Part shown: positions 1-64,000 of the stretch, in pieces
Position numbering within the stretch: the stretch's first letter is position 1
Layout of the letters: every line of letters begins with the position of its first letter
Virus record (IMG/VR): IMGVR_UViG_3300030107_001040
Span: 37,656 to 101,655 of that record
Length of the DNA: 64,000 nucleotides
DNA from: a virus
Direction: 5' to 3' (one strand)
Made by a program: the position numbers and the translations under genes
Notes under the pieces: generated by a model
Databases searched by the model: none
The model's input: only the letters and a program-made list of their open reading frames with translations
Told to the model about the DNA's origin: nothing

Positions 1-1
1 A

Positions 2-2011
2 GTTCAGGCATCTCCACCAACGACAAGAGTTCAAGGTTACACAGTTGGTGCTAGACAAGATGGCACTGGTGGTAGTGCAGTACCAGATAAGATTAATTGT
101 TTGCTTGTTGCTCAAGGAGCATCTGAAGCATCAACACATTACGCATCTATATCACCTTATGGTCCTAGTGTATCTGGTCTTGCTGCTGGTGTTGCTGGAT
201 CACCACTTCAATATGACAGTGCAACTTATACTATAGGTGGTGTTGCTAACTCAGTTGGTGGATGGTATTTAAATGTTAGTGCAACTAACAACACAATTTA
301 TACTACTCTATCTACTAATACTACTTACAATACAGTCAACTTTACTCCAACAACATTCCTTAAGAGAATACCTGACCCAAGAGACTTACAAGATAGAACT
401 TATCGTGTTAGGTATGTAATTGATAAAGATAAGACTAACCCATTACCAAGAGATCCTATCTCTGGTTATGTATTACAACCATTGAACAGTGATACTACAT
501 CATATAATCTTACTAAGTGTTTCTACATCTATGATATTGAAACGGTTCAGAAGTTTGTAAGAGGATCTACAGATGGTATCTATTATCTAACTCTTCTTTG
601 CGGATCTATTGCACCTTCAACATCTAACTTCAATGATAGGAAGTTCTCACAGAATGTGAACGAAGTTTATCCTACGTTTGACAGAGATAATCCTGTTGCT
701 GATCCTACTGCTGCAACTTCTGTAGCAAATAATGAAACTATTGGATTGGTTAATTCAACTGATGGTGCAACTCCACCAGCATTAGATCCAAAACTTTCTA
801 TTACTAAGGAAGCAATTCAATTTATGTTGCAGGATAGTGGTTGGACTCAACCAGGTACTACTCCAAACTATGATTCCGTTAATGGTAGATTATCTAGTAT
901 TGATTTAACTGCTCGTGCAGGTGATGAGGAAACAAGAAAGATTAATATAAGAGAAAATAATGATGGAACAGTCGCACCTATTAACGTAGAGTTTAGACGA
1001 CATTCAATTCTAAGATCTGGTAACCATACATTTGAGTATCTCGGTTTTGGTCCAGGTAACTACTCAACAGCATTCCCTCAAGCACAGGTTGAAACTTTAG
1101 ATTCTAACCAAGTTAGATTCTCTCAGAGTATTAAAGAGGAAGCGGGTGTTGCATTCTATTCAGGATTGAACTCTCAAGGTGACCTATACATTGGTAACCA
1201 GGTTATTAACCCAGTTACAGGTCAGGTTACTACTGAAGATGTTGCTCAACTTAATGTTGTTGGTGAAGAGAACACAACTATTGAGACTTTCTCTGAATTA
1301 GTATTAACAGATAAATTAACCGTAATTGGTGGTGCATCTAACCAGTTAGAATCTATATTCGCTGGTCCAGTTACATTCCAAGGACAGACAACATTTACTG
1401 GTAATGCTTCTGTTAGAAAATTAACTTATACTAATGCAGATGGTACTGTAATTAAACAGACATTACTTGCACCGAAACTTGCAACTGGTTTACCTGACTT
1501 CTCTAATATCGTAGGATATGATACACCTGCTGATGGTGATTTAGTTTATAATATTAACTGGACACCTGGTGATTCACTTGGTTGGATACACTATAATGGA
1601 AATTGGAAAGAATTTGGTTTAACTGACACTGGTCAAATTAATATTGCTACATTTACTAATGACCAACATATTGGTATTGGAGTAGCAGCATCATCTGGAT
1701 ATAGGGTTGATGTTAATGGTAACGTCAGAGTTGATGGTAACTTAGTTGTTACTGGAACTGGTGGTATTTCCTCTGCAGGATATATTACTAAGTCATACAC
1801 TGGTGATGGATCACAGTTAACATTTGCTGTGACTACTTACGGTGGTGGCATTAAGCACACTGCAAGTTCGTTGTTAGTGTCCTTAAATGGTGTTGTGCAA
1901 ATTGCAGGAACAAATTATACCGTTGACACTAATGGTGCTAACGTTGTATTTGGCTCTGGTGATGCACCACTGGCAACAGACGTAGTTCACATCCTAGAGA
2001 TGCCTATATAA
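2..2011 (+). CDS. Large tail fibre/structural protein, C-terminal part (5' truncated by window)
   Basis: Frame of ORF 101..2011 is open back to base 2. Contains the 'RRHSILRSGNHTFEYLGFGPGNYSTAFP' segment typical of cyanomyovirus fibre proteins and a C-terminal 'YTGDGSQLTF...VSLNGVVQ..GTNYT' repeat. Confidence 0.75.
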   Translation, partial: VQASPPTTRVQGYTVGARQDGTGGSAVPDKINCLLVAQGASEASTHYASISPYGPSVSGLAAGVAGSPLQYDSATYTIGGVANSVGGWYLNVSATNNTIYTTLSTNTTYNTVNFTPTTFLKRIPDPRDLQDRTYRVRYVIDKDKTNPLPRDPISGYVLQPLNSDTTSYNLTKCFYIYDIETVQKFVRGSTDGIYYLTLLCGSIAPSTSNFNDRKFSQNVNEVYPTFDRDNPVADPTAATSVANNETIGLVNSTDGATPPALDPKLSITKEAIQFMLQDSGWTQPGTTPNYDSVNGRLSSIDLTARAGDEETRKINIRENNDGTVAPINVEFRRHSILRSGNHTFEYLGFGPGNYSTAFPQAQVETLDSNQVRFSQSIKEEAGVAFYSGLNSQGDLYIGNQVINPVTGQVTTEDVAQLNVVGEENTTIETFSELVLTDKLTVIGGASNQLESIFAGPVTFQGQTTFTGNASVRKLTYTNADGTVIKQTLLAPKLATGLPDFSNIVGYDTPADGDLVYNINWTPGDSLGWIHYNGNWKEFGLTDTGQINIATFTNDQHIGIGVAASSGYRVDVNGNVRVDGNLVVTGTGGISSAGYITKSYTGDGSQLTFAVTTYGGGIKHTASSLLVSLNGVVQIAGTNYTVDTNGANVVFGSGDAPLATDVVHILEMPI

Positions 2012-2032
2012 AAAGGAGGAAACTAAAGCAAT

Positions 2033-2449
2033 ATGGCAATTTCAAAGATTAGTGGAAATCAAATTTCTACTTCCACATCCGCAATCATTACTACTTTAAG
2101 TTTCTTAAACACGAATAGTGTTTTGAAGATTCCTACAGGTACTACAGCACAACGTCCAACGGGTGTTAGTGTTGGAACAATGCGTTTTAACTCATCAACA
2201 GACGCAGCAGAAATTTATAAAGCAGATGATGGAACTGGTAGTGCTGGATGGGCTTCAGTTTCTGGTGGAGGACCATCTTTAGGAGATAAGTCTGTCATTA
2301 GAACTAATGCAGCAACAATAGCAGAGAATATTACGGTTGGACCAACCGCAGGAGCAGAATTTGCAAACGGAATGAGTGCAGGTCCGATAACAATTAACTC
2401 AGGTTTCACAGTAACAGTAGAATCTGGTGGAGCATGGAGTATTAGATAA
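2033..2449 (+). CDS. Small tail-fibre-associated structural protein
   Basis: Has the 'IPTGTTAQRP...GTMRFN' motif shared with the downstream fibre genes; SD AGGAGG upstream. Confidence 0.7.
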   Translation: MAISKISGNQISTSTSAIITTLSFLNTNSVLKIPTGTTAQRPTGVSVGTMRFNSSTDAAEIYKADDGTGSAGWASVSGGGPSLGDKSVIRTNAATIAENITVGPTAGAEFANGMSAGPITINSGFTVTVESGGAWSIR

Positions 2450-3339
2450 TGAAACTCAATGTCGGTCAAATACAAGGCTTGTCTGGCAACAGTTTCAATG
2501 TCACAATACCAGATAATACAGCACTAGAATTTAATGGGAGTTCGTTGAGGATTTTAAATCCTGCTACGGGTTCCTTTCCTTGTCCTAATGGGACAGCAGC
2601 AGAATGGGATGCTAACGAAAGAGAGAAACAACATAAACCTTACATAGATGGTCAGATAAGATTTAATGCTGACACTAATGGATTACAGTGTTACTATAAT
2701 GGTCAGTGGATGGTTGCTTCTACTGATTCTTCAAATCCAGGAGACAGTCAAGATAATCCTGCAGCAAGTGGAACTGCAATTAAAGATGCTGGAAAACCAA
2801 GTGGTCTTTATTGGATTAAACCTAATAGTGGTTCAACTGCATACGAGATGTATGTTGACACAACTAGAAATGGTGGTGGATGGGTATTAGTTGCTAGAGT
2901 TACTACAGCAAGTTGTCAGGCACACATGACCACTTCAGCAGTTGGTGTATCTGGAACTACTGGTCCTAGGTTAACTAATACCTCAACAGTTAAGATGTCA
3001 GATAGTTGGATAAATGAACTAAGGACTGCTTCTCCTTATACTGGTTCAACACGTTGGTGGCTTGAAGCAGATGGATGGAATAAGGATATGTTTGTTGATT
3101 CTGCTGCAACAATGGATGGTTTATCCAGTGCATCTAACCAGAATGAAAGAACAAGAGTATCTACTTCATACGAAGGAACTATAAGTGATCAAGGTCCGAA
3201 TACTGGTACTAGAGGATTTGGTGACCACCATACAAACAGTACATATTTTGCTTGGGGTAGACACCCTGAACAGAATAACAACTGTGGATTCCGTCAGGAT
3301 AGTTTAGGTTCTTCTAACGGATACCTGTGGCTTAAATAA
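2449..3339 (+). CDS. Fibre/adhesin with fibrinogen-like C-terminal domain
   Basis: 'SGLYWIKP...YEMYVDTTRNGGGWVLVAR' is the fibrinogen-related domain N-terminal signature. Confidence 0.7.
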   Translation: MKLNVGQIQGLSGNSFNVTIPDNTALEFNGSSLRILNPATGSFPCPNGTAAEWDANEREKQHKPYIDGQIRFNADTNGLQCYYNGQWMVASTDSSNPGDSQDNPAASGTAIKDAGKPSGLYWIKPNSGSTAYEMYVDTTRNGGGWVLVARVTTASCQAHMTTSAVGVSGTTGPRLTNTSTVKMSDSWINELRTASPYTGSTRWWLEADGWNKDMFVDSAATMDGLSSASNQNERTRVSTSYEGTISDQGPNTGTRGFGDHHTNSTYFAWGRHPEQNNNCGFRQDSLGSSNGYLWLK

Positions 3340-3360
3340 ATATAGAAAAGTAGTAATCTT

Positions 3361-4317
3361 ATGAGTCAATTACAAACTGGTGGATTAGGAGGAATCGCTC
3401 AAACACTGAATCAAGTTACAGTTCCCGCAGGACATAATTTGGTAATTGATGGTGATATACTTCATCATAATGGTAATGGAGCATTTACGATTCCTGCTGG
3501 TACAACAGCCCAGAGACCAGGAAGTCCAAATAGGGGCGATATGAGATTTAATACTTCTGATGATGCTCTTGAAGTTTGGACTGGAACTGATTGGAAACAA
3601 TATGGTATTGCTTTAGGTACTAGTTCTGGTAATCCTGCAGAATCTGCTGCTGCTATTCTTGCTAATGATGCTAGTGCAACTGATGGTGTTTACTGGTTAA
3701 GTCATTCAGGAGGATCGGGAGCATATCAAGCATATTGTGATATGAGTAATGGTGGTTATATATTAGTTGGTAAGGTATCATCTTCACCTGCTGATACATC
3801 TAACCCTTGGTCATATAGTGGAGCAAGATGGACTGCAACTTCACCTCATAGTGAAGATGGTTGTCAGAGTACTGGTGCTGGTGATTCCCTAAATAGAGGG
3901 TATTATGAACATACTCTTGCCACAGGATTTAGATTTTCTATGAATACAGTTGGTAATGTTCTTTCAGTAGCAAGGACGGGAGTTACTCCTAGACAAGCAT
4001 TTACTGGAGCAGCATACAACACTAATAAGAGTAGAAGTGATTTTCTAAACTGGATACCTAATAGTAGTAGTGAGTGGAACAACCAACCTCATTGTAATAG
4101 AAACGGTTTTAACAGAACTGACTCTAGTGGTAGTGCTATGAGATATGGTCATACTATGAACAATGAGAATGAGTGTAACTCTAACGATTCTGCTATTGGA
4201 TTTGGTTGTTATACTAATAGCCAAAGTAGCAGTGGTGATAGAAATTGTGCTTGCGGTGGTTTCCGATGGAATGGAACTACAAGATGGGCATACAACGGTT
4301 GGATTTGGGTTAAGTAA
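3361..4317 (+). CDS. Fibre/adhesin with fibrinogen-like C-terminal domain
   Basis: 'DGVYWL...AYCDMSNGGYILVGK' plus the shared 'IPAGTTAQRP...GDMRFN' motif; Cys-rich C-terminus. Confidence 0.7.
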   Translation: MSQLQTGGLGGIAQTLNQVTVPAGHNLVIDGDILHHNGNGAFTIPAGTTAQRPGSPNRGDMRFNTSDDALEVWTGTDWKQYGIALGTSSGNPAESAAAILANDASATDGVYWLSHSGGSGAYQAYCDMSNGGYILVGKVSSSPADTSNPWSYSGARWTATSPHSEDGCQSTGAGDSLNRGYYEHTLATGFRFSMNTVGNVLSVARTGVTPRQAFTGAAYNTNKSRSDFLNWIPNSSSEWNNQPHCNRNGFNRTDSSGSAMRYGHTMNNENECNSNDSAIGFGCYTNSQSSSGDRNCACGGFRWNGTTRWAYNGWIWVK

Positions 4318-4319
4318 CT

Positions 4320-5222
4320 ATGAGTATTATACGTGTAGGAACAATAGAAGGAACTTCTGATACTGACTATCATATTCAGATGGAATCTACTGCTGATATT
4401 AAAGTAGAGGGTGGATTAACTGTTGCAGATAGAGCGCAAGTTACTATCCCTGTAGGAACTGAGGCACAAAGACCAGGTACTCCTGCTGCTGGAATGATAA
4501 GAGTAAATACAGAGAATGATGGTGCATTTGAAGTTTATACTGGATCAGGATGGGCTCCAATACTAACACCACCACCACCCCCTGAAACTGGAGGCGGCGG
4601 TGGCGGCGGCGGAGGACCAGAAATAGGTTCTAATGGTAATCCTGCTACAAGTGGTATGGCATTATTAGCAGCAGGTAAGACCAGTGGAATATATTGGGTG
4701 AAACCTGGAAGTGAATCAGCATACGAAATGTATTATAATGGTAGTGATAACGGTGGAGGATGGATACTTTGTGCTCGTGTAAGAACTAATACTTGTCAGG
4801 ATCATGTAAATAATGGTGCTGTTCGTATCAGTGGAACTACTGGTCCGAGGACTGGAGACACTGATACATCAAAAATGCCAGATAGTTGGATCAATGCTTT
4901 GCGTTCAGCATCAACATATACTGGTCCTACTGCATATTGGTTAGAAGCAGATGGTTGGGGTGCAAATATGTTTGTTGACTCTAATGCTACTGTTGATTTA
5001 GTATCTTCTGCTAGTAATCAAAACGAAAGGACAAGAGTAACTACTTCATATGAAGGTGGTTTAAGTGATAGAGGTCCGAACTCTGGTACTAGAGGATTTG
5101 GTGACCACCATACTTCTGGTAATACATACTATGCGTGGGCTAGACACCCAGAGCAAGGTAATAATTGCGGATTTAGATCTGATGCTAGAGGTGCCTCACA
5201 TGGCAGACTCTGGGTTAAATAA
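4320..5222 (+). CDS. Fibre/adhesin with fibrinogen-like domain, paralogue of 2449..3339
   Basis: C-terminal ~200 aa closely match 2449..3339 (e.g. 'SASNQNERTRV.TSYEG..SD.GPN.GTRGFGDHHT'); PPPPP-GGGGGGGG hinge. Confidence 0.72.
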   Translation: MSIIRVGTIEGTSDTDYHIQMESTADIKVEGGLTVADRAQVTIPVGTEAQRPGTPAAGMIRVNTENDGAFEVYTGSGWAPILTPPPPPETGGGGGGGGGPEIGSNGNPATSGMALLAAGKTSGIYWVKPGSESAYEMYYNGSDNGGGWILCARVRTNTCQDHVNNGAVRISGTTGPRTGDTDTSKMPDSWINALRSASTYTGPTAYWLEADGWGANMFVDSNATVDLVSSASNQNERTRVTTSYEGGLSDRGPNSGTRGFGDHHTSGNTYYAWARHPEQGNNCGFRSDARGASHGRLWVK

Positions 5223-5230
5223 TATAAATA
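5223..5230 (+). promoter_or_regulatory. T4-type late promoter (TATAAATA)
   Basis: Exact gp55 consensus in the intergenic gap before the structural gene at 5254. Confidence 0.7.
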
Positions 5231-5253
5231 ACTAACAAAAGACAGTTGCAACA

Positions 5254-6441
5254 ATGTCAGAAATAAGAGTTGATAAAATCAAAGGAACTAATGTCGGAGC
5301 TGGTGGCAAGGACATTCAGTTTGATGGTAGTGGTAATATAGTATATACTGGCAACTTGAGCAGTGTCGGAACTATTACAGCATCAAACGCTACACTTTCT
5401 ACACTATTAACAATTCCCAACTATGCTACTGCTAGTTTACCTGCTAGCCCTGCTGTTGGAACTATAGCGTATGATACTGATGAAACAGTAATGAAAGTAT
5501 ACACTGGATCTGATAATGGATGGGTCGGTGTAGGATCTGCTGCTGGTGGTGCAGCAACTGGAAGTGGAGGAAACGTAACAACTTCTGGTGGATATACCAT
5601 ACACCAATTTACAGGTAATGGAACATTTACTGTTGCAGGAGCATCTGGTTTAACTGTTGACGTTCTTCTCGTAGGAGGAGGTGGAGGCGGTGGAACCCGT
5701 AATGCTGGTCCTAATACTGGTGGAACTGATGGAGGTTCTGGTGGTGGTGCTGGAGGATGGGTTCAAGTTTCTGGACAAACTCTTGCAGAAGGAAGTTTCC
5801 CAGTCAATGTTGGTGGTGGAGGAACTGGATATAATAATCCAGGTCAACAACAACATGGAACCTCTGGTAGTCCATCAACCTTTAATGGTCTTGTAGCATA
5901 CGGTGGAGGTTGGGGTGCATCTGGACCTGGCAACCGACCTGGTGGACAAGGCGGATCAGGCGGTGGAGCAGGAGGAGGCGGTGGTTCACCTGGACAAGGT
6001 GGACAAGCAACTCAACCTGGCGCACCTGGTCAATCAGGTTCTAATGGTCATGGTCACGATGGTGGTCCTAATCCTAACCAAGCACCTTACACTGGATCTG
6101 GTGGAGGTGGTGCTGGCGGTGGCGGAGCACAAGGAGGTAACTCACGTCAAGCACCTGGAGGAAGTGGACGTGCTAGTACATATTCTGGCAGTTCAGTAAC
6201 CTACGCTGGTGGTGGCGGAGGTGGAGGTGGTTATCCTTCACCAACTAGAGGTGGTAACGGTGGACCTGGTGGCGGTGGTCATGGTGGTTCTTCACCTCAA
6301 AGATCAGGAGATGGTAGAGGTGGTAATGGATCTGGAAACCGTGGCGGCGGTGGAGGAGGCGGTGCAGGAAGCAGTTGGCCTCAAGGTGGTGCTGGACAAG
6401 GTGGATCTGGTATCGTTGTTATTCGCTATCCAACCCCTTAA
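5254..6441 (+). CDS. Glycine-rich tail fibre/spike protein
   Basis: 'YTIHQFTGNGTF..VDVLLVGGGGGGG...GGSGIVVIRY' is the Gly-rich (polyglycine-type) phage fibre domain. Confidence 0.75.
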   Translation: MSEIRVDKIKGTNVGAGGKDIQFDGSGNIVYTGNLSSVGTITASNATLSTLLTIPNYATASLPASPAVGTIAYDTDETVMKVYTGSDNGWVGVGSAAGGAATGSGGNVTTSGGYTIHQFTGNGTFTVAGASGLTVDVLLVGGGGGGGTRNAGPNTGGTDGGSGGGAGGWVQVSGQTLAEGSFPVNVGGGGTGYNNPGQQQHGTSGSPSTFNGLVAYGGGWGASGPGNRPGGQGGSGGGAGGGGGSPGQGGQATQPGAPGQSGSNGHGHDGGPNPNQAPYTGSGGGGAGGGGAQGGNSRQAPGGSGRASTYSGSSVTYAGGGGGGGGYPSPTRGGNGGPGGGGHGGSSPQRSGDGRGGNGSGNRGGGGGGGAGSSWPQGGAGQGGSGIVVIRYPTP

Positions 6442-8045
6442 ATTAAGACTTCATAGTCAGGAAAATATATATGATCTATTTCAGAATCTTGTAAGGTTCT
6501 GACAGCATCTTCAGGAGTTTCTACAATACATTTACCAGCAAGGTTAAATGATGTATTGAATAACACAGGAACTCCTGTTTTTTCATGGAATTTTTTAATT
6601 AGATCATAGAAATGTTTGTTCTGTTCTCTAGTTACTGTCTGAACCCTACATGTAGAATCGATGTGAGTGATTCCAGGTAAATTTTTGGTCAATGTACTTA
6701 CAGCATACATCATAAAAGGACTTTCTTTTAGTCCACGCATATCAAAATATTCATCTGCATACTCTTGTAACACTGCACCAGCAAAGGGTCTAAAGTGTTC
6801 TCTCTTTTTAATTCTGTTTATCTTATCCTTTGCATTAGGATCACGTGGATCATATAGTATAGATCTATTACCTAATGCTCTTGGTCCTGCTTCAGATCTC
6901 TTTTGGAATATAGCAACAACCTTTCCATCTACTAATAGATCAGCAACTTCATCAACAGTAGTAGACCATAGGTTTGGTAGGAAACCAACTTCTCTTTCTG
7001 GTCCTAGGTATAGACTGGTGAGTTTTCTTTTAGTAGTATCACCCGTTTCTTTATGCCACATGTATTTGGCAGCACCAATAGATGTTCCTGCATCACTTGA
7101 TACTGGTTCAATATAAAGGTTCACATCTTTAGGAAGGATACTTAGATAATAATAGTTTGCTACACAATTAAGAAAGAAACCACCAGACAGACATACGTTT
7201 TTCTGTCCAGTTAATCTAATCATATCTAAGATGTATTGTCCTACATGTTCTTGTGTTTGTTTCTGTAGAGTATAGGCAAGATCACACTTACTTTGAAAAT
7301 CTAGTACAGTATAATTGACCCCAGTTTCGAGCAATGTACTTCCAATGTAGAATATTTCATTGTTTATGAAACCATCCTTGTATATTTCTATTGGTAATTC
7401 CTTTCCATAAGATGCCATACCCATTACCTTTCCAGCATCTAGTTCATGGAAACCATATAGCATGGAGAGTTTCTGAAATGCTAATGCTTCTCCAATATTA
7501 TTGGATATAACTAACTCATCAAACCTATTGTTTGCTTCAAATGGTACAGCAACATGCTTGTCAACAGTTACAAAATCTGCTGGATATGATCCAATATATG
7601 TTGTTGTTAGTTCTCTTCCATAGGTTCCTTTCATAAAATGATCTCCTATTAAAGGATAGTCAGAACCCATACCATCCTTTACAATACATAATGCTTCATC
7701 AAATCCAGAGTTATAGAAGGCATGAGCAGCATGTAACTTATGATGTGATAGAGAGAGATCGTGAACCTTTGTATCGTATTTGTTTTCTTTTGTTTTTACA
7801 TATAAACTATAAGCATCATCATCAATAAAACAATCTGCTGGAGTCAGTTTACCAACACCAGCAATACATATATTATCTAAGTCACTTGTATCTAATTTCT
7901 GAAGACATTGGAAAGGAAAACCATCATATTTTCTACCCGATAGTCTCTCGTTCTCTAGGTGGTAGACAAATTCACCATTCTGTAGTAGAGTGGTAGCAGA
8001 GTTATGGACACGACTTATTCCTAAATTTCTCACGTTCTTATTCAT
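6438..8045 (-). CDS. Carbamoyltransferase, NodU/CmcH/TobZ family
   Basis: Motifs 'HNSA', 'ENERLSGRKYD', 'HHKLHAAHAFY', 'GKVMGMASYG', 'SGGFFLNCVAN', 'GPRALGNRSIL', 'KKREHFRPFA', 'RVQTV', 'NTSFNLAG'. Confidence 0.92.
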   Translation of the reverse strand: MNKNVRNLGISRVHNSATTLLQNGEFVYHLENERLSGRKYDGFPFQCLQKLDTSDLDNICIAGVGKLTPADCFIDDDAYSLYVKTKENKYDTKVHDLSLSHHKLHAAHAFYNSGFDEALCIVKDGMGSDYPLIGDHFMKGTYGRELTTTYIGSYPADFVTVDKHVAVPFEANNRFDELVISNNIGEALAFQKLSMLYGFHELDAGKVMGMASYGKELPIEIYKDGFINNEIFYIGSTLLETGVNYTVLDFQSKCDLAYTLQKQTQEHVGQYILDMIRLTGQKNVCLSGGFFLNCVANYYYLSILPKDVNLYIEPVSSDAGTSIGAAKYMWHKETGDTTKRKLTSLYLGPEREVGFLPNLWSTTVDEVADLLVDGKVVAIFQKRSEAGPRALGNRSILYDPRDPNAKDKINRIKKREHFRPFAGAVLQEYADEYFDMRGLKESPFMMYAVSTLTKNLPGITHIDSTCRVQTVTREQNKHFYDLIKKFHEKTGVPVLFNTSFNLAGKCIVETPEDAVRTLQDSEIDHIYFPDYEVLI

Positions 8046-8076
8046 AACTACATAATTATAACACGAATTTTTTAAT

Positions 8077-8631
8077 ATGGCATATCAGACAATGTGGTTT
8101 GATACTGAGATACCAGAAGACCTCGTTGATATTATAGAGAGGGAGATCAGTCATTATGAGGATAAATCTAATGCTGCTTCAATTTCTAGTGGTATAGATA
8201 AAGAGATCAGAGATAGTAGAACTGCTTGGATCAGTGACAACCATTGGGTACCTGGTCTTTGTATGTCCTATATTTTAAAGGCAAACAAGGACAATTTCCA
8301 GTATGATATTACTGGTATAGATGGTGGTGAGATGCAATACACTATCTATGAGGAAGGTATGTTTTATGATTGGCATCAAGATGCTGGTGTTGAAGCATTA
8401 GAAAATGATGCAGTAAGAAAGTTATCAATCATTCTTCAGTTGTCTAATCCTGAAGATTATGAGGGTGGAGAAGTGGAACTAATAAATGAATCAGGTAATC
8501 CATATTTCGTTCCTAAGAAGCGTGGAACATTAATTGTATTTGATAGTAGAACTAAGCATAGGGTTAAGGAAGTCTTTAGTGGTAAGAGGAAATCATTAGT
8601 CGGATGGGTTGTTGGACCTAGGTGGAAGTAA
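8077..8631 (+). CDS. 2OG-Fe(II) oxygenase (PKHD/prolyl-hydroxylase-like)
   Basis: HxD in 'WHQD', 'RKLS', 'YEGGE', distal His in 'HRVKEV', and 'RKSLVGW'. Confidence 0.88.
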   Translation: MAYQTMWFDTEIPEDLVDIIEREISHYEDKSNAASISSGIDKEIRDSRTAWISDNHWVPGLCMSYILKANKDNFQYDITGIDGGEMQYTIYEEGMFYDWHQDAGVEALENDAVRKLSIILQLSNPEDYEGGEVELINESGNPYFVPKKRGTLIVFDSRTKHRVKEVFSGKRKSLVGWVVGPRWK

Positions 8632-9167
8632 TGTTTCATATTCCTTTATACCATTATAAAGTTCAGGACTGGGAGCGAAAGCAAGATAAATTACTTGATT
8701 TGTATTGTGACATTGCTTCAGACTTAGAGAACTGTAATGATGAGTTGTCTGACGTTTATACTGACTACTTTAATAACTATGGTAAGACTAGATATAAGAA
8801 TTTTGTTGTTGATATATTACGTGATGAACTAGGTAGGTTTCAAGATGAGGAACAGTTATACAAACCATTTGTAGATGAGATGTGGATACAGAAATATGTT
8901 GAAGGATCTTTCCATACTCCTCATAATCATGGTCAATTAGGATTTAGTTCAGTATTATACGTTAAATTTGATGCCAATGTACATACTCCTACACGATTTA
9001 TTGCACCATTCCCCGATATTCGTGGTAATATATTAGAGCATTCACCAGAAGTAGAAGAAGGATCTATAGTATTTTTTCCATCCATGTTACACCATTACGT
9101 CTTACCAAATGAAGCAAAAGATGTTAGAATAATACTCTCCATGAATATTCGGGAGGGTAAAGACTAA
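8622..9167 (+). CDS. Putative 2OG-Fe(II) oxygenase (TIGR02466-like)
   Basis: 'WIQKY...HTPHNH...FSSVLY...FFPSMLHHYV...RIILSMN'. Confidence 0.8.
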   Translation: MEVMFHIPLYHYKVQDWERKQDKLLDLYCDIASDLENCNDELSDVYTDYFNNYGKTRYKNFVVDILRDELGRFQDEEQLYKPFVDEMWIQKYVEGSFHTPHNHGQLGFSSVLYVKFDANVHTPTRFIAPFPDIRGNILEHSPEVEEGSIVFFPSMLHHYVLPNEAKDVRIILSMNIREGKD

Positions 9168-9748
9168 TGCAGATAGAGAAAGGTCAATGGAGTTTGATCC
9201 AACTGAATAACCTAGTTGATGTTCGTGGTATTGTTGAAGAACCCCCAAAAGATAGAGGTAAGTTTGGATATGATAAGAAAGGACGGTTAAACTCTTGGAT
9301 AGAGGAAGGACAAGTAGCAGGTAGTCTTGCTAGATATAATCATCCTAAGTTTAAAGAACTTCATACATGTGTTATGGAGATGGTTGAACAGGTAATCCAT
9401 GAGAAATTATATCCAACATATTATTTTGATAGATTCTATTTTAGAGGACAAGAATTAAAGAGACATAGTGATAGAGGTTCATGTGAGATTAGCGTCTCTA
9501 TGCACATATCAACTAATGCAAAATACCCTTGGCCGATATACTTTGAAGTAGACAATACCGTAAAAGAATTAACATGTAAACCTGGAGATGCGATACTATA
9601 TAAAGGGTGTGAGTTAGATCATTGGAGAGAACCTTTAAAAGGTCCATCTGATACTTACTTTCACCAAATATTCTTCCATTATGTTAGGGCAAATGGTTAT
9701 TACCTACAACATGCCTATGACACATGTGTAGAAGATACTGCTAAATAG
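9167..9748 (+). CDS. Putative 2OG-Fe(II) oxygenase
   Basis: 'LKRHSDRGSCEIS...PGDAILYKGCELDHWRE...QIFFHYV'. Confidence 0.78.
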   Translation: MQIEKGQWSLIQLNNLVDVRGIVEEPPKDRGKFGYDKKGRLNSWIEEGQVAGSLARYNHPKFKELHTCVMEMVEQVIHEKLYPTYYFDRFYFRGQELKRHSDRGSCEISVSMHISTNAKYPWPIYFEVDNTVKELTCKPGDAILYKGCELDHWREPLKGPSDTYFHQIFFHYVRANGYYLQHAYDTCVEDTAK

Positions 9749-9771
9749 TACTATTAAAAGACCCGATTTCG

Positions 9772-10140
9772 ATGGCACATTACGCACAATTAGATGAAAA
9801 TAACAATGTCATTTCTGTCCGTCTTTTGGATGATTTCTATGAAATGAATGACATTGGGGAACTAGATGAAGAGAAGGCAATCTGCCTTCTTCAAAAGGAG
9901 AATGGTAGAGAAACCATTTGGAAGAAAACTTCATATAGTGGAAAAACGAGAGGCAAGTTTGCTTCTGTAGGTGGAACATACCATGCAGCAACAGATGAGT
10001 TTAGAGATCCTAAACCATACAAAAGTTGGGTGTATGATGATGACGCAAACCAATGGAAACCACCAATTCCAAGACCAGGAGTCTTATGGGATTGGGATGA
10101 GGAAAATTTAAAATGGGTTGAGGAAGAACAAGACACATGA
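9772..10140 (+). CDS. Conserved phage protein, probable tail-fibre accessory
   Basis: 'MAHYAQLDENN.V...WKKTSY...FASVG.TY...F..PKPY.SW....WKPPIPRP...WDE' family, usually seen near Gly-rich fibre genes. Confidence 0.6.
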   Translation: MAHYAQLDENNNVISVRLLDDFYEMNDIGELDEEKAICLLQKENGRETIWKKTSYSGKTRGKFASVGGTYHAATDEFRDPKPYKSWVYDDDANQWKPPIPRPGVLWDWDEENLKWVEEEQDT

Positions 10141-10478
10141 AACCAGTTTATGAATGGGTCGCATTTGACTCAGCGATTTCGTTATTAAGACCTAAAGCAA
10201 AATGGTCATTAAATCATGGAACTCTTGAGTGGCAAGATCCTAGACCAATGCCAACATTAGAAGAAATCCAAGATACCATTAAAAAGATTAAAGATTTTGA
10301 AGAGAGTATAGATTATATTCTCTTACCAGAGCAACAGGAAGAACAACCTGATCTTGCTCAAGAAGATGTGACTCATGGTATTAAACCTTATGATGATTCT
10401 GACATGTCAGGAGGTGGACCAGATGGATTACAAGGTAAGAGTGGAGTTCCACCAACAGGGTGGCATGTTCCACAATAG
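10137..10478 (+). CDS. XkdW-like tail assembly protein
   Basis: 'AISLLRPKAKWSL....LEWQDPRPMPTLEEI' pattern; lies in the fibre locus. Confidence 0.5.
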   Translation: MKPVYEWVAFDSAISLLRPKAKWSLNHGTLEWQDPRPMPTLEEIQDTIKKIKDFEESIDYILLPEQQEEQPDLAQEDVTHGIKPYDDSDMSGGGPDGLQGKSGVPPTGWHVPQ

Positions 10479-10486
10479 TATAAATA
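10479..10486 (+). promoter_or_regulatory. T4-type late promoter (TATAAATA)
   Basis: Exact consensus 25 nt upstream of the tail-collar gene; SD AAGGAG follows. Confidence 0.7.
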
Positions 10487-10511
10487 ACCGTAAGGAGTTT
10501 AAATATCATCC

Positions 10512-11141
10512 ATGTCTCAAATTAATGCGGGGACTCTAAACGTCACCACGACAACTTATGCAGATAGCACTTCACAAACAAGTGGTTCTATTTCTGGTTT
10601 AATTACTGGATCTCCTTCTAATGGTGACTCAGTTCAGTACAATGGATCCGCATGGGTTCCTGCTGCTGTATCAGGAGCACCAGTTGGTGCTATTTTTGCT
10701 TATGCAAAGAACACACCGCCAACTGGATTTTTGAAGTGCAATGGTGCATCAATTAGCACCTCTACATATTCTGCTTTACATACAGTTATAGGTACCACTT
10801 TTGGTGGATCAGGTAGTAACTTTAATGTTCCTGATCTTAGAGGGGAGTTTATCAGAGGATGGGATGATGGTAGAAATGTGGACAACGGAAGAAATTTTGG
10901 ATCCACTCAGGGTGATATGGTAGAGGAGCATAGGCACTGGATCTCATCTATGGCAACTGACGACAGAAACATCACTGGTACTGGTGGTAACGGTCAGGAA
11001 TATGGTTTAGTATCTGACGCTGGTGGTTACTCTGCAAATGACCCTAATAAGTCAACTGGTCGTTATACGAGGAATGACCCTAGCGGTAATGGAGAAACTC
11101 GTCCTCGTAATTTAGCACTCATGTATATAATCAAGTATTAA
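10512..11141 (+). CDS. Tail collar domain protein (short tail fibre)
   Basis: 'PVGAIFAYA..TPPTGFLKCNG....STYSAL..VIGTTFG....FNVPDLRGEFIRGWD...ETRPRNLALMYIIKY'. Confidence 0.9.
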   Translation: MSQINAGTLNVTTTTYADSTSQTSGSISGLITGSPSNGDSVQYNGSAWVPAAVSGAPVGAIFAYAKNTPPTGFLKCNGASISTSTYSALHTVIGTTFGGSGSNFNVPDLRGEFIRGWDDGRNVDNGRNFGSTQGDMVEEHRHWISSMATDDRNITGTGGNGQEYGLVSDAGGYSANDPNKSTGRYTRNDPSGNGETRPRNLALMYIIKY

Positions 11142-11143
11142 TC

Positions 11144-11605
11144 ATGGCATCAGGAAATTTAGACATATTAGTTTATCACTATGACCCAGTGAGTTACATC
11201 TATCAGGAACTATGGGAACCTGCGGATGAGTCTCCATTGGAACCTGGTAAATATTTGGTTCCAGCATTTGCTACTACAGTATGTCCACCACCTATAGAAG
11301 AGGGTTGGCAAGCAAAATGGATTGGTGACCACTGGGAACTCTCAGAAAAAAGATTAGAAGATGATCCAACAGTAACAAATGTAACCTATCCTTTTGAGGA
11401 TATTACACCTGAGAGACAGTTAAGAGAAACAAGAAGAGGTAAGTTAAGATCTAGTGATTGGACACAACTTCCAGATGTACCTTTAGATGCTAAACAAAAA
11501 GAAGCATGGGGTAAATATCGTCAGGAATTAAGAGATCTTCCTTCTCAACAAACAGCAGAAGATATTGAACTAACTAATATTGTTTGGCCAAATCCACCCA
11601 CATAA
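11144..11605 (+). CDS. Tail fibre assembly chaperone
   Basis: 'SPLEPG.YLVPAFAT...PP' and 'LR..R...L..SDWTQLPDVP....AW..YRQELRDLP...WP..P'. Confidence 0.85.
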   Translation: MASGNLDILVYHYDPVSYIYQELWEPADESPLEPGKYLVPAFATTVCPPPIEEGWQAKWIGDHWELSEKRLEDDPTVTNVTYPFEDITPERQLRETRRGKLRSSDWTQLPDVPLDAKQKEAWGKYRQELRDLPSQQTAEDIELTNIVWPNPPT

Positions 11606-12148
11606 ATGTATTTTTTTCGTTATTGGATCAACGATCCACTCCTTGAAAAAATTAAAGAAGAAGTCAATGAAGCAAAGGATACTTATGATTCTCTAGTTAG
11701 TAAAGAGAAGCATAATATCAGCACTTGTGGTAGTAAACAATATGATTTGAGTCCGAAGGTTGCTTCAGATAAATTAGTTCAGACTAACAAGACTTTAAAA
11801 GAAATAATAAAAGACTCTTTAGATAAAGAGGTATTCTACAAAACCGCTTGGAGTGTTATAGGCACAAAGGGCGGTTATCATACTGTACATAATCATAATA
11901 ATTATGTTAATGGTGCATTTGGTCAGACTACTGATAAAGATATATGCACTGTATTATATTTGGATGTTGAACCAGAAGAGAGACCTTGGGAACAAGGCAC
12001 ATTTTTCTATTGGAAGGATAACACCTTCCATGAGGTAGAACCTAAGTCAGGAGATCTATTGGTATTTCCTGCCGATCTATATCATGGAACCTATCCTCAA
12101 TCAGCAGAGACTAGATGGACATTGAACATTGACTTTGGAATAAAATGA
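11606..12148 (+). CDS. Putative 2OG-Fe(II) oxygenase
   Basis: 'YHTVHNH...TVLY...GDLLVFPADLYHGTYP...RWTLNID'. Confidence 0.75.
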   Translation: MYFFRYWINDPLLEKIKEEVNEAKDTYDSLVSKEKHNISTCGSKQYDLSPKVASDKLVQTNKTLKEIIKDSLDKEVFYKTAWSVIGTKGGYHTVHNHNNYVNGAFGQTTDKDICTVLYLDVEPEERPWEQGTFFYWKDNTFHEVEPKSGDLLVFPADLYHGTYPQSAETRWTLNIDFGIK

Positions 12149-12696
12149 AACCTATATTTTATAATGACTTCTACTTCCAATACAGGATGCCTTTCTTTGA
12201 TAAGTTATTGGAAGCAATACCAGAAGATAATTTTGATGAGAATTTTACATGGGGTGATCTCTGTAAGATAAACAGAGTATCCTTAGATGCTGAGGACTAT
12301 AGAGATCTATTACTTCAACCATTACATCAATTAGGTTCACAGTTAGGGATTGACTTTGATGCTCAGATACTACACCCTTGGATGAATGTATATGGTGAGG
12401 GAGATTTCCAAGAGGTTCACTACCATGACGACTGTGACATAGCGTCAGTTATATTTCTAAATGATGGTCCAGATTTTGCTAAGTTCTATTTCTGGGATTC
12501 AAATCACACAGCATTTACAAAACCTTGGATTAAGATAATCACTAAGATGAAGATGAGTAACATATACTATCCTGAAGTCAAAGCAGGTGATATAATAATG
12601 TTCCCATCTCATACCTATCATGGTGTTACGCCACATAAATCAAAAGAGAAGAGAAGGACTCTTAGTTTTAATACGGTGATTACGAATGTCAACTGA
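12145..12696 (+). CDS. Putative 2OG-Fe(II) oxygenase (TIGR02466-like)
   Basis: 'WMNVY..GDFQEVHYH...GDIIMFPSHTYHGV...RRTLSFN'. Confidence 0.8.
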   Translation: MKPIFYNDFYFQYRMPFFDKLLEAIPEDNFDENFTWGDLCKINRVSLDAEDYRDLLLQPLHQLGSQLGIDFDAQILHPWMNVYGEGDFQEVHYHDDCDIASVIFLNDGPDFAKFYFWDSNHTAFTKPWIKIITKMKMSNIYYPEVKAGDIIMFPSHTYHGVTPHKSKEKRRTLSFNTVITNVN

Positions 12697-13228
12697 AGTT
12701 CATGTAATACCAGACTTCCTCTCCAAAGAGGAGTGTGAGTGGTTCTCTGCATTCCATAAGGTTATGTGGAGGTATCATGGTGTGACATTCTCTGATCGTA
12801 AGATCCTTAACGTTAATCAAATGATTGATTATCTAGCAGATGAGAAGGCATACAACAGCACTGATCCATTAAAGAAAATATTAGCAGATATTGCTTGTAA
12901 TATTCGTAAGTATGATGAGAGAGCATATCCAAACTATAGTCACATAACTGGGTGGGTAGCACCCATAAGACAACCAATGCACTTTGATTTTCCACAACAC
13001 GCATGGACATCTATAATCTATTTGAATGAGGATTTTGTAGGTGGTTCAACTATAATAGAAGATCAGAACATACAACCAGAGCAAGGCATGATGGTCTTGT
13101 TTGAGGGTTGTAAGTTGAATCATGGTGTAGAAAATGTAACGCATGGTACTAGATATACTATCTCTACGTGGTATAAGAGTTTCATGGAGGACAACCAGTC
13201 CTACCTTTATCAGATTCAGAACAAGTGA
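12686..13228 (+). CDS. 2OG-Fe(II) oxygenase (prolyl 4-hydroxylase-like)
   Basis: 'PDFLSKEEC', 'HFD', 'IIYLNEDFVGG', 'HGVENV..GTRYTISTW'. Confidence 0.85.
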   Translation: MSTEVHVIPDFLSKEECEWFSAFHKVMWRYHGVTFSDRKILNVNQMIDYLADEKAYNSTDPLKKILADIACNIRKYDERAYPNYSHITGWVAPIRQPMHFDFPQHAWTSIIYLNEDFVGGSTIIEDQNIQPEQGMMVLFEGCKLNHGVENVTHGTRYTISTWYKSFMEDNQSYLYQIQNK

Positions 13229-13836
13229 TAATAGATCTATTCCCTACTTCAGTATATGTTGATGAGTTTAGTCTCACTGATACTGAGAGGGATTTTTTAT
13301 TGTCTGTTCCCCTTAATAGAAATGATGATGACGTAGCGTCAGTCAGTTCTACTAGATTGAATGAAGAGGAGGGATACCAGAGTTTTTTAAGGAAGGTTGA
13401 CCAGCATGTGTACGAGTATGCTTTTAATATAATGAAGTTGGATCCTCAGTATGGTTTAAAATGTCATGGTGCATGGGTCAATAGGAATGATACAGGAGAT
13501 AGAACAAACCCACATCACCACTCTAACTCATTGATTAGTGGTGTGTATTATATTGATGTAGAGGCAGAGTCACAAGGAGCAATAGACTTTACTGATGAGA
13601 AATGTGGTCCATTTGGTAAGTTCTTTACTCTTCTCAAGTATACTGAGCAGGAGATCAGGAACTCTCACATATCTCAGATCAAGGTTAAAAATGGTATGAT
13701 CCTGCTGTTCCCATCTATCTTGAAGCATGGTGTGGCAATGAATAGATCTCTGACTCCACGTTACACAACAGCGTTTGATTATATGATTGAAGGTCAGGTC
13801 AGTGGGTGGGTTAATAGAATGGACGTGACACTTTAA
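13225..13836 (+). CDS. Putative 2OG-Fe(II) oxygenase (TIGR02466-like)
   Basis: 'LFPTSVY...WVN...HHHSNSLISGVYY...LFPSILKHGV...RYTTAFD'. Confidence 0.85.
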   Translation: MIIDLFPTSVYVDEFSLTDTERDFLLSVPLNRNDDDVASVSSTRLNEEEGYQSFLRKVDQHVYEYAFNIMKLDPQYGLKCHGAWVNRNDTGDRTNPHHHSNSLISGVYYIDVEAESQGAIDFTDEKCGPFGKFFTLLKYTEQEIRNSHISQIKVKNGMILLFPSILKHGVAMNRSLTPRYTTAFDYMIEGQVSGWVNRMDVTL

Positions 13837-13876
13837 CGACTGTCCAATGGTCAATGTACTTAATCTGTGCTATAGT
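13825..13876 (+). promoter_or_regulatory. Early promoter: dyad plus extended -10 (copy 1)
   Basis: GTGACA-N10-TGTCCA followed by TGcTATAGT. Confidence 0.55.
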
Positions 13877-13910
13877 TGACAGGTATTGAAACAGGAGCAA
13901 TTTTTGAACA

Positions 13911-14180
13911 GTGCCACAATTTACATTAGTTGCCGTTGACGAGGACGGTGTATGCACAACCTCTAAAGAATTTGAAACCGTATTTTTAAATGATGCAGTT
14001 GAATACTATGGTGATTTTCTTCGTGGTGTGGGATATGAGTTTGATGAACTCAGTGTCTCTGCATCTATTGGAGAAGTTCCTGAAGAGGAAATCAACATTG
14101 TCAAATCTGATAATGGTCCAGCATTAAAAGCGAAGGACTCTGCATACGTTGAACAGTATCGTCAAAACGGTGCTGATTGA
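13911..14180 (+). CDS. Hypothetical protein
   Basis: 89-aa ORF downstream of the promoter; 'F..V.L...VE...DFLRGVGY.F' pattern typical of small cyanophage genes. Confidence 0.65.
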   Translation: MPQFTLVAVDEDGVCTTSKEFETVFLNDAVEYYGDFLRGVGYEFDELSVSASIGEVPEEEINIVKSDNGPALKAKDSAYVEQYRQNGAD

Positions 14181-14197
14181 TACCGAACACTGGGTTC

Positions 14198-14226
14198 TTG
14201 ACATTAAGAGAACCTTGTGTTACTAT
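14198..14226 (+). promoter_or_regulatory. Sigma70-type promoter
   Basis: TTGACA-17 nt-TACTAT. Confidence 0.7.
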
Positions 14227-14264
14227 ATAAAAATGTAGTTCAGTTTTTTCTACAAGACATACAC

Positions 14265-14462
14265 ATGGGCAAGACATTCAGGCGAGGTGGTAGCGAACAA
14301 GGTTACTACTATGGCGGAAAATCCCTTCGTGACAAGAGGCAAAAAGGTACCAATCGTTCTTCATTCAGAGAGGAGTCTTATGACTACGATAGATCCAAAA
14401 AAGGTAACAACAAGTCCAGAGACCAGCGAACCTATGATGAATTTGAAGGAGGAGTTACGTGA
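14265..14462 (+). CDS. Small basic hypothetical protein
   Basis: In-frame ATG (MGKTFRRGG...) downstream of the promoter; preferred over the TTG start at 14217. Confidence 0.55.
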   Translation: MGKTFRRGGSEQGYYYGGKSLRDKRQKGTNRSSFREESYDYDRSKKGNNKSRDQRTYDEFEGGVT

Positions 14463-14534
14463 AGATTATGATGAGATTGAGTACGATGATGGATCGTATG
14501 CTGACATAGAAATAGACTACACAACACAATATTA

Positions 14535-14735
14535 ATGCCAAGTAAAGATCAGAGAACAATAGATGACAATGAGTCCAAAGACCAGAAATGGAACCGAGGA
14601 CTTGATTTGTACATTGAATCTATTCATAAAGCAGACCACTCTTTGCGTGGATGCGCTCACAATCAGAAATGTTACGTTGAATTGATGGAAGTTCGTGATA
14701 ATATATTAGAGTATGCCAAGACCCTACGGAGATGA
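14535..14735 (+). CDS. Hypothetical protein
   Basis: 66-aa ORF with coupled start/stop; 'WNRGLDLYIES..K.D..LR.CAHNQ.C..ELM.VR'. Confidence 0.7.
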   Translation: MPSKDQRTIDDNESKDQKWNRGLDLYIESIHKADHSLRGCAHNQKCYVELMEVRDNILEYAKTLRR

Positions 14736-14935
14736 TTGGAATCCACTCTGCTATATTGACAAGACAACAAAAACTGATAGTGAAGGATGCGCTGATAACT
14801 TACGTCTGTCAACTACAGAAGCAATTCTTTAGAGACAACGATATTCCTTTTGATGAATACACACAGCGTATGCAGGAAATTGACGACATCACTGACAAAT
14901 TACATTTGAAGGAACTCTACAAATATGACTATTGA
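14732..14935 (+). CDS. Hypothetical protein
   Basis: ATGA overlap with the upstream gene. Confidence 0.6.
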   Translation: MIGIHSAILTRQQKLIVKDALITYVCQLQKQFFRDNDIPFDEYTQRMQEIDDITDKLHLKELYKYDY

Positions 14936-15572
14936 AATGTTCTGTCCTCGTTGGTATTATTGTGGGTCAGTCCCAGAAGATAACCAACAAGAGATAAAAG
15001 AACTCTTTGAGGAATTTTTATCTATTGATAAGAATTTCATTAATCCTGATGATTTGAATGGAGAGTTACTCACTTCATACGGTTTACCTACAAATCAGAC
15101 AGCACCTTGGACTGACTGGTTAGGGTTGATTAAACCTTGCTTGACTGAAATGGTTGAGCAGTTGAAACCTAAGTTAGATATTGAGATAGTACCGCAAGAA
15201 GCATGGTGTAATAGGTATGATAAAGGACATTATCAGGAGTATCACTGCCACTCTGTTCAGCACTGCAACCTAGCAGCAGTATACTTTTTTAAATTAGAAG
15301 AGGATAAGTGTCCTTACTTCAAATTCTATAATAATCAACACGCACAATATAAGATGAGTGGGTTGGCAGATACGTTTGAGATACCAACGGATGCTACTGT
15401 TACGCCAAGAGTTAGTGAAGGTGATCTAATAGTATTCCCTGCTCACTATCCTCATTTGGTATCACCTAATAAAAATGGAAGTGAAAGGATAACGTTTAGT
15501 GCTAATTTTGATGTTGTACCAGCGAAGAGAGTGTCACATGGCAGCACTGGAAAGGACATGGATCTATTATAA
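14925..15572 (+). CDS. Putative 2OG-Fe(II) oxygenase (TIGR02466-like)
   Basis: 'AWCNRY.KGHYQEYHCH...EGDLIVFPAHYPHLV...RITFSANF'. Confidence 0.82.
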   Translation: MTIEMFCPRWYYCGSVPEDNQQEIKELFEEFLSIDKNFINPDDLNGELLTSYGLPTNQTAPWTDWLGLIKPCLTEMVEQLKPKLDIEIVPQEAWCNRYDKGHYQEYHCHSVQHCNLAAVYFFKLEEDKCPYFKFYNNQHAQYKMSGLADTFEIPTDATVTPRVSEGDLIVFPAHYPHLVSPNKNGSERITFSANFDVVPAKRVSHGSTGKDMDLL

Positions 15573-15573
15573 T
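15516..15573 (+). promoter_or_regulatory. Early promoter: dyad plus -10 (copy 2)
   Basis: GTACCA-N10-TGTCAC; TATAAT at 15568. Confidence 0.6.
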
Positions 15574-15595
15574 TGATTCATGTAACGGAGTCTCC

Positions 15596-16075
15596 ATGAC
15601 TTTAGAATTTAACAAGGTATACTCATTTAAGGTTGAGCACCTATTCCATCCTCAGTGTCCTAAGAATTACGTCAATTCTATGGTCAAGAAGATACAGACA
15701 GATGCTAGGACATCATCTCCTATCATCACTTCATTTGTATCAGAGCAGTGGTTCTGTGGTCTTGAGTATGTTGATGAGAAGTATCGTGACTTCGTTGGTG
15801 GTGGTTATAATATAGAGAAGAAGATGTTTGGTAGATACGGTTCTAAGTTCTGTCCTTCCTACATGGTAGGATCAGGTAGAACTATTGATCCTGAGAAGTC
15901 ACTTAAGATATGCAAGGATAATGAGTTGGTTTACTTGCTTGCTGATGCTAACGAGTTTCCTAATGTGTATCTCACATTCGTTGATGGTATTGAGTTGCAT
16001 AAGCGTCACGCTTCATGTTCTATAGGTTACAGTAACAAGTGGAGACAATTTTATTTTAATCGTGATGTTGTATAA
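15596..16075 (+). CDS. Putative restriction-endonuclease-like protein
   Basis: Possible D...ExK catalytic motif ('YRDFVGGGYNIEKK'); overlaps the start of a methyltransferase. Confidence 0.4.
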   Translation: MTLEFNKVYSFKVEHLFHPQCPKNYVNSMVKKIQTDARTSSPIITSFVSEQWFCGLEYVDEKYRDFVGGGYNIEKKMFGRYGSKFCPSYMVGSGRTIDPEKSLKICKDNELVYLLADANEFPNVYLTFVDGIELHKRHASCSIGYSNKWRQFYFNRDVV

Positions 16076-16850
16076 CGAGGACTGCTTAACTGGGATGAGT
16101 AAACTTGATGATAGGTCAGTTGATGCTATCGTCACATCCCCACCATATAACCTTAATATCAAATACAGCAAGTATGAGGACAAGAAACCGAGAGATCAAT
16201 ATATCAGTTGGTTGCAGGATATATTTACTGAGTGTAAGAGAGTATTAAAGGATAATGGTCACTTGTTCGTTAATATGGGGTATTCAAATATTGATCCTTG
16301 GGTAGGTATTGAGGTGGGTATGTCACTCAGGAACACATGGCACCTACAGAATCATATTGCATGGGTCAAATCAATCCATGTCAATAATAAGACAAGTGGT
16401 CATTTTAAACCTATCAACAGTAAGAGGTATTTGTGTCCTACATGGGAGCATCTATTCCATTTGACTAAGAGTGGTGATGTGGAAATTGATAGACTGTCTG
16501 TTGGTGTCCCTTACGAATACTATGAAGCGAATATTCGTGGTAAGAATACAAAGGAGAATAAACCTAACCTAAGAGACAAGGGTAACAGTTGGTTTATACC
16601 TTATGAGACTGTGAACAGTAAAGATTTACGTGGTAAGCATCCTGCTACCTTCCCAGTTAAATTAGTTGAGGACTGTATTAAGATGACTGGTATTACTTCT
16701 GGTATAGTATTAGATCCTTTCATGGGAACTGGTACTACTGGACTAGCAGCACTCAACCTTGGATGGGATTATATTGGATATGAGATAGATGAGGATTATA
16801 TTAAGTTTTCCTTAAGAAGACTAGATCAAGGGTTATTATCCATATTATAA
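16062..16850 (+). CDS. DNA methyltransferase, N4C/N6A beta class
   Basis: 'TSPPY' motif IV precedes 'HPATFP' and 'VLDPFMGTGTTG' motif I. Confidence 0.93.
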   Translation: MMLYNEDCLTGMSKLDDRSVDAIVTSPPYNLNIKYSKYEDKKPRDQYISWLQDIFTECKRVLKDNGHLFVNMGYSNIDPWVGIEVGMSLRNTWHLQNHIAWVKSIHVNNKTSGHFKPINSKRYLCPTWEHLFHLTKSGDVEIDRLSVGVPYEYYEANIRGKNTKENKPNLRDKGNSWFIPYETVNSKDLRGKHPATFPVKLVEDCIKMTGITSGIVLDPFMGTGTTGLAALNLGWDYIGYEIDEDYIKFSLRRLDQGLLSIL

Positions 16851-16935
16851 TGGATATATAATCTGTATAACGAAATTGATGGAAGATACACCAATCGGAA
16901 GTTAGTTTCAAACTCACAAAATTAGAGGAAAAATT

Positions 16936-18054
16936 ATGACGCTTCAGTTGGAAGTTGGGGTATGGTATGTGTTACCAGGAATCCCAAATGTAGAAATAGG
17001 TTTACTACCTACGAAAGAATTTTTAGATCTCCCTGAGTGGATAACTCAGCGTAATACGGAGAACAGACTTAAGAAGAAAGGTGTGATAGATCACCTAAGA
17101 AAAGTATTCCCCACTCATCATATTGTAGCAGTTGGAGAGATAACAGCACAAGATGAATGGGAAGATGGAACGATATATGAGGAAGGATCAAGTTGGAGAC
17201 TTGATGCCAATACAAGAGCGAAGGTGTGGGATAGAGGTTTATCTGATACTACACCAGAAGTAGTACTAGCGATTAAGTATAAAGGTAAAACACTAAAGGA
17301 TCTTAGGAGTATTTACTGGGCGTTTGATAACCCAACAGCAGCAGAGATAGCAGCAGAAGTGGTTACTGGATGTCTTAAGTCTCTTGGCATAGAGTTACAG
17401 ACTAAGAAGTTTCAAGATGGTCAGTTTGTAACAGCACTATCATATACTTGCAAGTATAATGCACCTGAAGTATATGGTGAGAAGGGTTTATGGTCAGAAC
17501 CATCTGACGACTCAGTTACTATAAGTGACTACAAGAGAACTCAGACTCTTCATGCTGTTAGAGATTACTCTGAGACTATCGTGGCAGTTGATGAACTGTT
17601 ATCTAAGACTGGTATCATATCAGACTTTGACCAGACCTTCATCACAGCATTATTTTTGTTTCATAGACAGTACGGTGTCTTTGATGACCACGTGACTGAC
17701 TTATGCTTAAACCTTACAGGCAGATTAAAGGATGAGGATGGCGAGCAGTTATTGATAGCAACTGCCCCTAACGCTGGTGCTAAGTTGAATGCAGCAGGGT
17801 GGATAAAGAGAGAGAACGACAAGACCTACGAGAAGTATGACAAGCAAGTGGTCATCAAAGATCGTGGTAAAATGGATGGATTTGCTCAGGGTGTTCCCTT
17901 CTTCTGCTACTGGTTGACCATAGCATCACAGAATGGATTCAAGCACAGACAAAATCAAGGAGCAAAGGGAGGATATACTAACTGGTTTAATGAGGTCTTT
18001 CTAAAGACCAATAGGAAAGCACTGGTAGAAAAACTAGAAAAACTGGTCAGTTGA
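16936..18054 (+). CDS. Hypothetical protein, possible ParB/Srx-like N-terminal domain
   Basis: 'TQRNT', 'RLDANTR' (degenerate DGxHR) and 'YWAFDN'; SD GAGGA. Confidence 0.5.
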   Translation: MTLQLEVGVWYVLPGIPNVEIGLLPTKEFLDLPEWITQRNTENRLKKKGVIDHLRKVFPTHHIVAVGEITAQDEWEDGTIYEEGSSWRLDANTRAKVWDRGLSDTTPEVVLAIKYKGKTLKDLRSIYWAFDNPTAAEIAAEVVTGCLKSLGIELQTKKFQDGQFVTALSYTCKYNAPEVYGEKGLWSEPSDDSVTISDYKRTQTLHAVRDYSETIVAVDELLSKTGIISDFDQTFITALFLFHRQYGVFDDHVTDLCLNLTGRLKDEDGEQLLIATAPNAGAKLNAAGWIKRENDKTYEKYDKQVVIKDRGKMDGFAQGVPFFCYWLTIASQNGFKHRQNQGAKGGYTNWFNEVFLKTNRKALVEKLEKLVS

Positions 18055-18108
18055 GATAGTGGCACATACTTCCACACAGAATGCTCTGAGTGGTATACCA
18101 TATAAATA
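18044..18108 (+). promoter_or_regulatory. Early promoter (dyad copy 3) overlapping a late promoter
   Basis: TGGTCA-N10-TGGCAC; TACCAT at 18096; TATAAATA at 18101-18108. Confidence 0.6.
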
Positions 18109-18109
18109 T

Positions 18110-18260
18110 GGGAAACAAAGGAGGTTTCTTTCTAGTCTGACAAGTAGGGTTCAATCATTTTGAATACGGAATACCAGCAATGGTACACTTCTTATATGAT
18201 TACTACAAGAAGCAGACACATGACGAAAGAGTAATGCACCGCCCCCTCTTTTTGTTTCTC
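18110..18260 (+). ncRNA. Candidate structured ncRNA 1
   Basis: 15-bp 5'/3' closing stem, an inner stem, three hairpins (one with a GCAA tetraloop) and loop-loop complementarity; no long ORF. Confidence 0.65.
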
Positions 18261-18354
18261 TCACCTTATCACATACGAGGAGATGGATGTGCCTCTCGGT
18301 TCGCAACCGAAGAAAGAACTAACATCCGCTAGCAATTTAAGGAGGTTACACGAG

Positions 18355-18540
18355 TTGAAATTCTTCTCAACCAAAACCCAAATTTATGGGATCAAGAAGG
18401 CACTTAAAGCAGCAGAGAAAGATCCCTTCCTGTATAAGGATGAGGAGTTAATCAAATTGAAAACTTCTCTTCGCAAACTACGTGAAGAAGAAGAACTCAC
18501 CAGACAAGCACAAAATGGAGGATTTGGTTACAATGTCTAA
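18355..18540 (+). CDS. Small coiled-coil hypothetical protein
   Basis: TTG start with SD AAGGAGG; in frame with ORF 18283..18540, which gives an alternative start. Confidence 0.6.
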   Translation: MKFFSTKTQIYGIKKALKAAEKDPFLYKDEELIKLKTSLRKLREEEELTRQAQNGGFGYNV

Positions 18541-18684
18541 ACCCATCAAAGTGGACTACGATTCTCAATTTGACTTATGTCAAGAGCAAGAGGATGAGTG
18601 GGTCTCTGACATCCTAGGAGGTGTCAAATGCTATGTTGATGAGGATGAAGTCAACTGCAAAACTTGGAAACCTGACTATTAACC

Positions 18685-19110
18685 ATGAACTACAACACTT
18701 ACGAAGTTCTATTAGGACGTGACAACGGTTACAACAAAACTGTTCATGTCCATGACTGTATGTACGAGGATGAGGCAAGACTACTTGCTGAATCACAGTA
18801 TGGTCTTTCTGCTTTAAGGGTGTTGTATCAAGGCAGAACTGACCAGCAAAGAACACAGGATGAGTTAGCACCACCATACTATCAACCTAGAGGTTCTCTC
18901 TGGTCAGGTTTAGCAGTTCCTTCAGTATTGCTAGGACTCGTGGGTGTTGTTTTAGTTGTGGAATTCTGGTGGGTGTTTCTACTAGGAGCAGGAGGAGTAG
19001 CAGGTTATAAAGCATATCGTGACCGTCCTAACTTAGGTAAAGATACTACTGAGTATGAGGAGGAAGACGAGGAGGAAATGACACTAGATGAGTATTTGAA
19101 CTCAATTTAG
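18685..19110 (+). CDS. Hypothetical membrane protein
   Basis: Hydrophobic stretch 'GLAVPSVLLGLVGVVLVVEFWWVFLLGAGGVAGY' and an acidic tail. Confidence 0.7.
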   Translation: MNYNTYEVLLGRDNGYNKTVHVHDCMYEDEARLLAESQYGLSALRVLYQGRTDQQRTQDELAPPYYQPRGSLWSGLAVPSVLLGLVGVVLVVEFWWVFLLGAGGVAGYKAYRDRPNLGKDTTEYEEEDEEEMTLDEYLNSI

Positions 19111-19238
19111 ATATGTGTAGATTGTCAGTGGATCAGCACCAAAATGCCTAAATAGTAGCAGAGTTATCGGAGGTGTTAAAATGATCCCTACTTCTCTATA
19201 TCATGTTGGCGTAAACAGTCCATTTGGAGATCTAACCT

Positions 19239-19412
19239 ATGCACAATATCCTTTCTCAAAACCGATTAATAGAATGGCAACATTCTAGTAATTACACGAC
19301 ACAACCAAGTGCAGACGATCTTATGGACGATTATTTTGAGTGTCTCATAGATTGCTCAGACAGTTCACATGACGCTTCATGCAGGAGGATATGTTCTGAA
19401 ATGCTACGATAA
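19239..19412 (+). CDS. Small 57-aa protein with CxxxC...CxxxC (not in ORF track)
   Basis: MHNILSQNRLIEW...DDYFECLIDCSDSSHDASCRRICSEMLR; SD GGAG; followed by a terminator. Confidence 0.7.
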   Translation: MHNILSQNRLIEWQHSSNYTTQPSADDLMDDYFECLIDCSDSSHDASCRRICSEMLR

Positions 19413-19425
19413 GTTAAGTTATTTG

Positions 19426-19453
19426 AGACCACCTTGACGGTGGTCTTTTTTTT
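19426..19453 (+). terminator. Rho-independent terminator overlapping a promoter
   Basis: AGACCACC-ttgac-GGTGGTCT followed by a T run. Confidence 0.8.
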
Positions 19454-19462
19454 ATGTACAAT
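19434..19462 (+). promoter_or_regulatory. Sigma70-type promoter
   Basis: TTGACG-17 nt-TACAAT; the -35 lies in the terminator loop. Confidence 0.7.
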
Positions 19463-19489
19463 ATTCCTATACACGCAACAGAAACAACC

Positions 19490-20023
19490 ATGTTTACTGA
19501 GATCTTTGAAGACGGCAGTCTAACCAACTATATCGGCACTAACGTGCAAGACCCTTGGCAGTCCACCCCATTTGAAGGATATGTCCACATGAGTCCTAAG
19601 CAGAAGGGTGAGTTTGGTGAAAGGTTCGTGACTAAGTATTTTGAGTTACAGGGATCAGGAGTCAAGAGGGCAAAGACATCTACAGCAGGACATGATAGAG
19701 TTGTTGACGAGATACTAACAGAGATCAAGTTCTCTCTTGCTACACGTGACAGAAAAGGAGGAGTCAAGAAGGACTCATTCATCATCAACCACGTATCTAA
19801 GGACAAGGACTGGGAGAGATTAGTTTTCTTTGGCATCAACCCAGACAACAGCAGCAGATTGGTCTGGTTCACTAAGGGAGATTTCCTTGCACACCTTGAG
19901 TCAGATGAGTGCTTGTTTGCTCATCAGCAGGGAGGCAAGAGCATAGAGAATGACGACTTCATTTGCACTAAAGTTAAAGATCTGCTAGAATGTGACTGGG
20001 TTAAGTCTGTGGAGGTATGGTAG
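19490..20023 (+). CDS. PD-(D/E)XK nuclease, restriction-endonuclease-like
   Basis: 'KQKGEFGE...GHDRVVDEILTEIKFS' has the E...D...ExK arrangement. Start placed at MFTEIF because the ATG at 19454 overlaps the -10 box. Confidence 0.65.
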   Translation: MFTEIFEDGSLTNYIGTNVQDPWQSTPFEGYVHMSPKQKGEFGERFVTKYFELQGSGVKRAKTSTAGHDRVVDEILTEIKFSLATRDRKGGVKKDSFIINHVSKDKDWERLVFFGINPDNSSRLVWFTKGDFLAHLESDECLFAHQQGGKSIENDDFICTKVKDLLECDWVKSVEVW

Positions 20024-20742
20024 ATTTATTATATGGTGACTGCTTAAAACTGTTACCTAATTTGCTTGATGATAGTATTGATATGTTACTGGTAGATTTA
20101 CCGTATGGTACTACTGCTTGTAAATGGGATAGTGTGTTACCACTTGACAAACTATGGGAGCAATACAATAGAGTATGTAAGAAGGATGCCGCTATGGTAT
20201 TCACAGCAGCACAACCATTTACTACTGTCTTGGCATCATCCAATATCAGTAATTTCAGGTATGAGTGGATATGGGAGAAACCGCAGGGAACTAATCCTAT
20301 GAACTCTAAGATCATGCCACTAAAGGCACATGAGAATATATTGGTATTTTATAGAATTAAACCAACATATAATCCTCAAATGTGGTATTCTACTCCTTAC
20401 AGTGGGTTCAGTTCTGATACTGCTAAGATAGGTGAGGTCTATGGTCAGCAGCAGTCTAAGCATAGAGATAATCCTGAAGGATCACGCTACCCTAAGACAG
20501 TATTGAAATTTAAACAAGAGAAGGGACAGCACCCAACACAGAAACCAGTCAAGTTGATGGAATATTTGATTAAGACCTATACTAACGAGGGTGATACAGT
20601 ATTGGATAATACTATGGGATCAGGCACGACTGGAGTGGCAGCAGTTGACACTGGTAGAAACTTCATTGGTATGGAGAATAATAGAGACTACTACCAGACA
20701 GCAGAGAATAGAATTAATCATCCTATCAGGTCTCTACTATGA
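20017..20742 (+). CDS. DNA methyltransferase, N6A/N4C beta class
   Basis: 'DLPYG', 'HPTQKPV.L', 'VLDNTMGSGTTG'. Confidence 0.93.
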   Translation: MVDLLYGDCLKLLPNLLDDSIDMLLVDLPYGTTACKWDSVLPLDKLWEQYNRVCKKDAAMVFTAAQPFTTVLASSNISNFRYEWIWEKPQGTNPMNSKIMPLKAHENILVFYRIKPTYNPQMWYSTPYSGFSSDTAKIGEVYGQQQSKHRDNPEGSRYPKTVLKFKQEKGQHPTQKPVKLMEYLIKTYTNEGDTVLDNTMGSGTTGVAAVDTGRNFIGMENNRDYYQTAENRINHPIRSLL

Positions 20743-21710
20743 AGGATACTATTTTATATGGAGACTGTAGAGAAACACTGCCAGCATTTATAGACAAAGC
20801 ACGAATGTGTGTCACCTCACCACCATACTACGGATTAAGAGACTATGGTGGTAAGGATGAGCAGATAGGGCAGGAGCAGTCACCAGAAGAGTATATTGAC
20901 CAGTTAGTACAAGTGTTCAGGAAGGTTAGAGACTGTCTTACAGATGATGGCACCTTATGGGTTAATATTGGTGATTCATATTATAATTATAGACCTGGAA
21001 AAGGTCAGGCACTAAACAAGCAGTCAGTCAGTAAGACTAAGCAGGATTTACCAGACGAGTGTCCACGTAGAGGAAACAAATTAGAAGGACTCAAAGAAAA
21101 GGATTTAATCGGCATCCCTTGGATGTTGGCATTTGCTCTACGTGCAGATGGATGGTATTTGAGGCAGGATATTATATGGCACAAACCTAATCCCATGCCA
21201 GAGTCAGTCAAGGACAGATGCACTAAGGCACATGAGTATATTTTTCTATTCAGTAAAAATAAGAAGTATTTCTATGACAACGAAGCAATCAAGGAACCTG
21301 CAAAGGACTGGGGAACCAGAGACAGATCAAAAGGAAAGTATCACAACGAGGGAACAGGACTGCAACCGCATACAGGTCTTACAAAATCATATCCAACAAA
21401 AAATAAACGATCTGTCTGGTCAGTAACTAACAAACCATACAAGGGATCACATTTTGCAGTGTTTCCACCTGACCTGATTGAACCATGTATCAAGGCAGGT
21501 AGTGAGAAGGGTGATGTGGTATTAGATCCATTTATGGGATCAGGCACAACTGGTATGGTAGCGAAACAGTTAGGCAGATACTACCTAGGATGCGAACTGA
21601 ACGAGGACTATAGAAATTTGATAGAGACACGTGTGTCGGATAACAAAGTGGTACAAATTTGTGACAAACCCGTAACAAACGGGTTGAGTGACTTGATTCA
21701 GTCTGTATAA
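20739..21710 (+). CDS. DNA methyltransferase, N4C-like beta class
   Basis: 'VTSPPYYGLRDY', 'IIWHKPNPMPESVKDRCT', 'HFAVFP', 'VLDPFMGSGTTG'. Confidence 0.94.
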   Translation: MKDTILYGDCRETLPAFIDKARMCVTSPPYYGLRDYGGKDEQIGQEQSPEEYIDQLVQVFRKVRDCLTDDGTLWVNIGDSYYNYRPGKGQALNKQSVSKTKQDLPDECPRRGNKLEGLKEKDLIGIPWMLAFALRADGWYLRQDIIWHKPNPMPESVKDRCTKAHEYIFLFSKNKKYFYDNEAIKEPAKDWGTRDRSKGKYHNEGTGLQPHTGLTKSYPTKNKRSVWSVTNKPYKGSHFAVFPPDLIEPCIKAGSEKGDVVLDPFMGSGTTGMVAKQLGRYYLGCELNEDYRNLIETRVSDNKVVQICDKPVTNGLSDLIQSV

Positions 21711-21711
21711 T
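21633..21711 (+). promoter_or_regulatory. Early promoter (degenerate dyad copy 4)
   Basis: GTGTCG-N10-TGGTAC; TATAAT at 21706, with longer spacing than the other copies. Confidence 0.4.
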
Positions 21712-21763
21712 GTGAGGAGGCAGCACACCGTTGCCTAAATGTTCAAAAAATCATCATTTTAAA

Positions 21764-22093
21764 ATGACAGCAACGACCTTGACTACCCCTTCAACATCTA
21801 AAACAACTAGAAAAAGAAGGTCTAGGAAGGCAAAGACTACTCCACTAAATAGAACACCTAAGACTGAGGTAATTACTGTGACCGAATCAACCGCACCTGC
21901 CAGAGTCCGTCCAGAGAAACCAAACCTAACTTGGGAAGACTACAGAGATGACGCTAAAGTCAGATATGAGATTCACCAGTATGAGGTTCAGGAATTATGG
22001 AACGACTGCAAGTGGGTTTATCAACAGTCACTACCATACGTCACTAAGGGTTTCAACTACGTGAGAGATAGATTCAATTCCTTCAAGAAGTAA
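21764..22093 (+). CDS. Hypothetical protein with basic N-terminus
   Basis: In-frame ATG (MTATTL...RKRRSRKAK) within ORF 21731..22093. Confidence 0.65.
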   Translation: MTATTLTTPSTSKTTRKRRSRKAKTTPLNRTPKTEVITVTESTAPARVRPEKPNLTWEDYRDDAKVRYEIHQYEVQELWNDCKWVYQQSLPYVTKGFNYVRDRFNSFKK

Positions 22094-22149
22094 TCCGCAT
22101 TTCAAAGTGTCACATGTCCCCTCTAACGAGGGGATTTTTCATGTACAAT
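22092..22149 (+). promoter_or_regulatory. Dyad half-site/terminator/promoter cassette (copy 5)
   Basis: AAAGTGTCAC, hairpin TCCCCTC-taac-GAGGGGA-TTTTT, then TACAAT at 22144. Confidence 0.65.
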
Positions 22150-22172
22150 GAAATTATTCAGAAGAGAACCGA

Positions 22173-23405
22173 GTGACAACACTGAGACCACATCAGCAAC
22201 GTGCATACGATAAGATGAACACAGCAGTATGTGGTCAGGTTATTGTTCCTACTGGTGGTGGCAAGACTTATATAATGATACAGGACTGCATCAGGAGATT
22301 AAAGACTAGGCATGATGACAGAGTGATCGTGGTGGTGGCACCTCGTATATTATTAGCAAACCAGTTGAGCAGTGAGTTCACTGGTCTATTAGATGATGAT
22401 ATAAATGTATTACACGTGCATAGCGGAGAAACACATTTTGACAGCACGACTAATGCGGAGGAGGTAGCGCAGTGGGTAAGTGATAGGACTGGTAACAGTA
22501 TAATATTTACCACTTACCACTCCTTACCACGTATTGTCAAGAGTGCTATACAGATTGATACCATATATTTTGATGAAGCGCACAACGGATGCGGAAAGAA
22601 GTTTTTTGAGGGCATTTTGAATACTGCTGAATATGCGAAGAGAAGATTTTACTTTACTGCTACACCTCGTATAGGTAGAGGCACCAGCAAAGAACGTGGT
22701 ATGAATAATACTACTGTATGGGGTGAAGTGTTAGAGCAGGTTGAAGCACGTGAACTGATTAACAGTGGTGCTATACTTCCACCGAAGGTCACACCATTTG
22801 AGACTGATCGGACTCGTGATAAGATTAACGCTCACGAGGTTGACGCTAGTAACCTAAAGGACATCATTAAGCAGTTTGATTCTAATGCCAAGGTATTAGT
22901 AGCAGCACCGAGCACTAGGATACTATGGAACATGCTCACTAAGACTGATATTCTTGACTGGTTCAAAAAGCAGAATTATGACGTGATGCACATCACATCT
23001 AAGCATGGTGCCTACGTTAATGGCAAGAAGGTAGGAAGAGAATCATTTTTTGATACCTTGTCAGACTGGGGTAACAGCAACCGCAGATTTGTGGTATTCC
23101 ATTACAGCATATTGTCAGAGGGTATAAATGTACCAGGATTGACTCATACTGTATTATTGAGGAATTTACCTATTATTGAAATGGCACAAACCATAGGTAG
23201 AGTTATCAGAGTTCATCCTGAAGATAGGAAGGATGTAGAAGATGGTATCATACCAGCAGCGCAGTTCACTTTATACCGTAAAGGTTATGGTAGTGTTACT
23301 GTTCCCTTGACTGGTAAGTATGGTGCCAAGATCGCTCAAAGATTAGAGCGAGTGGTTACCGACATATTTGTAGAGGGAAGACCACCAACTGCCTACACAT
23401 CTTAG
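22173..23405 (+). CDS. SF2 DEAD/DEAH-like helicase (ResIII-like)
   Basis: 'LRPHQ', 'PTGGGKT', 'DEAH', 'TATP', 'ILSEGINVP', 'QTIGRVIR'. Confidence 0.9.
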   Translation: MTTLRPHQQRAYDKMNTAVCGQVIVPTGGGKTYIMIQDCIRRLKTRHDDRVIVVVAPRILLANQLSSEFTGLLDDDINVLHVHSGETHFDSTTNAEEVAQWVSDRTGNSIIFTTYHSLPRIVKSAIQIDTIYFDEAHNGCGKKFFEGILNTAEYAKRRFYFTATPRIGRGTSKERGMNNTTVWGEVLEQVEARELINSGAILPPKVTPFETDRTRDKINAHEVDASNLKDIIKQFDSNAKVLVAAPSTRILWNMLTKTDILDWFKKQNYDVMHITSKHGAYVNGKKVGRESFFDTLSDWGNSNRRFVVFHYSILSEGINVPGLTHTVLLRNLPIIEMAQTIGRVIRVHPEDRKDVEDGIIPAAQFTLYRKGYGSVTVPLTGKYGAKIAQRLERVVTDIFVEGRPPTAYTS

Positions 23406-23466
23406 GACAGTTTGCAAAGTGAACACATTTTCCCCCACTGTCCCCTTGCTTTGCTATTATATAAAT
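23404..23466 (+). promoter_or_regulatory. Early promoter (dyad copy 6)
   Basis: AGGACA-N10-TGAACA; TGcTATTAT with the hexamer at 23455. Confidence 0.6.
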
Positions 23467-23618
23467 GTTGAGGGATACGTGGTTCTACTGCCCAAAACTC
23501 ATTTGTGGGGTTATCCTACTAAGATATGAGGAGTAGGGGTTCAGGTGTAAGCGATTCCCAGTAGGTAAATTTGGTCTCTTGGGTGAAACCCATTGAAGTT
23601 AGACCCACTCTCTCAACA
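23466..23618 (+). ncRNA. Candidate structured ncRNA 2
   Basis: 10-bp closing stem TGTTGAGGGA/TCTCTCAACA, five inner helices and complementary loops; starts at the predicted TSS. Confidence 0.65.
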
Positions 23619-23757
23619 CCCCAAACCATGATCTTATTCAAGTGCATTACCAAATGACTGAAGAGTGTTACAAGTTGCTTTGCAACCCTACTCCGATCAT
23701 CAAGTACTATTTCTTGACTGGTATCGGATCTTATCAACCACGCAAGGAGGAAAAGAA

Positions 23758-23970
23758 ATGAAATCCGCAGTATTTCAAGTTCGCATCCAACTAGATGATG
23801 AGAACGATCCGATCAACCCAGTTCACTTATGCGAAGAGATTCAAGCATATTTGAACTCTTGGCACTCTCAACTGGACGAGTCCACTGACGAGTATCAGGA
23901 TGCTAGAGTTGTAGGATACAAGTTTGAATACGACAAGTTTCTACCATTCACTGCTCAGGAGGAATACTAA
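23758..23970 (+). CDS. Hypothetical protein
   Basis: ATG with SD AAGGAGG inside ORF 23665..23970. Confidence 0.65.
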   Translation: MKSAVFQVRIQLDDENDPINPVHLCEEIQAYLNSWHSQLDESTDEYQDARVVGYKFEYDKFLPFTAQEEY

Positions 23971-24128
23971 TGAAGGAATTCAGAATCGTTGCTTCACGTG
24001 TTACCAATTATGTTGCATACGTGGAAGCAGAGAACGAAGCAGAAGCAGAATTTCTTTCTAGTGATGTTGACTGGCAGTTTTTGGATGATGAGGACTACGA
24101 GGTCTACACAGTTGAGGAGGTTGAGTAA
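23970..24128 (+). CDS. Small acidic hypothetical protein (not in track)
   Basis: MKEFRIVASRV...VEAENEAEAE...; SD AGGAGG; TAATG coupling. Confidence 0.65.
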   Translation: MKEFRIVASRVTNYVAYVEAENEAEAEFLSSDVDWQFLDDEDYEVYTVEEVE

Positions 24129-24305
24129 ATGAAATTACATCAAGACTGGTCACAACGCTACATGAAAGACTGTCGTTTGACTTTTGAAGAGCATCACCTA
24201 AACAACGAGTGGTTTAACAAGATGCTCTACATGCTTAAGGATGATGGACAGTTATATGTCCCATTTCTTAAGAAATCGTTTAACAAGCGAGGTGAGGAAC
24301 TATGA
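24129..24305 (+). CDS. Hypothetical protein (not in track)
   Basis: 58 aa, MKLHQDWSQRY...; SD GAGGAGG. Confidence 0.6.
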   Translation: MKLHQDWSQRYMKDCRLTFEEHHLNNEWFNKMLYMLKDDGQLYVPFLKKSFNKRGEEL

Positions 24306-24475
24306 ACTGGAAACCAGTTGACAAGTATACAAGGTCAGGCAAGGATGGTAAACTGTTAAAGTGTCCCAAGTGTGAATCCATCCATAAGGTTTATCACTTT
24401 GCATGGTCAGCACTTGGTTGCAACCACTGTGGTAAATCATTTGAGAAAAACCTATGGTTAGTGGAGACAGCATAA
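24302..24475 (+). CDS. Small zinc-ribbon protein (not in track)
   Basis: CPKC...CNHC pairs; ATGA overlap. Confidence 0.7.
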   Translation: MNWKPVDKYTRSGKDGKLLKCPKCESIHKVYHFAWSALGCNHCGKSFEKNLWLVETA

Positions 24476-24476
24476 A

Positions 24477-24710
24477 ATGGCACTTATCATTACACCAGAT
24501 GACCCCAACCTGTATAAAAGTATGAGAACACCAGAAGAAATTCGCAGAAGGCAGGAATTATGCCTTGATCTCATTCAAGTATGTCAAGATGATTTGACTG
24601 TCCTTGAACAACTGGTAGATGACCACGTTTATGACCTGACGTTAGAGCAGGTCAAAGAATACGAGGAATTATGCACCAGTATTCTGTCTCATCCTGATTA
24701 TGTCAAGTGA
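24477..24710 (+). CDS. Hypothetical acidic protein
   Basis: 77-aa ORF; SD GGAG. Confidence 0.6.
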   Translation: MALIITPDDPNLYKSMRTPEEIRRRQELCLDLIQVCQDDLTVLEQLVDDHVYDLTLEQVKEYEELCTSILSHPDYVK

Positions 24711-24713
24711 TAA

Positions 24714-24774
24714 GGGACAGTACGACAAAGTGTCCACTAAATGCCCCATTAGGGGCATTTTTTGTGTATATTAT
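24714..24774 (+). promoter_or_regulatory. Dyad/terminator/promoter cassette (copy 7)
   Basis: GGGACA-N11-TGTCCA, hairpin AAATGCCCC-atta-GGGGCATTT-TTT, then -10 TATATT/TATTAT. Confidence 0.7.
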
Positions 24775-24797
24775 AAGAGTAAACAAAAGAGGACTTT

Positions 24798-25142
24798 ATG
24801 ACCACTTCCTTTCCTGATCTTCCAACACTATCACTTGACGCAAAAGTGGAGTTGTGGGTTTTGGATTTGGTAGACGCACTTGAAGCAAACTACGCAAGTC
24901 GCTATCCAGATTCATCATGCCCTGTAAAGTTTGAAACTAAGATAGGTAAAAAGTACATCAAGATTATTCAGGTTGATGGAGGTGTCCACGCATTTGTTGA
25001 CAAGAAAACTGGTGAGGTCTACAAACCAGCATCTTGGAAAGCACCAGCAAAGCACGTAAGGTATGATCTCAGGATCATCAACCAACGTCAAGAGTGTCTA
25101 GCACGTGCTGACTGGGCAGGTGGTTATCTTTATCTACGCTAG
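24798..25142 (+). CDS. Conserved phage hypothetical protein
   Basis: 'GKKYIKI....VHAFVDKKTGEVYKPASWKAPAKHVRYDL...DWAGGYLY'. Confidence 0.8.
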   Translation: MTTSFPDLPTLSLDAKVELWVLDLVDALEANYASRYPDSSCPVKFETKIGKKYIKIIQVDGGVHAFVDKKTGEVYKPASWKAPAKHVRYDLRIINQRQECLARADWAGGYLYLR

Positions 25143-25154
25143 GAGGAAATCAAA

Positions 25155-25346
25155 ATGTCTTATCTTGAAGCAATCAGAGCACAACCTATGGATCAAATTG
25201 ATTTCCTACAGGAAGTATATGCAGACTATGTGGTCAAGCATAGACTACCTATGGTATCAGCAGATGAGCAGGATTTTCATCCTGAGCACACTGCATGGTT
25301 TCACAATTTCATTAAAGCATGGGATCATGCTCAGGAGGTATCATAA
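25155..25346 (+). CDS. Hypothetical protein
   Basis: SD AGGAGG; 63 aa. Confidence 0.65.
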   Translation: MSYLEAIRAQPMDQIDFLQEVYADYVVKHRLPMVSADEQDFHPEHTAWFHNFIKAWDHAQEVS

Positions 25347-25576
25347 TGCACCATTCTGAAACATTTGGACGCATATTCTGGGTTGATGAGGATTTTGAGT
25401 TTAGATCCTGTCCACAATACCTAGATGGAACTGGCGATTTTGATAATTCTGATTATGTATCAGAGTGGGATGACTGGGAAGGAGTGGATCTACAAAAACT
25501 CTTTGCCATTCATAAATCATGCGTTATTAACAAGGTTGAGCACGCAAATTCACTTACATTCAAGGAGGCACTCTAA
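25346..25576 (+). CDS. Hypothetical acidic protein
   Basis: Start at MHHSETFG (TAATG coupling, SD AGGAGG) within ORF 25319..25576. Confidence 0.65.
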   Translation: MHHSETFGRIFWVDEDFEFRSCPQYLDGTGDFDNSDYVSEWDDWEGVDLQKLFAIHKSCVINKVEHANSLTFKEAL

Positions 25577-25846
25577 ATGTCAAATCTACCTAAGAACGCA
25601 GCACAACTAGATGCGATCATTGAGCAGTATACAGATATTGTCCTTGAGCGCATGGATTACCAAGCACTTGAGCAGTATGTGTATGACTCTCTTATAGACT
25701 ATTATTCCAAAATGAGCAAGGTTGAACTAAAGGAGCATATCATAGAAATGGAAAATTCAGGATGTCCAGAAGATAACCTATGGGACGAACTCGCCGATAA
25801 TGTTAAAGATCTTGAAGATGCTATCCCGATTGACTATAATGGATGA
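25577..25846 (+). CDS. Hypothetical acidic protein
   Basis: SD AAGGAGG; 89 aa. Confidence 0.7.
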   Translation: MSNLPKNAAQLDAIIEQYTDIVLERMDYQALEQYVYDSLIDYYSKMSKVELKEHIIEMENSGCPEDNLWDELADNVKDLEDAIPIDYNG

Positions 25847-25885
25847 TATACTACTAGAAGGAACCAACCTAATGAGGACATCCAA

Positions 25886-26059
25886 ATGACCGTCACCAGA
25901 GTCAAAACCGATCATCACGTGATTGACTTCAGATCTAAGAAACTATACAAAGAGGTTCTGAAGGACTGCCGAGATCTAGGAATTTCACTTGACTACTACT
26001 TCTTTGAGTTTGAACTGGAGGCAGATGACCTACCAGAAGACGAGATAGATGACGATTGA
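25886..26059 (+). CDS. Small protein with acidic tail (not in track)
   Basis: MTVTRVKTD...ISLDYYFFEFELEADDLPEDEIDDD; SD GAGG. Confidence 0.6.
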   Translation: MTVTRVKTDHHVIDFRSKKLYKEVLKDCRDLGISLDYYFFEFELEADDLPEDEIDDD

Positions 26060-26107
26060 AGTACTGTCACACTAAACCCCCATTAGGGGGTTTTTTATGT
26101 GTATAAT
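26049..26107 (+). promoter_or_regulatory. Dyad/terminator/promoter cassette (copy 8)
   Basis: ATGACG-N10-TGTCAC, hairpin AAACCCCC-atta-GGGGGTTT-TTT, then TATAAT at 26102. Confidence 0.7.
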
Positions 26108-26131
26108 GAGTATAACAAACAAAGAGACCTT

Positions 26132-26350
26132 ATGAACAAAACTCAAACCATTATCAACAGAATACTACAGGTTGAGAATTTCCAAAATGTTGCCTGTGTA
26201 TGTGCTAACTGGGAAGAGTTTGTTCAGGAGTTGAGCGAGTGGGGTGTTACAGGATGTGCCAAAATAGAATTTGATGATCCTGAACTAGACATCCCAACAC
26301 TTGACAAATTTATGGTCACTGAAAATGGATATATCAGGGAGGTTGCTTAA
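26132..26350 (+). CDS. Hypothetical protein
   Basis: ATG (MNKTQTII) downstream of the promoter, within ORF 26099..26350. Confidence 0.65.
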   Translation: MNKTQTIINRILQVENFQNVACVCANWEEFVQELSEWGVTGCAKIEFDDPELDIPTLDKFMVTENGYIREVA

Positions 26351-26584
26351 ATGAACAGTCTTAAAGAATTTGTTGACTATGTTGCGTCATTCTACCTACC
26401 TAGTCACCCTGACGTGTTATACCCTATAGAGGGATTAACAGAACAGAGAATTTATGATGCTTTCTACGTTTATAAGCATAGACTGTTGAAAGCAGCAAAT
26501 AACCCTAATAATAATTTTACTTGGGGTTATGGCGACAGTTTAGACAGAGAGCGAGTAAGGGACATCATTTTAGAGACAGTATAG
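26351..26584 (+). CDS. Hypothetical protein
   Basis: 'FVDYV.SFY....LYPI...GDSLDRERVRDI'; SD GGAGG. Confidence 0.75.
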   Translation: MNSLKEFVDYVASFYLPSHPDVLYPIEGLTEQRIYDAFYVYKHRLLKAANNPNNNFTWGYGDSLDRERVRDIILETV

Positions 26585-26631
26585 AAACTGCCACAAGACC
26601 GCTTGATTTTTCCCTAAATCTATGCTATGCT
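26573..26631 (+). promoter_or_regulatory. Early promoter (dyad copy 9)
   Basis: GAGACA-N10-TGCCAC; TTGATT at 26603, then 17 nt, then TATGCT with an extended TG. Confidence 0.6.
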
Positions 26632-26694
26632 TAAAGCATAAAGGATGAGGAAAGAAACCAAGTCCAAACAGCACAAACATTCAATTTCAAAATT

Positions 26695-27003
26695 ATGTCA
26701 ATTTCAACTAAATCTCTATTTTCCCAGTCCATTAACCTATGTGATGACTATCTAGGTTTTGAGTGGACTCGTGGTGTTACCACTAATCTATTTGATGTAT
26801 ATCGTAGAGAAAACGACCTAGATCCAAATCTAGCGATCTACCATTACGGAAATGACCGCTTTGAGGTCAGAACTATGGTCTATACAGACAATGGTTGCAT
26901 TATCGGAGATCAAATAGATCTCGGTACTTTTGATAATATCTCAGATGCAGAGGACTGCGCCGAGGATTATCTAAAGGATCTACTACTAGATCTAGGAGTG
27001 TGA
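26695..27003 (+). CDS. Hypothetical acidic protein
   Basis: 102-aa ORF after the promoter. Confidence 0.7.
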   Translation: MSISTKSLFSQSINLCDDYLGFEWTRGVTTNLFDVYRRENDLDPNLAIYHYGNDRFEVRTMVYTDNGCIIGDQIDLGTFDNISDAEDCAEDYLKDLLLDLGV

Positions 27004-27007
27004 TTCA

Positions 27008-27169
27008 ATGAGATACTCAGTTCATTGCCCATCCGCACCATTTGAGAACACCTCATTTATTAACCTTGACGACTGTTGGGGTTTATGCCTAGATTTATCC
27101 GAAGAATACGGATATGCTGAGGTTAGATATGGTGCTTGTGTTCTCGGTTCCTATACTAATGGAGGTTAA
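27008..27169 (+). CDS. Small hypothetical protein (not in track)
   Basis: MRYSVHCPSAPFEN...CWGLCLDLSEEYGYAEVRYG; SD AGGAG. Confidence 0.65.
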   Translation: MRYSVHCPSAPFENTSFINLDDCWGLCLDLSEEYGYAEVRYGACVLGSYTNGG

Positions 27170-27171
27170 TT

Positions 27172-27300
27172 ATGTCTTGCTTGCAAAATGAAATCATTCT
27201 TGAGAACATCTATGAGGAACTTGCTGAAGAGTTTCCTACACTAACTCAAGACGAATTAGAGTCACTAACTTATCAGAAATTTGAGGATCTATGCCAATAG
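27172..27300 (+). CDS. Small acidic protein (not in track)
   Basis: MSCLQNEIILENIYEE...FEDLCQ; SD GGAGG. Confidence 0.65.
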   Translation: MSCLQNEIILENIYEELAEEFPTLTQDELESLTYQKFEDLCQ

Positions 27301-27345
27301 GTTCTCATTTTTTCTACCTTAATCATTCTTTCTAAATTAACAACA

Positions 27346-27489
27346 ATGCCAAGAACTATTGACCTCTATGATGTATTCACACCAGATGAATTAGATCAGG
27401 TTACTAACATTTACCTAGAAGCACTTGCTAGGTCTAAAGGTATAGAACCCGAAGTATTTGAAATAGTAACTAACATTATCGTGGAGTAA
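27346..27489 (+). CDS. Small hypothetical protein (not in track)
   Basis: 47 aa, MPRTIDLYDVFTPDELDQV... Confidence 0.5.
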   Translation: MPRTIDLYDVFTPDELDQVTNIYLEALARSKGIEPEVFEIVTNIIVE

Positions 27490-27620
27490 TTAATCATGTT
27501 TGTGGTTAGCGAGCGCCTGGAATTTAGGGTGCCATGAGTATACATTTTCAACTAATTCCTTGGAACATGATAACAACTGCCATTGACACATTACAGCACA
27601 TGGAAGATAACAAACCAACC

Positions 27621-27773
27621 ATGACTTACGAAGAATTGTTAATACAATTACTTCAACAATCTCCAGACAAACTTTCACAAACGGTCACCATTTATGACAA
27701 AGATACAGATGAACAAATCCGAGCAGATTCGTCACTATTTGACAACAACGGAAAATTATTCATCAAGATATAG
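27621..27773 (+). CDS. Hypothetical protein
   Basis: 'MTYEELLIQL....L.QTVTIYD' within ORF 27534..27773; start uncertain. Confidence 0.55.
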   Translation: MTYEELLIQLLQQSPDKLSQTVTIYDKDTDEQIRADSSLFDNNGKLFIKI

Positions 27774-27857
27774 TACATCTTGTTGGGAAGAATCTATGAC
27801 AGGTGATGAATACTTAGACTACCTAGATAGAAGAGAAGCAGAAAAGAATGGTTGGTA

Positions 27858-28082
27858 ATGTGTATTGAAAAGTATAACTTTATCAGAGGCGAATCCATTA
27901 CACTAAATGATGATAATGGATGGGTCAATTTCATCTCTAATGAATACATTACCATGACAACAAATAGATGGAAAGATGATAATTATATGACTGGATATAG
28001 AGAGACTAATTTATTAGTTTATCCAACAGATTTCAAAAACATTATATTCAATGATAGGAAGATTAATGAAGAAAAGTGTTAG
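27858..28082 (+). CDS. Hypothetical protein
   Basis: 'G.V.FIS.EYITM...NLLVYP'; start uncertain. Confidence 0.55.
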   Translation: MCIEKYNFIRGESITLNDDNGWVNFISNEYITMTTNRWKDDNYMTGYRETNLLVYPTDFKNIIFNDRKINEEKC

Positions 28083-28187
28083 TTCCGCAGAACAGATTAA
28101 CTACGTGTTTATAACATTTAAGGAGTTAATCATTATGCAATGGGAATACATTAGAAAGCATAGATTATGGACAGTTATTAACACCTC

Positions 28188-28509
28188 TGTGGAAAACTTA
28201 GACTGAATTGTTGAAAACAATTAAATGGTAATTTAAATAGGTTTGTGTGTTTTATAGAGAGATTAATTGTCTCCGTTAATTGTAGTCTTAGCACACGTAT
28301 TACCGATTCGTCAATATTACTAAACACATTGCAATAATTGACAAAAATGTCATATTGGACTATAATACAACTTAGAGATCTTTACACATTCTCGCAATGA
28401 TTCTTCCAGGAAAGTATCAACAACTCCATGAGAGTTTTCCACAACTTAACAACAATGACATGATAGATTACTGTCAATTCTTGTTAGATACGGAACAACA
28501 TGTGGAAAA
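28188..28509. repeat. Cluster of TTTTCCACA (DnaA-box-like) 9-mers
   Basis: Perfect copies at 28188-28196 (-), 28435-28443 (+) and 28501-28509 (-); a one-mismatch copy at 28209-28217. Confidence 0.55.
28338..28366 (+). promoter_or_regulatory. Consensus sigma70 promoter
   Basis: TTGACA-17 nt-TATAAT. Confidence 0.85.
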
Positions 28510-28594
28510 CGTTGATACTAACCGTATGTGCAATTATTTACTATTAGAAGGATTATTGTATCACGTGCCTATAAACAATGAGGTGCCAATATGA
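28397..28594 (+). CDS. Hypothetical protein
   Basis: 65-aa ORF directly after the consensus promoter. Confidence 0.6.
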   Translation: MILPGKYQQLHESFPQLNNNDMIDYCQFLLDTEQHVENVDTNRMCNYLLLEGLLYHVPINNEVPI

Positions 28595-28779
28595 TCTACA
28601 TTCTTTATAACAATAGAGAGGAGATTGAAGGCGAATTTAGTACAATAACTGATCTTGAATTGTATGTAGATACTGTTAGAGAATTGCGTAATGAAAGGTA
28701 TCCTAATACCCCACGATTATCATGCTTTGATTATATCAAATCAATTGGATGGTTCTTAACAATTAAGGATGGCAATTAG
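28591..28779 (+). CDS. Hypothetical protein
   Basis: ATGA overlap; SD GAGG. Confidence 0.65.
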   Translation: MIYILYNNREEIEGEFSTITDLELYVDTVRELRNERYPNTPRLSCFDYIKSIGWFLTIKDGN

Positions 28780-28796
28780 GAAAACTTAATGATAAC

Positions 28797-28825
28797 TTGA
28801 CAAACAAATTAATGTATGCTATAGT
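28797..28825 (+). promoter_or_regulatory. Sigma70 promoter with extended -10
   Basis: TTGACA-17 nt-TATAGT, with TG at the extended position. Confidence 0.8.
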
Positions 28826-28852
28826 ATAAACATAATCAAGGAATTAATTCCA

Positions 28853-29077
28853 ATGAAACTTAATCCAATTGCCGCTAATCAGAACGAAGTTGTTCTTAAC
28901 AATGGAGACACAATCTTCTTCAGTTATAAAACACCAGTTGCAGCATATTTGCAAGAGAAAGGTTACATTAGGACTGAAAAGTTCTGGTCAGTAACAACAT
29001 CTAGGCACATAAATAAGTGGTTAAATGGTACTAATGCAACTGAATTACCACAGGAAGTATTCAACGAGTTAGTGTAA
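28853..29077 (+). CDS. Conserved phage hypothetical protein
   Basis: 'IFFSYKTPVAA...WSVTTSRHINKWL'. Confidence 0.8.
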   Translation: MKLNPIAANQNEVVLNNGDTIFFSYKTPVAAYLQEKGYIRTEKFWSVTTSRHINKWLNGTNATELPQEVFNELV

Positions 29078-29276
29078 TTACATGCACTAAGTAACAACCA
29101 AGACAGTTGATTGCTCAATAAAGTATAAAGAAAGACCCCCAAATCGCAGTCATATCGGGGGTTCTCGGTCTTGGTGCGGCCCCTATATTAAAAAAGATAG
29201 AGACCCTAACCTACAAAGGTTCCCAAACGCTAGTGATATATAAAAAATAATAAAAAAAATTCCCAAGGAAAAAAAG

Positions 29277-29495
29277 ATGACTCCTAAGTTTTCACAGACC
29301 CATCAAGATGATAGAGTGTGGGCGTTAGAGAGATTGATAAGATATGAAGGACATCTAGACCCTAGGATGTATGAGTGTGCTCAATTAAACTCTGAGCAGA
29401 GGGATAACAAAGATTGTGAAACTCTATATAAGTTGTGGGAGGACTGGAAGAAGCGTATACCAGCGAATCCTCACAGTCAATTAAATCGGTTATGA
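29277..29495 (+). CDS. Hypothetical protein
   Basis: 72 aa; 'LDPRMYECA...W..WK'. Confidence 0.65.
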   Translation: MTPKFSQTHQDDRVWALERLIRYEGHLDPRMYECAQLNSEQRDNKDCETLYKLWEDWKKRIPANPHSQLNRL

Positions 29496-29499
29496 CAAC

Positions 29500-29661
29500 A
29501 TGAGCAAGAGATTCACAACTACATTAGACGAGGATGATTATGGCGATTTAATACTTACTATCCCGTATGATGTTTGTGAAGAACTGGGTTGGGATACAAG
29601 TACAGAATTGCAATATGACGTTGGTGAAGATAATTTTACGTTAAAGAAATCAGAAGAATAA
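29500..29661 (+). CDS. AbrB/MazE/SpoVT-like small DNA-binding protein (not in track)
   Basis: MSKRFTTTLDEDDYGDLILTIPYDVCEELGWDTSTELQY...LKK matches the 'G.l.ltIP..v.eeLGw..g..l' swapped-hairpin pattern. Confidence 0.65.
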   Translation: MSKRFTTTLDEDDYGDLILTIPYDVCEELGWDTSTELQYDVGEDNFTLKKSEE

Positions 29662-29740
29662 TTGTTACTGATACTCGTTCTCAATAGCGTAGTATTTTTA
29701 TCATTAAGGTGTGCTATATACAACAGTTGGGTAAACTATT

Positions 29741-30031
29741 ATGGCATATTCAGTAACGTTAATTGATACAGAAGGAGCATCTACTACCTTTGACTGCGGA
29801 CCAGATGAATACATACTGGATAAGGCAGAAGAGGAAGGGGTAGACGCTCCTTATTCATGTAGGGCTGGTGCATGTAGCACTTGTTGTGGTAGAATAGTAG
29901 AAGGTTCCGTTAACCAAGAGGAACAGTCTTTTCTAGATGATGACCAGATGAGTGAAGGATTTGTGCTAACATGCGTTGCATACCCAACCTCAGATGTTAC
30001 AATACAACTAGGAGAGGAGGAAAACTTATAA
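29741..30031 (+). CDS. petF: Plant-type [2Fe-2S] ferredoxin
   Basis: '[12 protein letters not shown]...EQSFLDDDQ...[13 protein letters not shown]'. Confidence 0.96.
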
Positions 30032-30042
30032 GGATGTTACAC

Positions 30043-30294
30043 ATGAGAGAACAATTAATTAAAGCAGTACTTGCTCATGCAAATGGCGAGATACAGAAAC
30101 ACAAGGCAAACGTTGAAGTTTACTTGGAGCACCCAATGGGGATCGGAGAGCACTCTGATATTACAGAAGCTATTGGTGTAGAGATTGATAAGATCGCAAG
30201 ATATCACGATCAAGTAGAAGTATTACAAAAATACTTTATGAAAGGATCAGTTGCTTCTGCTTATCAAACTCAGGTAGGAACCACGTCACTCTAA
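30043..30294 (+). CDS. Conserved cyanophage hypothetical protein
   Basis: 'MREQLIKA..AHA.GEI.KHKANVEVYL.HP.GIGEHSDI'; start downstream of the petF stop. Confidence 0.75.
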   Translation: MREQLIKAVLAHANGEIQKHKANVEVYLEHPMGIGEHSDITEAIGVEIDKIARYHDQVEVLQKYFMKGSVASAYQTQVGTTSL

Positions 30295-30620
30295 TGAACT
30301 GGAATCCTAGTGAAGAAATACCAAAATTCCCTATGGAATACAAGAAAATGATGAAAGGAAACCTAACTGAGCGTCAAATAGCAATATTAGACGGATCTGA
30401 ACTTAAATCCCATGAAGGAATGCTCTTTGGTGGGATGTATTCTGACTGGAAACATCAGAGGGGGTTCTCATGACCTCCCAAGAAGACCAGTTTGAAGGCA
30501 TGGATAGAGGAGAATTGATCTCCGAACTGCTTCAAATCACTGCCTACCTAGGTGGTGAGATGCAAAGAACCACTACATTGAATAGTACAGGACGTTCTTC
30601 CGAGAAAATTATCATAGAAT

Positions 30621-30815
30621 ATGATGTCAAACAAAAAGATTGACCCAGTTCAGGATAATATAGAGGCACATGAAGCCATAAACATGTGTCTTTCTACCGT
30701 GGGCGAGCGTTTATCCACATTAGAGGAGTATATTCAGAACAATCAGCTAGTACAAGCTGAGATTCTTAAGAAATTTGACGAAAGATTGAGCAATTTAGAG
30801 CAAAAGATGCTATAA
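30621..30815 (+). CDS. Small coiled-coil hypothetical protein
   Basis: 64-aa ORF with heptad character. Confidence 0.6.
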   Translation: MMSNKKIDPVQDNIEAHEAINMCLSTVGERLSTLEEYIQNNQLVQAEILKKFDERLSNLEQKML

Positions 30816-30863
30816 TTAGCGTCGTCGCGCCGCGATCCACACTATACAAGAGGTTTTGATACT

Positions 30864-31007
30864 ATGGCTGTTAAAAAAAGTCTAACTGGGGGTGAATATA
30901 TTGAAGCAAGACCCAAAAAGACTCGTCAAGGAGAAGGAAAGCACACAAAAGTTGCGGCAACATCACGGAATAAGGCAAAAAAACGATATAGAGGACAAGG
31001 AAGGTAA
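30864..31007 (+). CDS. Small highly basic protein (not in track)
   Basis: MAVKKSLTGGEYIEARPKKTRQGEGKHTKVAATSRNKAKKRYRGQGR; SD GAGG. Confidence 0.75.
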   Translation: MAVKKSLTGGEYIEARPKKTRQGEGKHTKVAATSRNKAKKRYRGQGR

Positions 31008-31211
31008 ATGTTTAACCTAAAAAAGATAAAAGAAAGACGTGAAAAGCAAAAAAAGTATATTAGAGACGAAATAAAGTCCATTGTTAAGGAAGCAATGGAC
31101 GAATGGGCGGGAAATTGTGAATATCTTACTACACAAACTGATAAGGAGGCTAGATACTATTGTTCCAAAGCAGATTGTGAAGGAGTAAGATTTAATGACA
31201 AAGGAACCTGA
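31008..31211 (+). CDS. Hypothetical protein
   Basis: Abuts the upstream stop; 67 aa. Confidence 0.55.
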   Translation: MFNLKKIKERREKQKKYIRDEIKSIVKEAMDEWAGNCEYLTTQTDKEARYYCSKADCEGVRFNDKGT

Positions 31212-31410
31212 TCATATAGAAGAGGCATGGAGTGAGTCCAGAATCAATAAACCCAAGGTTATTCCTATGCCTCTTTGGGTTACCGATAAAGAATTTGATA
31301 AAATAGTAGAGTCTTTGTGGATTCGTCGTAAGACTGATCCACTTTCTAATGTACTATGGGAAAGACTCTCTCATTTAAAGGATGCCGCTAGTAAGATAAA
31401 TAATAATTAG
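31195..31410 (+). CDS. Hypothetical protein
   Basis: SD AGGAG; 71 aa. Confidence 0.6.
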   Translation: MTKEPDHIEEAWSESRINKPKVIPMPLWVTDKEFDKIVESLWIRRKTDPLSNVLWERLSHLKDAASKINNN

Positions 31411-31425
31411 TTGTTATGTAAATAG

Positions 31426-31710
31426 GTGACATACAAGGCATTGCCAGACGGTTTATACATCGGAAAGAGTCCAGTTGCAGGACAGGGCATATTTTCTATG
31501 ATGGATATTCAAATAGGCACTGAATTGGGTATGTCGCACCTAATAATTGATGATGAAATCATTAGGACACCGTTAGGAGGGTTTATAAACCACTCTAACT
31601 TCCCAAATTGCGAAAAATACCTTGTTGGTAATAGATATTATGTAAAAGTGATCAAAGCAATAGGTCCTAAAGAGGAATTATTCTTGAAATATACATTTTA
31701 TAGCGTATAG
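31426..31710 (+). CDS. Minimal SET-domain protein (putative lysine methyltransferase)
   Basis: 'KSPVAGQGIFS', 'GGFINHSNFPNC' and 'I..KEELFLKY' correspond to SET motifs I, III and IV. Confidence 0.85.
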   Translation: MTYKALPDGLYIGKSPVAGQGIFSMMDIQIGTELGMSHLIIDDEIIRTPLGGFINHSNFPNCEKYLVGNRYYVKVIKAIGPKEELFLKYTFYSV

Positions 31711-31712
31711 GG

Positions 31713-32132
31713 ATGGCATTAAAAGAAGTAGATGGTAAACAGATCAATTTATCACGTGCATATAGGGACGTGGCAATTGGAATGCTTAAAAATCCCTTTA
31801 CAAAGGACGCTTCAACTGTAAAGAACGATAATTCTATCAAACAAGCAATTAAGAATTTAACATTAACTCAAATGGGAGAGAAATTATTCCAGCCAGAAAT
31901 AGGTTGCAATGTATTTCAACTGTTATTTGAACCTCTAGATGGGTTTACGGCTGACTCAATCAGAGATGAGATCATAAATACTCTTGGTCAGTATGAGACT
32001 AGGATAACTATCAATACTGTAGCAGTGGTACCAAACGATGATCAAAACACGTTTGATGTAACTGTTGAATATAGAATTGTAGGTCAACCTATTGTGGAGT
32101 CCGTTTCTTTCGTGTTACAGAGACCTGAATAA
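31713..32132 (+). CDS. gp25: Baseplate wedge subunit gp25
   Basis: 'SIKQAIKNL.LT..GEKLFQPEIG..V..LLFEP...YETRI' GPW/gp25 family; lies upstream of gp6. Confidence 0.92.
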   Translation: MALKEVDGKQINLSRAYRDVAIGMLKNPFTKDASTVKNDNSIKQAIKNLTLTQMGEKLFQPEIGCNVFQLLFEPLDGFTADSIRDEIINTLGQYETRITINTVAVVPNDDQNTFDVTVEYRIVGQPIVESVSFVLQRPE

Positions 32133-34162
32133 TGCAACCCAATAATTTAACAGCATTAGATTTTACAGATATCAAGTCTTCCATTAAGTCTTATCTGAGA
32201 ACCAGAGAAGAATTTACAGATTACGACTTTGAAGGAGCTGCTCTTTCATATCTGATTGATGTTTTAGCGTATAATACCTATTATTCCGCTTTTAATGCGA
32301 ATATGTCAATGAATGAGGCATTTCTACCCTCAGCGACTGTTCGTGACAACGTTGTAAACATTGCAAAACTCCTAAATTACGTTCCAAAGTCAATTATTGC
32401 CTCTAGAGCGTGTTTAAAACTTGTAATTCAAACAACACAGACTTCTGGGTCATATCCTAGCACTGTAACACTAGCAAAAGGACCAGTAGCGACTGGTGGT
32501 GGTTATATTTGGAATACTACCTCATCTGTTACTGCTGAAGTTGATCCTACTACAGGAATTGCCACAATGGACAACCTTCAAATCAAAGAAGGCACCATTG
32601 TTAACTTTTCTTACGTAGTTAATACCTTTGCATCACAAATTTACAAGGTTCCTTCGGAAGATTGTGATATTTCTACTCTTTCCGTAAGGGTAAAGGCAAA
32701 CGAATCCTCTACAACGTCTGATTTGTATAATCAGGTTGATACTGTAACCAGTTTACTCGCTACATCACGTATATACTTCCTTGCAGAAGGTGAAGATATG
32801 CGTTATGAGATAAAGTTTGGTGATGGTAGTATTGGACGTGCTGTACAAGACGGAGAGGTCATTGATTTAGAATACTTGGTAACAAGTGGTTCTGATGCTA
32901 ATGATGTTAATGTATTTGGAATAATTGGTAAGTTTACTGATAACCTAGACACAAGTTATACCTCTTCTGCGGTCACAATGACCATGAAAGAGAAATCTCA
33001 GTATGGTGAAGCTGCTGAGAGCATGGAGTCTATTAAATATAACGCTCCAAGATACTATTCTTCTCAATATAGAGCAGTTACATCGCAAGATTATGCTCTT
33101 ATTACGAAAAAAGTGTATGATAACGCACAATCCGTCGTTGCATATGGTGGAGATTCACTAAATCCGCCAATTTACGGAAAAGTGTATGTTGCGATACAAA
33201 CTAAGACGGGATCATTGCTAAATGATGCTACAAAGAAGGATATTGCGGCAAAATTAAGGGCATATGCGATGGCATCTATTGATCCAGTCGTTATTGACCC
33301 TGAAAATGTATACATTTATCCAAAACTGTTCATTCAGTATGATACAGGTTGCGGATCTGATACATCAACTATTAAAACTAACGTTTCAAACGCTATTACG
33401 AGTTGGGCTACCCAAACACAGATCAATAACTTTAACTCTACGTTTAGATCACAAGCATTTGAAAAAGCAATTACTTTAGCGGATAGATGCGTAAGTGACG
33501 TATCTGTTCAGACTACAATACTAAGATACATCGTTCCAACAACCAATCAGACGAATACTTATACAATTTCAACTGGTTCTGCACTATACAACAGTGCTCC
33601 TAGTAAATTGACCGATTCTGCTGGAACAGATGACGATAAAGAACCCATTCTTTTGTCTGGAACCTTTAGAACATCAGATAGACCTGGTGTTGACCAGCAA
33701 TTTGAAGATGATGGGTTTGGAAAACTAAAAACCTTCTATAACACAGGAACAAGGAAGGTTTATACAAACACTAATGCTGGTACAGTTAATTATGATACTG
33801 GAGAGATCAAATTCGGACCAATTAATGTAATTGGTGCTGGAACAAATATAAGTCTAACAGCAGTTACTATCACTGATACTACAACGGGTGCTGGTTCTGT
33901 AAGTGACGGATCTTTACTTCCTGCAAGTCTACAAATACCTTGTCAGTTTATTCCTGCGAACTCTAATAGTATACCTGCTTCTACTCCAGGCACTATTATC
34001 AATATCGTATCTCCTGAAATAACAGTTGCTGCAGTGGGAACTACTCCACCTCCAACTATACCACTAAATAGTTTGACACCAACGATTTTCGACCAAACAC
34101 CTACTACGGTAACAGTCGCAAGTACGACGGGTACAACTCTAAACACATCATCTTGTCTGTAA
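32132..34162 (+). CDS. gp6: Baseplate wedge subunit gp6
   Basis: 'LDF.DIK..IK.YLR...EFTDYDFEG..LS.LIDVLAYNTYY.AFNANM..NEAFL.SA..RDNVV', and 'RAVT.QDY'. Confidence 0.93.
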   Translation: MQPNNLTALDFTDIKSSIKSYLRTREEFTDYDFEGAALSYLIDVLAYNTYYSAFNANMSMNEAFLPSATVRDNVVNIAKLLNYVPKSIIASRACLKLVIQTTQTSGSYPSTVTLAKGPVATGGGYIWNTTSSVTAEVDPTTGIATMDNLQIKEGTIVNFSYVVNTFASQIYKVPSEDCDISTLSVRVKANESSTTSDLYNQVDTVTSLLATSRIYFLAEGEDMRYEIKFGDGSIGRAVQDGEVIDLEYLVTSGSDANDVNVFGIIGKFTDNLDTSYTSSAVTMTMKEKSQYGEAAESMESIKYNAPRYYSSQYRAVTSQDYALITKKVYDNAQSVVAYGGDSLNPPIYGKVYVAIQTKTGSLLNDATKKDIAAKLRAYAMASIDPVVIDPENVYIYPKLFIQYDTGCGSDTSTIKTNVSNAITSWATQTQINNFNSTFRSQAFEKAITLADRCVSDVSVQTTILRYIVPTTNQTNTYTISTGSALYNSAPSKLTDSAGTDDDKEPILLSGTFRTSDRPGVDQQFEDDGFGKLKTFYNTGTRKVYTNTNAGTVNYDTGEIKFGPINVIGAGTNISLTAVTITDTTTGAGSVSDGSLLPASLQIPCQFIPANSNSIPASTPGTIINIVSPEITVAAVGTTPPPTIPLNSLTPTIFDQTPTTVTVASTTGTTLNTSSCL

Positions 34163-34167
34163 AATAG

Positions 34168-37100
34168 ATGACGAATATTAATAAGGTATCACAGGCGGTT
34201 GTCTCACAGACACCCGACTTTATTGAGCAGGATTATCCCCTCTTTAACAAATTTCTTGAGTATTACTACTTGTCTCAGGAAAAAACAGGGATGGGTCAGA
34301 ACATCCTTAATAATTTCCTAGGTTATCTTGATATTGATAAGTTAGACATTGGAATTCTTGATGGTGCGACTAAGGTAGTAGAAGATATAACTGCAACGAG
34401 CGATACAATAATTGTAGAGAGTGTTGATAAGTTTCTTGATACAAATGGTACTATTCTCATTGGTGATGAGGTAGTTTACTATGAAACTGTCACTGCTGCT
34501 CCCGATATTGCCCTAAGTCCTGGTATTTCTTACGATCAGGTCAAATTAAAGTGGATTAATCTTGCAAGTCCTTTATTGAGCTTTGATGGGACAACAAGAA
34601 CGTTCCCATTAACATCTCAGGATAATCCTATTGCTGCTCCGTCAGCACAGCATTTAATTGTAAGTAATTACGGTAAAGTACTTATACCTGGTACTGACTA
34701 TGCAGTCAGTGGTACAAATATCGTATTTACTACTGCTCCTAGAGCTAGAGTTCCTTCTGATGACTCTTCATCAACCTATATTACCTATTTGAACGGTTTT
34801 AACGAGAATACAATCGTTGCTTTAGATAACCTATCAAATGGTTTTGGTGAACAGAAGAGACAATTCACTATTACTAAGAGTGGAACAAGATATGAACCCG
34901 TTGTAGATGAATATGTTCTTGCAGTTTATGATAACCGTCTTTTAGTCCCTAAAGTAGACTTTTTCATTGATGGTGACCAATTTATCTTCCTAACAGCACC
35001 TCTGAATGGAAGATACTTATCATTGTACGCTATTGAGGCACCAATTCCTTCATTTGGATCTGGTGCTGTAGGATATGCTCGTATTAGCGATACTGGGACA
35101 CTTTCTAATATTTCTGTTAATACTAATGGAACAAAATATAGATTTGCTTATCCACCAAAGGTTTCTATCAATTCTGCTACTGGAAGTGGTGCATCTGCAA
35201 CTTCTCTTGTAAATGGTATTAAATCTGTAACTCTACTTGATGGTGGTGCGGGATATAGTGCTACAAACCCACCTACTGTTCAAATACAGACTCCAACTGC
35301 TACTGGATCTACTGCAGCAACATTAAAAGCAACTGTTGGTACTGATGGTGCTGTTTCTTCCCTAGAAGTAACTAATTCTGGTTCTGGATATACATTCACA
35401 CCTAGAATCACTTTCAAGCAGCCTGGAGGCGCAAAATTAGGCACTCCGACTATAACCAGTGGTAAGATTACAGGCACAGTTCCTATTACCGATGGTGGTC
35501 AAGGATATACTACTATTCCTACTGTTTATGTTGATGAACCAACAGGAACAAACCCAGTTAGAGCAGCATTAACTGCAACTTTGACTAATGGTGTTGTTAC
35601 TGGCATAACTATCGCTAATGCTGGATCAGGTTACACTGAAACTCCAAGAATTGCTATAATTGACCCTGTAGGTGCTCAAATTTTAGAAACTAAGGTTGAT
35701 AGTGACGGTAGAGTCATTGATATTGACCTTCTAAGCGGCGGAAGTGGTTATACAGACATTCCATCAGTTTATATCGTTGATAACCGTACAGACGCTACAG
35801 GAGCGTATGCAGGAGGCACTGGAGCTAAGGCAACTGCCTCTATATTCAATGGTAAGATCACAGATATTAACGTCAGCACTTTTGGAACTGGATATAGTCA
35901 AACTTCTCCTCCAGATGTCGTTATTCAGTCTCCACCTGCTGCAGAAGCTTCTGCAACTACTGGTCTGAATGAAATTACTGGATTTACTATAAATCAAGCT
36001 GGAACAGGATATACTAAAGCATCATTTAATAAATGCGCTCGTGCTGCTAGTGGAATAACCTCTTATACAGAGGATGGTAATGCTGTTTTCACAAATATGA
36101 CTACAGCAGCTGCTCATGTCACAAATGACAACATTAAGTGCTTAGATCAGTTATTTGTTAAGAGATTACTAGACAAATACACAGAACAATACCTTCCTGA
36201 CGTTCCTACTCTTGATTATAAGACTATTGACGTTAGAACAGCGATTAAGACCATTAAGGACTTCTATGGTTCTAAAGGAACGTCTTATAGTATTGGATAC
36301 TTGTTTAAACTGCTTTATGGTGAGCAGGTAAGTATTTCTTATCCAAAAGATCAAATCATTAAACCATCTGATGCTACATGGTCTATTGATACGATTTTAC
36401 GTGCTACACTGGTTAGTGGAGATCCTGAAAATATAAGAGACGGTCTTTTAACACAAGATGCAGATATTGCAGATACTAATGTTAAAGCAGCGAGTGCTTT
36501 AGTAGAAAACTATATTTCAATTAAAACTTCAAAACTTGAGATCTATGAATTAGTTCTTTCTGAAGAAACTATTGCTGGAACGTTTATTGTTCCATATAAG
36601 ACAAAATTAGCAGAACCTTTAGATAAAACTGCTTCTATTATCACTGTTGACTCTACAATTGGTTGGCCAGAGAGAAACGGTGAATTTCTAATTGGTAGTT
36701 CAACTGATACTGCAGAACTTATCCAATACAAGGAAAAATCACTTAACCAGTTCATTGAGTGTACTAGATCAGTTAATTCTGTAGTTGAAGACTGGGATTC
36801 CGCAACTGAAGTAAAATCAAACTTCAAAGTTTACGTTAATAAGGGAACTGCTCAAGAAGTAGTGATGAATATTGTTGGTATCGTTGATGCTCAACAGACA
36901 ACCCTTACTGACACTGGATCTTATTACCTACCAGGTGATAAATTAACAGTTTCTAAGTTAGGTGGAACAGGAACTTCTCCTGAACTTACAACTTGGTTGT
37001 ATAACGTTAAAAAACTTATTTCCGTAAGTACTATCACTTATGGCGGGGTAAATGATCAATCTGCTACCGTTACTTGCGCGAATAATCATGGATTGTTAGT

Positions 37101-40100
37101 TGGTGATCAGGTTACGATATATGGTGCGAACCCAATCATCTATAATGGAACATTTTTGGTAACATCTAGGGATAGTGCGACTGTTTTCCAGTACAACCTT
37201 CCTCAACCTGCTACTGTTATTCCGCAGGGAAATATTCTGGTATCTATTGACCTTAATAAAGGTAAATCTGAGAATGCTGCTGTTTTAAATGCTATTGGTC
37301 CTTATACTACCAACATTCAGAACTCATTCTTTAATGACACGTATGTATACGTTGCCTCTACAGGTATTCCAAACTATAACATTGGTCCTTTCCCAGGATC
37401 TGCACTTCTTCCAGGAAATCAGAGAAAATTAACAAGATTCCCTATAAGTCCAACAACAATTTCAACAAAGAATAATATTGCGGCAGGTCCAATTGGAACT
37501 TGGGTTAATGGTGTTTCAGTATGGTCATATAAGTCAACTTTATCAAAAACATTTGGTGCTGTCACAAGTATTGACATCACAAACGCTGGATCTGGGTATG
37601 ATGCCGCATATCCTCCAAAAATCACTATATCAGATGGTGGTGGAAGCGGAGCAACTGCATCTGTAGTTGTTAATGGTTCTGTAAGTGAAATTACAGTATC
37701 TACTGGTGGATCTGGTTATACATCATCTCCATTGGTGTCTATAGTAGGTGGAGGCGGGTCTGGTGCTGCTGCTACAGCAATTATCACCAAAGGTGTTGTT
37801 TCACGTGTTCTAATCAATTCTGGAGGTAGCGGATATACCTCACAACCTTCAATTACTATTGTTGGTGGAGGCGGAACTGGTGCTACCGCTACCGCATCTG
37901 TTAGAGGTCCAATCAAATCAATTGGAGTAGACACGGGTGGTAATTCATATACATCTAATCCATCCGTAACATTAAGCTCTGGTTCTGGTGCTGTTGCACA
38001 ACCAGTTATAAGTAACGGACGTATTATCTCTATTGCTATCATTTCTGCTGGATCTGGATATACAACTGCTCCTGAAATTGATATACAAGGTGCTGGATTT
38101 GGTGCTGTTGCTAGAGCAACTATTGACCTTGATGGTGAAAATGCTGGTAGGGTTACTGGTATTACCATTGTTAACAGAGGTATTGGATATGTACAAGGAA
38201 CCACTGTTATTAACCTGAATTCAATTGGTTTAGGTGCTGTATTCTCTCCAAACGTATTTAAGTGGACATATAACCTTCAAGCAACTGCTACATTAGATTC
38301 AGCGAAGGGTGGTGTCTTTGAAGGATTTAATAACCAATATGGTGGTGAATATGGTCATATTTCAAACCCACAAAGATTAAGATATATCCTTGGTGATAGT
38401 TTACAAGAGCAAACTGCAGGAACTATTACTGAGCAAGAAAGTCAGATTACTCACTCACCTATTATTGGTTGGGCGTTTGATGGTAATCCAATTTATGGTC
38501 CTTATGGATACTCTGATCCTACAGATCAAACTTCTACTATTAATAGACTCCTTACATCTTATAGATTAAAGACTGCACTTGTTTATAATGCTACAACAAA
38601 CCCACTTCCAGTTAGAGAGGCTGGTCCTTTACTAACTTCAGAAGCTGCTGGTAATTTTGTTGAAGACTATGAATATGTCTTTGGTTTAGGTGGTCTTGAT
38701 CAGTATAATGGTCGTTTCTGTAAGACTCCTGAATATCCTAATGGTAGATACTGCTATTTCGTCACTATTGACGCTACTGAGGCAGGTAATCCAGTTTTCC
38801 CGTATGTTATTGGTCCAAGTTTCAATTCTGTTGTTGATGCTTGGAATTTAAGTACATCTGCTATTCAGCAGAACATTCCTACTGGTGTTGTCCGTTATAG
38901 AGACCCATATGAGAATGTTGACATTGATGTAGATAGAGCACCTAACGTTTCTACAAATGCTCTTACAACTGAAGCTGGAGATATACTATTATTTGAAATA
39001 GAAGACGAAGACAGAAGTGGTGTTATTGATCAGGCAGAAACTGATGATCCAGATCAAATGTTTGAGGAATCACCTTTACAGTTATTTGATTACTTCCCAA
39101 CAGTAACATTTGACTCTAAAGTTGATATTGAAGTTGAAACTATCACTAAATTTGAGGATGCTTCTGTAACTGGGTTTACTGTTGAGAACTCTGGTAAAAA
39201 CTATCAGGTTAATGACCGTTTAATATTTGATAATACTGATACTGATGGAACTGGTGTTTCTGCTCGTATATCACGTATTAAAGGTGAAACTGTAGCTTCT
39301 TATAATTTTGAGAATGTAGGTGGAACTAATTACGGTGTTTTAAAGACATCTACTCCACATAACTTGTCAGTTGGAGATAGTGTCTTCTTAACATATACTC
39401 CAATAATGAACAATACGAACAAGACTTTCGTTGTTCGTCAACTTAAAGGTATTGAAGAAATTGTTGTAAATACGACTGGTTCTGGATATAGTTCTGATAT
39501 TCCTCCAGTAATTACGATTGATAGTACTAGTGGTAGTGCTGGTTCTCTAGAAGCAGTTGTAACTACTGTTGGATCTATTGAGACTGTTAATATACTTAAT
39601 TCTGGTTCAGGTTATACTTCAAATCCTCGTGTCATCTTATCTCATCCACAAATCTTTAAAAAGGCAGATTACTACGTTTCTAAGATTGAAAATCAGGATT
39701 ATGTTAAGGTAAATGATGCTGTTGTTAATACTAAGAAAGAAGTCTTTATTTGTGGTAAAACATTAGATGCTACTGGTAATACAGTTGGATTTGTTGCTAA
39801 GTTGTCTGCAACTGGTGTTAAGGAGTGGCAAAAGACTCTAGAAAGCACAGATGGACAAACATATACAGAATTCCAAAAACTTTATGTTGAGGGTAATGAT
39901 GTTTGGGCTGTTGGTAATAACAAACCAAATGCTGCTCTTTTAGCAGCATATAACCCTGATGTAATCTTAGCGAAGTATACACAGGCAACAAACGGATTAA
40001 GTGCAACACTTACATTCCAGAAGGCATATGCTGGTATTTCTGGTTCTACTCGTTCTGATAATGTAACTGCTATTACCAAGTATTCAGATACTAGGTTTGT

Positions 40101-43100
40101 TATTGGTGGTTATACTAATACTAACTCTGCAAACCCATATGATGCTTATATTGCTCTAATTGATACTACTGGTAATTTCGCACTTAAGAGAAAGGTTGCT
40201 TCTACATCTAGTTCTGAAAAGATTACTGGATTAATCGTTAAAGGTTCAAATATCTATTTCTCTTTAGAAATTGCAGCAACTCAAGCAGCAACTGCAGTTG
40301 ACGTTGGATTTGGTAAAGCAACAGTTGGTACTACTGCAATTACTGTTGATTATGTTAAAAATTATAGTAATACTCTTTATTCTTTCTTAGATTCAAGTTG
40401 TGCTATTGATGAATTTGATGAAGTTTATCTAACAGCAACTTTAAGACTTAAGAGTAATAATACAACTAAAGATAGTTTCTGGGTAGGTAAAGTTGATCTT
40501 ACTGGAGATTTAATCTGGAATTATCGTTATCTTATCTCTGCTGGAACAATTACTGCTGCTTCTAAGAGTGAAATTGATTTATTTGGTGATCTTAATGTTA
40601 TTATTAATAAGAGTGCAACCTCTAATGGTGAGAAGACTGTAGAAACACTTAAGATTGGTTATAATGGTCTCTTAAAAGAGCATTCTACTAATGTATTCAA
40701 TGTTAATAATATTGAAGGTATTACTGCTTATGGAATGGCTATTGATGAGTCTGCTGATGTTCATGTATTTGGTCAGACTTCTTGGAATAGAAATGAGTTT
40801 GTATACGATTTTGCAGGTAATGAACAGACAGATGTAACAGGTCATTATACACTTACATCTACTTCTACTACTAACTCAATTACATATGCAGATAATGTTG
40901 CTAAGATCTTGGGATATAATCCTGCAGGATCTAATAGCACATGGATCAATTCTCATCTAAAAGTAACTGGGACTCAATTAAAGACTAAGTTAAGTGGTGA
41001 TTGGACTTTAGAATTCCAAATTTATAAAGATTCTACTACATCTCAAACATTATCTCAGACAGGTCAAACTCTTTGTGCTATTGGTGGTGCTCAAGATGCC
41101 ACTGGTGGTTTATGGTTGGGATATGATATTTCGTCAGGTAAGTTGCAATTTGCTGTTACGAATAGCAGTACTGCATTAAACACAGCAACTCCAATTGAGT
41201 CTACTCAGACTACAATGTATTATAACAATTCTTGGCAATTCGTTGCGATAACTAAGATTGGTACTGCATTTAAAGTATATGTTAATGGTGTTGAGGTAAT
41301 TAGTGGAACACAATCTAGCACACAACTTGAGAATAAGGATCTTTACTTTGGTCAGCAAGTTGGTTGGGGATCTGGTGCTGCAGACTTTAATCAGAATAAG
41401 CAAGGTCAATTCTATATTGATAACATAAGATTAAGAAATAAAGGAGTAACTCCTACAGTTCCTACTGATGTTACAGGTGTACCACCTTCAAATAACACAT
41501 TTGGATTTGCATTTGATTGGGTAGATGATGCTTGGTTCACAACTCACTTAAACAAGTATGATTACATTGATTATGTTGGTTGGGGTATTAAGATTGATAA
41601 GAATGCTGATGCTGTAAGAGTTGGAACATTTACTGAAAGAACCAATACTAAGTTAGGATTTATTAGAGCTAATGTATCTCCTGTAGTTGGTTCTACACTT
41701 ACTATGGCATCAACAGGACTTGGATTAGCAGAAGCAGGATTCCAGTCTCTTGACTTTGATGATGCTACTACAACGATGTCTCAGGATACTGAAACATTAA
41801 CATACACTCAAGATATTTGGAGTTCTAGAACTGCTACAGTTCCTTCTCCAGGTTCTCAGAAGTTATCTGTATCTGCTGTAGTTAAAGACAGATACTACTT
41901 TAAAGTTACAAATACAGTAAAGATTGACAATGTTCAGAAACTTACGTTAAACCAGTCATTTACCTTTACTAATAACGCAAAATTACAACTTTATGATGGA
42001 AGCACCTTTATTAATAGCGGTTATATCATTAAACAGGATGCTGACAATAAACAGGTATATCTTGCTATCAATAATAATGCTTGGTCTAATGATCTTAATA
42101 CTGGTACATTAAGTACTGTTCAATTTAGTGAGCAGAGCACTTATGGTATTGTTGGACCTATTCCTAATGATATTAACGAAATTACGTCTTATAGTTTCGC
42201 TCAGATAAACAATACCACACCTGGAACCTTTGATATTGATTTAAACGACTTCAATCATCCTGAAGGTGGTTCTAACAATATGGATGAACTTAGCAAGTTC
42301 AAACCTTATGCTGATGCGGATTATTCAATCAGAATTGATGAAGTTGCTGGTGGATCAGCTTATATTGTAGGATCTGTTATTACAATTGCTAGTGGTAATA
42401 TTTCATTCAATGCTGCATATACTACTGCACAAATTACTGGATTAACTGGTGTTCTTAAGATCACTTTAGTTGCAAACTTAACTAAGGTTCTTCAAGTAAG
42501 TGCTGTTGCTAATAGTGATGAAGTTTATGTAATTACAGGAACAAGTCATTATCTCAAGAAAGGAGAAATGATTTTTGTTGATGGTAACCCATCTCAGCAA
42601 GTTGGTGCTACAACTTATGATGAATATGATGGATCATTCCCAGTTGATACTGTTGTAAGTCCTCTAGAATTCACTTATAAACTTAATTCTATTGCTGTCA
42701 CTGATCCTGCTACAACAGCGGCTAATGTAAGCATATTTGTTAAGTCTCCTGTTTTGAAGATGTATTATGGTCACCAATATTTGTTTGACCTAAGTCATTC
42801 TTCACTTGTTGGTGGTAACTTATCATTTGCTAAGGATAACCTATACAAACTAGAGTATTCCTTTAACTCTATTGAAAGAGTTGGAACTCCAGGTGTAACA
42901 GGTCAAGGTATTACTACTCCTACAGTTAAACTGAAGGTTGACGAAAATGTTGTAACTAATATTTCTTACTATTTTGATCCATCTAGAACTACAGATGCTG
43001 ATTCTCCTGTTATTTCAGGTAGTTATCTGGATGTTACTGATTCTCCTTATAAGGGAACCTTTACCATTAGTTCTATCTCTGGTGCAACCATTACAACAGG

Positions 43101-46100
43101 TGCAGATACATTTAAGTTTGTTCTATTGAATGAACCAGAAGGTGCTGCTGATATTACACAAACATCTTATAGTACAAGTTCTGTTAAAGCAGTTGGTGCT
43201 ATATCAAATATTCGTATTGTTAATCCAGGTGGTTTTTACACTAAACTTCCTATTGTTACAGGTATTACCTCCACAAGGGTTATTGAAAGAGTTCAAATTG
43301 AAACACCAGGTACTGAATATGCTGTAGGAGAATACACTGGAGTTCCTATTGCAGGTGATGGCGAAGGTGGATTAGTTAGCATTACAGTTGCTGATGGAAC
43401 TGATGATGAGGGAACTGTAATTCCAGGTCAAATTAATAATGTTGTTGTTACTTCTCCAGGTAAAGGATATACTTCTGGAACAATTGATATTGAAGCTATA
43501 TCTGGTATATTAGGATCTGGATTAACTGGATCTGGTGCTGTATTGAATGTTATTATTCCTTCAAATGGAACAGAAGCATCTATCTTTACTCAGGGGACAA
43601 GCGTTGGAAAAATCAAGAAACTTAAGAATAATAACTTTGGATATGATTATCCTCATGACTATACTTTACGTCCTGAAATTACGTTCCCAATTAACGCACA
43701 ACTCACATCAACATCCATTCTAGACAGTATTACAATTACTGACCCAGGTTCTGGATATTCACAAGCACCTGCTGTTGTAATTACAGGTGGTGGTGGATCT
43801 GGTGCTCTAGCTGAGGCAACAATTAGGAACGGTAGATTAGATCAGGTGATTGTTAAGGATCCTGGTGCTGGATATTCATCTACACCAACTGTTTCCTTAA
43901 GATCTTCCTTTAACTATGTTATTAACATTGACTTAGGATTACTACAATTTGCCTTCCCTCATGGTATTGCAAATGGATCTGCTATAACATTAAATGTAGT
44001 TGATACTGGATCTGGTGCTGAATTCCCACTTGCTGCTGGTGCTACTGGTCGTCTTAACGGAACAACAACTTATTATGCTATTACTGGAACAGCAAATTCA
44101 TTAGAAAATGATCAATTAAAAGTAGCGATTACTGCTGCAAACGCTGAATTGGGTGATGCTTTAACATTCACCAATGCTGGAACAGGTCGTCAACAGGTAT
44201 TGACAGAATCATTTGGTGGTGGTGCTTCTGCTAATGTTATCACTTCTACCTTCTTAGAAGGAGAACTTGTTTATCAAGGTGATTCACTTGCTTCTGCAAC
44301 TGCAACTGGATACGTTTCAACTAATGAAGGTTGGCAAGTTGGACCTAGAGTTCTTAAGATTGTTGATTATACAGGAACATTTGCAGAGACTCAGAAATTA
44401 ACTGGTGTTATCTCTAAGTCTTCAGGTACTATTAGTGATCTAAACATCGCTAAAGGTGTTCTAGAAATTGGATCTATCACTAAGACTACTGGTCAATTCA
44501 TTGATGACGTTGGTAAACCTTCCGAAATTATTCAGAAGATTCAAGATAGTTACTATTATCAGGACTTCTCCTATGCTGTTAAGTCTGCTGTTTCTATTAG
44601 TGATTGGAAAGAGATTTTAATTAAGAACGTTCATCCTGCATCATTTAAGGTATTTGGTGAGTTGAACCTTTCAGATTATGGTTCAATTCCAAACAAAGAG
44701 ACTGATTTCCAACTTACAAAGTCTGTTGAACTTGCAAGAGAAGCAATTGTTCCCAATATACAGAGTTTTGCTCTAGTTGAACCAATTTACTCAGAATTTA
44801 ATAATACTGAAGTTCTGTTCCGTCAGAAGAGATTAACGTCTTCTGAGAACATTCTAACTTCTGTTGTACAAAGATTAGATGATATTTCTTCCTTATTTGA
44901 TGGTGAAAGAATATCATTCCCTCTACAAGTTAATCAAACTAACGTTGTTGCTAATGCCAATCAGTTAATGATTGTTTTGAATGGTGTTGTTCAAAACCCA
45001 GGAACATCATTCAGTATTCAAGGTGATTCTGTTGTATTCAGTGAACCACCTCAACCACCAGCAAGTGTTAAGTATGTAAACATAACAATTTCTCAACAAG
45101 CAACTAAGACTAACACATTTACTAATATTAGCGGTATCTTCCCTAGTGTTGGTAATGCTTTAGTTGGAACAGTTTCTGGTGCTAGATTAACCGTAACTTC
45201 TGTTGTTGGTAACGTAATTGATGGTTTCATTACAGAAGGAACCTTTATAATAGGTGAAAACGTAACTGTTGGTGCTACTGGATTTAATGCTAATATTGCG
45301 ACTCAAAGTGATGTTTCTAACATTGGATTGTTCCAGTACGGTGAGACAGTTACTAACTTAACTTCAGATACTGCAAAAGTTGAGCAAATCAACTTGGCAA
45401 CTGGTCAAGAAACACCTTTGGCACAACTTCGTTACACAATTGGTCCATCTACAACTGATTTTGAAGTTGTTGCATATAAGACAGATAATAGTGCTGCAGA
45501 TGCTGTAGTTCCTGTTGGAACATTCACTGCAACTAAGAAGTATCAGTTTGGATCTGAAATTTTCCTAGTTAACAGTATCACACAGGGTTCTGACTCTACA
45601 ACTTTAAATGTTACAAGAGCACAAGATGGAACTGCTGCTGTTTCTCAGCAAGAAGATCTTCCTGTTTATGGAACAGATATTAGTGTTACTACTGCTCTAA
45701 CATTAAGTAAGACTGCTGGTACTTACCAATCAACTCCTGGTTTATTTGATATTCAGTTAAATGATTATATTATCGGTGCTAAATCTGGGGTAGTAGCAAA
45801 AGTTACTGCTACTGCTGTATACACAGATCCTATTACTAATGAAGCAATTAGTCAGGTTAATATATCTGCAGGTTCATCCTTCTTTGGTCTATTATTCAAC
45901 AGAATTGCCTCTCAGACTTATCCAAACCAAGTCTTAGATGATATTTCTAAGTCTCAGGTAAGTATCGTTAAGTTTACTGATACTAATATTACTGATGGTC
46001 TTTCTAGCACAGCATTTAACGCAGAATTCCCTGCCAATGAAAGAATTAACAATTATGTAGTTCCATATGATAATGCAACTGGTGCATTTGCAGAAAACGA

Positions 46101-49100
46101 ATTCATACGTAACTATAAACTTGAATATGGTAATAACATTGGTGAGTTTACTGCTGGAGAAAGTGGAAAGGTAAGAAAACTAACTTATACACTCCCTCAA
46201 GGTGATGGATTCTTTAGTGCTGGACAAATTATAAGAACTCGTGATACTAAGGCAGAAGTTATAGGATATAACCAAGCACGTCAAACAGTTTATATTGGTA
46301 AGATAGGTAGAACTAAGGCTACTGGTGAAGATTATCATGCAGTTACATTTACTGGAAATGCTCAGTTAGATACTGCTCAGAAGAAATTTGGTACTGCATC
46401 ACTATTATGTGATGGCACAGGTGATTACACTAATATTGTTACATCTACAGAATTTGGACTTGCAACTGGTTCATTTACTATTGAAGCATATGTTCGTCCT
46501 GCTAACGTCTCTGGAACCAAAGTTATAATTGACTTTAGAACTGCAGCAACTGAAGTATCACCGATGCTTCAGATGAATAATGCTGCTTTAGAATTTTATG
46601 TTAATGGTTCAGTAGTTGCTAGTGGTGGAACTCTTGCTGCAAATACTTGGCATCATATTGCTGTTGTTAAGGGTGGCACAACCACGAAACTCTATGTAGA
46701 TGGAACTAAGGTTGGTTCTGATTATACCGATAACAATAACTATGGAGCTACTAAACCAATTAGAATCGGTGCTGATGTTGCTGGTGCAAATGGATTCAAT
46801 GGTCATGTTGATGAAGTAAGAGTATCAAATACTAACCGTTATACTGCTAACTTCACTCCTCTAGTTGGTATTCATCAAGGTGATTCAAATACTGTTCTAT
46901 TACTCCATTATGATGGTGCTGATGCTCAGACATGGGTTGAAGACTGGTCTGGTGGTGAGAGCTTTACAAATGGAGAATACTTCAATAATGATGCAATTCG
47001 TGCAACTCATCGTTCTTCTGCAAATGCTCCTAGTGGATATGTTAATAAAACAAACAGATATTATAATGCTGCAGATTTAATTGAGCTCAATAAAGAATTC
47101 CTTGCTCAAGAAGTAGTATTCATTCTTAAGAGAAGACATCCTCATCATACAATTAAGGGTAGTGAAGTTGATTGTGAAGATGATGTTCGTGATGTATTGA
47201 CTGCTATCATTTATGACCTCCGTAATGGTGGTAATAATAAGATTTGGGATGCATCTTCTTACTACATTGATAGAACAACTACTCCCGTTACACTGAAATT
47301 TGTCACTAACGAAGTTGATGAAGTTGTTTATACTTACGATAAATTAGAGCAAATAGTCAAGTATATCTTGACAAATACACCTTGGGAAGTTCAAGGTGAT
47401 CATGGTCTTAAACAGAAGTTTGACACTAGCATTACTGAGTCTGATGGTACTTCACCAACAGCATTGACACCAACAGCAGCAACATATAATGCTGTTACAG
47501 GTGATATGATCTTGACTGTTGCAAGTCATGGTTTGAATGCTGAAACACAAATTACTGCAACTAATGCTGCATATGTTGCTTCAACAGGTGTATTAACACT
47601 TACTAAGTCAGGTCATGGTCTTGCAAATGGCACAAGAATTAAGTTAGATCACAACTCTATTGTAATGAGTTGCACCTCTGATAGTAATACAGTTAATCAG
47701 AGTTATCCAAGACCTGATGATCCTGCTGCTCAAGGTTGGTTAGAAATTTCTAACGTCCAAACAAATACATTTGATATTAATGTTGGTAAGTCTCCAACAG
47801 TAAATTACACACCATCTGCAGGAACTTATAATGCAGAAACTGGTTTCTTGACAATGAATATTGGTAAGCATAACCTAAGAACTGGTCGTAAATATACTGC
47901 TTCTAATGCATCATATGATCCAGCTGGCGGTGTAATGACTATTACCATTGGTAATAATATTGATGTTGATAGTGCTGCCTATGATCCTGCTTCAGGTGAT
48001 TTGGTAATGACTATTGGTACTCATAACTTTGATATTGGTGATAAGGTTAAGATTGCTAAGAATTCATTGTTCTTTACATGTTCAATGGATGAACATCGTT
48101 CTGTTCATGCTTATCCAAGAGACGGTGATCCAGCATTCAATGCTGATCTTGAAATTACAGATACAACAGGAACTTCAATCACAGTTAATGTTGGAACAAC
48201 ACCTATCGTATCTTACACAGCAACAGGTGCAACTTATACTCCTGCAACTGGTGTTATGGAGCTTACTATTGGATCTCATAGCATTGCTGTTAATGATAGT
48301 ATAAGAATTGCAGATAATTCATTAACATTTACTTGTGCAGAAGATAGCGATCAAACAAGTCATACTTATCCTAGAGCAATTACAGATCCATTAGCTGCTC
48401 CAACTGGTGCTACCTATAATCCAAATACAGGTATCATGCAAATGACTATTAACAGTCATGGCATGTCAGGTCCAAGCACAACTACACCAACAGCAGCAAC
48501 TTATGATGCTGACACTGGTATTATGAGACTTACCAAGTCATCTCACGGATTTAAGGTCGGTGATATGGTTAAGTTAGATGACGGTGCAATTACCTTTAGT
48601 TGCACAATGGATTCCAATGCTACTAACCATGCTTATCCACGTGCTACAGACCCAATAAGCGGTCAATGGGTGGCAATCGTTGCTGCAGCTACAAACACAT
48701 TTGATATCCCTGTAGGTGCATCTGAACTTGGAGACTATACTCATACATTTGTTTCTGCTGTCACAAATGGTGTTAAGAAAGCAAATGATGTAATGAAGAT
48801 TGCTGATAATGGAATCTCATTCAAGTGTGCTGAAGATGGTAACAATAGCATTCACTCATATCCACGTCCTGGCGATCCTATGAGTGGTAAGTGGATGGTT
48901 ATTGAAGCTGCTGCTACAAATACAATAGATGTTCAAGTTTTAGATAGTGTTCCTTCAACTCATACATCAGTTCATACATTTAATAATGCTGTAACTGGTT
49001 CATTCCTTAAGAAGAGAGATCCATTCCAAGGAACTTCAATTCCAGTTACTGCTGTAACAGGAACAACAATTACTGTTAATGTTGGTATTTCTTCTAACAC

Positions 49101-52100
49101 AACTGCTCATACATGGACTGCAGCAGGAGTTAATGGAATCAGTTCTGGTGGTAACTACACTCATAAGTATGTTGATTCTGCTACTGGTGCAATTATTCCT
49201 AATCATGGATTCTATGTTGGTGATAGAGTAATGGTTGAGAAGGGTGCATTGGTATTCACATGTGCTCAAGATAGTCATGGTACTAGACATGCTTACCCAA
49301 GAATTACAGATCCATATTTCAATAAGTGGATCAAGATTATTAATGTAACAACCAATACATTTGGTATTAATGTTGGAGTTTCTTCTAACACAACTGCTCA
49401 TACATTCAAGTTCTGCACTCCTAATGGAATTGTAAGATCTGGTGAGACGATAAGGATGGCTAAAGATGCTATATCCTTCACATGTTCTCAGGATGGTTAT
49501 GCAACTGTTCACTCTTATCCTAGAGGTGATGATCCTGTTGCTAGTACTTCTATTCCAATCTACAACGATGGATCTGAGCATACAGCAACAACTGCTTCTT
49601 ATAATTCTTCTACAGGTGCAATGGTTATCACTGTTCCTGCACATGGATTTGCAGTTGATGATCAAATCAGAATTGAGAATAATTCTCTAACATTTGCTTG
49701 TAAGAAAGATAGTAATCAAACTCTTCATAGTTATCCTAGAGAGACTGATCCATATGTTCGTAGATGGCTCAGAATCAGTGCTGTAACTACAAATACATTT
49801 ACTGTTAATGTTGGTGCTGCTAATTCTACAGACGACAGATATGACCATACATTTGTATCTGCAACTCCGAAGGGAATAGTTAAGCGTGATAATACTATTA
49901 CAGTTAATGTTGGTCCAACACCTAATAAGAATTTCGTTCCAACAACAGGTGCTTATACTCCTGCATCTGGTGCATTAGAACTTACCATTGGTTCACATAG
50001 TTTACCTGCTCCTACAACTCACACAGTAACTGGTGCAGCATATGTGCCATCTACAGGTGTAATGACATTAACGCTTGCTGGTCATGGATTCTCTAATGGT
50101 GAACAAGTTAAGTTTGCTCAAGATGCATTAACATTTACTTGCACACATGGAGCAGGTAACCATACATATCCACGTGCTACTGACCCAATGCACAATAAGT
50201 GGATGCCAATTTCAAATGTAACAACTAATACATTTGATGTTCAGGTATTGGATGTTATTCCATCTAGTAACATAACAGTTCATACATTCGTTTCTGCTAC
50301 AACAAACGGTATGAGCAAGGCGAATTCAACAATTAGACTTGCTTCTGACTCATTACAAATGAGTTGCACATTTGGTGGTGGCGGTGCAGTTACTAAGACT
50401 TATCCAAGACATCAAGCTGCAACACATACAGCAGCCGCTGGAACTACTTACAACCCTAATACAGGTATTTTGAGTATTACTACAAGTTCTGCTCATGGAA
50501 TGGTTCCTGGTACACCAATTCAACTTCTTGACGATTCATTGACATTCAGTTGTGGATTTGGTGGCGGTGGTCAAGTTAATAAGACATATCCACGTTCAAC
50601 TGACCCAGTAAGTAATAGATGGTTATTCATTCAGAACGTAACTGCAACTACATTTGATGTTAAAGTTCTTGATAGTATTCCTTCTACTAACGTAGATGCT
50701 CATACATTTGTATCTGCTACATCTGCTGGTATTATTGAAGGCGATCCTATGATGGGACGTGCAATTCCTATTGAGGCTGTCACAGGTACTACAATCACTG
50801 TTAATGCTTTAAATGGTAAGGATGTAACCAATACTGATGCTCATACATGGGTTGGATTATCAACTTATCAGCATCAACCAACTGCAGCAACATATACACC
50901 AACTACAGGTGTATTAAGTCTTACTAAAGCAGCACATGGTTGGAGAGATGGTGATAAGGTTCAGATTGCTGATAACTCATTATCATTTAGATGTGCAATG
51001 GGTGATGATTCCTCATTACACACTTATCCACGTGCAACAGACCCTGTAAGTGGTAGATGGTTAACAATTTCTAATGTAACAACTAATACATATGATGTTA
51101 ATGTTGGAACTACACCAACATTGAATTTCACACCAACTGACGTTGATTATAATCCAGTAACAGGTAAGATGAAACTTACCATTGGTCATCATAATCTTGC
51201 TGTTGGTAATAGCGTTAAATTTGCAACAGAATCTTTAATATTCAAGTGTGCTCATGATTCTTATGCAACAAATCATTCATATCCAAGATCTACTATTTTA
51301 ACCCACACCGTAACTGACGGTGCTTATAATACTGGCACAGGTGTTATGACACTTACTGTTGCTGGTCATGGAATGGGTAATGGTGATTGGATTAAGATGG
51401 CAGATAATTCAATTACATTCAGTTGTGCTTTTGGTGGTGCTTCAGGTACTGCTGCTCAAAAATCTTATCCAAGATCTACTGACCCAATTAGCGGTAAGTG
51501 GGTTAAGATTTCTGGTGTAACTACAAACACATTCAATATCCAAGTTTTAGATACAGCACCTTCTACTAACACTGATGCTCACACATTTGTATCTGCAACT
51601 ACTGGTGGAGTTACACAGAAGAAGGATCGTTCTTACGATGCTCCTATTGAAATCCTTGAAGCTGATGAGTCATCTATTACAGTTCAGGTTCTTTCTACAA
51701 TTCCTTCATCTAATACTACAAATCACATCTTCGTTTCTTCTAGTGCAAATGCAGTAATTACTGGTGGTAACTATACACACGAATTTGTTAAAGCAACTTC
51801 TACTGCTGTTACAAGATCTATATGCAATAGTGGTGGTAATTATAATCACGTATTCTCATCTGGTGTTACTAATTCAATAAGCACTGGTGGTAACTACACT
51901 CATACATTTGTATCTGCAGGAACTAATGGTATTACAATTGCTGGTGATTCAGTTTATATTGATAAGGAAGCATTAACCTTTACTTGCACTAAGGATAATA
52001 ACGAGAAACAAGCTAAGTATCCTCGCACAACTGATCCTAAGTTCAAGCAAATTCTACCAATTATTAAGAAAGATACTAATACCTTTACTATTAATGTTGG

Positions 52101-55100
52101 TGCTGCTGCAGCAAAAGATCAGTATGCACATACGTTTATATCTGCAACAACAGGTGGTGTTAAGAAGTCTAATTACAGTAATACTGATTGTGCAGATGTT
52201 GTATCAACGTCAGCTAACCTAATTGATATTTTAACTGATACTTTAGAGAATGGCGCATTAGCAACTCCTGTTGATCATTTGGGAACAGTTACTAAGGTAA
52301 CACCTCCAACTAAGTTCCTTGGTGGACTTATTGACTCTTATATGGAGACTCCATTTGATCTTTCTTATCATAATGCATCTACAGATTTAGTTTACTCTAA
52401 TCAGATTGATCTTGATACACACTATCGTTATCGTGATGCTGCTAATCTAATTCGCAGAAATAGAGGTGCTATTGTAGATAAGGCAGCATATGATATGCTA
52501 CAACGTTATCCTGATCTTGCTCAGGATATGCCTAGAAATGCTGGTGGAACATCTACAGATGGTACTACTCGTTGTAAGCAAGACCTTGGATTAGTTGTAG
52601 ATGGTATAGCAAATGATTTAGAACATGGTGGTAACTTAGATACTATTACTGCTGCTAATTTCTACATTGGAACTGGTGGTGAACTACAACATATTCGTTT
52701 ACAAATTGCTCAGTCAGTTTATGTTCATGAGCGTTTAGCACTTTATCTAAAACAAGCAATAACTGGTGATCTAACAGATGATAATACAGATAATATCGTA
52801 GTTGGTGATTGGGGTATTACCAATGATGCTACTGGAACACAGTTTAGTGTAACTGGTGCAACATATGATCCAACTGGCGGTGATTTAGTATTAACTATTG
52901 GTTCACATACACTTCCTATTGGAAGAATGATAACAATTGCTGAGAATGGACTTACATTCTCATGTAACACTGGTAGTGGAGTTGTTAATAAGACATATCC
53001 AAGATCCTCTGGTGCAAGTACAACCAGTGGTGCAGACTATGCATACAACGCTAATCTTGCAATCACTGCAGTTACTGCAACTACAATTACTGTTAATGTT
53101 AACGGTGGACAAGGTGCTATTAGTAACCTTGCTGCTCATACATACGTTTCTTCTACTGCTAACTGCGTTTCAGTTCCTGGAAATTGTGCAAATGTTCAAA
53201 GTGCAATTGATACTTTAATTACAACAGTTAATGATATTATTGCTCCTACTGGTTCTGATTATGCAATCGGTGCTGATAGACTTCACTTTAACAGAAAGTA
53301 TATTGCTGAAGAAATCACTGGTCTTACATCAACATACTTCACTTATACATTAAATAACGTTTCTTACGTTGCTCTAACATATCCTAACGAAGTAACATGT
53401 CAGAGAGATATTAGATATGTTATTGAAGGAATTATTTCTGACTTACAAACAGGTGGTAATAATAGCACAATTGCTGCTATTGAGAAGTATATAACTGCTA
53501 CTTTACAACTTGATCATATTGAAGATCAGTTGTTAGGAACGATCTATGCTATGGAGCAAATCAAGCAGATGGGTGAGAAGGCACTTAACAATCTTCTTTA
53601 TGATAATGGTGCTACTGTAACAGGTCAACAATATGCTGCTATTCATACAGATGAAACTGCATACAGAGATGTATTAACTCCAACAAATATTAATGATGTA
53701 ATTTACGATTTCCGTGATCTTGTTGATGTTGTAGTTGAAATGCTTGCTCCTGCTGGTGTTGCTGGTAGAAGTGCTGGTAAGAACATTCTCTTTAACCAAA
53801 ACTACTATAAGCAAGAATTAAATTCACTTGTTAATGCTCAGTTTGGTGCTGGTGCTTGGACTACAGCATACAATACATTTGTTGATGAAATGGTTAATAA
53901 TGTCTGCCATGACATTGTTACTACCGATCTTTCTAAGACACAAGTTGGTTATACAATTAACGTTGAAGGTTCACTCGGAGAATTTGTTGTTGGTGAAACT
54001 GTAATCTCTAGTAATGGTGGTAAGGCAACTGTTCTTGAATGGGATGGTGAGCAAGAAATTCTATATGTTGATGATTTTGATGTTCATCATTGGGTTCCAA
54101 CAAATACTCTAACTGGTGTAGATTCTGATGCATGGGCTACTATCTCTGCTAATGGTGTAAGTTCTCCATATGATTGGTATACAACACCTACTAACGTTAA
54201 AGCAATTGCTAGTGCTAGATTAATAACCTCTAATGTTCAGGGTCAGATTGCTGGTACTAACATCTTCCCAAGTCCTGAAAACTTCAATGCTGCTGGTTGG
54301 ACAGATACAGGAATTACTAAGGTTCTTGATAATCTTACTTCTCCTGATACTACTTTAACTGCAGATAAGTTAGTTTGTAGTGCTGTTGCTGGAGAGCATT
54401 TTACTTATAAGAACTTTACTATTAGTGCTTATGATACATTTGATGATGGAACTATTAAGTGGGATACTACAGGTCAGAAATTTGACGAAGGTGCTACTGG
54501 AACACAAGAATCTCAGCAATATACATTCTCTGTATTCTTGAAGAAAGGAGAATTTAGTAGAGTTCGTCTTCAGTTTGGTCTTGATACTGGTGGAGCAGCT
54601 GAGCAATTAGCATTCTTTGATCTTAATACTACTGATGGAACTGTCGGATCTATCTTCACTCCTGGAAATGGAGTTACTGTTGATGCCTTTGGTGCAATTC
54701 CTTATGGTGATGGATGGTATAGAGGATACATTACTTGCACATTCTCCTTCGGTTTTGCTCAGATCCGCACACAAATCTTTGTAAGAAATGCTACTGGACA
54801 GGCAAGTTTCACTGGAGATGGAAGTTCTGGTGTATATGGATGGGGTCTAAAACTCTTTAAGGGTGTTCTTGATCCTTATCAATCTGCTTCTGGTAAGTTA
54901 TTCTATGCTGATACAGAATACAACATTAAGAATTACACATTAGATCAGTTACAGACATATATGTCTAGAGCTCTTAATGGGTCTAATCAGTCACCTTCTC
55001 CTAGTGCAACATTCTATGAGTACTATGATGCTACTGCTGCTGGAGATTATGAGTATGTTTCAATTGAAAGATTGGTCAGAAATAACTTGAATATTATCCG

Positions 55101-57153
55101 TAATCAGTTAGACAGTTCTGCTTACTACGCAACTATAAGTTTAAATAATGCAATTTCTATTCCTACTAAGAAGTATGGAACTAGAACTATACCTGTTGGT
55201 TTAGGTGGCGGATTAAGAAATGCTGATCATATTTACGGAATACAAAGTGACGCACATGCTGAACTAGAAAGAGTTACAGAAAATTCAGGTAAGGTAGTAC
55301 AAGTTTACCAGAGATTCCGTATTGATGGTGATATCACTGATGGTCCTTACACTATGGGTGAAGTTGTTAAGAAACAAGGTAATTCTTCTATTACTGGTGT
55401 TGTATACGGTTTCTATTCAGATGATAATTACAAGTATCTTGATGTTAAGGTAACCGCAGGTCCATGGGCGATTACTGATAACGTTGTAGGTGATGAAAAC
55501 TCAACAACTGCTCAGATTAGTGCTATTGAAAATAGACTTCATATTATTGATCTTAAGGGTGAATTTACTAATGATATTCCATTCAAAGGATATACAAGCA
55601 CTAAGACAGCAACTCCAACAGGATTCCTGAAGAACGAAGCTGCTGTTACTGCTAATACAGGTGGAACACTTACAGTTGATACTGAAAGTTTAACAGGAAC
55701 ATTTGAAAGAACTGCAGTTGTTTATCCAGAATCTTCTAGAATATATCTGGATGTAAGTAAGATTGCTGGTCTTGATATTAAGGTTGGTGATACAGTTAAA
55801 TCTACTGGATATGTAAGATACGGTATTAGTATTCTTAACAGTCTGAATGTATTTGTAGAGGGTAATAGACTCTATAAGGTTGTTGGTGGTATCCAACAGA
55901 CAGGTACATACGCAGTTATTACTGAAGTTGATGTAGCAAATAACTTCATCTATATAACTCCAGTCGCAGGAACGATTGTTGCAACTGATATAGTTGGTGA
56001 TTATGGAAGTGGATTATCATTCCCACAAGGATATGCAACCGTAACTACTGTCACAACTACTGCAGGTGCAGGTGCTGGATTAGTTCAAGATATTCGTGAT
56101 ATTGCTCTTAATAAGAGAATATATCTCACAAATGTCGCAGGATCATTTGATGCTAAGGATTCCATTAAAGGTCCAAACTCTTACAAGGGAGCAATCGTTG
56201 GACAGGCAGATCTTAAGGGACGTGTTAAGAGAGCATTCAAGGGATTTGATGGAACAACAACTACATTCCCATTAACGATTAGTAATGGAACATCATATCT
56301 ACCTGATCCCGCAGGTCATATGTTGATATTCCTTAATGGTATTCTACAACCTCCAGGTGGAACTAACGCATATACAGCGTTCTCTAACCAGATTCAGTTT
56401 ACTGAAGCACCAGATCTAGGTGCATCCTTCACAGGATTCTACGTAGGTAAAATGAGACAGTTAGATGATATATCATTTGAATTTGACTCTTTACGTCAAT
56501 CATTCAACCTTAAGCGTAATGATGTATTCTACTCACTAACGCTTACGGATGGTGTTCAATCTTCTGTCATCAGACCTGAAAATAATATTATTGTTTCACT
56601 CAATGGTGTTATACAGGAACCAGGCGTTGGTTTTGAATTGGTTGGTTCTAGAATAATCTTCTCTGAGATTCCTCGTGTAGGATCAACATTCGTTGCATTC
56701 TCATATGTTGGTTCTGAGGCAGACGTTGACGCTGCTGAAGTGGTACCACCAATTGAACCTGGTGACTTCATAGATATACAAGGTGAAACTGCAGATAGAG
56801 AAGTTGCTGTTATTGAATCTTCCAACTCTCTAATTACATACGACTATCTTGGATCCGTCTTCGGTAAGGATGGTGCTGGAACTGCAATAGTTCAAAAAGG
56901 ATTTATTAGAGATGTTCAGATCACATCAGGTGGTTCTGGATATACTTCTAGACCTACAGTTAGACTTGATTCTATCTCTGGTTTTGAAGGTAATGTTAAA
57001 GCACTGGTTGGTGTTGCTAGTGTTGAGATGAGTGCTGCTGGAACTGGATATCAGGATCCAACCATTGCAGTTGAAACTTCTGTTCCTGATGATTGGACTG
57101 CTCCTGACTTAAGTCAATACGGCGAAGAGTTAGTAGATCCAGAAACACCATAA
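34168..57153 (+). CDS. gp7: Giant baseplate wedge initiator gp7-like structural protein (7661 aa)
   Basis: Located after gp6 and upstream of gp8. gp7-like segments 'Q.PDFI..DYPLF..FLEYYY', 'IK.IKDFY.SKGT..S..YLFKLLYGE' and 'IQDSYYYQDFSY.VKS...W......VHPA.FKVFG'. Also YHYH-like, two LamG-like and many repeat domains. Confidence 0.8.
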   Translation: MTNINKVSQAVVSQTPDFIEQDYPLFNKFLEYYYLSQEKTGMGQNILNNFLGYLDIDKLDIGILDGATKVVEDITATSDTIIVESVDKFLDTNGTILIGDEVVYYETVTAAPDIALSPGISYDQVKLKWINLASPLLSFDGTTRTFPLTSQDNPIAAPSAQHLIVSNYGKVLIPGTDYAVSGTNIVFTTAPRARVPSDDSSSTYITYLNGFNENTIVALDNLSNGFGEQKRQFTITKSGTRYEPVVDEYVLAVYDNRLLVPKVDFFIDGDQFIFLTAPLNGRYLSLYAIEAPIPSFGSGAVGYARISDTGTLSNISVNTNGTKYRFAYPPKVSINSATGSGASATSLVNGIKSVTLLDGGAGYSATNPPTVQIQTPTATGSTAATLKATVGTDGAVSSLEVTNSGSGYTFTPRITFKQPGGAKLGTPTITSGKITGTVPITDGGQGYTTIPTVYVDEPTGTNPVRAALTATLTNGVVTGITIANAGSGYTETPRIAIIDPVGAQILETKVDSDGRVIDIDLLSGGSGYTDIPSVYIVDNRTDATGAYAGGTGAKATASIFNGKITDINVSTFGTGYSQTSPPDVVIQSPPAAEASATTGLNEITGFTINQAGTGYTKASFNKCARAASGITSYTEDGNAVFTNMTTAAAHVTNDNIKCLDQLFVKRLLDKYTEQYLPDVPTLDYKTIDVRTAIKTIKDFYGSKGTSYSIGYLFKLLYGEQVSISYPKDQIIKPSDATWSIDTILRATLVSGDPENIRDGLLTQDADIADTNVKAASALVENYISIKTSKLEIYELVLSEETIAGTFIVPYKTKLAEPLDKTASIITVDSTIGWPERNGEFLIGSSTDTAELIQYKEKSLNQFIECTRSVNSVVEDWDSATEVKSNFKVYVNKGTAQEVVMNIVGIVDAQQTTLTDTGSYYLPGDKLTVSKLGGTGTSPELTTWLYNVKKLISVSTITYGGVNDQSATVTCANNHGLLVGDQVTIYGANPIIYNGTFLVTSRDSATVFQYNLPQPATVIPQGNILVSIDLNKGKSENAAVLNAIGPYTTNIQNSFFNDTYVYVASTGIPNYNIGPFPGSALLPGNQRKLTRFPISPTTISTKNNIAAGPIGTWVNGVSVWSYKSTLSKTFGAVTSIDITNAGSGYDAAYPPKITISDGGGSGATASVVVNGSVSEITVSTGGSGYTSSPLVSIVGGGGSGAAATAIITKGVVSRVLINSGGSGYTSQPSITIVGGGGTGATATASVRGPIKSIGVDTGGNSYTSNPSVTLSSGSGAVAQPVISNGRIISIAIISAGSGYTTAPEIDIQGAGFGAVARATIDLDGENAGRVTGITIVNRGIGYVQGTTVINLNSIGLGAVFSPNVFKWTYNLQATATLDSAKGGVFEGFNNQYGGEYGHISNPQRLRYILGDSLQEQTAGTITEQESQITHSPIIGWAFDGNPIYGPYGYSDPTDQTSTINRLLTSYRLKTALVYNATTNPLPVREAGPLLTSEAAGNFVEDYEYVFGLGGLDQYNGRFCKTPEYPNGRYCYFVTIDATEAGNPVFPYVIGPSFNSVVDAWNLSTSAIQQNIPTGVVRYRDPYENVDIDVDRAPNVSTNALTTEAGDILLFEIEDEDRSGVIDQAETDDPDQMFEESPLQLFDYFPTVTFDSKVDIEVETITKFEDASVTGFTVENSGKNYQVNDRLIFDNTDTDGTGVSARISRIKGETVASYNFENVGGTNYGVLKTSTPHNLSVGDSVFLTYTPIMNNTNKTFVVRQLKGIEEIVVNTTGSGYSSDIPPVITIDSTSGSAGSLEAVVTTVGSIETVNILNSGSGYTSNPRVILSHPQIFKKADYYVSKIENQDYVKVNDAVVNTKKEVFICGKTLDATGNTVGFVAKLSATGVKEWQKTLESTDGQTYTEFQKLYVEGNDVWAVGNNKPNAALLAAYNPDVILAKYTQATNGLSATLTFQKAYAGISGSTRSDNVTAITKYSDTRFVIGGYTNTNSANPYDAYIALIDTTGNFALKRKVASTSSSEKITGLIVKGSNIYFSLEIAATQAATAVDVGFGKATVGTTAITVDYVKNYSNTLYSFLDSSCAIDEFDEVYLTATLRLKSNNTTKDSFWVGKVDLTGDLIWNYRYLISAGTITAASKSEIDLFGDLNVIINKSATSNGEKTVETLKIGYNGLLKEHSTNVFNVNNIEGITAYGMAIDESADVHVFGQTSWNRNEFVYDFAGNEQTDVTGHYTLTSTSTTNSITYADNVAKILGYNPAGSNSTWINSHLKVTGTQLKTKLSGDWTLEFQIYKDSTTSQTLSQTGQTLCAIGGAQDATGGLWLGYDISSGKLQFAVTNSSTALNTATPIESTQTTMYYNNSWQFVAITKIGTAFKVYVNGVEVISGTQSSTQLENKDLYFGQQVGWGSGAADFNQNKQGQFYIDNIRLRNKGVTPTVPTDVTGVPPSNNTFGFAFDWVDDAWFTTHLNKYDYIDYVGWGIKIDKNADAVRVGTFTERTNTKLGFIRANVSPVVGSTLTMASTGLGLAEAGFQSLDFDDATTTMSQDTETLTYTQDIWSSRTATVPSPGSQKLSVSAVVKDRYYFKVTNTVKIDNVQKLTLNQSFTFTNNAKLQLYDGSTFINSGYIIKQDADNKQVYLAINNNAWSNDLNTGTLSTVQFSEQSTYGIVGPIPNDINEITSYSFAQINNTTPGTFDIDLNDFNHPEGGSNNMDELSKFKPYADADYSIRIDEVAGGSAYIVGSVITIASGNISFNAAYTTAQITGLTGVLKITLVANLTKVLQVSAVANSDEVYVITGTSHYLKKGEMIFVDGNPSQQVGATTYDEYDGSFPVDTVVSPLEFTYKLNSIAVTDPATTAANVSIFVKSPVLKMYYGHQYLFDLSHSSLVGGNLSFAKDNLYKLEYSFNSIERVGTPGVTGQGITTPTVKLKVDENVVTNISYYFDPSRTTDADSPVISGSYLDVTDSPYKGTFTISSISGATITTGADTFKFVLLNEPEGAADITQTSYSTSSVKAVGAISNIRIVNPGGFYTKLPIVTGITSTRVIERVQIETPGTEYAVGEYTGVPIAGDGEGGLVSITVADGTDDEGTVIPGQINNVVVTSPGKGYTSGTIDIEAISGILGSGLTGSGAVLNVIIPSNGTEASIFTQGTSVGKIKKLKNNNFGYDYPHDYTLRPEITFPINAQLTSTSILDSITITDPGSGYSQAPAVVITGGGGSGALAEATIRNGRLDQVIVKDPGAGYSSTPTVSLRSSFNYVINIDLGLLQFAFPHGIANGSAITLNVVDTGSGAEFPLAAGATGRLNGTTTYYAITGTANSLENDQLKVAITAANAELGDALTFTNAGTGRQQVLTESFGGGASANVITSTFLEGELVYQGDSLASATATGYVSTNEGWQVGPRVLKIVDYTGTFAETQKLTGVISKSSGTISDLNIAKGVLEIGSITKTTGQFIDDVGKPSEIIQKIQDSYYYQDFSYAVKSAVSISDWKEILIKNVHPASFKVFGELNLSDYGSIPNKETDFQLTKSVELAREAIVPNIQSFALVEPIYSEFNNTEVLFRQKRLTSSENILTSVVQRLDDISSLFDGERISFPLQVNQTNVVANANQLMIVLNGVVQNPGTSFSIQGDSVVFSEPPQPPASVKYVNITISQQATKTNTFTNISGIFPSVGNALVGTVSGARLTVTSVVGNVIDGFITEGTFIIGENVTVGATGFNANIATQSDVSNIGLFQYGETVTNLTSDTAKVEQINLATGQETPLAQLRYTIGPSTTDFEVVAYKTDNSAADAVVPVGTFTATKKYQFGSEIFLVNSITQGSDSTTLNVTRAQDGTAAVSQQEDLPVYGTDISVTTALTLSKTAGTYQSTPGLFDIQLNDYIIGAKSGVVAKVTATAVYTDPITNEAISQVNISAGSSFFGLLFNRIASQTYPNQVLDDISKSQVSIVKFTDTNITDGLSSTAFNAEFPANERINNYVVPYDNATGAFAENEFIRNYKLEYGNNIGEFTAGESGKVRKLTYTLPQGDGFFSAGQIIRTRDTKAEVIGYNQARQTVYIGKIGRTKATGEDYHAVTFTGNAQLDTAQKKFGTASLLCDGTGDYTNIVTSTEFGLATGSFTIEAYVRPANVSGTKVIIDFRTAATEVSPMLQMNNAALEFYVNGSVVASGGTLAANTWHHIAVVKGGTTTKLYVDGTKVGSDYTDNNNYGATKPIRIGADVAGANGFNGHVDEVRVSNTNRYTANFTPLVGIHQGDSNTVLLLHYDGADAQTWVEDWSGGESFTNGEYFNNDAIRATHRSSANAPSGYVNKTNRYYNAADLIELNKEFLAQEVVFILKRRHPHHTIKGSEVDCEDDVRDVLTAIIYDLRNGGNNKIWDASSYYIDRTTTPVTLKFVTNEVDEVVYTYDKLEQIVKYILTNTPWEVQGDHGLKQKFDTSITESDGTSPTALTPTAATYNAVTGDMILTVASHGLNAETQITATNAAYVASTGVLTLTKSGHGLANGTRIKLDHNSIVMSCTSDSNTVNQSYPRPDDPAAQGWLEISNVQTNTFDINVGKSPTVNYTPSAGTYNAETGFLTMNIGKHNLRTGRKYTASNASYDPAGGVMTITIGNNIDVDSAAYDPASGDLVMTIGTHNFDIGDKVKIAKNSLFFTCSMDEHRSVHAYPRDGDPAFNADLEITDTTGTSITVNVGTTPIVSYTATGATYTPATGVMELTIGSHSIAVNDSIRIADNSLTFTCAEDSDQTSHTYPRAITDPLAAPTGATYNPNTGIMQMTINSHGMSGPSTTTPTAATYDADTGIMRLTKSSHGFKVGDMVKLDDGAITFSCTMDSNATNHAYPRATDPISGQWVAIVAAATNTFDIPVGASELGDYTHTFVSAVTNGVKKANDVMKIADNGISFKCAEDGNNSIHSYPRPGDPMSGKWMVIEAAATNTIDVQVLDSVPSTHTSVHTFNNAVTGSFLKKRDPFQGTSIPVTAVTGTTITVNVGISSNTTAHTWTAAGVNGISSGGNYTHKYVDSATGAIIPNHGFYVGDRVMVEKGALVFTCAQDSHGTRHAYPRITDPYFNKWIKIINVTTNTFGINVGVSSNTTAHTFKFCTPNGIVRSGETIRMAKDAISFTCSQDGYATVHSYPRGDDPVASTSIPIYNDGSEHTATTASYNSSTGAMVITVPAHGFAVDDQIRIENNSLTFACKKDSNQTLHSYPRETDPYVRRWLRISAVTTNTFTVNVGAANSTDDRYDHTFVSATPKGIVKRDNTITVNVGPTPNKNFVPTTGAYTPASGALELTIGSHSLPAPTTHTVTGAAYVPSTGVMTLTLAGHGFSNGEQVKFAQDALTFTCTHGAGNHTYPRATDPMHNKWMPISNVTTNTFDVQVLDVIPSSNITVHTFVSATTNGMSKANSTIRLASDSLQMSCTFGGGGAVTKTYPRHQAATHTAAAGTTYNPNTGILSITTSSAHGMVPGTPIQLLDDSLTFSCGFGGGGQVNKTYPRSTDPVSNRWLFIQNVTATTFDVKVLDSIPSTNVDAHTFVSATSAGIIEGDPMMGRAIPIEAVTGTTITVNALNGKDVTNTDAHTWVGLSTYQHQPTAATYTPTTGVLSLTKAAHGWRDGDKVQIADNSLSFRCAMGDDSSLHTYPRATDPVSGRWLTISNVTTNTYDVNVGTTPTLNFTPTDVDYNPVTGKMKLTIGHHNLAVGNSVKFATESLIFKCAHDSYATNHSYPRSTILTHTVTDGAYNTGTGVMTLTVAGHGMGNGDWIKMADNSITFSCAFGGASGTAAQKSYPRSTDPISGKWVKISGVTTNTFNIQVLDTAPSTNTDAHTFVSATTGGVTQKKDRSYDAPIEILEADESSITVQVLSTIPSSNTTNHIFVSSSANAVITGGNYTHEFVKATSTAVTRSICNSGGNYNHVFSSGVTNSISTGGNYTHTFVSAGTNGITIAGDSVYIDKEALTFTCTKDNNEKQAKYPRTTDPKFKQILPIIKKDTNTFTINVGAAAAKDQYAHTFISATTGGVKKSNYSNTDCADVVSTSANLIDILTDTLENGALATPVDHLGTVTKVTPPTKFLGGLIDSYMETPFDLSYHNASTDLVYSNQIDLDTHYRYRDAANLIRRNRGAIVDKAAYDMLQRYPDLAQDMPRNAGGTSTDGTTRCKQDLGLVVDGIANDLEHGGNLDTITAANFYIGTGGELQHIRLQIAQSVYVHERLALYLKQAITGDLTDDNTDNIVVGDWGITNDATGTQFSVTGATYDPTGGDLVLTIGSHTLPIGRMITIAENGLTFSCNTGSGVVNKTYPRSSGASTTSGADYAYNANLAITAVTATTITVNVNGGQGAISNLAAHTYVSSTANCVSVPGNCANVQSAIDTLITTVNDIIAPTGSDYAIGADRLHFNRKYIAEEITGLTSTYFTYTLNNVSYVALTYPNEVTCQRDIRYVIEGIISDLQTGGNNSTIAAIEKYITATLQLDHIEDQLLGTIYAMEQIKQMGEKALNNLLYDNGATVTGQQYAAIHTDETAYRDVLTPTNINDVIYDFRDLVDVVVEMLAPAGVAGRSAGKNILFNQNYYKQELNSLVNAQFGAGAWTTAYNTFVDEMVNNVCHDIVTTDLSKTQVGYTINVEGSLGEFVVGETVISSNGGKATVLEWDGEQEILYVDDFDVHHWVPTNTLTGVDSDAWATISANGVSSPYDWYTTPTNVKAIASARLITSNVQGQIAGTNIFPSPENFNAAGWTDTGITKVLDNLTSPDTTLTADKLVCSAVAGEHFTYKNFTISAYDTFDDGTIKWDTTGQKFDEGATGTQESQQYTFSVFLKKGEFSRVRLQFGLDTGGAAEQLAFFDLNTTDGTVGSIFTPGNGVTVDAFGAIPYGDGWYRGYITCTFSFGFAQIRTQIFVRNATGQASFTGDGSSGVYGWGLKLFKGVLDPYQSASGKLFYADTEYNIKNYTLDQLQTYMSRALNGSNQSPSPSATFYEYYDATAAGDYEYVSIERLVRNNLNIIRNQLDSSAYYATISLNNAISIPTKKYGTRTIPVGLGGGLRNADHIYGIQSDAHAELERVTENSGKVVQVYQRFRIDGDITDGPYTMGEVVKKQGNSSITGVVYGFYSDDNYKYLDVKVTAGPWAITDNVVGDENSTTAQISAIENRLHIIDLKGEFTNDIPFKGYTSTKTATPTGFLKNEAAVTANTGGTLTVDTESLTGTFERTAVVYPESSRIYLDVSKIAGLDIKVGDTVKSTGYVRYGISILNSLNVFVEGNRLYKVVGGIQQTGTYAVITEVDVANNFIYITPVAGTIVATDIVGDYGSGLSFPQGYATVTTVTTTAGAGAGLVQDIRDIALNKRIYLTNVAGSFDAKDSIKGPNSYKGAIVGQADLKGRVKRAFKGFDGTTTTFPLTISNGTSYLPDPAGHMLIFLNGILQPPGGTNAYTAFSNQIQFTEAPDLGASFTGFYVGKMRQLDDISFEFDSLRQSFNLKRNDVFYSLTLTDGVQSSVIRPENNIIVSLNGVIQEPGVGFELVGSRIIFSEIPRVGSTFVAFSYVGSEADVDAAEVVPPIEPGDFIDIQGETADREVAVIESSNSLITYDYLGSVFGKDGAGTAIVQKGFIRDVQITSGGSGYTSRPTVRLDSISGFEGNVKALVGVASVEMSAAGTGYQDPTIAVETSVPDDWTAPDLSQYGEELVDPETP
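47452..52170 (+). repeat. 15 nested copies of a ~100-aa domain within gp7
   Basis: Recurring segments 'A.Y.P.TG.M.LT...H', 'FTC......H.YPR', 'DP....W..I..VT.NTF.VNV' and 'HTFVSA'. Confidence 0.85.
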
Positions 57154-57156
57154 ATA
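57149..57156 (+). promoter_or_regulatory. Late promoter variant (CATAAATA)
   Basis: One mismatch to TATAAATA, at the gp7 stop and 20 nt before the next gene. Confidence 0.55.
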
Positions 57157-57176
57157 ACTAAAAATTATAGCGAGAA

Positions 57177-58403
57177 ATGGCTAAACAATCACTAGGTCTT
57201 GGAACCGCAGCTAATGATAATACAGGTGATACCCTCCGTGCTGGTGGTGACAAGATTAATGATAATTTTAATGAACTGTATACTGCATTAGGTAACGGCA
57301 CTACATTAACTGTTAGTGTCACAAACCCTGCTAACGGTCAGGTCTTGCGTTATAATGGCACGAATTTTTTACCGTCAGATTATAGTGCGTTAACTTCTGC
57401 ATTAGATGTTTCAGGCAATTCAATTATTTCATCTTCTAATGGAAATATTGTCATTGCTCCTAACGGAACTGGAAACGTAACTATATCAAATGGTAGTGTT
57501 ACCAACACATTTAATGGTACTGATGGCATTATTGATATGCCAACGAAAGTAAAATATAAGAATGAGTTTGCTAATATTGGTGCTGCCCCTGCTGCTGCAA
57601 CATATACTGGATATTTCTTTACTGTAGATGGTGATGATAACCCATATGTAAACATTAATATTACTGCAGGTGGTGCTGGTGATGTTAGAGCAAAGATCTT
57701 AACACAGTATTCTAGTGTTGATCTTTTAACTGATATTGATATTACAACTGCTGCACCTACAGATGGACAAGTTTTAAAGTGGAGTGCTAGTGGAAGTAAG
57801 TTTGTTCCTGGTGATGATGCTGCTGGTGCTAGTTTACAAAACTTATTTGCAACTGTTGCTGGTGACACAGGATCTACAACGGCAAATAGCACAAGTGATA
57901 CGTTGACTGTTGCAGGTGGTACTAACATTACCACTGCTGTTTCTGGAGACACCGTTACAGTTAACTTTGATGGAACAATATATTCTACCTTTGCTTCATT
58001 AACAGATACAAGTGTAAGTAGTATTGTTCAGGGACAGTCTTTATTCCATAATGGAACTGCTTGGACTGTATCAAATAGTCCTCTTATTTGGTGGGAATTA
58101 AATTCCAACGGAAGCACAGACTTTACTTTTGCTGGACCTGGTTTTGCTTCTGCAACTAATGACCCAACTCTTTATGTTATGAGAGGTATGACTTATGCTT
58201 TTGATAACACTGTTTTGGGTGGTGCTCATCCTTTCAGAATTCAAAGCACACAAGGTTTGACAGGAACTCCTTATACAGATGGTCAATCTGGTAGTGGAAC
58301 GAGTGTTCTTTATTGGACAGTTCCTATGGGTGCTCCTAATACCCTTTATTATCAATGCACATTACATGCCGCTATGAACGGCACGATCAACGTTATAACG
58401 TAA
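57177..58403 (+). CDS. Baseplate/tail-fibre connector with gp9/gp10-like N-terminus and cupredoxin-like C-terminus
   Basis: 'G..ANDNTGDTLRAGGDKINDNFNELY' N-terminus; 'HPFRI...LYYQCTLHAAMNG.I.V' C-terminus. Confidence 0.72.
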   Translation: MAKQSLGLGTAANDNTGDTLRAGGDKINDNFNELYTALGNGTTLTVSVTNPANGQVLRYNGTNFLPSDYSALTSALDVSGNSIISSSNGNIVIAPNGTGNVTISNGSVTNTFNGTDGIIDMPTKVKYKNEFANIGAAPAAATYTGYFFTVDGDDNPYVNINITAGGAGDVRAKILTQYSSVDLLTDIDITTAAPTDGQVLKWSASGSKFVPGDDAAGASLQNLFATVAGDTGSTTANSTSDTLTVAGGTNITTAVSGDTVTVNFDGTIYSTFASLTDTSVSSIVQGQSLFHNGTAWTVSNSPLIWWELNSNGSTDFTFAGPGFASATNDPTLYVMRGMTYAFDNTVLGGAHPFRIQSTQGLTGTPYTDGQSGSGTSVLYWTVPMGAPNTLYYQCTLHAAMNGTINVIT

Positions 58404-58408
58404 TATAA

Positions 58409-61400
58409 ATGGCGAGAACTGTCCCTGGATCTGGTGCCGTTATTGAACCAATTTTTGATGAAGTATTTGGTGTTCGTGCGGTAGAAGTTAAAAATGGTGG
58501 TACTGGATACTCTGTATCTGACCCACCACGTTTGACTGTTAATGGTTGTGGAACACCAGATAGAGCAGCAGTATTATATCCTATTATTGATGATGATTCT
58601 GGTAGAATTACACACGTTCGTGTGTTAGATAGAGGTCTAGGATATGATCCTCTACGTCTTCAAATCACACCTTTACAAGAGACTCCTAATATTGTTACTT
58701 CTTTTGATGTTAAGAGAGTCTTCCAAGATCATCCTAATTCACCTTTAACTACAACATTCCAATCATCTGGAACTCCTCCAGTATTAAATGATAGATTGGC
58801 TATTGTTGCTGATAATCATCCTAAACCTACTTGGACACAAGCAGAAGCAGCACCAGGTGGCGGTCCATTAGTAGATAGAACATTCAATCAACAGTTTGTT
58901 TATAGAGGTGGTAAAGACGTTCCTAACCCAGGAACAAGAGAATTACAGCAAGATAAGGTAACTGGTATATTAGCAAATGGAGGTTTACTCCATACTCCTG
59001 AATGGGGTGTAGACGGTAATGCTCCTCCAGGACATCAAATTGATGCAGTCAAGAATGGTAATGTAAAATCTAAGAGTGCTTATGATACTGTTGTAGAAAG
59101 TAATGTACAGTATTATCATTCTAGTAAAACTATTAATGAATTTGCCACGACAAATGGTGTTTTTGAATGGGGTAAGTTAAGACACTTTACATGGAAAGTT
59201 AAAGTTGAGACTGACAACATTATGTTGCAAGTCACAGAGGTTGATGAGACTCTTGGTAATGTTGAAGTTGGTAGACTTGTAGATGAAGTTGGTGGAAATG
59301 CAAGAGGAGAAGTTTCTAAAGTTGTTAGAGATGGAAGTAATAACGTTACTAGAGTATATCTTAGAGATCTAACACCAGATCATGCTTTCGCTAATAATGA
59401 TAGTTGTTTAGGTGCTAATGGATTTACATTTAAAGTAAGTGCAGTTCCTACTACTTTCACTAATGGTGCTTATTATTTTGAATTTGGTGAGAACGCATCA
59501 GAATTTGGTCCGTTTATACAGAATGCATATTATTTTTCACCAGAAAATATTAAAGTTAAAGCAAATTGGTTAATTAAACTTGATCAGTCAGATTCAAGTA
59601 ATGCAGGTCATCAGATACAATTTAGTACAACTCCAGATGGTCCTAATAACTCAACTCCTGGAACAATTTACTATAAGAGTAGTGGAGTAAGTGACGCACC
59701 TGCTGCTGATTATGAAAATGAATTGCAACCGATATTCGTAATGAATTCGGATGAAACTGGAAGCATTTATTATTACTGTAAGAACCATGCATACTCTGCT
59801 GGATTTACTGGAGATGCTGGTTATATAAAACTTGATACTGCTGCTGACACTCTTCCAGCTCTTACTAATACTTACTATACTACAGACTTTTATGCTACTG
59901 GTCCTGACTATTCAAGACATGTAGATGGTCACTCTAAGATTTTGGGTATGTCCTATGATGGATATCCAATTTATGGACCTTGGGGATATGATGCATCTGG
60001 GACAGTAATTAGACAAAAACCTGATTATAGACTTAGAACTACACCAGAATTAGCTGGTAGTCGTCCCATAGTTACTACTGCTTCAACAGTAAATTATACA
60101 GTTACTATTGCTAGTGGTAAGTATCTCTTTAGTGGATCTACTCCATCCTTTTTAAGTTTTGAAAGAGGTAAAACTTACGTATTTAATTGTAATGATTCTA
60201 GTTGTGATAGTCAGCAATTATTAATTTCTACACAAGAAGATGGTTGGCATAGTGGTAACCCTGTTGTAATTGGTGATACTTCTGTACTTTATGGTGATAT
60301 AGGTGTAACCTATCAGATTGATGGATCTGATGTATCATATACAGCATATCTTTCAGGATTTAATGGTGCAACAACAAGAGGAGTTACATTTACTATTCCT
60401 CCGACTGCTCCAACTGCTCTCTATATCTTTGCATATACAACTGCTGGACATGGTGTAAGAACTGTTCAAGATGGATATATCTTAGGTGATTTAATTGGAG
60501 ATTGGATTGATGATGAATCTGCTGCATGGGCTAGTGCATCAACATATGCTCAATATGATACAGTAACAAATGCTTCTAAGATATATGAAGCAACTGCTGC
60601 TATATCTTCAGGTGGTTCTGCTCCAACTCATACTTCAGGAACTACAAGTAATTGGAAGTATCTTGCTGATGTAGGAACTCTTGATCAATATAATGGAAAG
60701 TATGCTGTAACTCCAGAATATCCTAATGGAACTTATTGCTATTGGATGACAGAGGATTCTTCAGGTAATCCAATATATCCATATGCTATTGGTCCTAGAT
60801 TCTATGGAGCACCTTTATTTGAAGGTGATACAGTTCCAACTTTACCTGCAGTTTTCCCAACTGTTGCAGAAGGTAATGTTGTTTTAAGTGCTGATAATCC
60901 TGGTCAAGTCTCTTATATTAAGATGACTAGAATGGGAGATAATTATTTTGGTCCTGCTTCTGCAAGAATTCTTGGTGGACAAGGAACTGGTGCTTTAGGA
61001 AGTCCTACTGTTCAAACAATAACTGGTTTATCTCTTATTAATGCAGGTAGAGAATATGCCACACCTCCAACACTTATCTTTGAAGGTGGTGGTGGACAAG
61101 ATGCTCAAGGTGCTGCTGAAATTGATACTTTAGGTAGAATTACTTCTATTACTGTTTCTAATACTGGTGAATATTATCAAGAACCTCCTTATGTTTTAAT
61201 TACTGGTGGTGGTGGCGGTGGTGCTAAAGCTATTGCAACAGTAAGTCAAGGTTCTATTACTGGTATTACTGTTACCGAACCTGGTAATGGATATACTACT
61301 GAACCAAAAGTAATTCTTACAAAACTTGTAAACCTAAAACGTAAGACTAGAGCAAGACAGGCATTTAACTCTGGTGCTATCTACTTAACTGGTTTGGTTA

Positions 61401-62710
61401 AGGATGTAACTGCAAATGATGCAATAATATATGTTGATTCTACTGATGCATATCCTGGATCTGGTTCAGTTATTCTTAACACAGAGACTATTACATATAC
61501 TTCTAAAGCCGCAGGTAAGTTTAGTGGTTTAACTAGAGGTGTTAACTTTAATTATGATCAACGTCTTATTCTTGACTCTGGACAGAATGATAGTCAAGGT
61601 AATTCAACGTATCAATTTAGTGTTGGTGACCAAGTTATTAGAAAGGTTGAAAACGCTAACAATAAAATTGCTAAAGTTTATGATTGGAACTCTGCTACTA
61701 GGGAACTATTAGTAACATTTGAAATTGATGAATTAGCATTCATTGATGGTGGTATACCTTCTACAGAAGATGCAATCGTTCAGTTTGATGCTGGTGTTGC
61801 TGCTGCTTCTGGTTCTGGAGTTTTACCACATACAGTTCTTACCACAACAGGAAGTACTATTACAGCATTAACAGAACCAATTACAACTATTGCAGACAGA
61901 TCATTCCAAGATATTTTACCAACTTCAGCAGGAGATGGTATTCCTGATCTTATTAACACAAGTACTGAATTTGAAAACCAAATTGCACTTGATGGTGGTA
62001 TATACGATTCCTTATATGGTATTGAAGAAACTCAGGGTGGTCAGAACACTACTTTATTCCAAGTTGGTGACAACATTAAGGATGGTAGTATTCCATTCAA
62101 GTATGCAACTGTAGGCACTGCAGGTGCTCTTGCAGACGGTGTAGAGCATACTGCACTGGTTAAGATGTATTTGGATGCAAATAATGCTAATGGACAGAAC
62201 TTCAGTGTTAACGAAATCGTAACTGGTTCTGTTTCTGGAGTTAGAGGAACAGTTGTTTCTTGGGATCCTACAGAAGTTAGTATTCAAATTAAAGACGTTA
62301 TTCCATATAATACAGGTGACGTTAATGTAGGTATCGCAGGATACCTTTATAAATTCTCAGAAAAAGGAACTATAGTTGATTATTATATACAGAATTCTGG
62401 AACGAACTATAGCTCTACTCCTTCCGTAACAATTGAGAATACGGGAGATATCCAAGCAACTGCGACAGCGGTCATGAGTACTCAAGGTGACCAAGTTGCT
62501 TCTATAACCATAACAAATGGTGGATATGGTATTGAACAGACTGTTGATAATTCTTATGCCTTACATCCAACAGTAACTATTGCTGCCCCAGGTAGCGGAG
62601 TAACTGCTAAAGCATATGCAATTCTAGGTGGTGAGAACCTCGTTGGTAACGGTGGTGCAACTTATAGAATTAAGAGAATTGAGTATCAAGCAACACTTCG
62701 TTCCAAATAG
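58409..62710 (+). CDS. Large virion structural protein with YHYH-like domain and GxGY repeats
   Basis: 'HSKILGMSYDGYPIYGPWGY', 'LDQYNG....TPEYPNGTYCYW' and repeated 'G.GY...P.V.I.GGGG.GA.A'. Confidence 0.72.
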   Translation: MARTVPGSGAVIEPIFDEVFGVRAVEVKNGGTGYSVSDPPRLTVNGCGTPDRAAVLYPIIDDDSGRITHVRVLDRGLGYDPLRLQITPLQETPNIVTSFDVKRVFQDHPNSPLTTTFQSSGTPPVLNDRLAIVADNHPKPTWTQAEAAPGGGPLVDRTFNQQFVYRGGKDVPNPGTRELQQDKVTGILANGGLLHTPEWGVDGNAPPGHQIDAVKNGNVKSKSAYDTVVESNVQYYHSSKTINEFATTNGVFEWGKLRHFTWKVKVETDNIMLQVTEVDETLGNVEVGRLVDEVGGNARGEVSKVVRDGSNNVTRVYLRDLTPDHAFANNDSCLGANGFTFKVSAVPTTFTNGAYYFEFGENASEFGPFIQNAYYFSPENIKVKANWLIKLDQSDSSNAGHQIQFSTTPDGPNNSTPGTIYYKSSGVSDAPAADYENELQPIFVMNSDETGSIYYYCKNHAYSAGFTGDAGYIKLDTAADTLPALTNTYYTTDFYATGPDYSRHVDGHSKILGMSYDGYPIYGPWGYDASGTVIRQKPDYRLRTTPELAGSRPIVTTASTVNYTVTIASGKYLFSGSTPSFLSFERGKTYVFNCNDSSCDSQQLLISTQEDGWHSGNPVVIGDTSVLYGDIGVTYQIDGSDVSYTAYLSGFNGATTRGVTFTIPPTAPTALYIFAYTTAGHGVRTVQDGYILGDLIGDWIDDESAAWASASTYAQYDTVTNASKIYEATAAISSGGSAPTHTSGTTSNWKYLADVGTLDQYNGKYAVTPEYPNGTYCYWMTEDSSGNPIYPYAIGPRFYGAPLFEGDTVPTLPAVFPTVAEGNVVLSADNPGQVSYIKMTRMGDNYFGPASARILGGQGTGALGSPTVQTITGLSLINAGREYATPPTLIFEGGGGQDAQGAAEIDTLGRITSITVSNTGEYYQEPPYVLITGGGGGGAKAIATVSQGSITGITVTEPGNGYTTEPKVILTKLVNLKRKTRARQAFNSGAIYLTGLVKDVTANDAIIYVDSTDAYPGSGSVILNTETITYTSKAAGKFSGLTRGVNFNYDQRLILDSGQNDSQGNSTYQFSVGDQVIRKVENANNKIAKVYDWNSATRELLVTFEIDELAFIDGGIPSTEDAIVQFDAGVAAASGSGVLPHTVLTTTGSTITALTEPITTIADRSFQDILPTSAGDGIPDLINTSTEFENQIALDGGIYDSLYGIEETQGGQNTTLFQVGDNIKDGSIPFKYATVGTAGALADGVEHTALVKMYLDANNANGQNFSVNEIVTGSVSGVRGTVVSWDPTEVSIQIKDVIPYNTGDVNVGIAGYLYKFSEKGTIVDYYIQNSGTNYSSTPSVTIENTGDIQATATAVMSTQGDQVASITITNGGYGIEQTVDNSYALHPTVTIAAPGSGVTAKAYAILGGENLVGNGGATYRIKRIEYQATLRSK

Positions 62711-62711
62711 G

Positions 62712-62719
62712 CATAAATA
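62712..62719 (+). promoter_or_regulatory. Late promoter variant (CATAAATA)
   Basis: Intergenic, upstream of gp8. Confidence 0.55.
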
Positions 62720-62745
62720 AACAAGAGGACAATAGTCACTAGGAA

Positions 62746-64000
62746 ATGGCAGCTCTATTAACTGATCAATTTAGAATTTTTTCAGCGCAAAAATTCATTA
62801 AGGCTCTTGAAGGTCCAGATGCGACTCAATCCGACACTGTTGCTGGTGCAACAAGGGATCGTCTGTATTTGTTCATTGGAAGACCGCAATCTTGGGATAA
62901 TGAAAACTCGCCGCCGCAAGCGGTAGATTCATTTGCCGAATTTTCGGGTTCTTATGATGACATGATATCTTTGAAGAGAGTCCTTGCTTCTGATACCGTT
63001 CAGGTGGTTCGTAGAATTGACTGGGTTTCCCCAGAACAAACTACTGGTGGATTAGGTTTTACCTATGACATGTATAGACATGACTATTCTCCAAGTAAGA
63101 CTGCTGCTTCTGGTGCTACTAAACTATATGACTCTGACTTTTACGTTGTAAATTCTCAGTATCAAGTTTATAAGTGCATCTATAACGGTACTTCTCCTAG
63201 CGATCCTAACGGAAAACCTTCTACGGTTGAACCTACTGGTACTTCTACCTCTATTGTTACTACTGGTGATGGTTATAGATGGAAGTATATGTACACTATC
63301 CCTGTTGCATCTGTTCTTAAGTTCTTCTCGAACGATTATATGCCTGTATTCACTAATGATGCAGTGAAGACAAATGCTGTTGAGGGTGAAGTTGATACTG
63401 TAGTTATTAATGCTGCAGGTACAGGTTACAATAACGGTACTTACGATAATGTTTCTATTAACGGTGACGGTACTGGCGGTAGGGTCTCTATTGTTGTCGA
63501 TGGAGGTAAAATTATTTCTGCTACTGTTACTAGTGGTGGTACTGGATATACCTTTGGTAAAATTTCTGTTGACAATATTACTGGTATTGGTACTGGTCAA
63601 GGTGGTCAAGTCGATGTAATCATCCCACCTCCAGGTGGTCATGGTAGCGACACTGTTATCGAACTTGGTGCATTCCGAGTTATGATTAACGCTAAACTCT
63701 CATATGATGAGGGTGCTGGTGACTTCCCAGTTGATAATGACTACCGTCGTATTGGATTAATATCCAATCCCCTTAAGTTTGGTACAACTGAGTTGATATC
63801 AGATCTTACAGTTTCTGCTACTAAAGCAGTTATATTCAATCCAACATTCCAAGGTAACTATGTCCCTGACGAAATTATCACTCAAACTAGAGTTGTTGGT
63901 GGTACAAACGTTACTGCACGTGGAAGGGTTATATCCTGGAATGCCACAACAAAAGTCTTGAAGTATTATCAAAATGAAATTGATGGTATCTTCCCAGAAG
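62746..64000 (+). CDS. gp8: Baseplate wedge subunit gp8 (3' truncated; not in track)
   Basis: MAALLTDQFRI...YLFIGRPQSW...VVRRIDW...YDMYRHDYS...FYVVNSQYQVYKCIYNG...DGYRWKYMYTIP; frame read as open to the window end. Confidence 0.9.
   Translation, partial: MAALLTDQFRIFSAQKFIKALEGPDATQSDTVAGATRDRLYLFIGRPQSWDNENSPPQAVDSFAEFSGSYDDMISLKRVLASDTVQVVRRIDWVSPEQTTGGLGFTYDMYRHDYSPSKTAASGATKLYDSDFYVVNSQYQVYKCIYNGTSPSDPNGKPSTVEPTGTSTSIVTTGDGYRWKYMYTIPVASVLKFFSNDYMPVFTNDAVKTNAVEGEVDTVVINAAGTGYNNGTYDNVSINGDGTGGRVSIVVDGGKIISATVTSGGTGYTFGKISVDNITGIGTGQGGQVDVIIPPPGGHGSDTVIELGAFRVMINAKLSYDEGAGDFPVDNDYRRIGLISNPLKFGTTELISDLTVSATKAVIFNPTFQGNYVPDEIITQTRVVGGTNVTARGRVISWNATTKVLKYYQNEIDGIFPE

Follow-up and report, generated by a model that had tools for sequence, protein, structure and literature searches.

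Positions 18110-18260 of the 64,000-nucleotide viral sequence analysed here (the window) hold, on the + strand, a conserved structured RNA of T4-like cyanophages (Kyanoviridae), which has been named scaffold A. Its core is a single long irregular hairpin, P1-P1a-P2, with conserved internal loops between the helices, and the tip of P2 is a permissive insertion site for RNA modules. The family name is the blastn placement of the window's neighbours (Syn19, P-SSM2 and others), the window being a fragment of a T4-like cyanomyovirus whose source record comprises 101,655 bases and is about 58% complete. The element lies in a non-coding gap of 300 nt (18055-18354), larger than the roughly 230 nt given in a preliminary description of this locus made from the letters alone, in which the quoted sequences were otherwise all correctly located; parts of the gap are also found, without exception as unannotated intergenic DNA, in P-SSM2, P-SSM5 and marine viruses derived from single cells. 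Pattern scans of IMG/VR gave about 190 related loci, and those searched for covariation totalled about 1.5 Mb; in the fetched loci, a covariance model seeded with 14 short copies identified 71 copies, of which 64 are distinct, and the window copy scores 76.1 bits against covariance model R1. The features of the locus are collected in Table 1.

Table 1. Features of the scaffold A locus, in window coordinates
Feature	Position	Strand	Description
Upstream gene	stop codon 18052-54		372 aa, PHROG 2615, function not known; adjoins the gap on its 5' side
Upstream dyad	18044-18064	+	TGGTCA-N10-TGGCA; overlaps the upstream gene's stop codon
-10 element	18096-101	+	TACCAT, 8 nt before P1, in register with the TATAAT of homologues
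T4-late-like sequence	18101-08	+	TATAAATA; overlaps the TACCAT -10
Helix P1	18110-24 with 18245-60	+	two sub-helices, 92% and 85% paired; double changes at 13 of 15 pairs
Helix P1a	18127-32 with 18225-30	+	TCTTTC/GAAAGA; 96.2% paired; double changes at 5 of 6 pairs
Helix P2	18135-39 with 18213-17	+	GTCTG/CAGAC; 99% paired; double changes at 5 of 5 pairs
P2 apical region	18140-18212	+	flanks ACA(A) and (A)AGAAG around module I
Module I	18144-18206	+	closing stem GTAG 18144-47/CTAC 18203-06
Module I core	18148-18202	+	AATCAT 18153-58/ATGATT 18196-201; GAA 18162-64/TTC 18189-91; TACCA 18172-76-GCAA-TGGTA 18181-85
Conserved 3' side	18218-18244	+	ACATGAC, P1a 3' strand GAAAGA (18225-30), GTAATGCACCGCCC
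Conserved tail	18261-65	+	TCACC, after the P1 3' arm
Module Z	18277-18333	+	GAGGAG; stem GGATGT 18285-90/ACATCC 18322-27; hairpin 18296-18310; palindrome GCTAGC 18328-33
Small downstream ORF	18355-18540	+	61 aa, PHROG 711 (function not known); TTG start at 18355; Shine-Dalgarno AAGGAGG 18339-45

Fold, covariation and the P2 insertion site

The fold energy of the element is unremarkable (MFE of -34.1 kcal/mol with z = -1.16 on the + strand, and z = -1.75 on the - strand) and, folding by itself being unpersuasive, the evidence for an RNA comes from the comparison of relatives. Across the 64 distinct homologues, double changes affect 19 of the 26 modelled pairs, against 4-11 in slid controls, and the covariation score is 0.328, against at most 0.10 in those controls; the observed values were reached by none of 500 shuffles. 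When the full helix set is considered, 24 of 32 pairs show double changes (6-13 when slid) and 88.8-90.2% of the cells are paired. A P2 pair, for instance, is GC in 29 copies and CG in 26, and P1a includes exchanges such as UA 35/CG 27 and AU 28/UA 24/GU 9. Helix P1a, with a pair probability of 0.71-0.74 in ViennaRNA, was detected by inspection of the alignment, where the "linker" that follows P1 is complementary to the "loop" of a small hairpin initially drawn there; since this helix was outside the model with which the alignment was built, the alignment is not biased towards it, and it constitutes independent evidence. The original hairpin "P3" (CATGAC/GTAATG), 74.5% paired and with little covariation, was discarded as a helix and is retained as a possible extra contact. 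Among the pairs, G-U combinations (GU+UG) number 92 and A-C combinations (AC+CA) 22, an excess indicating that the molecule under selection is the RNA of the + strand.

As the helices that covary are P1, P1a and P2, the core forms one rod, and not the multibranch fold with a kissing loop proposed in the preliminary description, whose inner part corresponds to a swappable insert. The two outer pairings of that proposal are borne out over the homologues, 18110-24 with 18245-60 as P1 and GTCTG with CAGAC as P2, with strong covariation in both as well as in P1a, which it had missed. Several unpaired blocks are near-invariant in the 64 distinct copies, namely ...CTA before P2, GAC(A) and (A)AGAAG at the P2 tip, ACATGA(C), GTAATGCAC..., and the TCACC tail. 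Of 78 copies, 29 have nothing inserted at the P2 tip and close it with the 9-nt loop AC-NNN-GAAG; the remaining 49 carry inserts of structured RNA, 13-218 nt in length, that belong to at least 25 unrelated sequence families, and some of these inserts contain further inserts.

The insert of the window, module I, is a self-contained fold known from 12 distinct copies and a further, divergent one; two kinds of scaffold carry it, most copies being located not in scaffold A but in the scaffold type that is also present at window positions 23466-23618; an nhmmer search for divergent copies yielded one convincing variant only, in locus L012. The closing stem and the apical hairpin of the module covary, and the latter is again a variable site, occupied by a GCAA or GAAA tetraloop or by long stems, so that the GNRA hairpin TACCA-GCAA-TGGTA recognised earlier is supported (TATCA/TGATA in L002, a GAAA loop in L098, and longer stems elsewhere). 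The interior is invariant save for one GC-to-AU double change, found in the window copy, where a G-to-A and a C-to-T change jointly preserve a nested GGA/TCC helix. The complementary AATCAT and ATGATT, invariant in 13 of 13 copies, allow two readings, a nested helix and a loop contact: the earlier hairpin 1 (18150-64) plus loop contact, and the nested AATCAT/ATGATT plus GGA/TCC, are both 100% paired (98.6% overall), and thermodynamics favours hairpin 1, with a probability of 0.8 versus 0.15 for the nested alternative. The earlier hairpin 3, CTTCTT/AAGAAG, is not conserved and has no counterpart beside module I in other contexts; since it pairs the module with scaffold A's own conserved P2-loop motif AAGAAG, it is a feature of neither element.

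Promoter, downstream genes and module Z

A TATAAT-type box precedes P1 at a spacing of exactly 8 nt in 40 of 62 distinct copies, and the register of TACCAT with this box supports the promoter that had been placed directly upstream of the element; the transcript is predicted from this arrangement to start at about 18108-18112. A simple sigma-70 scan gave no -35/-10 pair at the window promoter. An upstream dyad (TGCCA/GACAG...N...TGGCA/TGTCA) is located at the same distance, about 35 nt before the -10, in most scaffold A loci, and probably binds a transcription factor. Dyads of the TGCCA-N10-TGGCA type were observed to precede early promoters devoid of a -35. At least seven copies, all of one subgroup, have no TATAAT box and each starts 25-34 nt after the end of the upstream ORF; these boxless copies directly behind ORFs indicate that scaffold A can be either transcript-initial or intercistronic. 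Long structured leaders occur at only two of the nine early-type promoters of the window, so that a generic need for 5'-end protection does not explain them.

No terminator-like site was found between 17800 and 18700. In the homologues, a start codon follows about 17-29 nt after P1, or else further leader modules and then module Z follow; in the copies without module Z, the start codon stands 9-21 nt past the modelled element. The absence of a terminator, together with the nearby start codon or the further leader modules, makes scaffold A read as a leader domain. The next gene belongs to T4-GC66/PHROG 1987 in 32 of 59 copies, and the rest are followed by about 14 other families, an anti-restriction family and a methyltransferase among them; no match to a toxin family was obtained among the neighbouring ORFs. 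PHROG 1987, absent from the window's record, comprises proteins of about 140 aa with an invariant YHHWDGYP motif (L120, 7144-7566, and 31 other loci), for which neither a Pfam family nor a PDB sequence match was found, and the AlphaFold model (pLDDT 82) returned no Foldseek hit at E <=0.001, no VIA-align Z above 3.0 and no functional clue. In S-SSM4 (L195, 1330-1516), scaffold A is followed by a 29-aa, very basic ORF behind GAGGAAG and then by tRNA-Val, the three apparently sharing one transcription unit; the position of this copy before a tiny ORF and a tRNA indicates that the role of the element is not tied to the translation of one gene family.

Module Z, of about 50 nt, is hyperconserved and represented by 111 distinct copies, usually one per genome; window segment 18274-18327 is 100% identical to P-SSM2. 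Its inner hairpin stem covaries (TCGG/CCGA, TGGG/CCCA, GTGG/CCAC, GTAG/CTAC), and its layout is pseudoknot-capable. A palindrome is present behind it in every case, but its sequence is variable (GCTAGC, CACGTG, CTATAG, CCTAGG, CCATGG, TCTAGA or GCATGC, and once CCTTAGG), and this symmetry without conservation of sequence suggests RNA-RNA self-pairing or a dyad-symmetric DNA site. That the hexamer marks gene cassettes was considered and rejected, the same hexamer not being repeated at the distal end of that gene which lies downstream.

Proposed role and alternative explanations

We infer, with about an even chance of being right, that scaffold A is a cis-acting leader or punctuation domain that sets stability or processing, its conserved loops binding a protein. 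Scaffold A would be transcribed as the first domain of an early, possibly late, transcript running on through module Z into the small gene. How stable the message is, or how it is processed, would depend on the paired 5' end and the long helix of scaffold A, and the conserved loops would bind a host or phage protein; related phages would swap scaffolds and inserts by recombination at shared sequences, leaving one copy of each module per genome. The leader reading is favoured because the next gene is predicted to be co-transcribed and its initiation region is adjoined, and because the element also occurs between cistrons. The conserved loops go beyond the needs of a simple stabilising hairpin, which counts against this reading. 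The RNase III signals of T7 early mRNA are irregular hairpins with asymmetric internal loops, placed at the start of cistrons or between them; scaffold A differs from them in its far more conserved loops, its longer helix and its modularity.

A less likely, though tenable, alternative is that cleavage releases the element from the leader as a stable non-coding RNA of its own, which would bind proteins in trans, as a scaffold or as a decoy against, for example, host defence or a host RNase, with the variable apical modules as its diversifying part. The paired ends, the conserved loops and the single copy per genome resemble stable RNA genes, such RNAs are present at some early units only, an anti-restriction family and DNA methyltransferases appear among the neighbouring genes, the insert diversity is extreme, and one copy adjoins a tRNA. 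Nevertheless, neither a terminator nor a recognisable processing signal follows P1, the next start codon is often close behind it, within about 20-30 nt, and pattern searches of 185,579 cellular genomes gave no host look-alike. The stable phage-encoded RNA of the preliminary description is upheld insofar as the element is conserved, of the + strand, structured and started at a promoter, but not as a discrete 150-nt RNA, since no terminator follows. Of the functions suggested there, the decoy for host defence proteins found no specific support, and neither did an RNA antitoxin: the tandem direct repeats and adjacent toxin endoribonuclease gene of type III toxin-antitoxin systems were not found (there is a single copy in the window). 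A ribozyme likewise finds no backing, since the Rfam search, run to E = 10, matched none of the known self-cleaving classes (hammerhead, hairpin, twister, pistol, hatchet and HDV-like); the AGAA/GAC loop superficially resembles loop A of the hairpin ribozyme, but lacks the G that this ribozyme requires after the cleavage site.

The riboswitch also suggested there, or a protein-responsive leader in which the internal loops form a binding pocket and P1 gates the downstream gene, is distinctly unlikely. An aptamer-like core that covaries, whose loops are invariant and whose stem varies in length, would fit such a device, as would the recurrence of T4-GC66/PHROG 1987 behind 32 of 59 copies and the mimicry of the downstream Shine-Dalgarno sequence by the 5' arm of P1 in the window; however, other copies do not keep the SD-like arm, neither a terminator nor a conserved sequestering helix that could serve as expression platform is present, approximately 14 other families and a tRNA are also found in the downstream position, PHROG 1987 is absent from the window's own record, and the T4-GC66 fold gave no functional clue.

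An RNA acting from its promoter-proximal position on the transcribing polymerase, so that processive antitermination would allow read-through between cassettes, is very unlikely. The put RNAs of HK022 are promoter-proximal, cis-acting stem-loops of early transcripts, and scaffold A, as a stem-loop RNA with conserved bulges in a fixed position directly behind the promoter, is reminiscent of them, terminator hairpins being common between neighbouring cassettes both in the homologous loci and in the window; yet it differs from put in sequence and helix plan and matches no known antiterminator RNA, and at least seven of the sampled copies, the boxless ones, lie directly behind an upstream ORF with no recognisable promoter. 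Nor does the leader contain a boxA-like element, the cyanobacterial boxA consensus having no match with up to two mismatches in 18055-18355 and matches at chance level window-wide.

An element that acts at the DNA level only, either an inverted-repeat mini-transposon (MITE) or a PeSL-like recombination cassette, has very little probability. Its ends are indeed inverted repeats, and modules are shuffled and nested between phages, with identical stretches across genomes that are otherwise 68% identical, but it is present in a single copy per genome and always in one orientation relative to promoter and gene, and the 92 G-U against 22 A-C pairs, the three nested covarying helices and the conservation of unpaired loops all speak against it. 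The PeSL cassettes of T4-type phages (Arbiol et al. 2010; Comeau et al. 2014, PMC4122927) are likewise conserved intergenic exchange points with early promoters, located in variable genome regions; they are short, form many repeats per genome and have not been described for cyanophages, whereas scaffold A is a single copy of 85-300 nt, located 3' of the promoter and with covariation at the RNA level. A terminator hairpin is found just before the -10 in many homologous loci, and none in window positions 17800-18700. Finally, that short coding ORFs (18059-18163, 18180-18332 and the ATG at 18283) account for the conservation is scarcely credible: the frames are open and, in P-SSM5, module Z carries three synonymous changes, but inserts of 13-218 nt with lengths that are not multiples of three break the frames, other module Z variants alter residues non-conservatively while keeping the stem, and the frame beyond module Z is not conserved.

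Distribution, related RNAs and module exchange

Scaffold A occurs once each in the window's record, in P-SSM2, in P-SSM5 and in three long contigs, and its cultured carriers are P-SSM2, P-SSM5, P-SSM7, S-SSM4 and S-SSM6b. Neither its core pattern nor module Z has an exact match in the bacterial and archaeal genomes searched. A likeness of GGGAAACA and of the CTCTCAC tail to cyanobacterial Yfr2/Yfr1 motifs was considered and dropped, the text of the paper giving no confirmation. In agreement with the earlier statement that the RNA belongs to no known family, the Rfam 15 models (4227) gave for 17000-19500, at E up to 10, a best score of 20.8 bits against a cut-off of 48.5 (E = 3), and no match at gathering score in the whole window; a scan of 11 related loci (E up to 0.1) returned nothing for the scaffold A modules, the only hits being manA in L014 and L015. 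The element is not described in Sullivan 2010 (PMC3037559), in the PeSL papers (PMC4122927, PMC4503421) or in the main text of the viral structured-RNA catalogue (PMC10690425). Scaffold A is an uncatalogued, phage-restricted RNA family.

The closest counterparts in the same viruses are manA (RF01745) and wcaG (RF01761), likewise covarying intergenic orphan RNAs of marine cyanomyoviruses (Weinberg et al. 2010, PMC2864571), from which scaffold A differs in having no sequence or structure match to them, in starting at the predicted first base of the transcript and in carrying a hypervariable insertion site with nested modules. The two manA hits (172 bits; L014, 1711-1901, and L015, 4933-5121) lie in loci that both carry module Z before a DUF6267 gene. 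GOLLD and ROOL (Rfam RF01998 and RF03087) are also phage-borne multi-domain RNAs without known function, sometimes located beside tRNAs; they are much larger (400-800 nt) and have fixed architectures, and scaffold A has no Rfam match.

Other modules were observed in these loci. A second leader scaffold, TTGAGGGATA...CTCTCTCAAC, lies at window positions 23466-23618, directly behind a TATTAT/TATAAAT promoter; in other phages, copies of this type contain module I, and at L039, L021 and other loci the second scaffold is itself inserted in scaffold A. Another module, GGCAAGGATCTATGG ... CCTGTAAGTCC, is absent from the window and present at L004 (1449-1503), L003 (1397-1450) and L060 (6951-7005), in free-standing form, inside a P2 tip or inside a bare P1; it shows compensatory changes of TCTCTG/CAGAGA to TCTCAA/TTGAGA and of AGGA/TCCT to AGGG/CCCT. 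It is conceivable, though unlikely, that marine cyanomyoviruses share a kit of nestable RNA modules combined at a few early loci, the RNA itself being the product; its members may be scaffold A, the second scaffold at 23466-23618, module I, the GGCAAGG...GTAAGTCC module and module Z. Under such a kit, the RNAs may be protein-capturing decoys or assemblies in the arms race between phage and host, and the variable palindromic hexamer after module Z may mark RNA-RNA homodimerisation.

T4-like cyanophages rank among the ocean's most abundant viruses, and the control of their early gene expression is poorly understood. What is new here is a strongly covarying RNA family absent from Rfam and, since cultured carriers exist, directly testable; its insertion site, tolerated and recursively nested, is an unusual natural instance of an RNA built from modules on the scale of a 5' leader. 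The near-identical modules in otherwise diverged phages point to an exchange of regulatory RNA between viruses and, if the conserved loops bind a host factor, scaffold A would offer a new handle on how phages take over Prochlorococcus and Synechococcus.

What the first reader, a model, noticed from the sequence alone, without database searches (positions are those of the whole stretch)
23466..23618. Structured ~150-nt RNA candidate 2 shares architecture and a TCAT/ATGA kissing core with RNA 1
Seen: closing stem TGTTGAGGGA (23466-75)/TCTCTCAACA (23609-18). CTACTG (23485-90)/CAGTAG (23559-64) encloses hairpins CCCA/TGGG and CCTACT/AGTAGG, whose loops are complementary: CTCAT (23498-502) with ATGAG (23526-30). 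A 3' arm GGTCT/AGACC carries TGGG-tgaaa-CCCA. Like RNA 1 it is about 150 nt, starts just after 'TATAAAT' behind the dyad promoter, and has a closed end, an inner multibranch domain, a 3' arm and a TCAT/ATGA loop-loop core, despite little primary similarity. Inference: two diverged members of one early-expressed phage RNA class, possibly an RNA-based host-takeover or anti-defence system.
Basis: partly seen in the sequence, partly recalled or inferred. Interest (0 to 1): 0.78.

Follow-up and report, generated by a model that had tools for sequence, protein, structure and literature searches.

The report
Uncatalogued structured RNA of ocean cyanophages
The flagged 151 bases encode a real, strongly conserved folded RNA made at the start of an early transcript of a T4-like virus of marine cyanobacteria; it belongs to a large family that no RNA database holds and whose job is unknown, but it is not a diverged twin of "RNA 1" and has no kissing-loop core.

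Summary
Window 23467-23617 (+) is one copy of a conserved structured RNA family that I call R1. Exact-motif scans found it in more than 120 marine viral contigs, in Prochlorococcus phages P-SSM2 and P-SSM5, and in four single-cell virus records.

**Structure.** A covariance model built from 26 short homologs scores the window at 101 bits (E 5e-26). Across 94 distinct sequences, 24 of 37 base pairs show compensatory changes. The fold is a closing helix P1/P1b, a three-way junction, an arm P2, and an arm P4/P4b. P2 carries a variable P3 arm plus an almost invariant GGUGUAAGCGAUUCC segment.

The closing stem, CTACTG/CAGTAG and the 3' arm are right. Two inner hairpins are wrong. CTCAT/ATGAG is an ordinary nested helix in a lineage-specific insert, not a kissing core.

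**RNA 1.** It is not homologous to R1. It is a different module, which I call module A. In other phages the two are physically nested, in both orders.

**Distribution.**
- Rfam 15 and ARAGORN find nothing.
- R1 is phage-restricted and usually single-copy.
- It is absent from five other complete cyanomyovirus genomes.
- In about half of contexts it starts at the +1 of an extended -10 promoter.

**Function.** Unknown. I favour an autonomous binding RNA over a gene-specific switch.

Earlier agents of this scan reported the same family on other genomes.

The parts
23405..23443 (+). Dyad GGACAGT (23405-11) / ACTGTCC (23437-43) upstream of the promoter. It looks like an operator or terminator. It is not part of the RNA.
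   Evidence: Read directly from the sequence. Weak similarity to the same position in L116 and L117 only.
23452..23460 (+). Extended -10 promoter element TGCTATTAT with no recognisable -35 box. The predicted start is G23467, 7 nt after the box.
   Evidence: Sequence. The same TGnTAnnnT box lies 5-9 nt before the first P1 base in 37 of 100 distinct upstream contexts, and a plain -10-like box in 19 more. The generic sigma-70 scan does not call it. The transcription start is inferred, not shown.
23467..23617 (+). R1 RNA, whole element.
   Evidence: Covariance model R1: 101.2 bits, E 5e-26, model positions 1-119; 88.6 bits with filters off. It is the single copy in the 101.7-kb contig.
23467..23481 (+). 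P1 5' strand (23467-75), bulge UAC (23476-78), P1b 5' strand GUG (23479-81). They pair with 23606-17.
   Evidence: All 9 P1 pairs and 2 of 3 P1b pairs show compensatory changes.
23485..23490 (+). P2 5' strand CUACUG, pairing with CAGUAG at 23559-64. It is preceded by junction GUU(C) at 23482-84.
   Evidence: 6 of 6 pairs have changes on both sides across 94 distinct sequences.
23491..23538 (+). P3 arm. CCC 23491-93 pairs with GGG 23536-38. Internal loop AAAA / GAGUA. Helix P3a is CUCAU 23498-502 / AUGAG 23526-30. Hairpin GUGGG 23505-09 / CCUAC 23515-19, with a UAAGAU tail at 23520-25. This is the variable expansion site of the family.
   Evidence: Across the family this arm measures 13 to 230 nt, with 72 distinct versions. 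Only L022 shares this version. The isolated arm folds this way. The GUGGGGUUAUCCUACUAAGAU sub-module recurs elsewhere, flanked by different complementary sequences, and once in P-SSM7.
23539..23558 (+). Conserved core GUUCA-GGUGUAAGCGAUUCC. The junction is followed by an almost invariant segment that is predicted, but not proven, to form a small hairpin.
   Evidence: Invariant in the core-selected set. In a scan anchored elsewhere, only positions in GUUCA (GUACA, GUGCA, GUUUA) and one U-to-C change vary.
23565..23572 (+). Junction strand GUAAAUUU between P2 and P4. It contains the palindrome AAAUUU.
   Evidence: UAAAUUU is invariant in alignment A2; the leading G varies.
23573..23605 (+). P4 (GGUCU 23573-77 / AGACC 23601-05) enclosing P4b (UGGGU 23580-84, loop GAA 23585-87, ACCCA 23588-92).
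   Evidence: 3 of 5 P4 pairs and the outer P4b pair covary. GGUGAAACC is invariant.
23606..23617 (+). 3' strands of P1b (CAC, 23606-08) and P1 (23609-17).
23618..23757 (+). 140-nt spacer that is not conserved, with AAGGAGG at 23744-50.
   Evidence: One weak match (L097) among the fetched R1-bearing loci, and only a weak, likely chance match to S-B28 among isolates.
23758..23970 (+). First ORF of the transcription unit: 70 aa, acidic, no known family examined.
   Evidence: Translation and ORF list.

Best explanation
**What it is.** The stretch is one copy of an uncatalogued structured-RNA family, called R1 here, carried as an accessory and usually single-copy element by some marine T4-like cyanomyoviruses.

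**Fold.**
- A closing helix P1/P1b leads to a three-way junction.
- Arm P2 carries an expandable P3 arm and an almost invariant 15-nt segment, GGUGUAAGCGAUUCC.
- Arm P4/P4b is capped by an invariant GGU-GAA-ACC.
- The junction strands are GUUC and GUAAAUUU.

**Transcription (inferred).** In this phage the RNA is transcribed by the host polymerase from an extended -10 promoter, so that the first helix begins at +1 of an early transcript.

**Mechanism I consider most likely (inferred, about 45-50%).** R1 works as an autonomous, independently folding RNA domain. Its product is the RNA itself. It presents its invariant unpaired nucleotides to one conserved partner early in infection. That partner could be a host or phage protein, another RNA, or possibly a small ligand. 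It is not a switch dedicated to the gene behind it.

**Relation to RNA 1.** RNA 1 is not a paralogue. It is a second, different module of the same exchangeable toolkit. In this phage the two are made from separate promoters 5.3 kb apart. In others they are fused by nesting.

**Confidence split.** That this is a real, selected RNA structure I hold at more than 0.95. The confidence given below is for the mechanism.
For: **Shown: the structure is real**
- MAFFT alignment of 26 short homologs, made independently of any structure: 14 of 37 pairs have compensatory changes.
- 94 distinct sequences: 95.4% of cells are paired against 83.8% in shuffles and 36-56% when partners are slid. 24 of 37 pairs change on both sides. 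0 of 500 shuffles reach the observed values.
- G-U pairs are frequent, and one is invariant, so the + strand is the RNA strand.

**Shown: the unpaired core is conserved without ascertainment bias**
- A scan anchored on UAAAUUUGG...GGUGAAACC recovers about 20 further copies lacking the exact core string. Their AGGUG(U/C)AAGCGAUUCC is still intact.
- R1 is 83-90% identical to P-SSM2 and single-cell virus records. The adjacent helicase gene is only 62-67% identical to any isolate.

**Shown: points favouring an autonomous RNA**
- There is one copy per genome: in this contig, in P-SSM2 (252 kb), in a 100%-complete 202-kb genome and in three other partial contigs.
- Flanking genes differ widely. There are 68 flanking-ORF clusters, and the helicase lies upstream here but downstream elsewhere.
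- I saw no common terminator or SD-sequestering platform after P1 in the flanks examined. What follows P1 is sometimes an ORF, sometimes other closed-end modules, and here a non-conserved spacer.
- R1 is nested inside module A in 7 loci. Module A, or its insert, sits inside R1's P3 arm in others. So only co-presence and independent folding are kept.
- In some loci the unit is a promoter, a roughly 330-490-nt chain of structured modules, a 37-aa ORF and a terminator.

**Shown: phage-restricted**
- Only one hit among 185,579 species genomes, on a 1.9-kb contig of an archaeal MAG.
Against: - No expression data were available, so transcript ends, abundance and stability are unknown.
- In at least 30 of about 125 loci an ATG-initiated ORF of 40 codons or more starts within roughly 5-15 nt of R1's 3' end. 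That fits a cis-acting leader as well.
- About half of the copies begin exactly at a predicted +1. That also fits a 5'-end stabiliser.
- A three-way junction with invariant junction nucleotides, a variable peripheral arm and a closing P1 is also the typical look of a riboswitch aptamer.
- No partner has been identified.
- R1 is missing from five complete cyanomyovirus genomes, so whatever it does is dispensable for the group.
Confidence: 0.45

Rival explanations
1. Cis-regulatory leader, either a new riboswitch or a protein-responsive leader. R1 would be an aptamer that senses a metabolite or protein in the infected cell and tunes expression of the early genes behind it.
For: - The architecture is typical of aptamers: covarying P1, invariant junctions and a variable peripheral arm.
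- It lies in a 5' leader, often at +1.
- In at least 30 of about 125 loci an ORF of 40 codons or more starts a few nt after P1.
- An earlier, unchecked note of this scan reports a glutamine riboswitch elsewhere in this same genome.
Against: - Downstream genes are not consistent.
- I saw no conserved terminator, anti-terminator or start-site-sequestering partner for the P1 3' strand. Downstream sequence falls into unrelated classes, and in this window it is a 140-nt spacer that is not conserved.
- R1 occurs nested inside another RNA's loop.
Confidence: 0.2
2. 5' stabiliser or processing element. A 5'-terminal helix with no overhang shields early transcripts from 5'-end-dependent host RNases, or marks a processing site.
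For: - In 37-56 of 100 contexts P1 begins at the predicted +1.
- The leaders are long and densely structured.
Against: - 44 of 100 contexts have no promoter box; there R1 is internal or nested.
- Protection needs only a stem. It does not need about 50 invariant nucleotides and two junctions.
- There is a single copy per genome, while many other early transcripts lack it.
Confidence: 0.12
3. put-like processive antitermination RNA. The nascent R1 would bind the host RNA polymerase and modify elongation of the early transcript.
For: It lies immediately downstream of early promoters in about half of contexts. RNA 1 is similarly placed behind its own promoter. This parallels putL and putR of phage HK022, which I cite from my own knowledge.
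Against: - It is much larger and more complex than put RNAs.
- It is often far from any promoter or nested.
- No terminators consistently lie downstream within the unit. The scan of 23300-24600 finds one weak candidate, no more than chance gives.
Confidence: 0.05
4. Self-cleaving or otherwise catalytic RNA that processes the module chain.
For: The invariant unpaired nucleotides and multi-junction fold are compatible with catalysis. The modules occur in chains that might need separating.
Against: - No match to any ribozyme family in Rfam, even at E up to 10.
- The junction strands (GUUC, GUAAAUUU, and none between P4 and P1b) do not fit the hammerhead core as I recall it. The end-to-end P1 does not fit the HDV-like topology as I recall it.
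Confidence: 0.05
5. One reading: RNA 1 and RNA 2 are two diverged members of one RNA class built around a TCAT/ATGA loop-loop kissing core.
For: Both are about 150 nt, have closed ends and lie behind early promoters. Both contain a UCAU/AUGA complementarity.
Against: - The R1 model gives no hit on RNA 1.
- The signature motifs differ.
- The UCAU/AUGA pairs are nested helices in non-homologous inserts. Most family members lack them: 37 instances (one sequence) plus nine other short versions have only a 13-19-nt P3 hairpin.
Confidence: 0.03

Closest known systems
manA (RF01745), wcaG (RF01761) and PhotoRC-II (RF01717) RNA motifs of T4-like cyanophages (Weinberg et al. 2010, PMC2864571)
   Same: These are orphan, covariation-supported structured RNAs. 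They are found almost only in marine metagenomes and T4-like cyanophages, in intergenic or leader positions, with function still unproven.
   Different: There is no sequence or structure match. Rfam 15 gives nothing at the gathering threshold over the whole window, and nothing at E up to 10 over the element or over the compact P-SSM2 copy. The wcaG model finds nothing in the 101.7-kb contig, but it also hit none of its control genomes, so that run shows little. R1 has its own fold and signature strings.
PeSL (promoter-early stem-loop) cassettes of T4-type phage hyperplastic regions (Arbiol et al. 2010, PMC2839356)
   Same: Both are small non-coding cassettes with a strong sigma-70-like early promoter, lying between small accessory genes in shuffled regions. 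Neighbouring genes are exchanged around them.
   Different: PeSLs are a promoter plus a terminator stem-loop, and are thought to act as DNA recombination and regulation sites. R1 is a 113-330-nt transcribed RNA. It has two junctions, about 50 invariant nucleotides and strand-specific G-U pairs. It is single-copy per genome rather than repeated.
putL/putR antitermination RNAs of phage HK022 (own knowledge, not checked in a paper here)
   Same: Two structured RNAs, each encoded just downstream of an early promoter and acting as RNA.
   Different: put RNAs are about 70 nt with two stem-loops, and the two are homologous to each other. R1 and RNA 1 are larger, are not homologous, and are often not adjacent to a promoter.
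Riboswitch aptamers with three-way junctions, for example purine or TPP (own knowledge)
   Same: A closing P1, conserved junction nucleotides, covarying arms and a variable peripheral stem.
   Different: No Rfam match, no consistent regulated gene set, and no expression platform seen.
Module A, which is RNA 1 of this window (18108-18265)
   Same: The same phages, the same early-leader setting and closed ends. It is physically nested with R1 in related phages.
   Different: The fold and signature differ: stem-AC-[slot]-AGAAG-stem-ACAUGA. It is not detected by the R1 model.

Membership tests
   101.2 bits, E 5e-26, model positions 1-119 at 23467-23617.
   They lie at 23543-58, 23566-74 and 23582-90.
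   With filters off, the R1 model gives no + strand hit in 18100-18270. The only nearby hit is noise on the minus strand (7.8 bits, E 6). RNA 1 carries the module A signature instead.
Loop-loop (kissing) complex | Complementary bases lie in the loops of two separate hairpins, and the pairing is conserved across the family | tested here: not met
   CUCAU/AUGAG form a nested helix that encloses one hairpin. The insert holding them occurs in only 2 of 72 P3 versions.
Rfam families, including manA, wcaG, glnA, PhotoRC-II, known ribozymes and 6S | A score at or near the family's gathering threshold | tested here: not met
   No hit at gathering over the window or over 11 related loci. At E up to 10 there are only two microRNA chance hits, and none on the compact P-SSM2 copy.
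tRNA / tmRNA | Cloverleaf or tmRNA features recognised by ARAGORN | tested here: not met
   0 genes in the window and in 15 related loci.
Riboswitch | A conserved aptamer with covarying helices in a 5' leader | tested here: met
Riboswitch | A consistent set of downstream genes and a recognisable expression platform | tested here: not met
   The downstream ORFs fall into many unrelated clusters. No terminator or sequestering helix was seen after P1.
Riboswitch | Specific ligand binding | not testable with these tools
   This needs in-line probing or ITC.
PeSL cassette | A strong early promoter combined with a terminator stem-loop, repeated many times per genome | tested here: inconclusive
   A promoter box is present. 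Upstream terminator-like GGGGG-T runs occur in many loci. But R1 itself is single-copy and transcribed.
Protein-coding sequence | A conserved reading frame | tested here: not met
   P3 length varies from 13 to 230 nt without regard to frame. Changes are compensatory in helices. Only 36-aa and 72-aa chance ORFs overlap the element.

The most novel reading that the evidence does not exclude
R1 is the binding core of a new class of phage 'takeover' RNA. On this reading it is an early-made, independently folding module that captures one specific host or phage factor, or a metabolite, which would make it a new riboswitch class. It would be one piece of a set of mix-and-match RNA modules, including module A and an H-type pseudoknot module, that ocean cyanophages recombine and nest like protein domains.
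Probability: 0.25. Interest if true: 0.85.

Novelty: new variant of a known kind. Interest (0 to 1): 0.6.

Why it matters
T4-like cyanophages infect Prochlorococcus and Synechococcus, which are major primary producers in the ocean (own knowledge).

**Why this RNA stands out**
- It is a complex RNA fold with about 50 near-invariant nucleotides.
- It is more conserved than the neighbouring helicase gene.
- It is present in over a hundred environmental phage contigs.
- It is made, as inferred, at the very start of infection.

An RNA with these properties very likely has a specific molecular partner. Identifying that partner would open an RNA-level layer of phage-host interaction that is unknown for this group.

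**Evolutionary interest**
- R1 sits inside module A in some phages and module A sits inside R1 in others.
- This reciprocal nesting suggests that structured RNAs can evolve by domain shuffling much as proteins do.

**A route to experiments**
- P-SSM2 and P-SSM5 are cultured phages that carry the compact 120-nt version.
- The question is therefore directly testable.

Tried and rejected
**Database and catalogue checks**
- Rfam 15 gave nothing useful at the gathering and E-value thresholds, on the window, on the element, on P-SSM2's compact copy and on 11 related loci.
- ARAGORN found nothing.
- I searched papers on cyanophage structured RNAs. I found only Weinberg 2010 (manA, wcaG, PhotoRC-II) and general catalogues.
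- Fremin et al. 2023 (PMC10690425) lists 8,495 unnamed candidates from IMG/VR. Its supplementary models are not held, so I could not check whether R1 is among them.
- Two 2026 preprints on intergenic element discovery do not mention cyanophages.

- Thermodynamic stability: z = -0.64 on the + strand and -1.10 on the minus strand. It is not informative.
- The R1 model against the whole window with filters off, looking for a second copy or RNA 1: only the element itself is found.
- The kissing-loop model was rejected.
- Coding potential was rejected.

**Distribution checks**
- A host-derived origin: the R1 signature occurs once in 185,579 species genomes, on a 1.9-kb contig of an archaeal MAG that is probably mis-binned phage DNA.
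- Divergent copies in P-SSM7, MbCM1, P-SSM4, S-SSM5 and S-RIM8: none at E up to 1. The same tool finds P-SSM2's copy at 139 bits.

**Steps that could not be run or gave nothing**
- The generic sigma-70 scan does not call the promoter, because there is no -35 box.
- A resemblance between R1's UAAAUUU and GUGUAAG and the T4 RegA SELEX consensus is recalled from memory only. I did not test it and do not use it as evidence.

Full report
**Setting.** The window is part of a 101.7-kb uncultivated-virus contig of a T4-like cyanomyovirus.
- Its helicase region matches Prochlorococcus and Synechococcus myoviruses at 62-67% nucleotide identity.
- The finding lies in a 352-nt gap. Upstream is a UvsW-type helicase ORF (22173-23405). 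Downstream is a run of small same-strand ORFs, the first at 23758-23970.

**Checking the observation.**
- Folding the 153 nt alone gives an energy no better than shuffles: z = -0.64 on the + strand and -1.10 on the minus strand. On its own, the sequence proves nothing.
- Rfam 15 finds nothing at the gathering threshold. At E up to 10 it finds only two chance microRNA hits.
- ARAGORN finds no tRNA or tmRNA.

**Relatives.** A blastn search of 50,697 phage records found unannotated non-coding matches at 81-90% identity. They lie in Prochlorococcus phages P-SSM2 and P-SSM5 and in four single-cell 'marine virus' records.
- Aligning them showed an invariant core, a variable middle and visibly compensating stems.
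- From these I extracted 91 distinct elements of 106-331 nt.

**Structure.** The 26 shortest versions (113-120 nt) were aligned by MAFFT without reference to structure.
- RNAalifold predicts 37 pairs, and 14 of them have compensatory double changes.
- A covariance model, R1, was built from this alignment. It recovers 101 matches in 100 sources, including the window at 101.2 bits and E 5e-26.
- On 94 distinct sequences, 95.4% of cells are paired. Shuffles give 83.8%, and slid partners give 36-56%.
- 24 of 37 pairs change on both sides. No shuffle out of 500 reaches any observed measure.
- This alignment is fitted to the model, but the independent MAFFT alignment tells the same story.
- G-U pairs are common, and one is invariant, so the RNA is the + strand.

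**The fold in window coordinates.**
- P1: 23467-75 / 23609-17.
- Bulge: UAC.
- P1b: 23479-81 / 23606-08.
- Junction: GUU(C).
- P2: 23485-90 / 23559-64.
- P3, inside P2: 23491-93 / 23536-38, with its insert.
- Junction GUUCA, then the segment GGUGUAAGCGAUUCC (23544-58).
- Junction GUAAAUUU: 23565-72.
- P4: 23573-77 / 23601-05.
- P4b: 23580-84 / 23588-92, with loop GAA.

**Is the invariant core an artefact of how I fished?** To check, I ran a second scan anchored on UAAAUUUGG...GGUGAAACC.
- It returned the same loci plus about 20 copies without the exact core string, and about ten coding false positives.
- In those 20 copies only the GUUCA junction varies (GUACA, GUGCA, GUUUA), plus one U-to-C change. 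AGGUG(U/C)AAGCGAUUCC stays intact.
- The conservation is therefore real.

**The P3 arm and the 'kissing core'.** P3 is the family's expansion site. It has 72 distinct versions of 13-230 nt.
- The commonest version is an 18-nt hairpin, CCCC-GAUUAAGUUU-GGGG (37 instances).
- Middle-sized versions share CCC-GAA(A/C)...(N)AGUA-GGG. This has the strand arrangement of a loop E / sarcin-ricin-type internal loop. That identification is my inference from general knowledge of the motif, and it is not tested.
- The window has the variant AAA(A)...GAGUA.
- Next to this loop there is always a helix whose sequence differs between insert types: CUCAU/AUGAG here and in L022, CAUCA/UGAUG elsewhere, GCACAAG/CUUGU.. 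in others.
- So CTCAT/ATGAG is a nested helix, P3a. The isolated arm folds exactly that way, as does the whole-sequence MFE.

**RNA 1 versus RNA 2.** With filters off, the R1 model finds nothing at 18108-18265. There is one R1 per contig. RNA 1 is nevertheless real.
- Its two ends (18108-44 and 18208-65) are conserved in many loci, while its centre (18146-18211) is a separate module.
- A motif search defines 'module A': a 5-bp stem, then AC, then a slot of 2-273 nt, then AGAAG, the stem partner and ACAUGA.
- It has 67 instances and nine compensatory stem variants. The search required perfect pairing, so this count is partly ascertained.
- The links between the two RNAs are physical rather than homologous.
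- RNA 1's central module (GGGUUCAAUCAUUUUGG...UAUAUGAUUACU) sits inside R1's P3 arm in L002, L052, L010 and others.
- The module A core sits inside R1's P3 arm in the long insert types.
- A complete R1 fills module A's slot in seven loci.
- The 'TCAT/ATGA' shared by the two RNAs lies in unrelated inserts and is a short coincidence.

**Context.**
- Of 100 distinct upstream contexts, 37 have an extended -10 box (TGnTAnnnT) ending 5-9 nt before P1. Another 19 have a plain -10-like box. The remaining 44 have none, and there R1 follows other modules or is nested.
- In the window, TGCTATTAT (23452-60) places +1 at about G23467. This is inferred; the generic promoter scan misses it because there is no -35 box.
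- Flanking ORFs fall into 68 clusters in shuffled order. They include a DNA methyltransferase, PSSM2_070-like proteins and the helicase. The helicase lies upstream here and downstream in other loci.
- What follows P1 varies. In at least 30 of about 125 loci an ORF of 40 codons or more starts within a few nt.
- In 27 cases a covarying H-type pseudoknot module follows. Other closed-end modules follow elsewhere. In the window a 140-nt spacer follows that is not conserved.
- Some units are a promoter, a roughly 330-490-nt chain of RNA modules, a 37-aa ORF and a terminator.

**Distribution.**
- R1 occurs once in P-SSM2 (252 kb), once in a 100%-complete 202-kb genome, and once in three other large contigs. 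One locus has two copies.
- It is absent at E up to 1 from the complete genomes of P-SSM7, MbCM1, P-SSM4, S-SSM5 and S-RIM8.
- Its signature occurs once in 185,579 bacterial and archaeal species genomes. That hit is on a 1.9-kb contig of a Poseidoniales MAG and is probably mis-binned phage DNA.
- R1 is thus a phage-specific, accessory and usually single-copy RNA gene.

**Mechanism.** Nothing here shows function. I weigh the options as follows.

| Reading | Weight | Main reasons |
|---|---|---|
| Autonomous binding module | about 0.45 | Single copy; extreme conservation of unpaired bases; inconsistent neighbours; no expression platform seen; nesting in either order, so only co-presence and independent folding are kept |
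| Riboswitch-like or protein-responsive leader | about 0.2 | Aptamer-like architecture; a quarter of copies abut an ORF |
| 5' stabiliser | about 0.12 | The +1 geometry fits, but the complexity and the internal copies do not |
| put-like antitermination | about 0.05 | No positive evidence |
| Ribozyme | about 0.05 | No positive evidence |

Whether a discrete RNA accumulates is therefore the key unknown.

**Prior knowledge.**
- The known cyanophage RNA motifs (manA, wcaG, PhotoRC-II; Weinberg et al. 2010, PMC2864571) do not match R1.
- PeSL cassettes (Arbiol et al. 2010, PMC2839356) share the promoter-cassette setting but are repeated promoter/terminator elements, not complex RNAs.
- A catalogue of 8,495 unnamed candidates from IMG/VR exists (PMC10690425). 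I could not check it because its supplements are not held.
- Earlier agents of this scan described the same family and the swap-and-nest behaviour on other genomes. Their notes agree with what I derived independently, but they are not independent evidence.

**Verdict.** The function is open and directly testable in P-SSM2.

Noticed in passing
window 18108-18265: RNA 1 is a member of a second conserved structured family, module A. Its pattern is stem-AC-[slot]-AGAAG-stem-ACAUGA. I found 67 instances with nine compensatory variants of the inner 5-bp stem, and the outer stem also covaries. Its 66-nt slot holds a separate module that elsewhere sits in R1's P3 arm.
   Followed up: partly
window 18275-18339: GAGGAG + ATG + 15 codons (MDVPLGSQPKKELTS) is shared at 83-100% nucleotide identity (53-65 nt matches) at the head of different ORFs, including PSSM2_070-like proteins. 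It looks like an exchangeable translation-start cassette or an RNA element overlapping the start.
   Followed up: partly
L064 about 2290-2350 (and 26 other instances; not in the window): An H-type pseudoknot module directly abuts R1's 3' end: CUGCUCUAAUCU-CCUU-GUAGUUUC-A-GGAUUAGGGGC-GAUAG-GAAACUAC. Both stems covary: UAAUC/GAUUA, CAACC/GGUUG, CUAGU/ACUAG, and GUAG/CUAC versus GUGG/CCAC.
   Followed up: partly
R1-bearing loci, 1.1 Mb in all: GTAAGTCC occurs 64 times on the sense strand and 11 times on the antisense strand. Most copies lie at the 3' edge of small hairpin modules in the leaders. R1's invariant GGUGUAAGCGAUUCC resembles it. It may be a shared recognition motif.
   Followed up: no
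L006, reverse strand, about 300 nt after R1: A T-arm-like hairpin, GUGGUUCAAUUCCAC, lies inside a further structured leader segment. Neither ARAGORN nor Rfam calls anything there.
   Followed up: no
L006, L064, L104 (and P-SSM2 PSSM2_071): Several module chains end in a 37-aa acidic ORF (MSPNFAEFLLDT...GGTDL) followed by a strong terminator and the next promoter. The untranslated structured leader is several times longer than the ORF.
   Followed up: no
L159 1501-1522 (P-SSM7 43768-43789): The 22-nt sub-module UUGUGGGGUUAUCCUACUAAGA from the window's P3 insert occurs at 100% identity in a non-coding gap of P-SSM7, a phage that lacks R1.
   Followed up: no
L158 (CAZRCY010000231.1, 1.9 kb): This is the only match of the R1 signature in 185,579 species genomes. 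It lies on a short contig binned to a Poseidoniales archaeon MAG, and is probably mis-binned cyanophage DNA.
   Followed up: no
window 34168-57153: A single 7,661-aa ORF contains many diverged internal repeats of about 85-aa periodicity (repeat families D1-D8 at 47.4-53 kb).
   Followed up: no

What the first reader, a model, noticed from the sequence alone, without database searches (positions are those of the whole stretch)
47452..52170. Recursive 'Russian-doll' protein: 15 copies of one domain nested inside each other to depth 8
Seen: the unit has four ordered segments, A 'A.Y.P.TG.M.LT...H', B 'GD.I.I...SL.FTC......H.YPR', C 'DP....W..I..VT.NTF.VNV' and D 'HTFVSA..NG'. The copies are not tandem; by eye they parse with fully balanced brackets: A1[A2B2C2[A3[A4[A5B5C5[A6B6[A7[A8B8C8D8]B7C7D7]C6D6]D5]B4C4D4]B3C3a[9]C3b[A10[11]B10[12]C10D10[A13B13C13[A14B14[15]C14D14]D13]]D3]D2]B1C1D1. 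Copy 1 opens at about 47452 and finishes only at 51943-52170. Three closing 'GGNY.H.F' segments stack at 51763-51942. Copies 3 and 10 each host three children in different loops. Insertion points recur (after A, after YPR, after VNVG), and all four insertions after C close with GGNY. Inference: the folded product is a branched tree rather than a rod, a multivalent host-capture structure grown by repeated in-frame self-insertion. The invariant Cys and the conserved His residues may bind metal. I know of no described example of this depth.
Basis: partly seen in the sequence, partly recalled or inferred. Interest (0 to 1): 0.9.

Follow-up and report, generated by a model that had tools for sequence, protein, structure and literature searches.

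The report
Self-nested beta-barrel tree in cyanophage baseplate
A 7,661-residue baseplate protein of a marine cyanobacterial virus carries 15 copies of one small beta-barrel domain inserted into each other's loops, eight levels deep. That is deeper than the six-level record in a 2026 survey, and related phages differ only by whole extra domains.

Summary
Window 47467-52164 lies in one 7,661-aa ORF (34168-57153, +). This ORF is the giant protein at the gp7 position of a T4-like Prochlorococcus-type cyanophage baseplate module.

Residues 4434-5999 are tiled, with no residue left over, by 28 pieces of a ~105-aa unit. The pieces parse as 15 units nested 8 deep. None of 2,000,000 block shuffles parses.

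Three orthologs differ from this protein only by indels of 92-118 aa or multiples of that. Each indel is a whole unit, or several, sitting in a loop of another unit. Split pieces are conserved almost as well as contiguous copies (58% against 63% identity).

The unit is an FCCH-like beta-barrel (UBA1 FCCH, Z 7.5-8.0) with a near-invariant His-Cys-His triad spread over segments A, B and D.

AlphaFold2 models two depth-2 nests with high confidence (pLDDT 93, pTM 0.81 for subtree 10-12). It leaves three deeper closing pieces unplaced. I could not read coordinates, so full 3D closure remains inferred. Host capture and metal binding are untested.

The kind of architecture is known: cyanobacterial RNA polymerase Si3 is a six-level nest. 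I found no paper describing it in a phage. This scan has already noted the same architecture in at least 9 other cyanophage genomes.

The parts
34168..57153 (+). Giant ORF, 7,661 aa, at the gp7 position of the baseplate module
   Evidence: Matches phrog_701 over its length and Pfam Baseplate_wedge PF23786 at 36.3 bits. Flanked by gp25-, gp6-, gp9- and gp8-like genes.
47467..47550 (+). Copy 1, segment A (aa 4434-4461); opens the outermost unit
47551..47805 (+). Copy 2, segments ABC (aa 4462-4546)
47806..47892 (+). Copy 3, segment A (aa 4547-4575)
47893..47964 (+). Copy 4, segment A (aa 4576-4599)
   Evidence: Not placed by AlphaFold2.
47965..48213 (+). Copy 5, segments ABC (aa 4600-4682)
48214..48393 (+). 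Copy 6, segments AB (aa 4683-4742)
48394..48477 (+). Copy 7, segment A (aa 4743-4770)
   Evidence: pLDDT 88-91.
48478..48771 (+). Copy 8, contiguous ABCD (aa 4771-4868); innermost, level 8
   Evidence: VIA match to UBA1 FCCH 4p22_B: Z 8.0, rmsd 2.6, 78 aligned.
48772..49014 (+). Copy 7, segments BCD (aa 4869-4949)
49015..49146 (+). Copy 6, segments CD (aa 4950-4993)
   Evidence: Not placed by AlphaFold2; only ~12 alignment rows cover these columns.
49147..49206 (+). Copy 5, closing D that starts with GGNY (aa 4994-5013)
   Evidence: Not placed by AlphaFold2.
49207..49434 (+). Copy 4, segments BCD (aa 5014-5089)
   Evidence: 70% identical to the BCD part of the contiguous copy in P-SSM3.
49435..49572 (+). 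Copy 3, segment B plus the first strand of C (aa 5090-5135)
49573..49887 (+). Copy 9, contiguous ABCD (aa 5136-5240), in the hairpin turn of C3
49888..49935 (+). Copy 3, second strand of C (aa 5241-5256)
49936..50016 (+). Copy 10, segment A (aa 5257-5283)
   Evidence: pLDDT 90-97.
50017..50322 (+). Copy 11, contiguous ABCD (aa 5284-5385)
50323..50424 (+). Copy 10, segment B (aa 5386-5419)
50425..50739 (+). Copy 12, contiguous ABCD (aa 5420-5524)
50740..50856 (+). Copy 10, segments CD (aa 5525-5563)
50857..51126 (+). Copy 13, segments ABC (aa 5564-5653)
51127..51300 (+). Copy 14, segments AB (aa 5654-5711)
51301..51624 (+). Copy 15, contiguous ABCD (aa 5712-5819); absent from P-SSM3
51625..51762 (+). 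Copy 14, segments CD (aa 5820-5865)
51763..51831 (+). Copy 13, closing D that starts with GGNY (aa 5866-5888)
51832..51885 (+). Copy 3, closing D that starts with GGNY (aa 5889-5906)
51886..51939 (+). Copy 2, closing D that starts with GGNY (aa 5907-5924)
51940..52164 (+). Copy 1, segments BCD (aa 5925-5999); closes the outermost unit 1,463 residues after its A
52840..53175 (+). Copy 16, a single contiguous ABCD unit (aa 6225-6336)
47020..47466 (+). Helical host module H1, N-terminal part (aa 4285-4433); the 15-copy tree is inserted after it
   Evidence: H1, H2 and H3 are pairwise related (BLAST E 1e-10 to 1e-12), and the alignment runs across the junction.
52165..52422 (+). Helical host module H1, C-terminal part (aa 6000-6085)
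52423..53292 (+). Helical host module H2 (aa 6086-6224 and 6337-6375), carrying copy 16 at the site that matches the tree's site in H1
   Evidence: Weak hit to Pfam PF00502, E 0.0036.
53293..53847 (+). Helical module H3 (aa 6376-6560), with no insertion

Best explanation
Residues 4434-5999 of the giant gp7-position baseplate protein are 15 copies of one ~105-aa beta-barrel domain. The fold is FCCH-like, with a conserved His-Cys-His triad. The copies grew by repeated in-frame insertion of whole copies, or whole sub-nests, into surface loops of existing copies.

Four insertion sites are used here: the A-B loop, the B-C loop after YPR, the hairpin turn inside C, and the C-D loop. The chain leaves each host barrel unfinished, builds the inner barrels, and finishes the hosts in reverse order on the way back. 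The result is a rooted, branched tree: 1>2>3, then 3 carries 4>5>6>7>8, 9, 10 (with 11 and 12) and 13>14>15.

The whole tree sits in one loop of a helical module that is itself repeated three times.

Shown here:
- the nested order of the pieces;
- its conservation and its growth by whole-unit indels among orthologs;
- the barrel fold of the contiguous copies.

Inferred:
- every split copy closes into a barrel, folding from the inside out, possibly clasped by a metal held by the His (A), Cys (B) and His (D);
- the tree is a surface-exposed, multivalent binding array at the edge of the baseplate, whose rapid gain and loss of units serves host adaptation.
For: Order and statistics:
- Partial profile hits reproduce the nested order.
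- The tiling is gap-free.
- The parse is perfect at depth 8, and no token falls elsewhere in the 7,661 aa.
- 0 of 2,000,000 shuffles parse.
- Rejoined copies align at full length with the invariant residues kept.

Ortholog comparison:
- Against P-SSM3, the only large gaps are 416 aa (167 + 249; subtree 5-8 inside copy 4, which is contiguous in P-SSM3), 108 aa and 110 aa (copy 15).
- P0346 and P0345 contain all 15 copies in the same order. They add only 114, 118, 113, 211, 224 and 92 aa, each at a loop of a unit.
- Split pieces are 58% identical to P-SSM3 and contiguous copies 63%.
- The pieces that AlphaFold2 did not place (A4, C6D6, D5) are 43-65% identical in P0346 and P0345.

Structure prediction:
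- AlphaFold2 on subtree 10-12 gave mean pLDDT 93.1 and pTM 0.81, with split pieces at 87-97.
- In subtree 4-8, A7 and B7C7D7 scored 88-96.
- One VIA row spans model residues 166-377, the limits of split copy 7, with 83 residues aligned to a 93-residue contiguous barrel (8qq5_A, Z 5.3, rmsd 3.2).
- Contiguous copies match barrels that are themselves inserted domains. The matches are UBA1 FCCH (Z 7.5-8.0) and the phi92 endosialidase barrel (Z 7.1-7.7).

Conservation: H22 98%, C41 99% and H90 100% in 326 copies.

Family-wide: the same nests occur across the family, for example P0225, P0454 and P0445.
Against: - I had no access to coordinates or PAE, so contacts between the pieces of a split copy were not seen.
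- AlphaFold2 left A4, C6D6 and D5 below pLDDT 50 in the depth-5 model (pTM 0.54). Thin alignment explains C6D6 (~12 rows) but not D5 or A4 (48-60 rows).
- Partial barrels (A5B5C5, A6B6, B4C4D4) still scored 82-96. High pLDDT therefore does not prove closure.
- No VIA row covered split copy 10.
- Pairing of A with CD by sequence similarity is not significant when only the split copies are permuted (556 of 5,040).
- In the known analogue, Si3, recursively inserted domains sometimes swap strands (PMC11515920).
- Function has no direct evidence.
Confidence: 0.75

Rival explanations
1. The nest is real in sequence and origin, but the fold is partly interdigitated. Some outer A hairpins or closing D strands complete a neighbouring barrel (strand or domain swap), as reported for parts of RNA polymerase Si3. 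The product would then be a fused multi-barrel body rather than a clean tree of separate barrels.
For: [quoted passage not shown]
- AlphaFold2 did not place A4, C6D6 or D5.
- Three or four closing D strands follow each other with only ~7-residue spacers.
- BFVD models of relatives superpose per barrel (rmsd 1.7-2.5 over ~106 columns) but not globally (TMq 0.3-0.48).
Against: - Every inner copy keeps canonical, contiguous A-B, B-C and C-D junctions.
- pTM is 0.81 for subtree 10-12.
- Orthologs gain or lose whole units without any change in the flanking pieces.
Confidence: 0.17
2. Only the contiguous inner copies fold. The split outer pieces are decayed remnants that now serve as linkers.
For: The outermost piece in the model (A4) and two closing pieces had pLDDT below 50.
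Against: - Split pieces keep the invariant Y, G, C, YPR, D and H.
- They are 58% identical to P-SSM3, against 63% for contiguous copies.
- All pieces are retained in the same order in P0346 and P0345.
- Counts stay exactly balanced at 15 each of A, B, C and D.
Confidence: 0.05
3. A, B, C and D are independent small modules of a linear rod or fibre that can occur in any order. The bracket order is accidental.
For: None beyond the fact that phage fibre proteins often have short repeats.
Against: - 0 of 2,000,000 shuffles parse.
- Segment counts are equal.
- Indels among orthologs are whole ABCD units.
- The contiguous ABCD unit folds as one barrel.
Confidence: 0.02

Closest known systems
Si3 insertion of cyanobacterial RNA polymerase beta' (RpoC2): recursively inserted hybrid-motif (SBHM/HABAS) domains
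   Same: Copies of one small beta domain are inserted into loops of other copies, recursively and with branching. The whole array sits in a loop of an unrelated host domain. The 2026 ECOD survey reports 8-10 domains in a 6-level nest as its most complex case (PMC13114784). PMC11515920 describes the same architecture.
   Different: The protein differs (virion baseplate, not polymerase). The domain differs: an FCCH-like barrel with His-Cys-His, and no RNA polymerase chain appears in the top 50 VIA rows. There are more copies (15 against 8-10) and more levels (8, or 9 with the helical host). Turnover is rapid: orthologs differ by whole units.
FCCH domain of ubiquitin-activating enzyme E1 (Pfam PF16190; 4p22_B, 9mc4_A, 2v31)
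   Same: It is the best structural match of the contiguous copies (Z 7.5-8.0, rmsd 2.6-2.9, 77-78 aligned, 17-21% identity). It is the nearest named cluster in the ESM Atlas, at 0.92. Homolog P0152 reaches the Pfam cut-off. By established knowledge of E1 architecture, FCCH is itself an inserted domain, so its termini lie close together.
   Different: The six contiguous copies here give no PF16190 hit at E <= 10. Z of 7-8 is only middling. The copies carry a His-Cys-His triad and a YPR motif. There is no link to ubiquitin chemistry.
Beta-barrel domain of phage endosialidases (phi92, 4hiz_A residues 255-340)
   Same: It is a phage receptor-binding enzyme with a barrel of the same fold (Z 7.1-7.7, rmsd 2.4-2.5, 76-83 aligned). 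From my own knowledge of endoNF, that barrel is inserted into the propeller and binds sialic acid. A cyanophage protein annotated as endosialidase also matches the model in BFVD.
   Different: It is a single copy, not nested. Identity is 17-21%. Glycan binding by the cyanophage barrel is not tested.
T4 gp7 baseplate wedge protein
   Same: The gene lies between gp6-like and gp9/gp8-like genes. Pfam Baseplate_wedge (PF23786) hits at 36.3 bits. P-SSM4 annotates the ortholog as gp7.
   Different: The cyanophage protein is 7,661 aa and carries large added modules, among them the nested tree. T4 gp7 has no such region as far as I know.

Membership tests
Recursive homotypic domain insertion (Si3-type architecture) | A domain is split in sequence by a complete domain of the same family | tested here: met
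   The profile coordinates of the partial hits are complementary around full hits. Rejoined copies align at full length. An ortholog has the same copy uninterrupted.
Recursive homotypic domain insertion (Si3-type architecture) | The inserted domain is itself a host, over several levels | tested here: met
   The stack parse gives 16 of 16 units closed, depth 8 and 0 errors. 0 of 2,000,000 shuffles parse.
Recursive homotypic domain insertion (Si3-type architecture) | The split pieces reassemble into one folded domain in 3D | tested here: inconclusive
   AlphaFold2 is confident for the nests 10[11][12] and 7[8]. One VIA row spans split copy 7. However, A4, C6D6 and D5 were not placed, and no coordinates or PAE were available to me.
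SBHM/HABAS fold (the domain of Si3) | The unit has the sandwich-barrel hybrid fold | tested here: inconclusive
   The top 50 VIA rows for both models hold FCCH, FNR-like and phage barrels and no RNA polymerase chain. Absence from the list does not exclude the fold.
Pfam E1_FCCH (PF16190) | Sequence match to the family profile at the gathering score | tested here: not met
   The six contiguous copies give no hit at E <= 10. Homolog P0152 sums to 30.6 bits against a cut-off of 29.5, and P0183 to 27.2.
Pfam E1_FCCH (PF16190) | Same fold as solved FCCH domains | tested here: met
   4p22_B: Z 7.5 and 8.0, rmsd 2.9 and 2.6, 77-78 aligned. 9mc4_A: Z 7.5 and 7.9. These Z values are middling by the tool's own note.
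T4-type baseplate wedge gp7 / phrog_701 | Profile match and conserved position in the baseplate gene order | tested here: met
   phrog_701 matches over most of the length, and PF23786 scores 36.3 bits against a cut-off of 27. Neighbours are gp25-, gp6-, gp9- and gp8-like. The order is the same in P-SSM3 and P-SSM4.
Metal-binding His/Cys site | Conserved ligands lie close together in the fold and a metal is bound | not testable with these tools
   H22 98%, C41 99% and H90 100% in 326 copies. Copy 4 here lacks H22.

The most novel reading that the evidence does not exclude
This is the deepest and most branched self-nested protein architecture so far documented: 8 barrel levels, 9 with the helical host. 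Every barrel closes, from the inside out, around a His-Cys-His metal clasp that ties pieces lying up to 1,463 residues apart. Cyanophages add or remove whole barrels in loops as a routine way to reshape a host-contacting array on the baseplate.
Probability: 0.45. Interest if true: 0.85.

Novelty: new variant of a known kind. Interest (0 to 1): 0.75.

Why it matters
Domain-in-domain insertion is usually one level deep. A 2026 survey of 2.7 million domains gives six levels as its extreme. Here a virus particle protein reaches eight levels with 15 copies.

Related phages show the steps of growth as clean gains and losses of whole domains. This gives three things:
- a natural map of where this barrel tolerates insertions;
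- a test case for how a chain folds when a domain's first hairpin must wait about 1,460 residues for its remaining strands;
- a possible new mode of host-range evolution in abundant ocean viruses.

It also defines an unannotated domain family. There are 718 representative proteins at E <= 0.001, and 294 cyanophage records carry it.

Tried and rejected
I had prepared a test of A1 (aa 4425-4461) against B1C1D1 (aa 5925-6001) with alignments A4 and A5; it could not be run.
- The search for related loci gave only 2 loci with the subtree as query.
- PDB searches by sequence found nothing significant. The weak hit to 8bke (E 0.061) is the Klebsiella phage KP34 depolymerase, and I set it aside as chance.
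- Foldseek against PDB gave no match at E <= 0.001.
- Mean-field DCA on 326 copies (Meff 205) gave couplings dominated by gap and subfamily columns and no clear strand ladder. I did not use it.
- The Mantel test of A against C or D similarity is positive over all 16 copies (r 0.30-0.33, p < 0.01). It is not significant when only the split copies are permuted (556 of 5,040; 6 of 24 for D). I therefore do not count it as evidence for pairing.
- I briefly read the tail of D5 as a duplicated remnant of A4. It matches the ordinary D tail equally well, so I dropped the idea (sequence).
- VIA listed no row on split copy 10. BFVD hits showed no shared global arrangement.
- The segment HMMs, trained on this protein, miss short D pieces in distant relatives. 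Only 3 of 118 giant homologs parse without error. I give no family-wide depth statistics.

Full report
**Context**

The finding lies inside a single open reading frame, window 34168-57153 on the + strand, 7,661 aa. The frame matches PHROG 701 (virion structural protein) along its length and Pfam Baseplate_wedge PF23786. It also matches YHYH and two Laminin_G_3 domains.

Its neighbours are gp25-, gp6-, gp9- and gp8-like baseplate genes. The same order is annotated in Prochlorococcus phages P-SSM3 and P-SSM4, where the 7,312-aa ortholog is labelled gp7. The window is therefore part of a T4-like cyanomyovirus. G+C is about 37-38%. The identical protein is on record as P0344, unnamed.

**Checking the observation**

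I built a profile only from the six stretches where the unit is contiguous (copies 8, 9, 11, 12, 15, 16). I then searched the whole protein with it.

All significant hits fall between residues 4434 and 6335. The non-contiguous stretches match as partial hits whose profile coordinates are complementary. Examples are 3-32, then 2-83, 2-30, 2-21, 4-82, 2-60, 3-26, a full hit, 27-100, 48-102 and so on.

My tiling leaves no unassigned residue between 4434 and 5999. Four segment HMMs produce a token string that a stack parser closes completely:

[A[ABC[A[A[ABC[AB[A[ABCD]BCD]CD]D]BCD]BC[ABCD]c[A[ABCD]B[ABCD]CD][ABC[AB[ABCD]CD]D]D]D]BCD][ABCD]

That is 16 units, 0 errors, depth 8, and no token anywhere else in the protein. 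These HMMs were trained on the same copies, so for this protein they restate the tiling.

None of 2,000,000 shuffles of the 28 blocks parses. None of 2,000,000 shuffles of the 23 partial blocks parses.

When the pieces of each split copy are joined, all 16 copies align at normal length (~100-110 aa). They share the invariant Tyr and Gly in A, Cys and YPR in B, Asp in C and His in D.

GGNY occurs four times only. Each occurrence starts the closing D of a copy whose C-D loop holds an insertion.

Copy 13 is a sibling of copy 10 in the C-D loop of copy 3, not a child of copy 10. So copy 10 hosts two children, and copy 3 hosts four children in three loops.

**Evidence from relatives**

A tblastn search with one unit finds it in 294 cyanophage records. 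A full HMMER scan of 1.84 billion representatives finds 718 proteins at E <= 0.001. There are 484 giant homologs at E <= 1e-20.

*P-SSM3.* A global alignment of the region with P-SSM3 gp7 has only three large gaps:
- 416 aa present only here (reported as 167 + 249 aa);
- 108 aa present only in P-SSM3;
- 110 aa present only here.

Reading the sequences shows what these are. P-SSM3 has a contiguous copy reading ...MTITIANH|GFYVGDRVMF... At that position this phage has A4, then the four-copy subtree 5-8, then B4C4D4. P-SSM3's contiguous ortholog of copy 14 lacks copy 15. P-SSM3 also carries an extra unit in the A-B loop of its ortholog of copy 13.

*P0346 and P0345.* Two metagenomic orthologs, P0346 (7,891 aa) and P0345 (5,687 aa), contain every one of the 15 copies in the same order. 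All pieces align in full at 36-83% identity. They differ only by extra stretches of 114 and 118 aa (P0346) and 113, 211, 224 and 92 aa (P0345). Each extra stretch lies in a loop of an existing unit.

So every indel of 30 aa or more in three comparisons is about one, two or four units long.

Split pieces are 58% identical to P-SSM3 over 705 positions. Contiguous copies are 63% identical over 310 positions. This argues against the split copies being decaying remnants.

*The wider family.* Other family members show the same grammar. P0225 has six tandem repeats of a four-deep nest. P0454 and P0445 parse perfectly at depth 7. My profiles miss short D pieces in distant relatives, so I give no family-wide statistics.

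*Age.* DNA identity among the copies here is only 60-80%, so the duplications are old. The C2-A3 junction is 72% identical over 140 nt to the C13-A14 junction. Whole sub-nests have therefore been copied as units.

**The host of the tree**

The three helical modules are pairwise related (BLAST E 1e-10 to 1e-12). The alignment runs across the junction. The tree and copy 16 occupy the same loop, while the third module is uninterrupted. The nest therefore has one more level if the host module is counted.

One module gives a weak Phycobilisome (PF00502) hit: E 0.0036, 17.7 bits, below the cut-off. Several giant homologs carry precomputed PF00502 hits. I did not pursue this.

**Fold**

AlphaFold2 on subtree 10-12 (307 aa, 87-row alignment) gave mean pLDDT 93.1 and pTM 0.81. 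No residue fell below 50, and the three pieces of split copy 10 scored 87-97.

VIA-align against 48,161 PDB chains matched the two contiguous copies to small six-stranded barrels:
- UBA1 FCCH (4p22_B): Z 7.5, rmsd 2.9, 77 aligned;
- phi92 endosialidase residues 255-340: Z 7.1;
- a phage FCWL1 neck protein: Z 7.2;
- phage N4 tail: Z 6.5;
- many FNR-type FAD-binding barrels: Z 5-6.

The second model repeated this for copy 8 (4p22_B Z 8.0; 4hiz_A Z 7.7).

The ESM Atlas independently gives an E1_FCCH cluster of viral proteins as the nearest named neighbour, at 0.92. One homolog reaches the PF16190 cut-off. The copies here give no PF16190 hit at E <= 10.

FCCH and the endosialidase barrel are themselves inserted domains in their proteins (established knowledge). 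That fits a fold whose two ends lie close together.

**Limits of the structural test**

I could not read coordinates or PAE.

The depth-5 model (subtree 4-8, 514 aa) had mean pLDDT 81.3 and pTM 0.54. A5B5C5, A6B6, A7, copy 8, B7C7D7 and B4C4D4 scored 82-97. A4, C6D6 and D5 were below 50.

The alignment has only ~12 rows over C6D6, against 60-80 elsewhere. D5 and A4 had 48-60 rows. Partial barrels scored high without their missing strands, so pLDDT alone does not prove closure.

One VIA row (8qq5_A, Z 5.3, rmsd 3.2, 83 aligned to a 93-residue barrel) spans model residues 166-377. Those are exactly the limits of split copy 7. This is suggestive only. No row covered split copy 10.

Three-dimensional closure is therefore supported for two depth-2 nests by confidence values. 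It is unresolved for the deeper closings.

**Conserved residues**

In 326 contiguous copies from phages and metagenomes, His22 (segment A) is 98% conserved. Cys41 (B) is 99%, His90 (D) 100%, Pro53 100%, Gly13 99% and Tyr8 96% conserved.

The three possible ligands lie on three different segments. In a split copy they are far apart in sequence, up to about 1,500 residues in copy 1. All 16 copies here keep Cys and the D His. Copy 4 lacks the A His. A metal clasp is a reasonable idea, but I could not test it.

**Mechanism and function**

The most likely history is repeated in-frame insertion of a whole unit, or a whole sub-nest, into a loop of an existing unit. These insertions were retained because the inserted barrel's ends meet and the host barrel can still close.

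Folding would then run from the inside out. The contiguous copies 8, 9, 11, 12 and 15 fold first and bring their hosts' pieces together. This is inference.

For function I commit, at under even odds, to a surface-exposed multivalent binding array at the periphery of the baseplate. The grounds are:
- the position in a wedge protein that also carries lectin-type Laminin_G_3 domains;
- the fold match to the endosialidase barrel;
- the fast turnover of units between related phages.

A purely structural role is the alternative.

**Comparison with the literature**

Recursive insertion of one small beta domain is described for the Si3 region of cyanobacterial RNA polymerase beta'. A 2026 survey of 2.7 million ECOD domains calls its 8-10 domains in a six-level nest its most complex case (PMC13114784). 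PMC11515920 adds that such domains sometimes swap strands.

I found no paper describing this architecture in a phage protein. The library is limited to open-access papers and bioRxiv.

Earlier agents of this scan reported the same architecture in at least 9 other cyanophage genomes and named the same analogue. I had reached Si3 independently.

**Verdict**

Self-insertion is strongly supported by comparison with orthologs. Full closure of the tree, metal binding and host capture remain inferences.

This is a new variant of a known kind of architecture. It is deeper and more branched than the published record, and it occurs in an unannotated domain family of abundant marine viruses.

Noticed in passing
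window 47020-47466, 52165-53292, 53293-53847 (aa 4285-4433, 6000-6375, 6376-6560): The host of the tree is a helical module repeated three times. Each copy keeps a Cys-x-x-Asp ... Asp-Leu-x-x-Gly-Gly-Asn motif. One copy gives a weak Phycobilisome (PF00502) hit at E 0.0036, below the cut-off. Several giant homologs carry precomputed PF00502 hits.
   Followed up: partly
window about 35150-35950, 37400-37950 and 56900-57100 (aa ~330-600, ~1080-1260, ~7580-7640): A short motif around G-S-G-Y-T followed by P-x-V/I-x-I recurs many times in the N-terminal part and again at the C terminus of the giant protein. It is seen in the translation only. It looks like a separate tandem repeat family.
   Followed up: no
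P0225 (4,764 aa, metagenome), aa 279-4062: Six near-tandem repeats of a four-deep nest, [ABC[ABC[ABC[ABCD]cD]D]D]. Whole nests are therefore duplicated as modules.
   Followed up: partly
P0345 aa 3813-3904, against window aa 5764/5765 (copy 15, between the Cys and YPR of segment B): A 92-aa extra stretch in an ortholog sits inside segment B. This would be a fifth insertion site, one not used in this window.
   Followed up: no
window 47737-47876 and 51058-51197: The C2-to-A3 junction and the C13-to-A14 junction are 72% identical over 140 nt. A parent-child junction was therefore copied as one piece.
   Followed up: partly
window 38263-38778 and 40951-41433 (aa 1366-1537, 2262-2422) and about 46414-46833: The same giant protein carries a YHYH domain (PF14240, E 4e-31) and two Laminin_G_3 lectin-type domains (E 1e-7 and 4e-23).
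   Followed up: no
P0176 and about 30 similar complete proteins of ~748 aa; P0186 and similar of ~640 aa: Smaller complete cyanophage proteins also contain nested copies of the unit, for example [A[ABC[ABCD][ABCD]D]BC... They might be easier targets for structure work.
   Followed up: no
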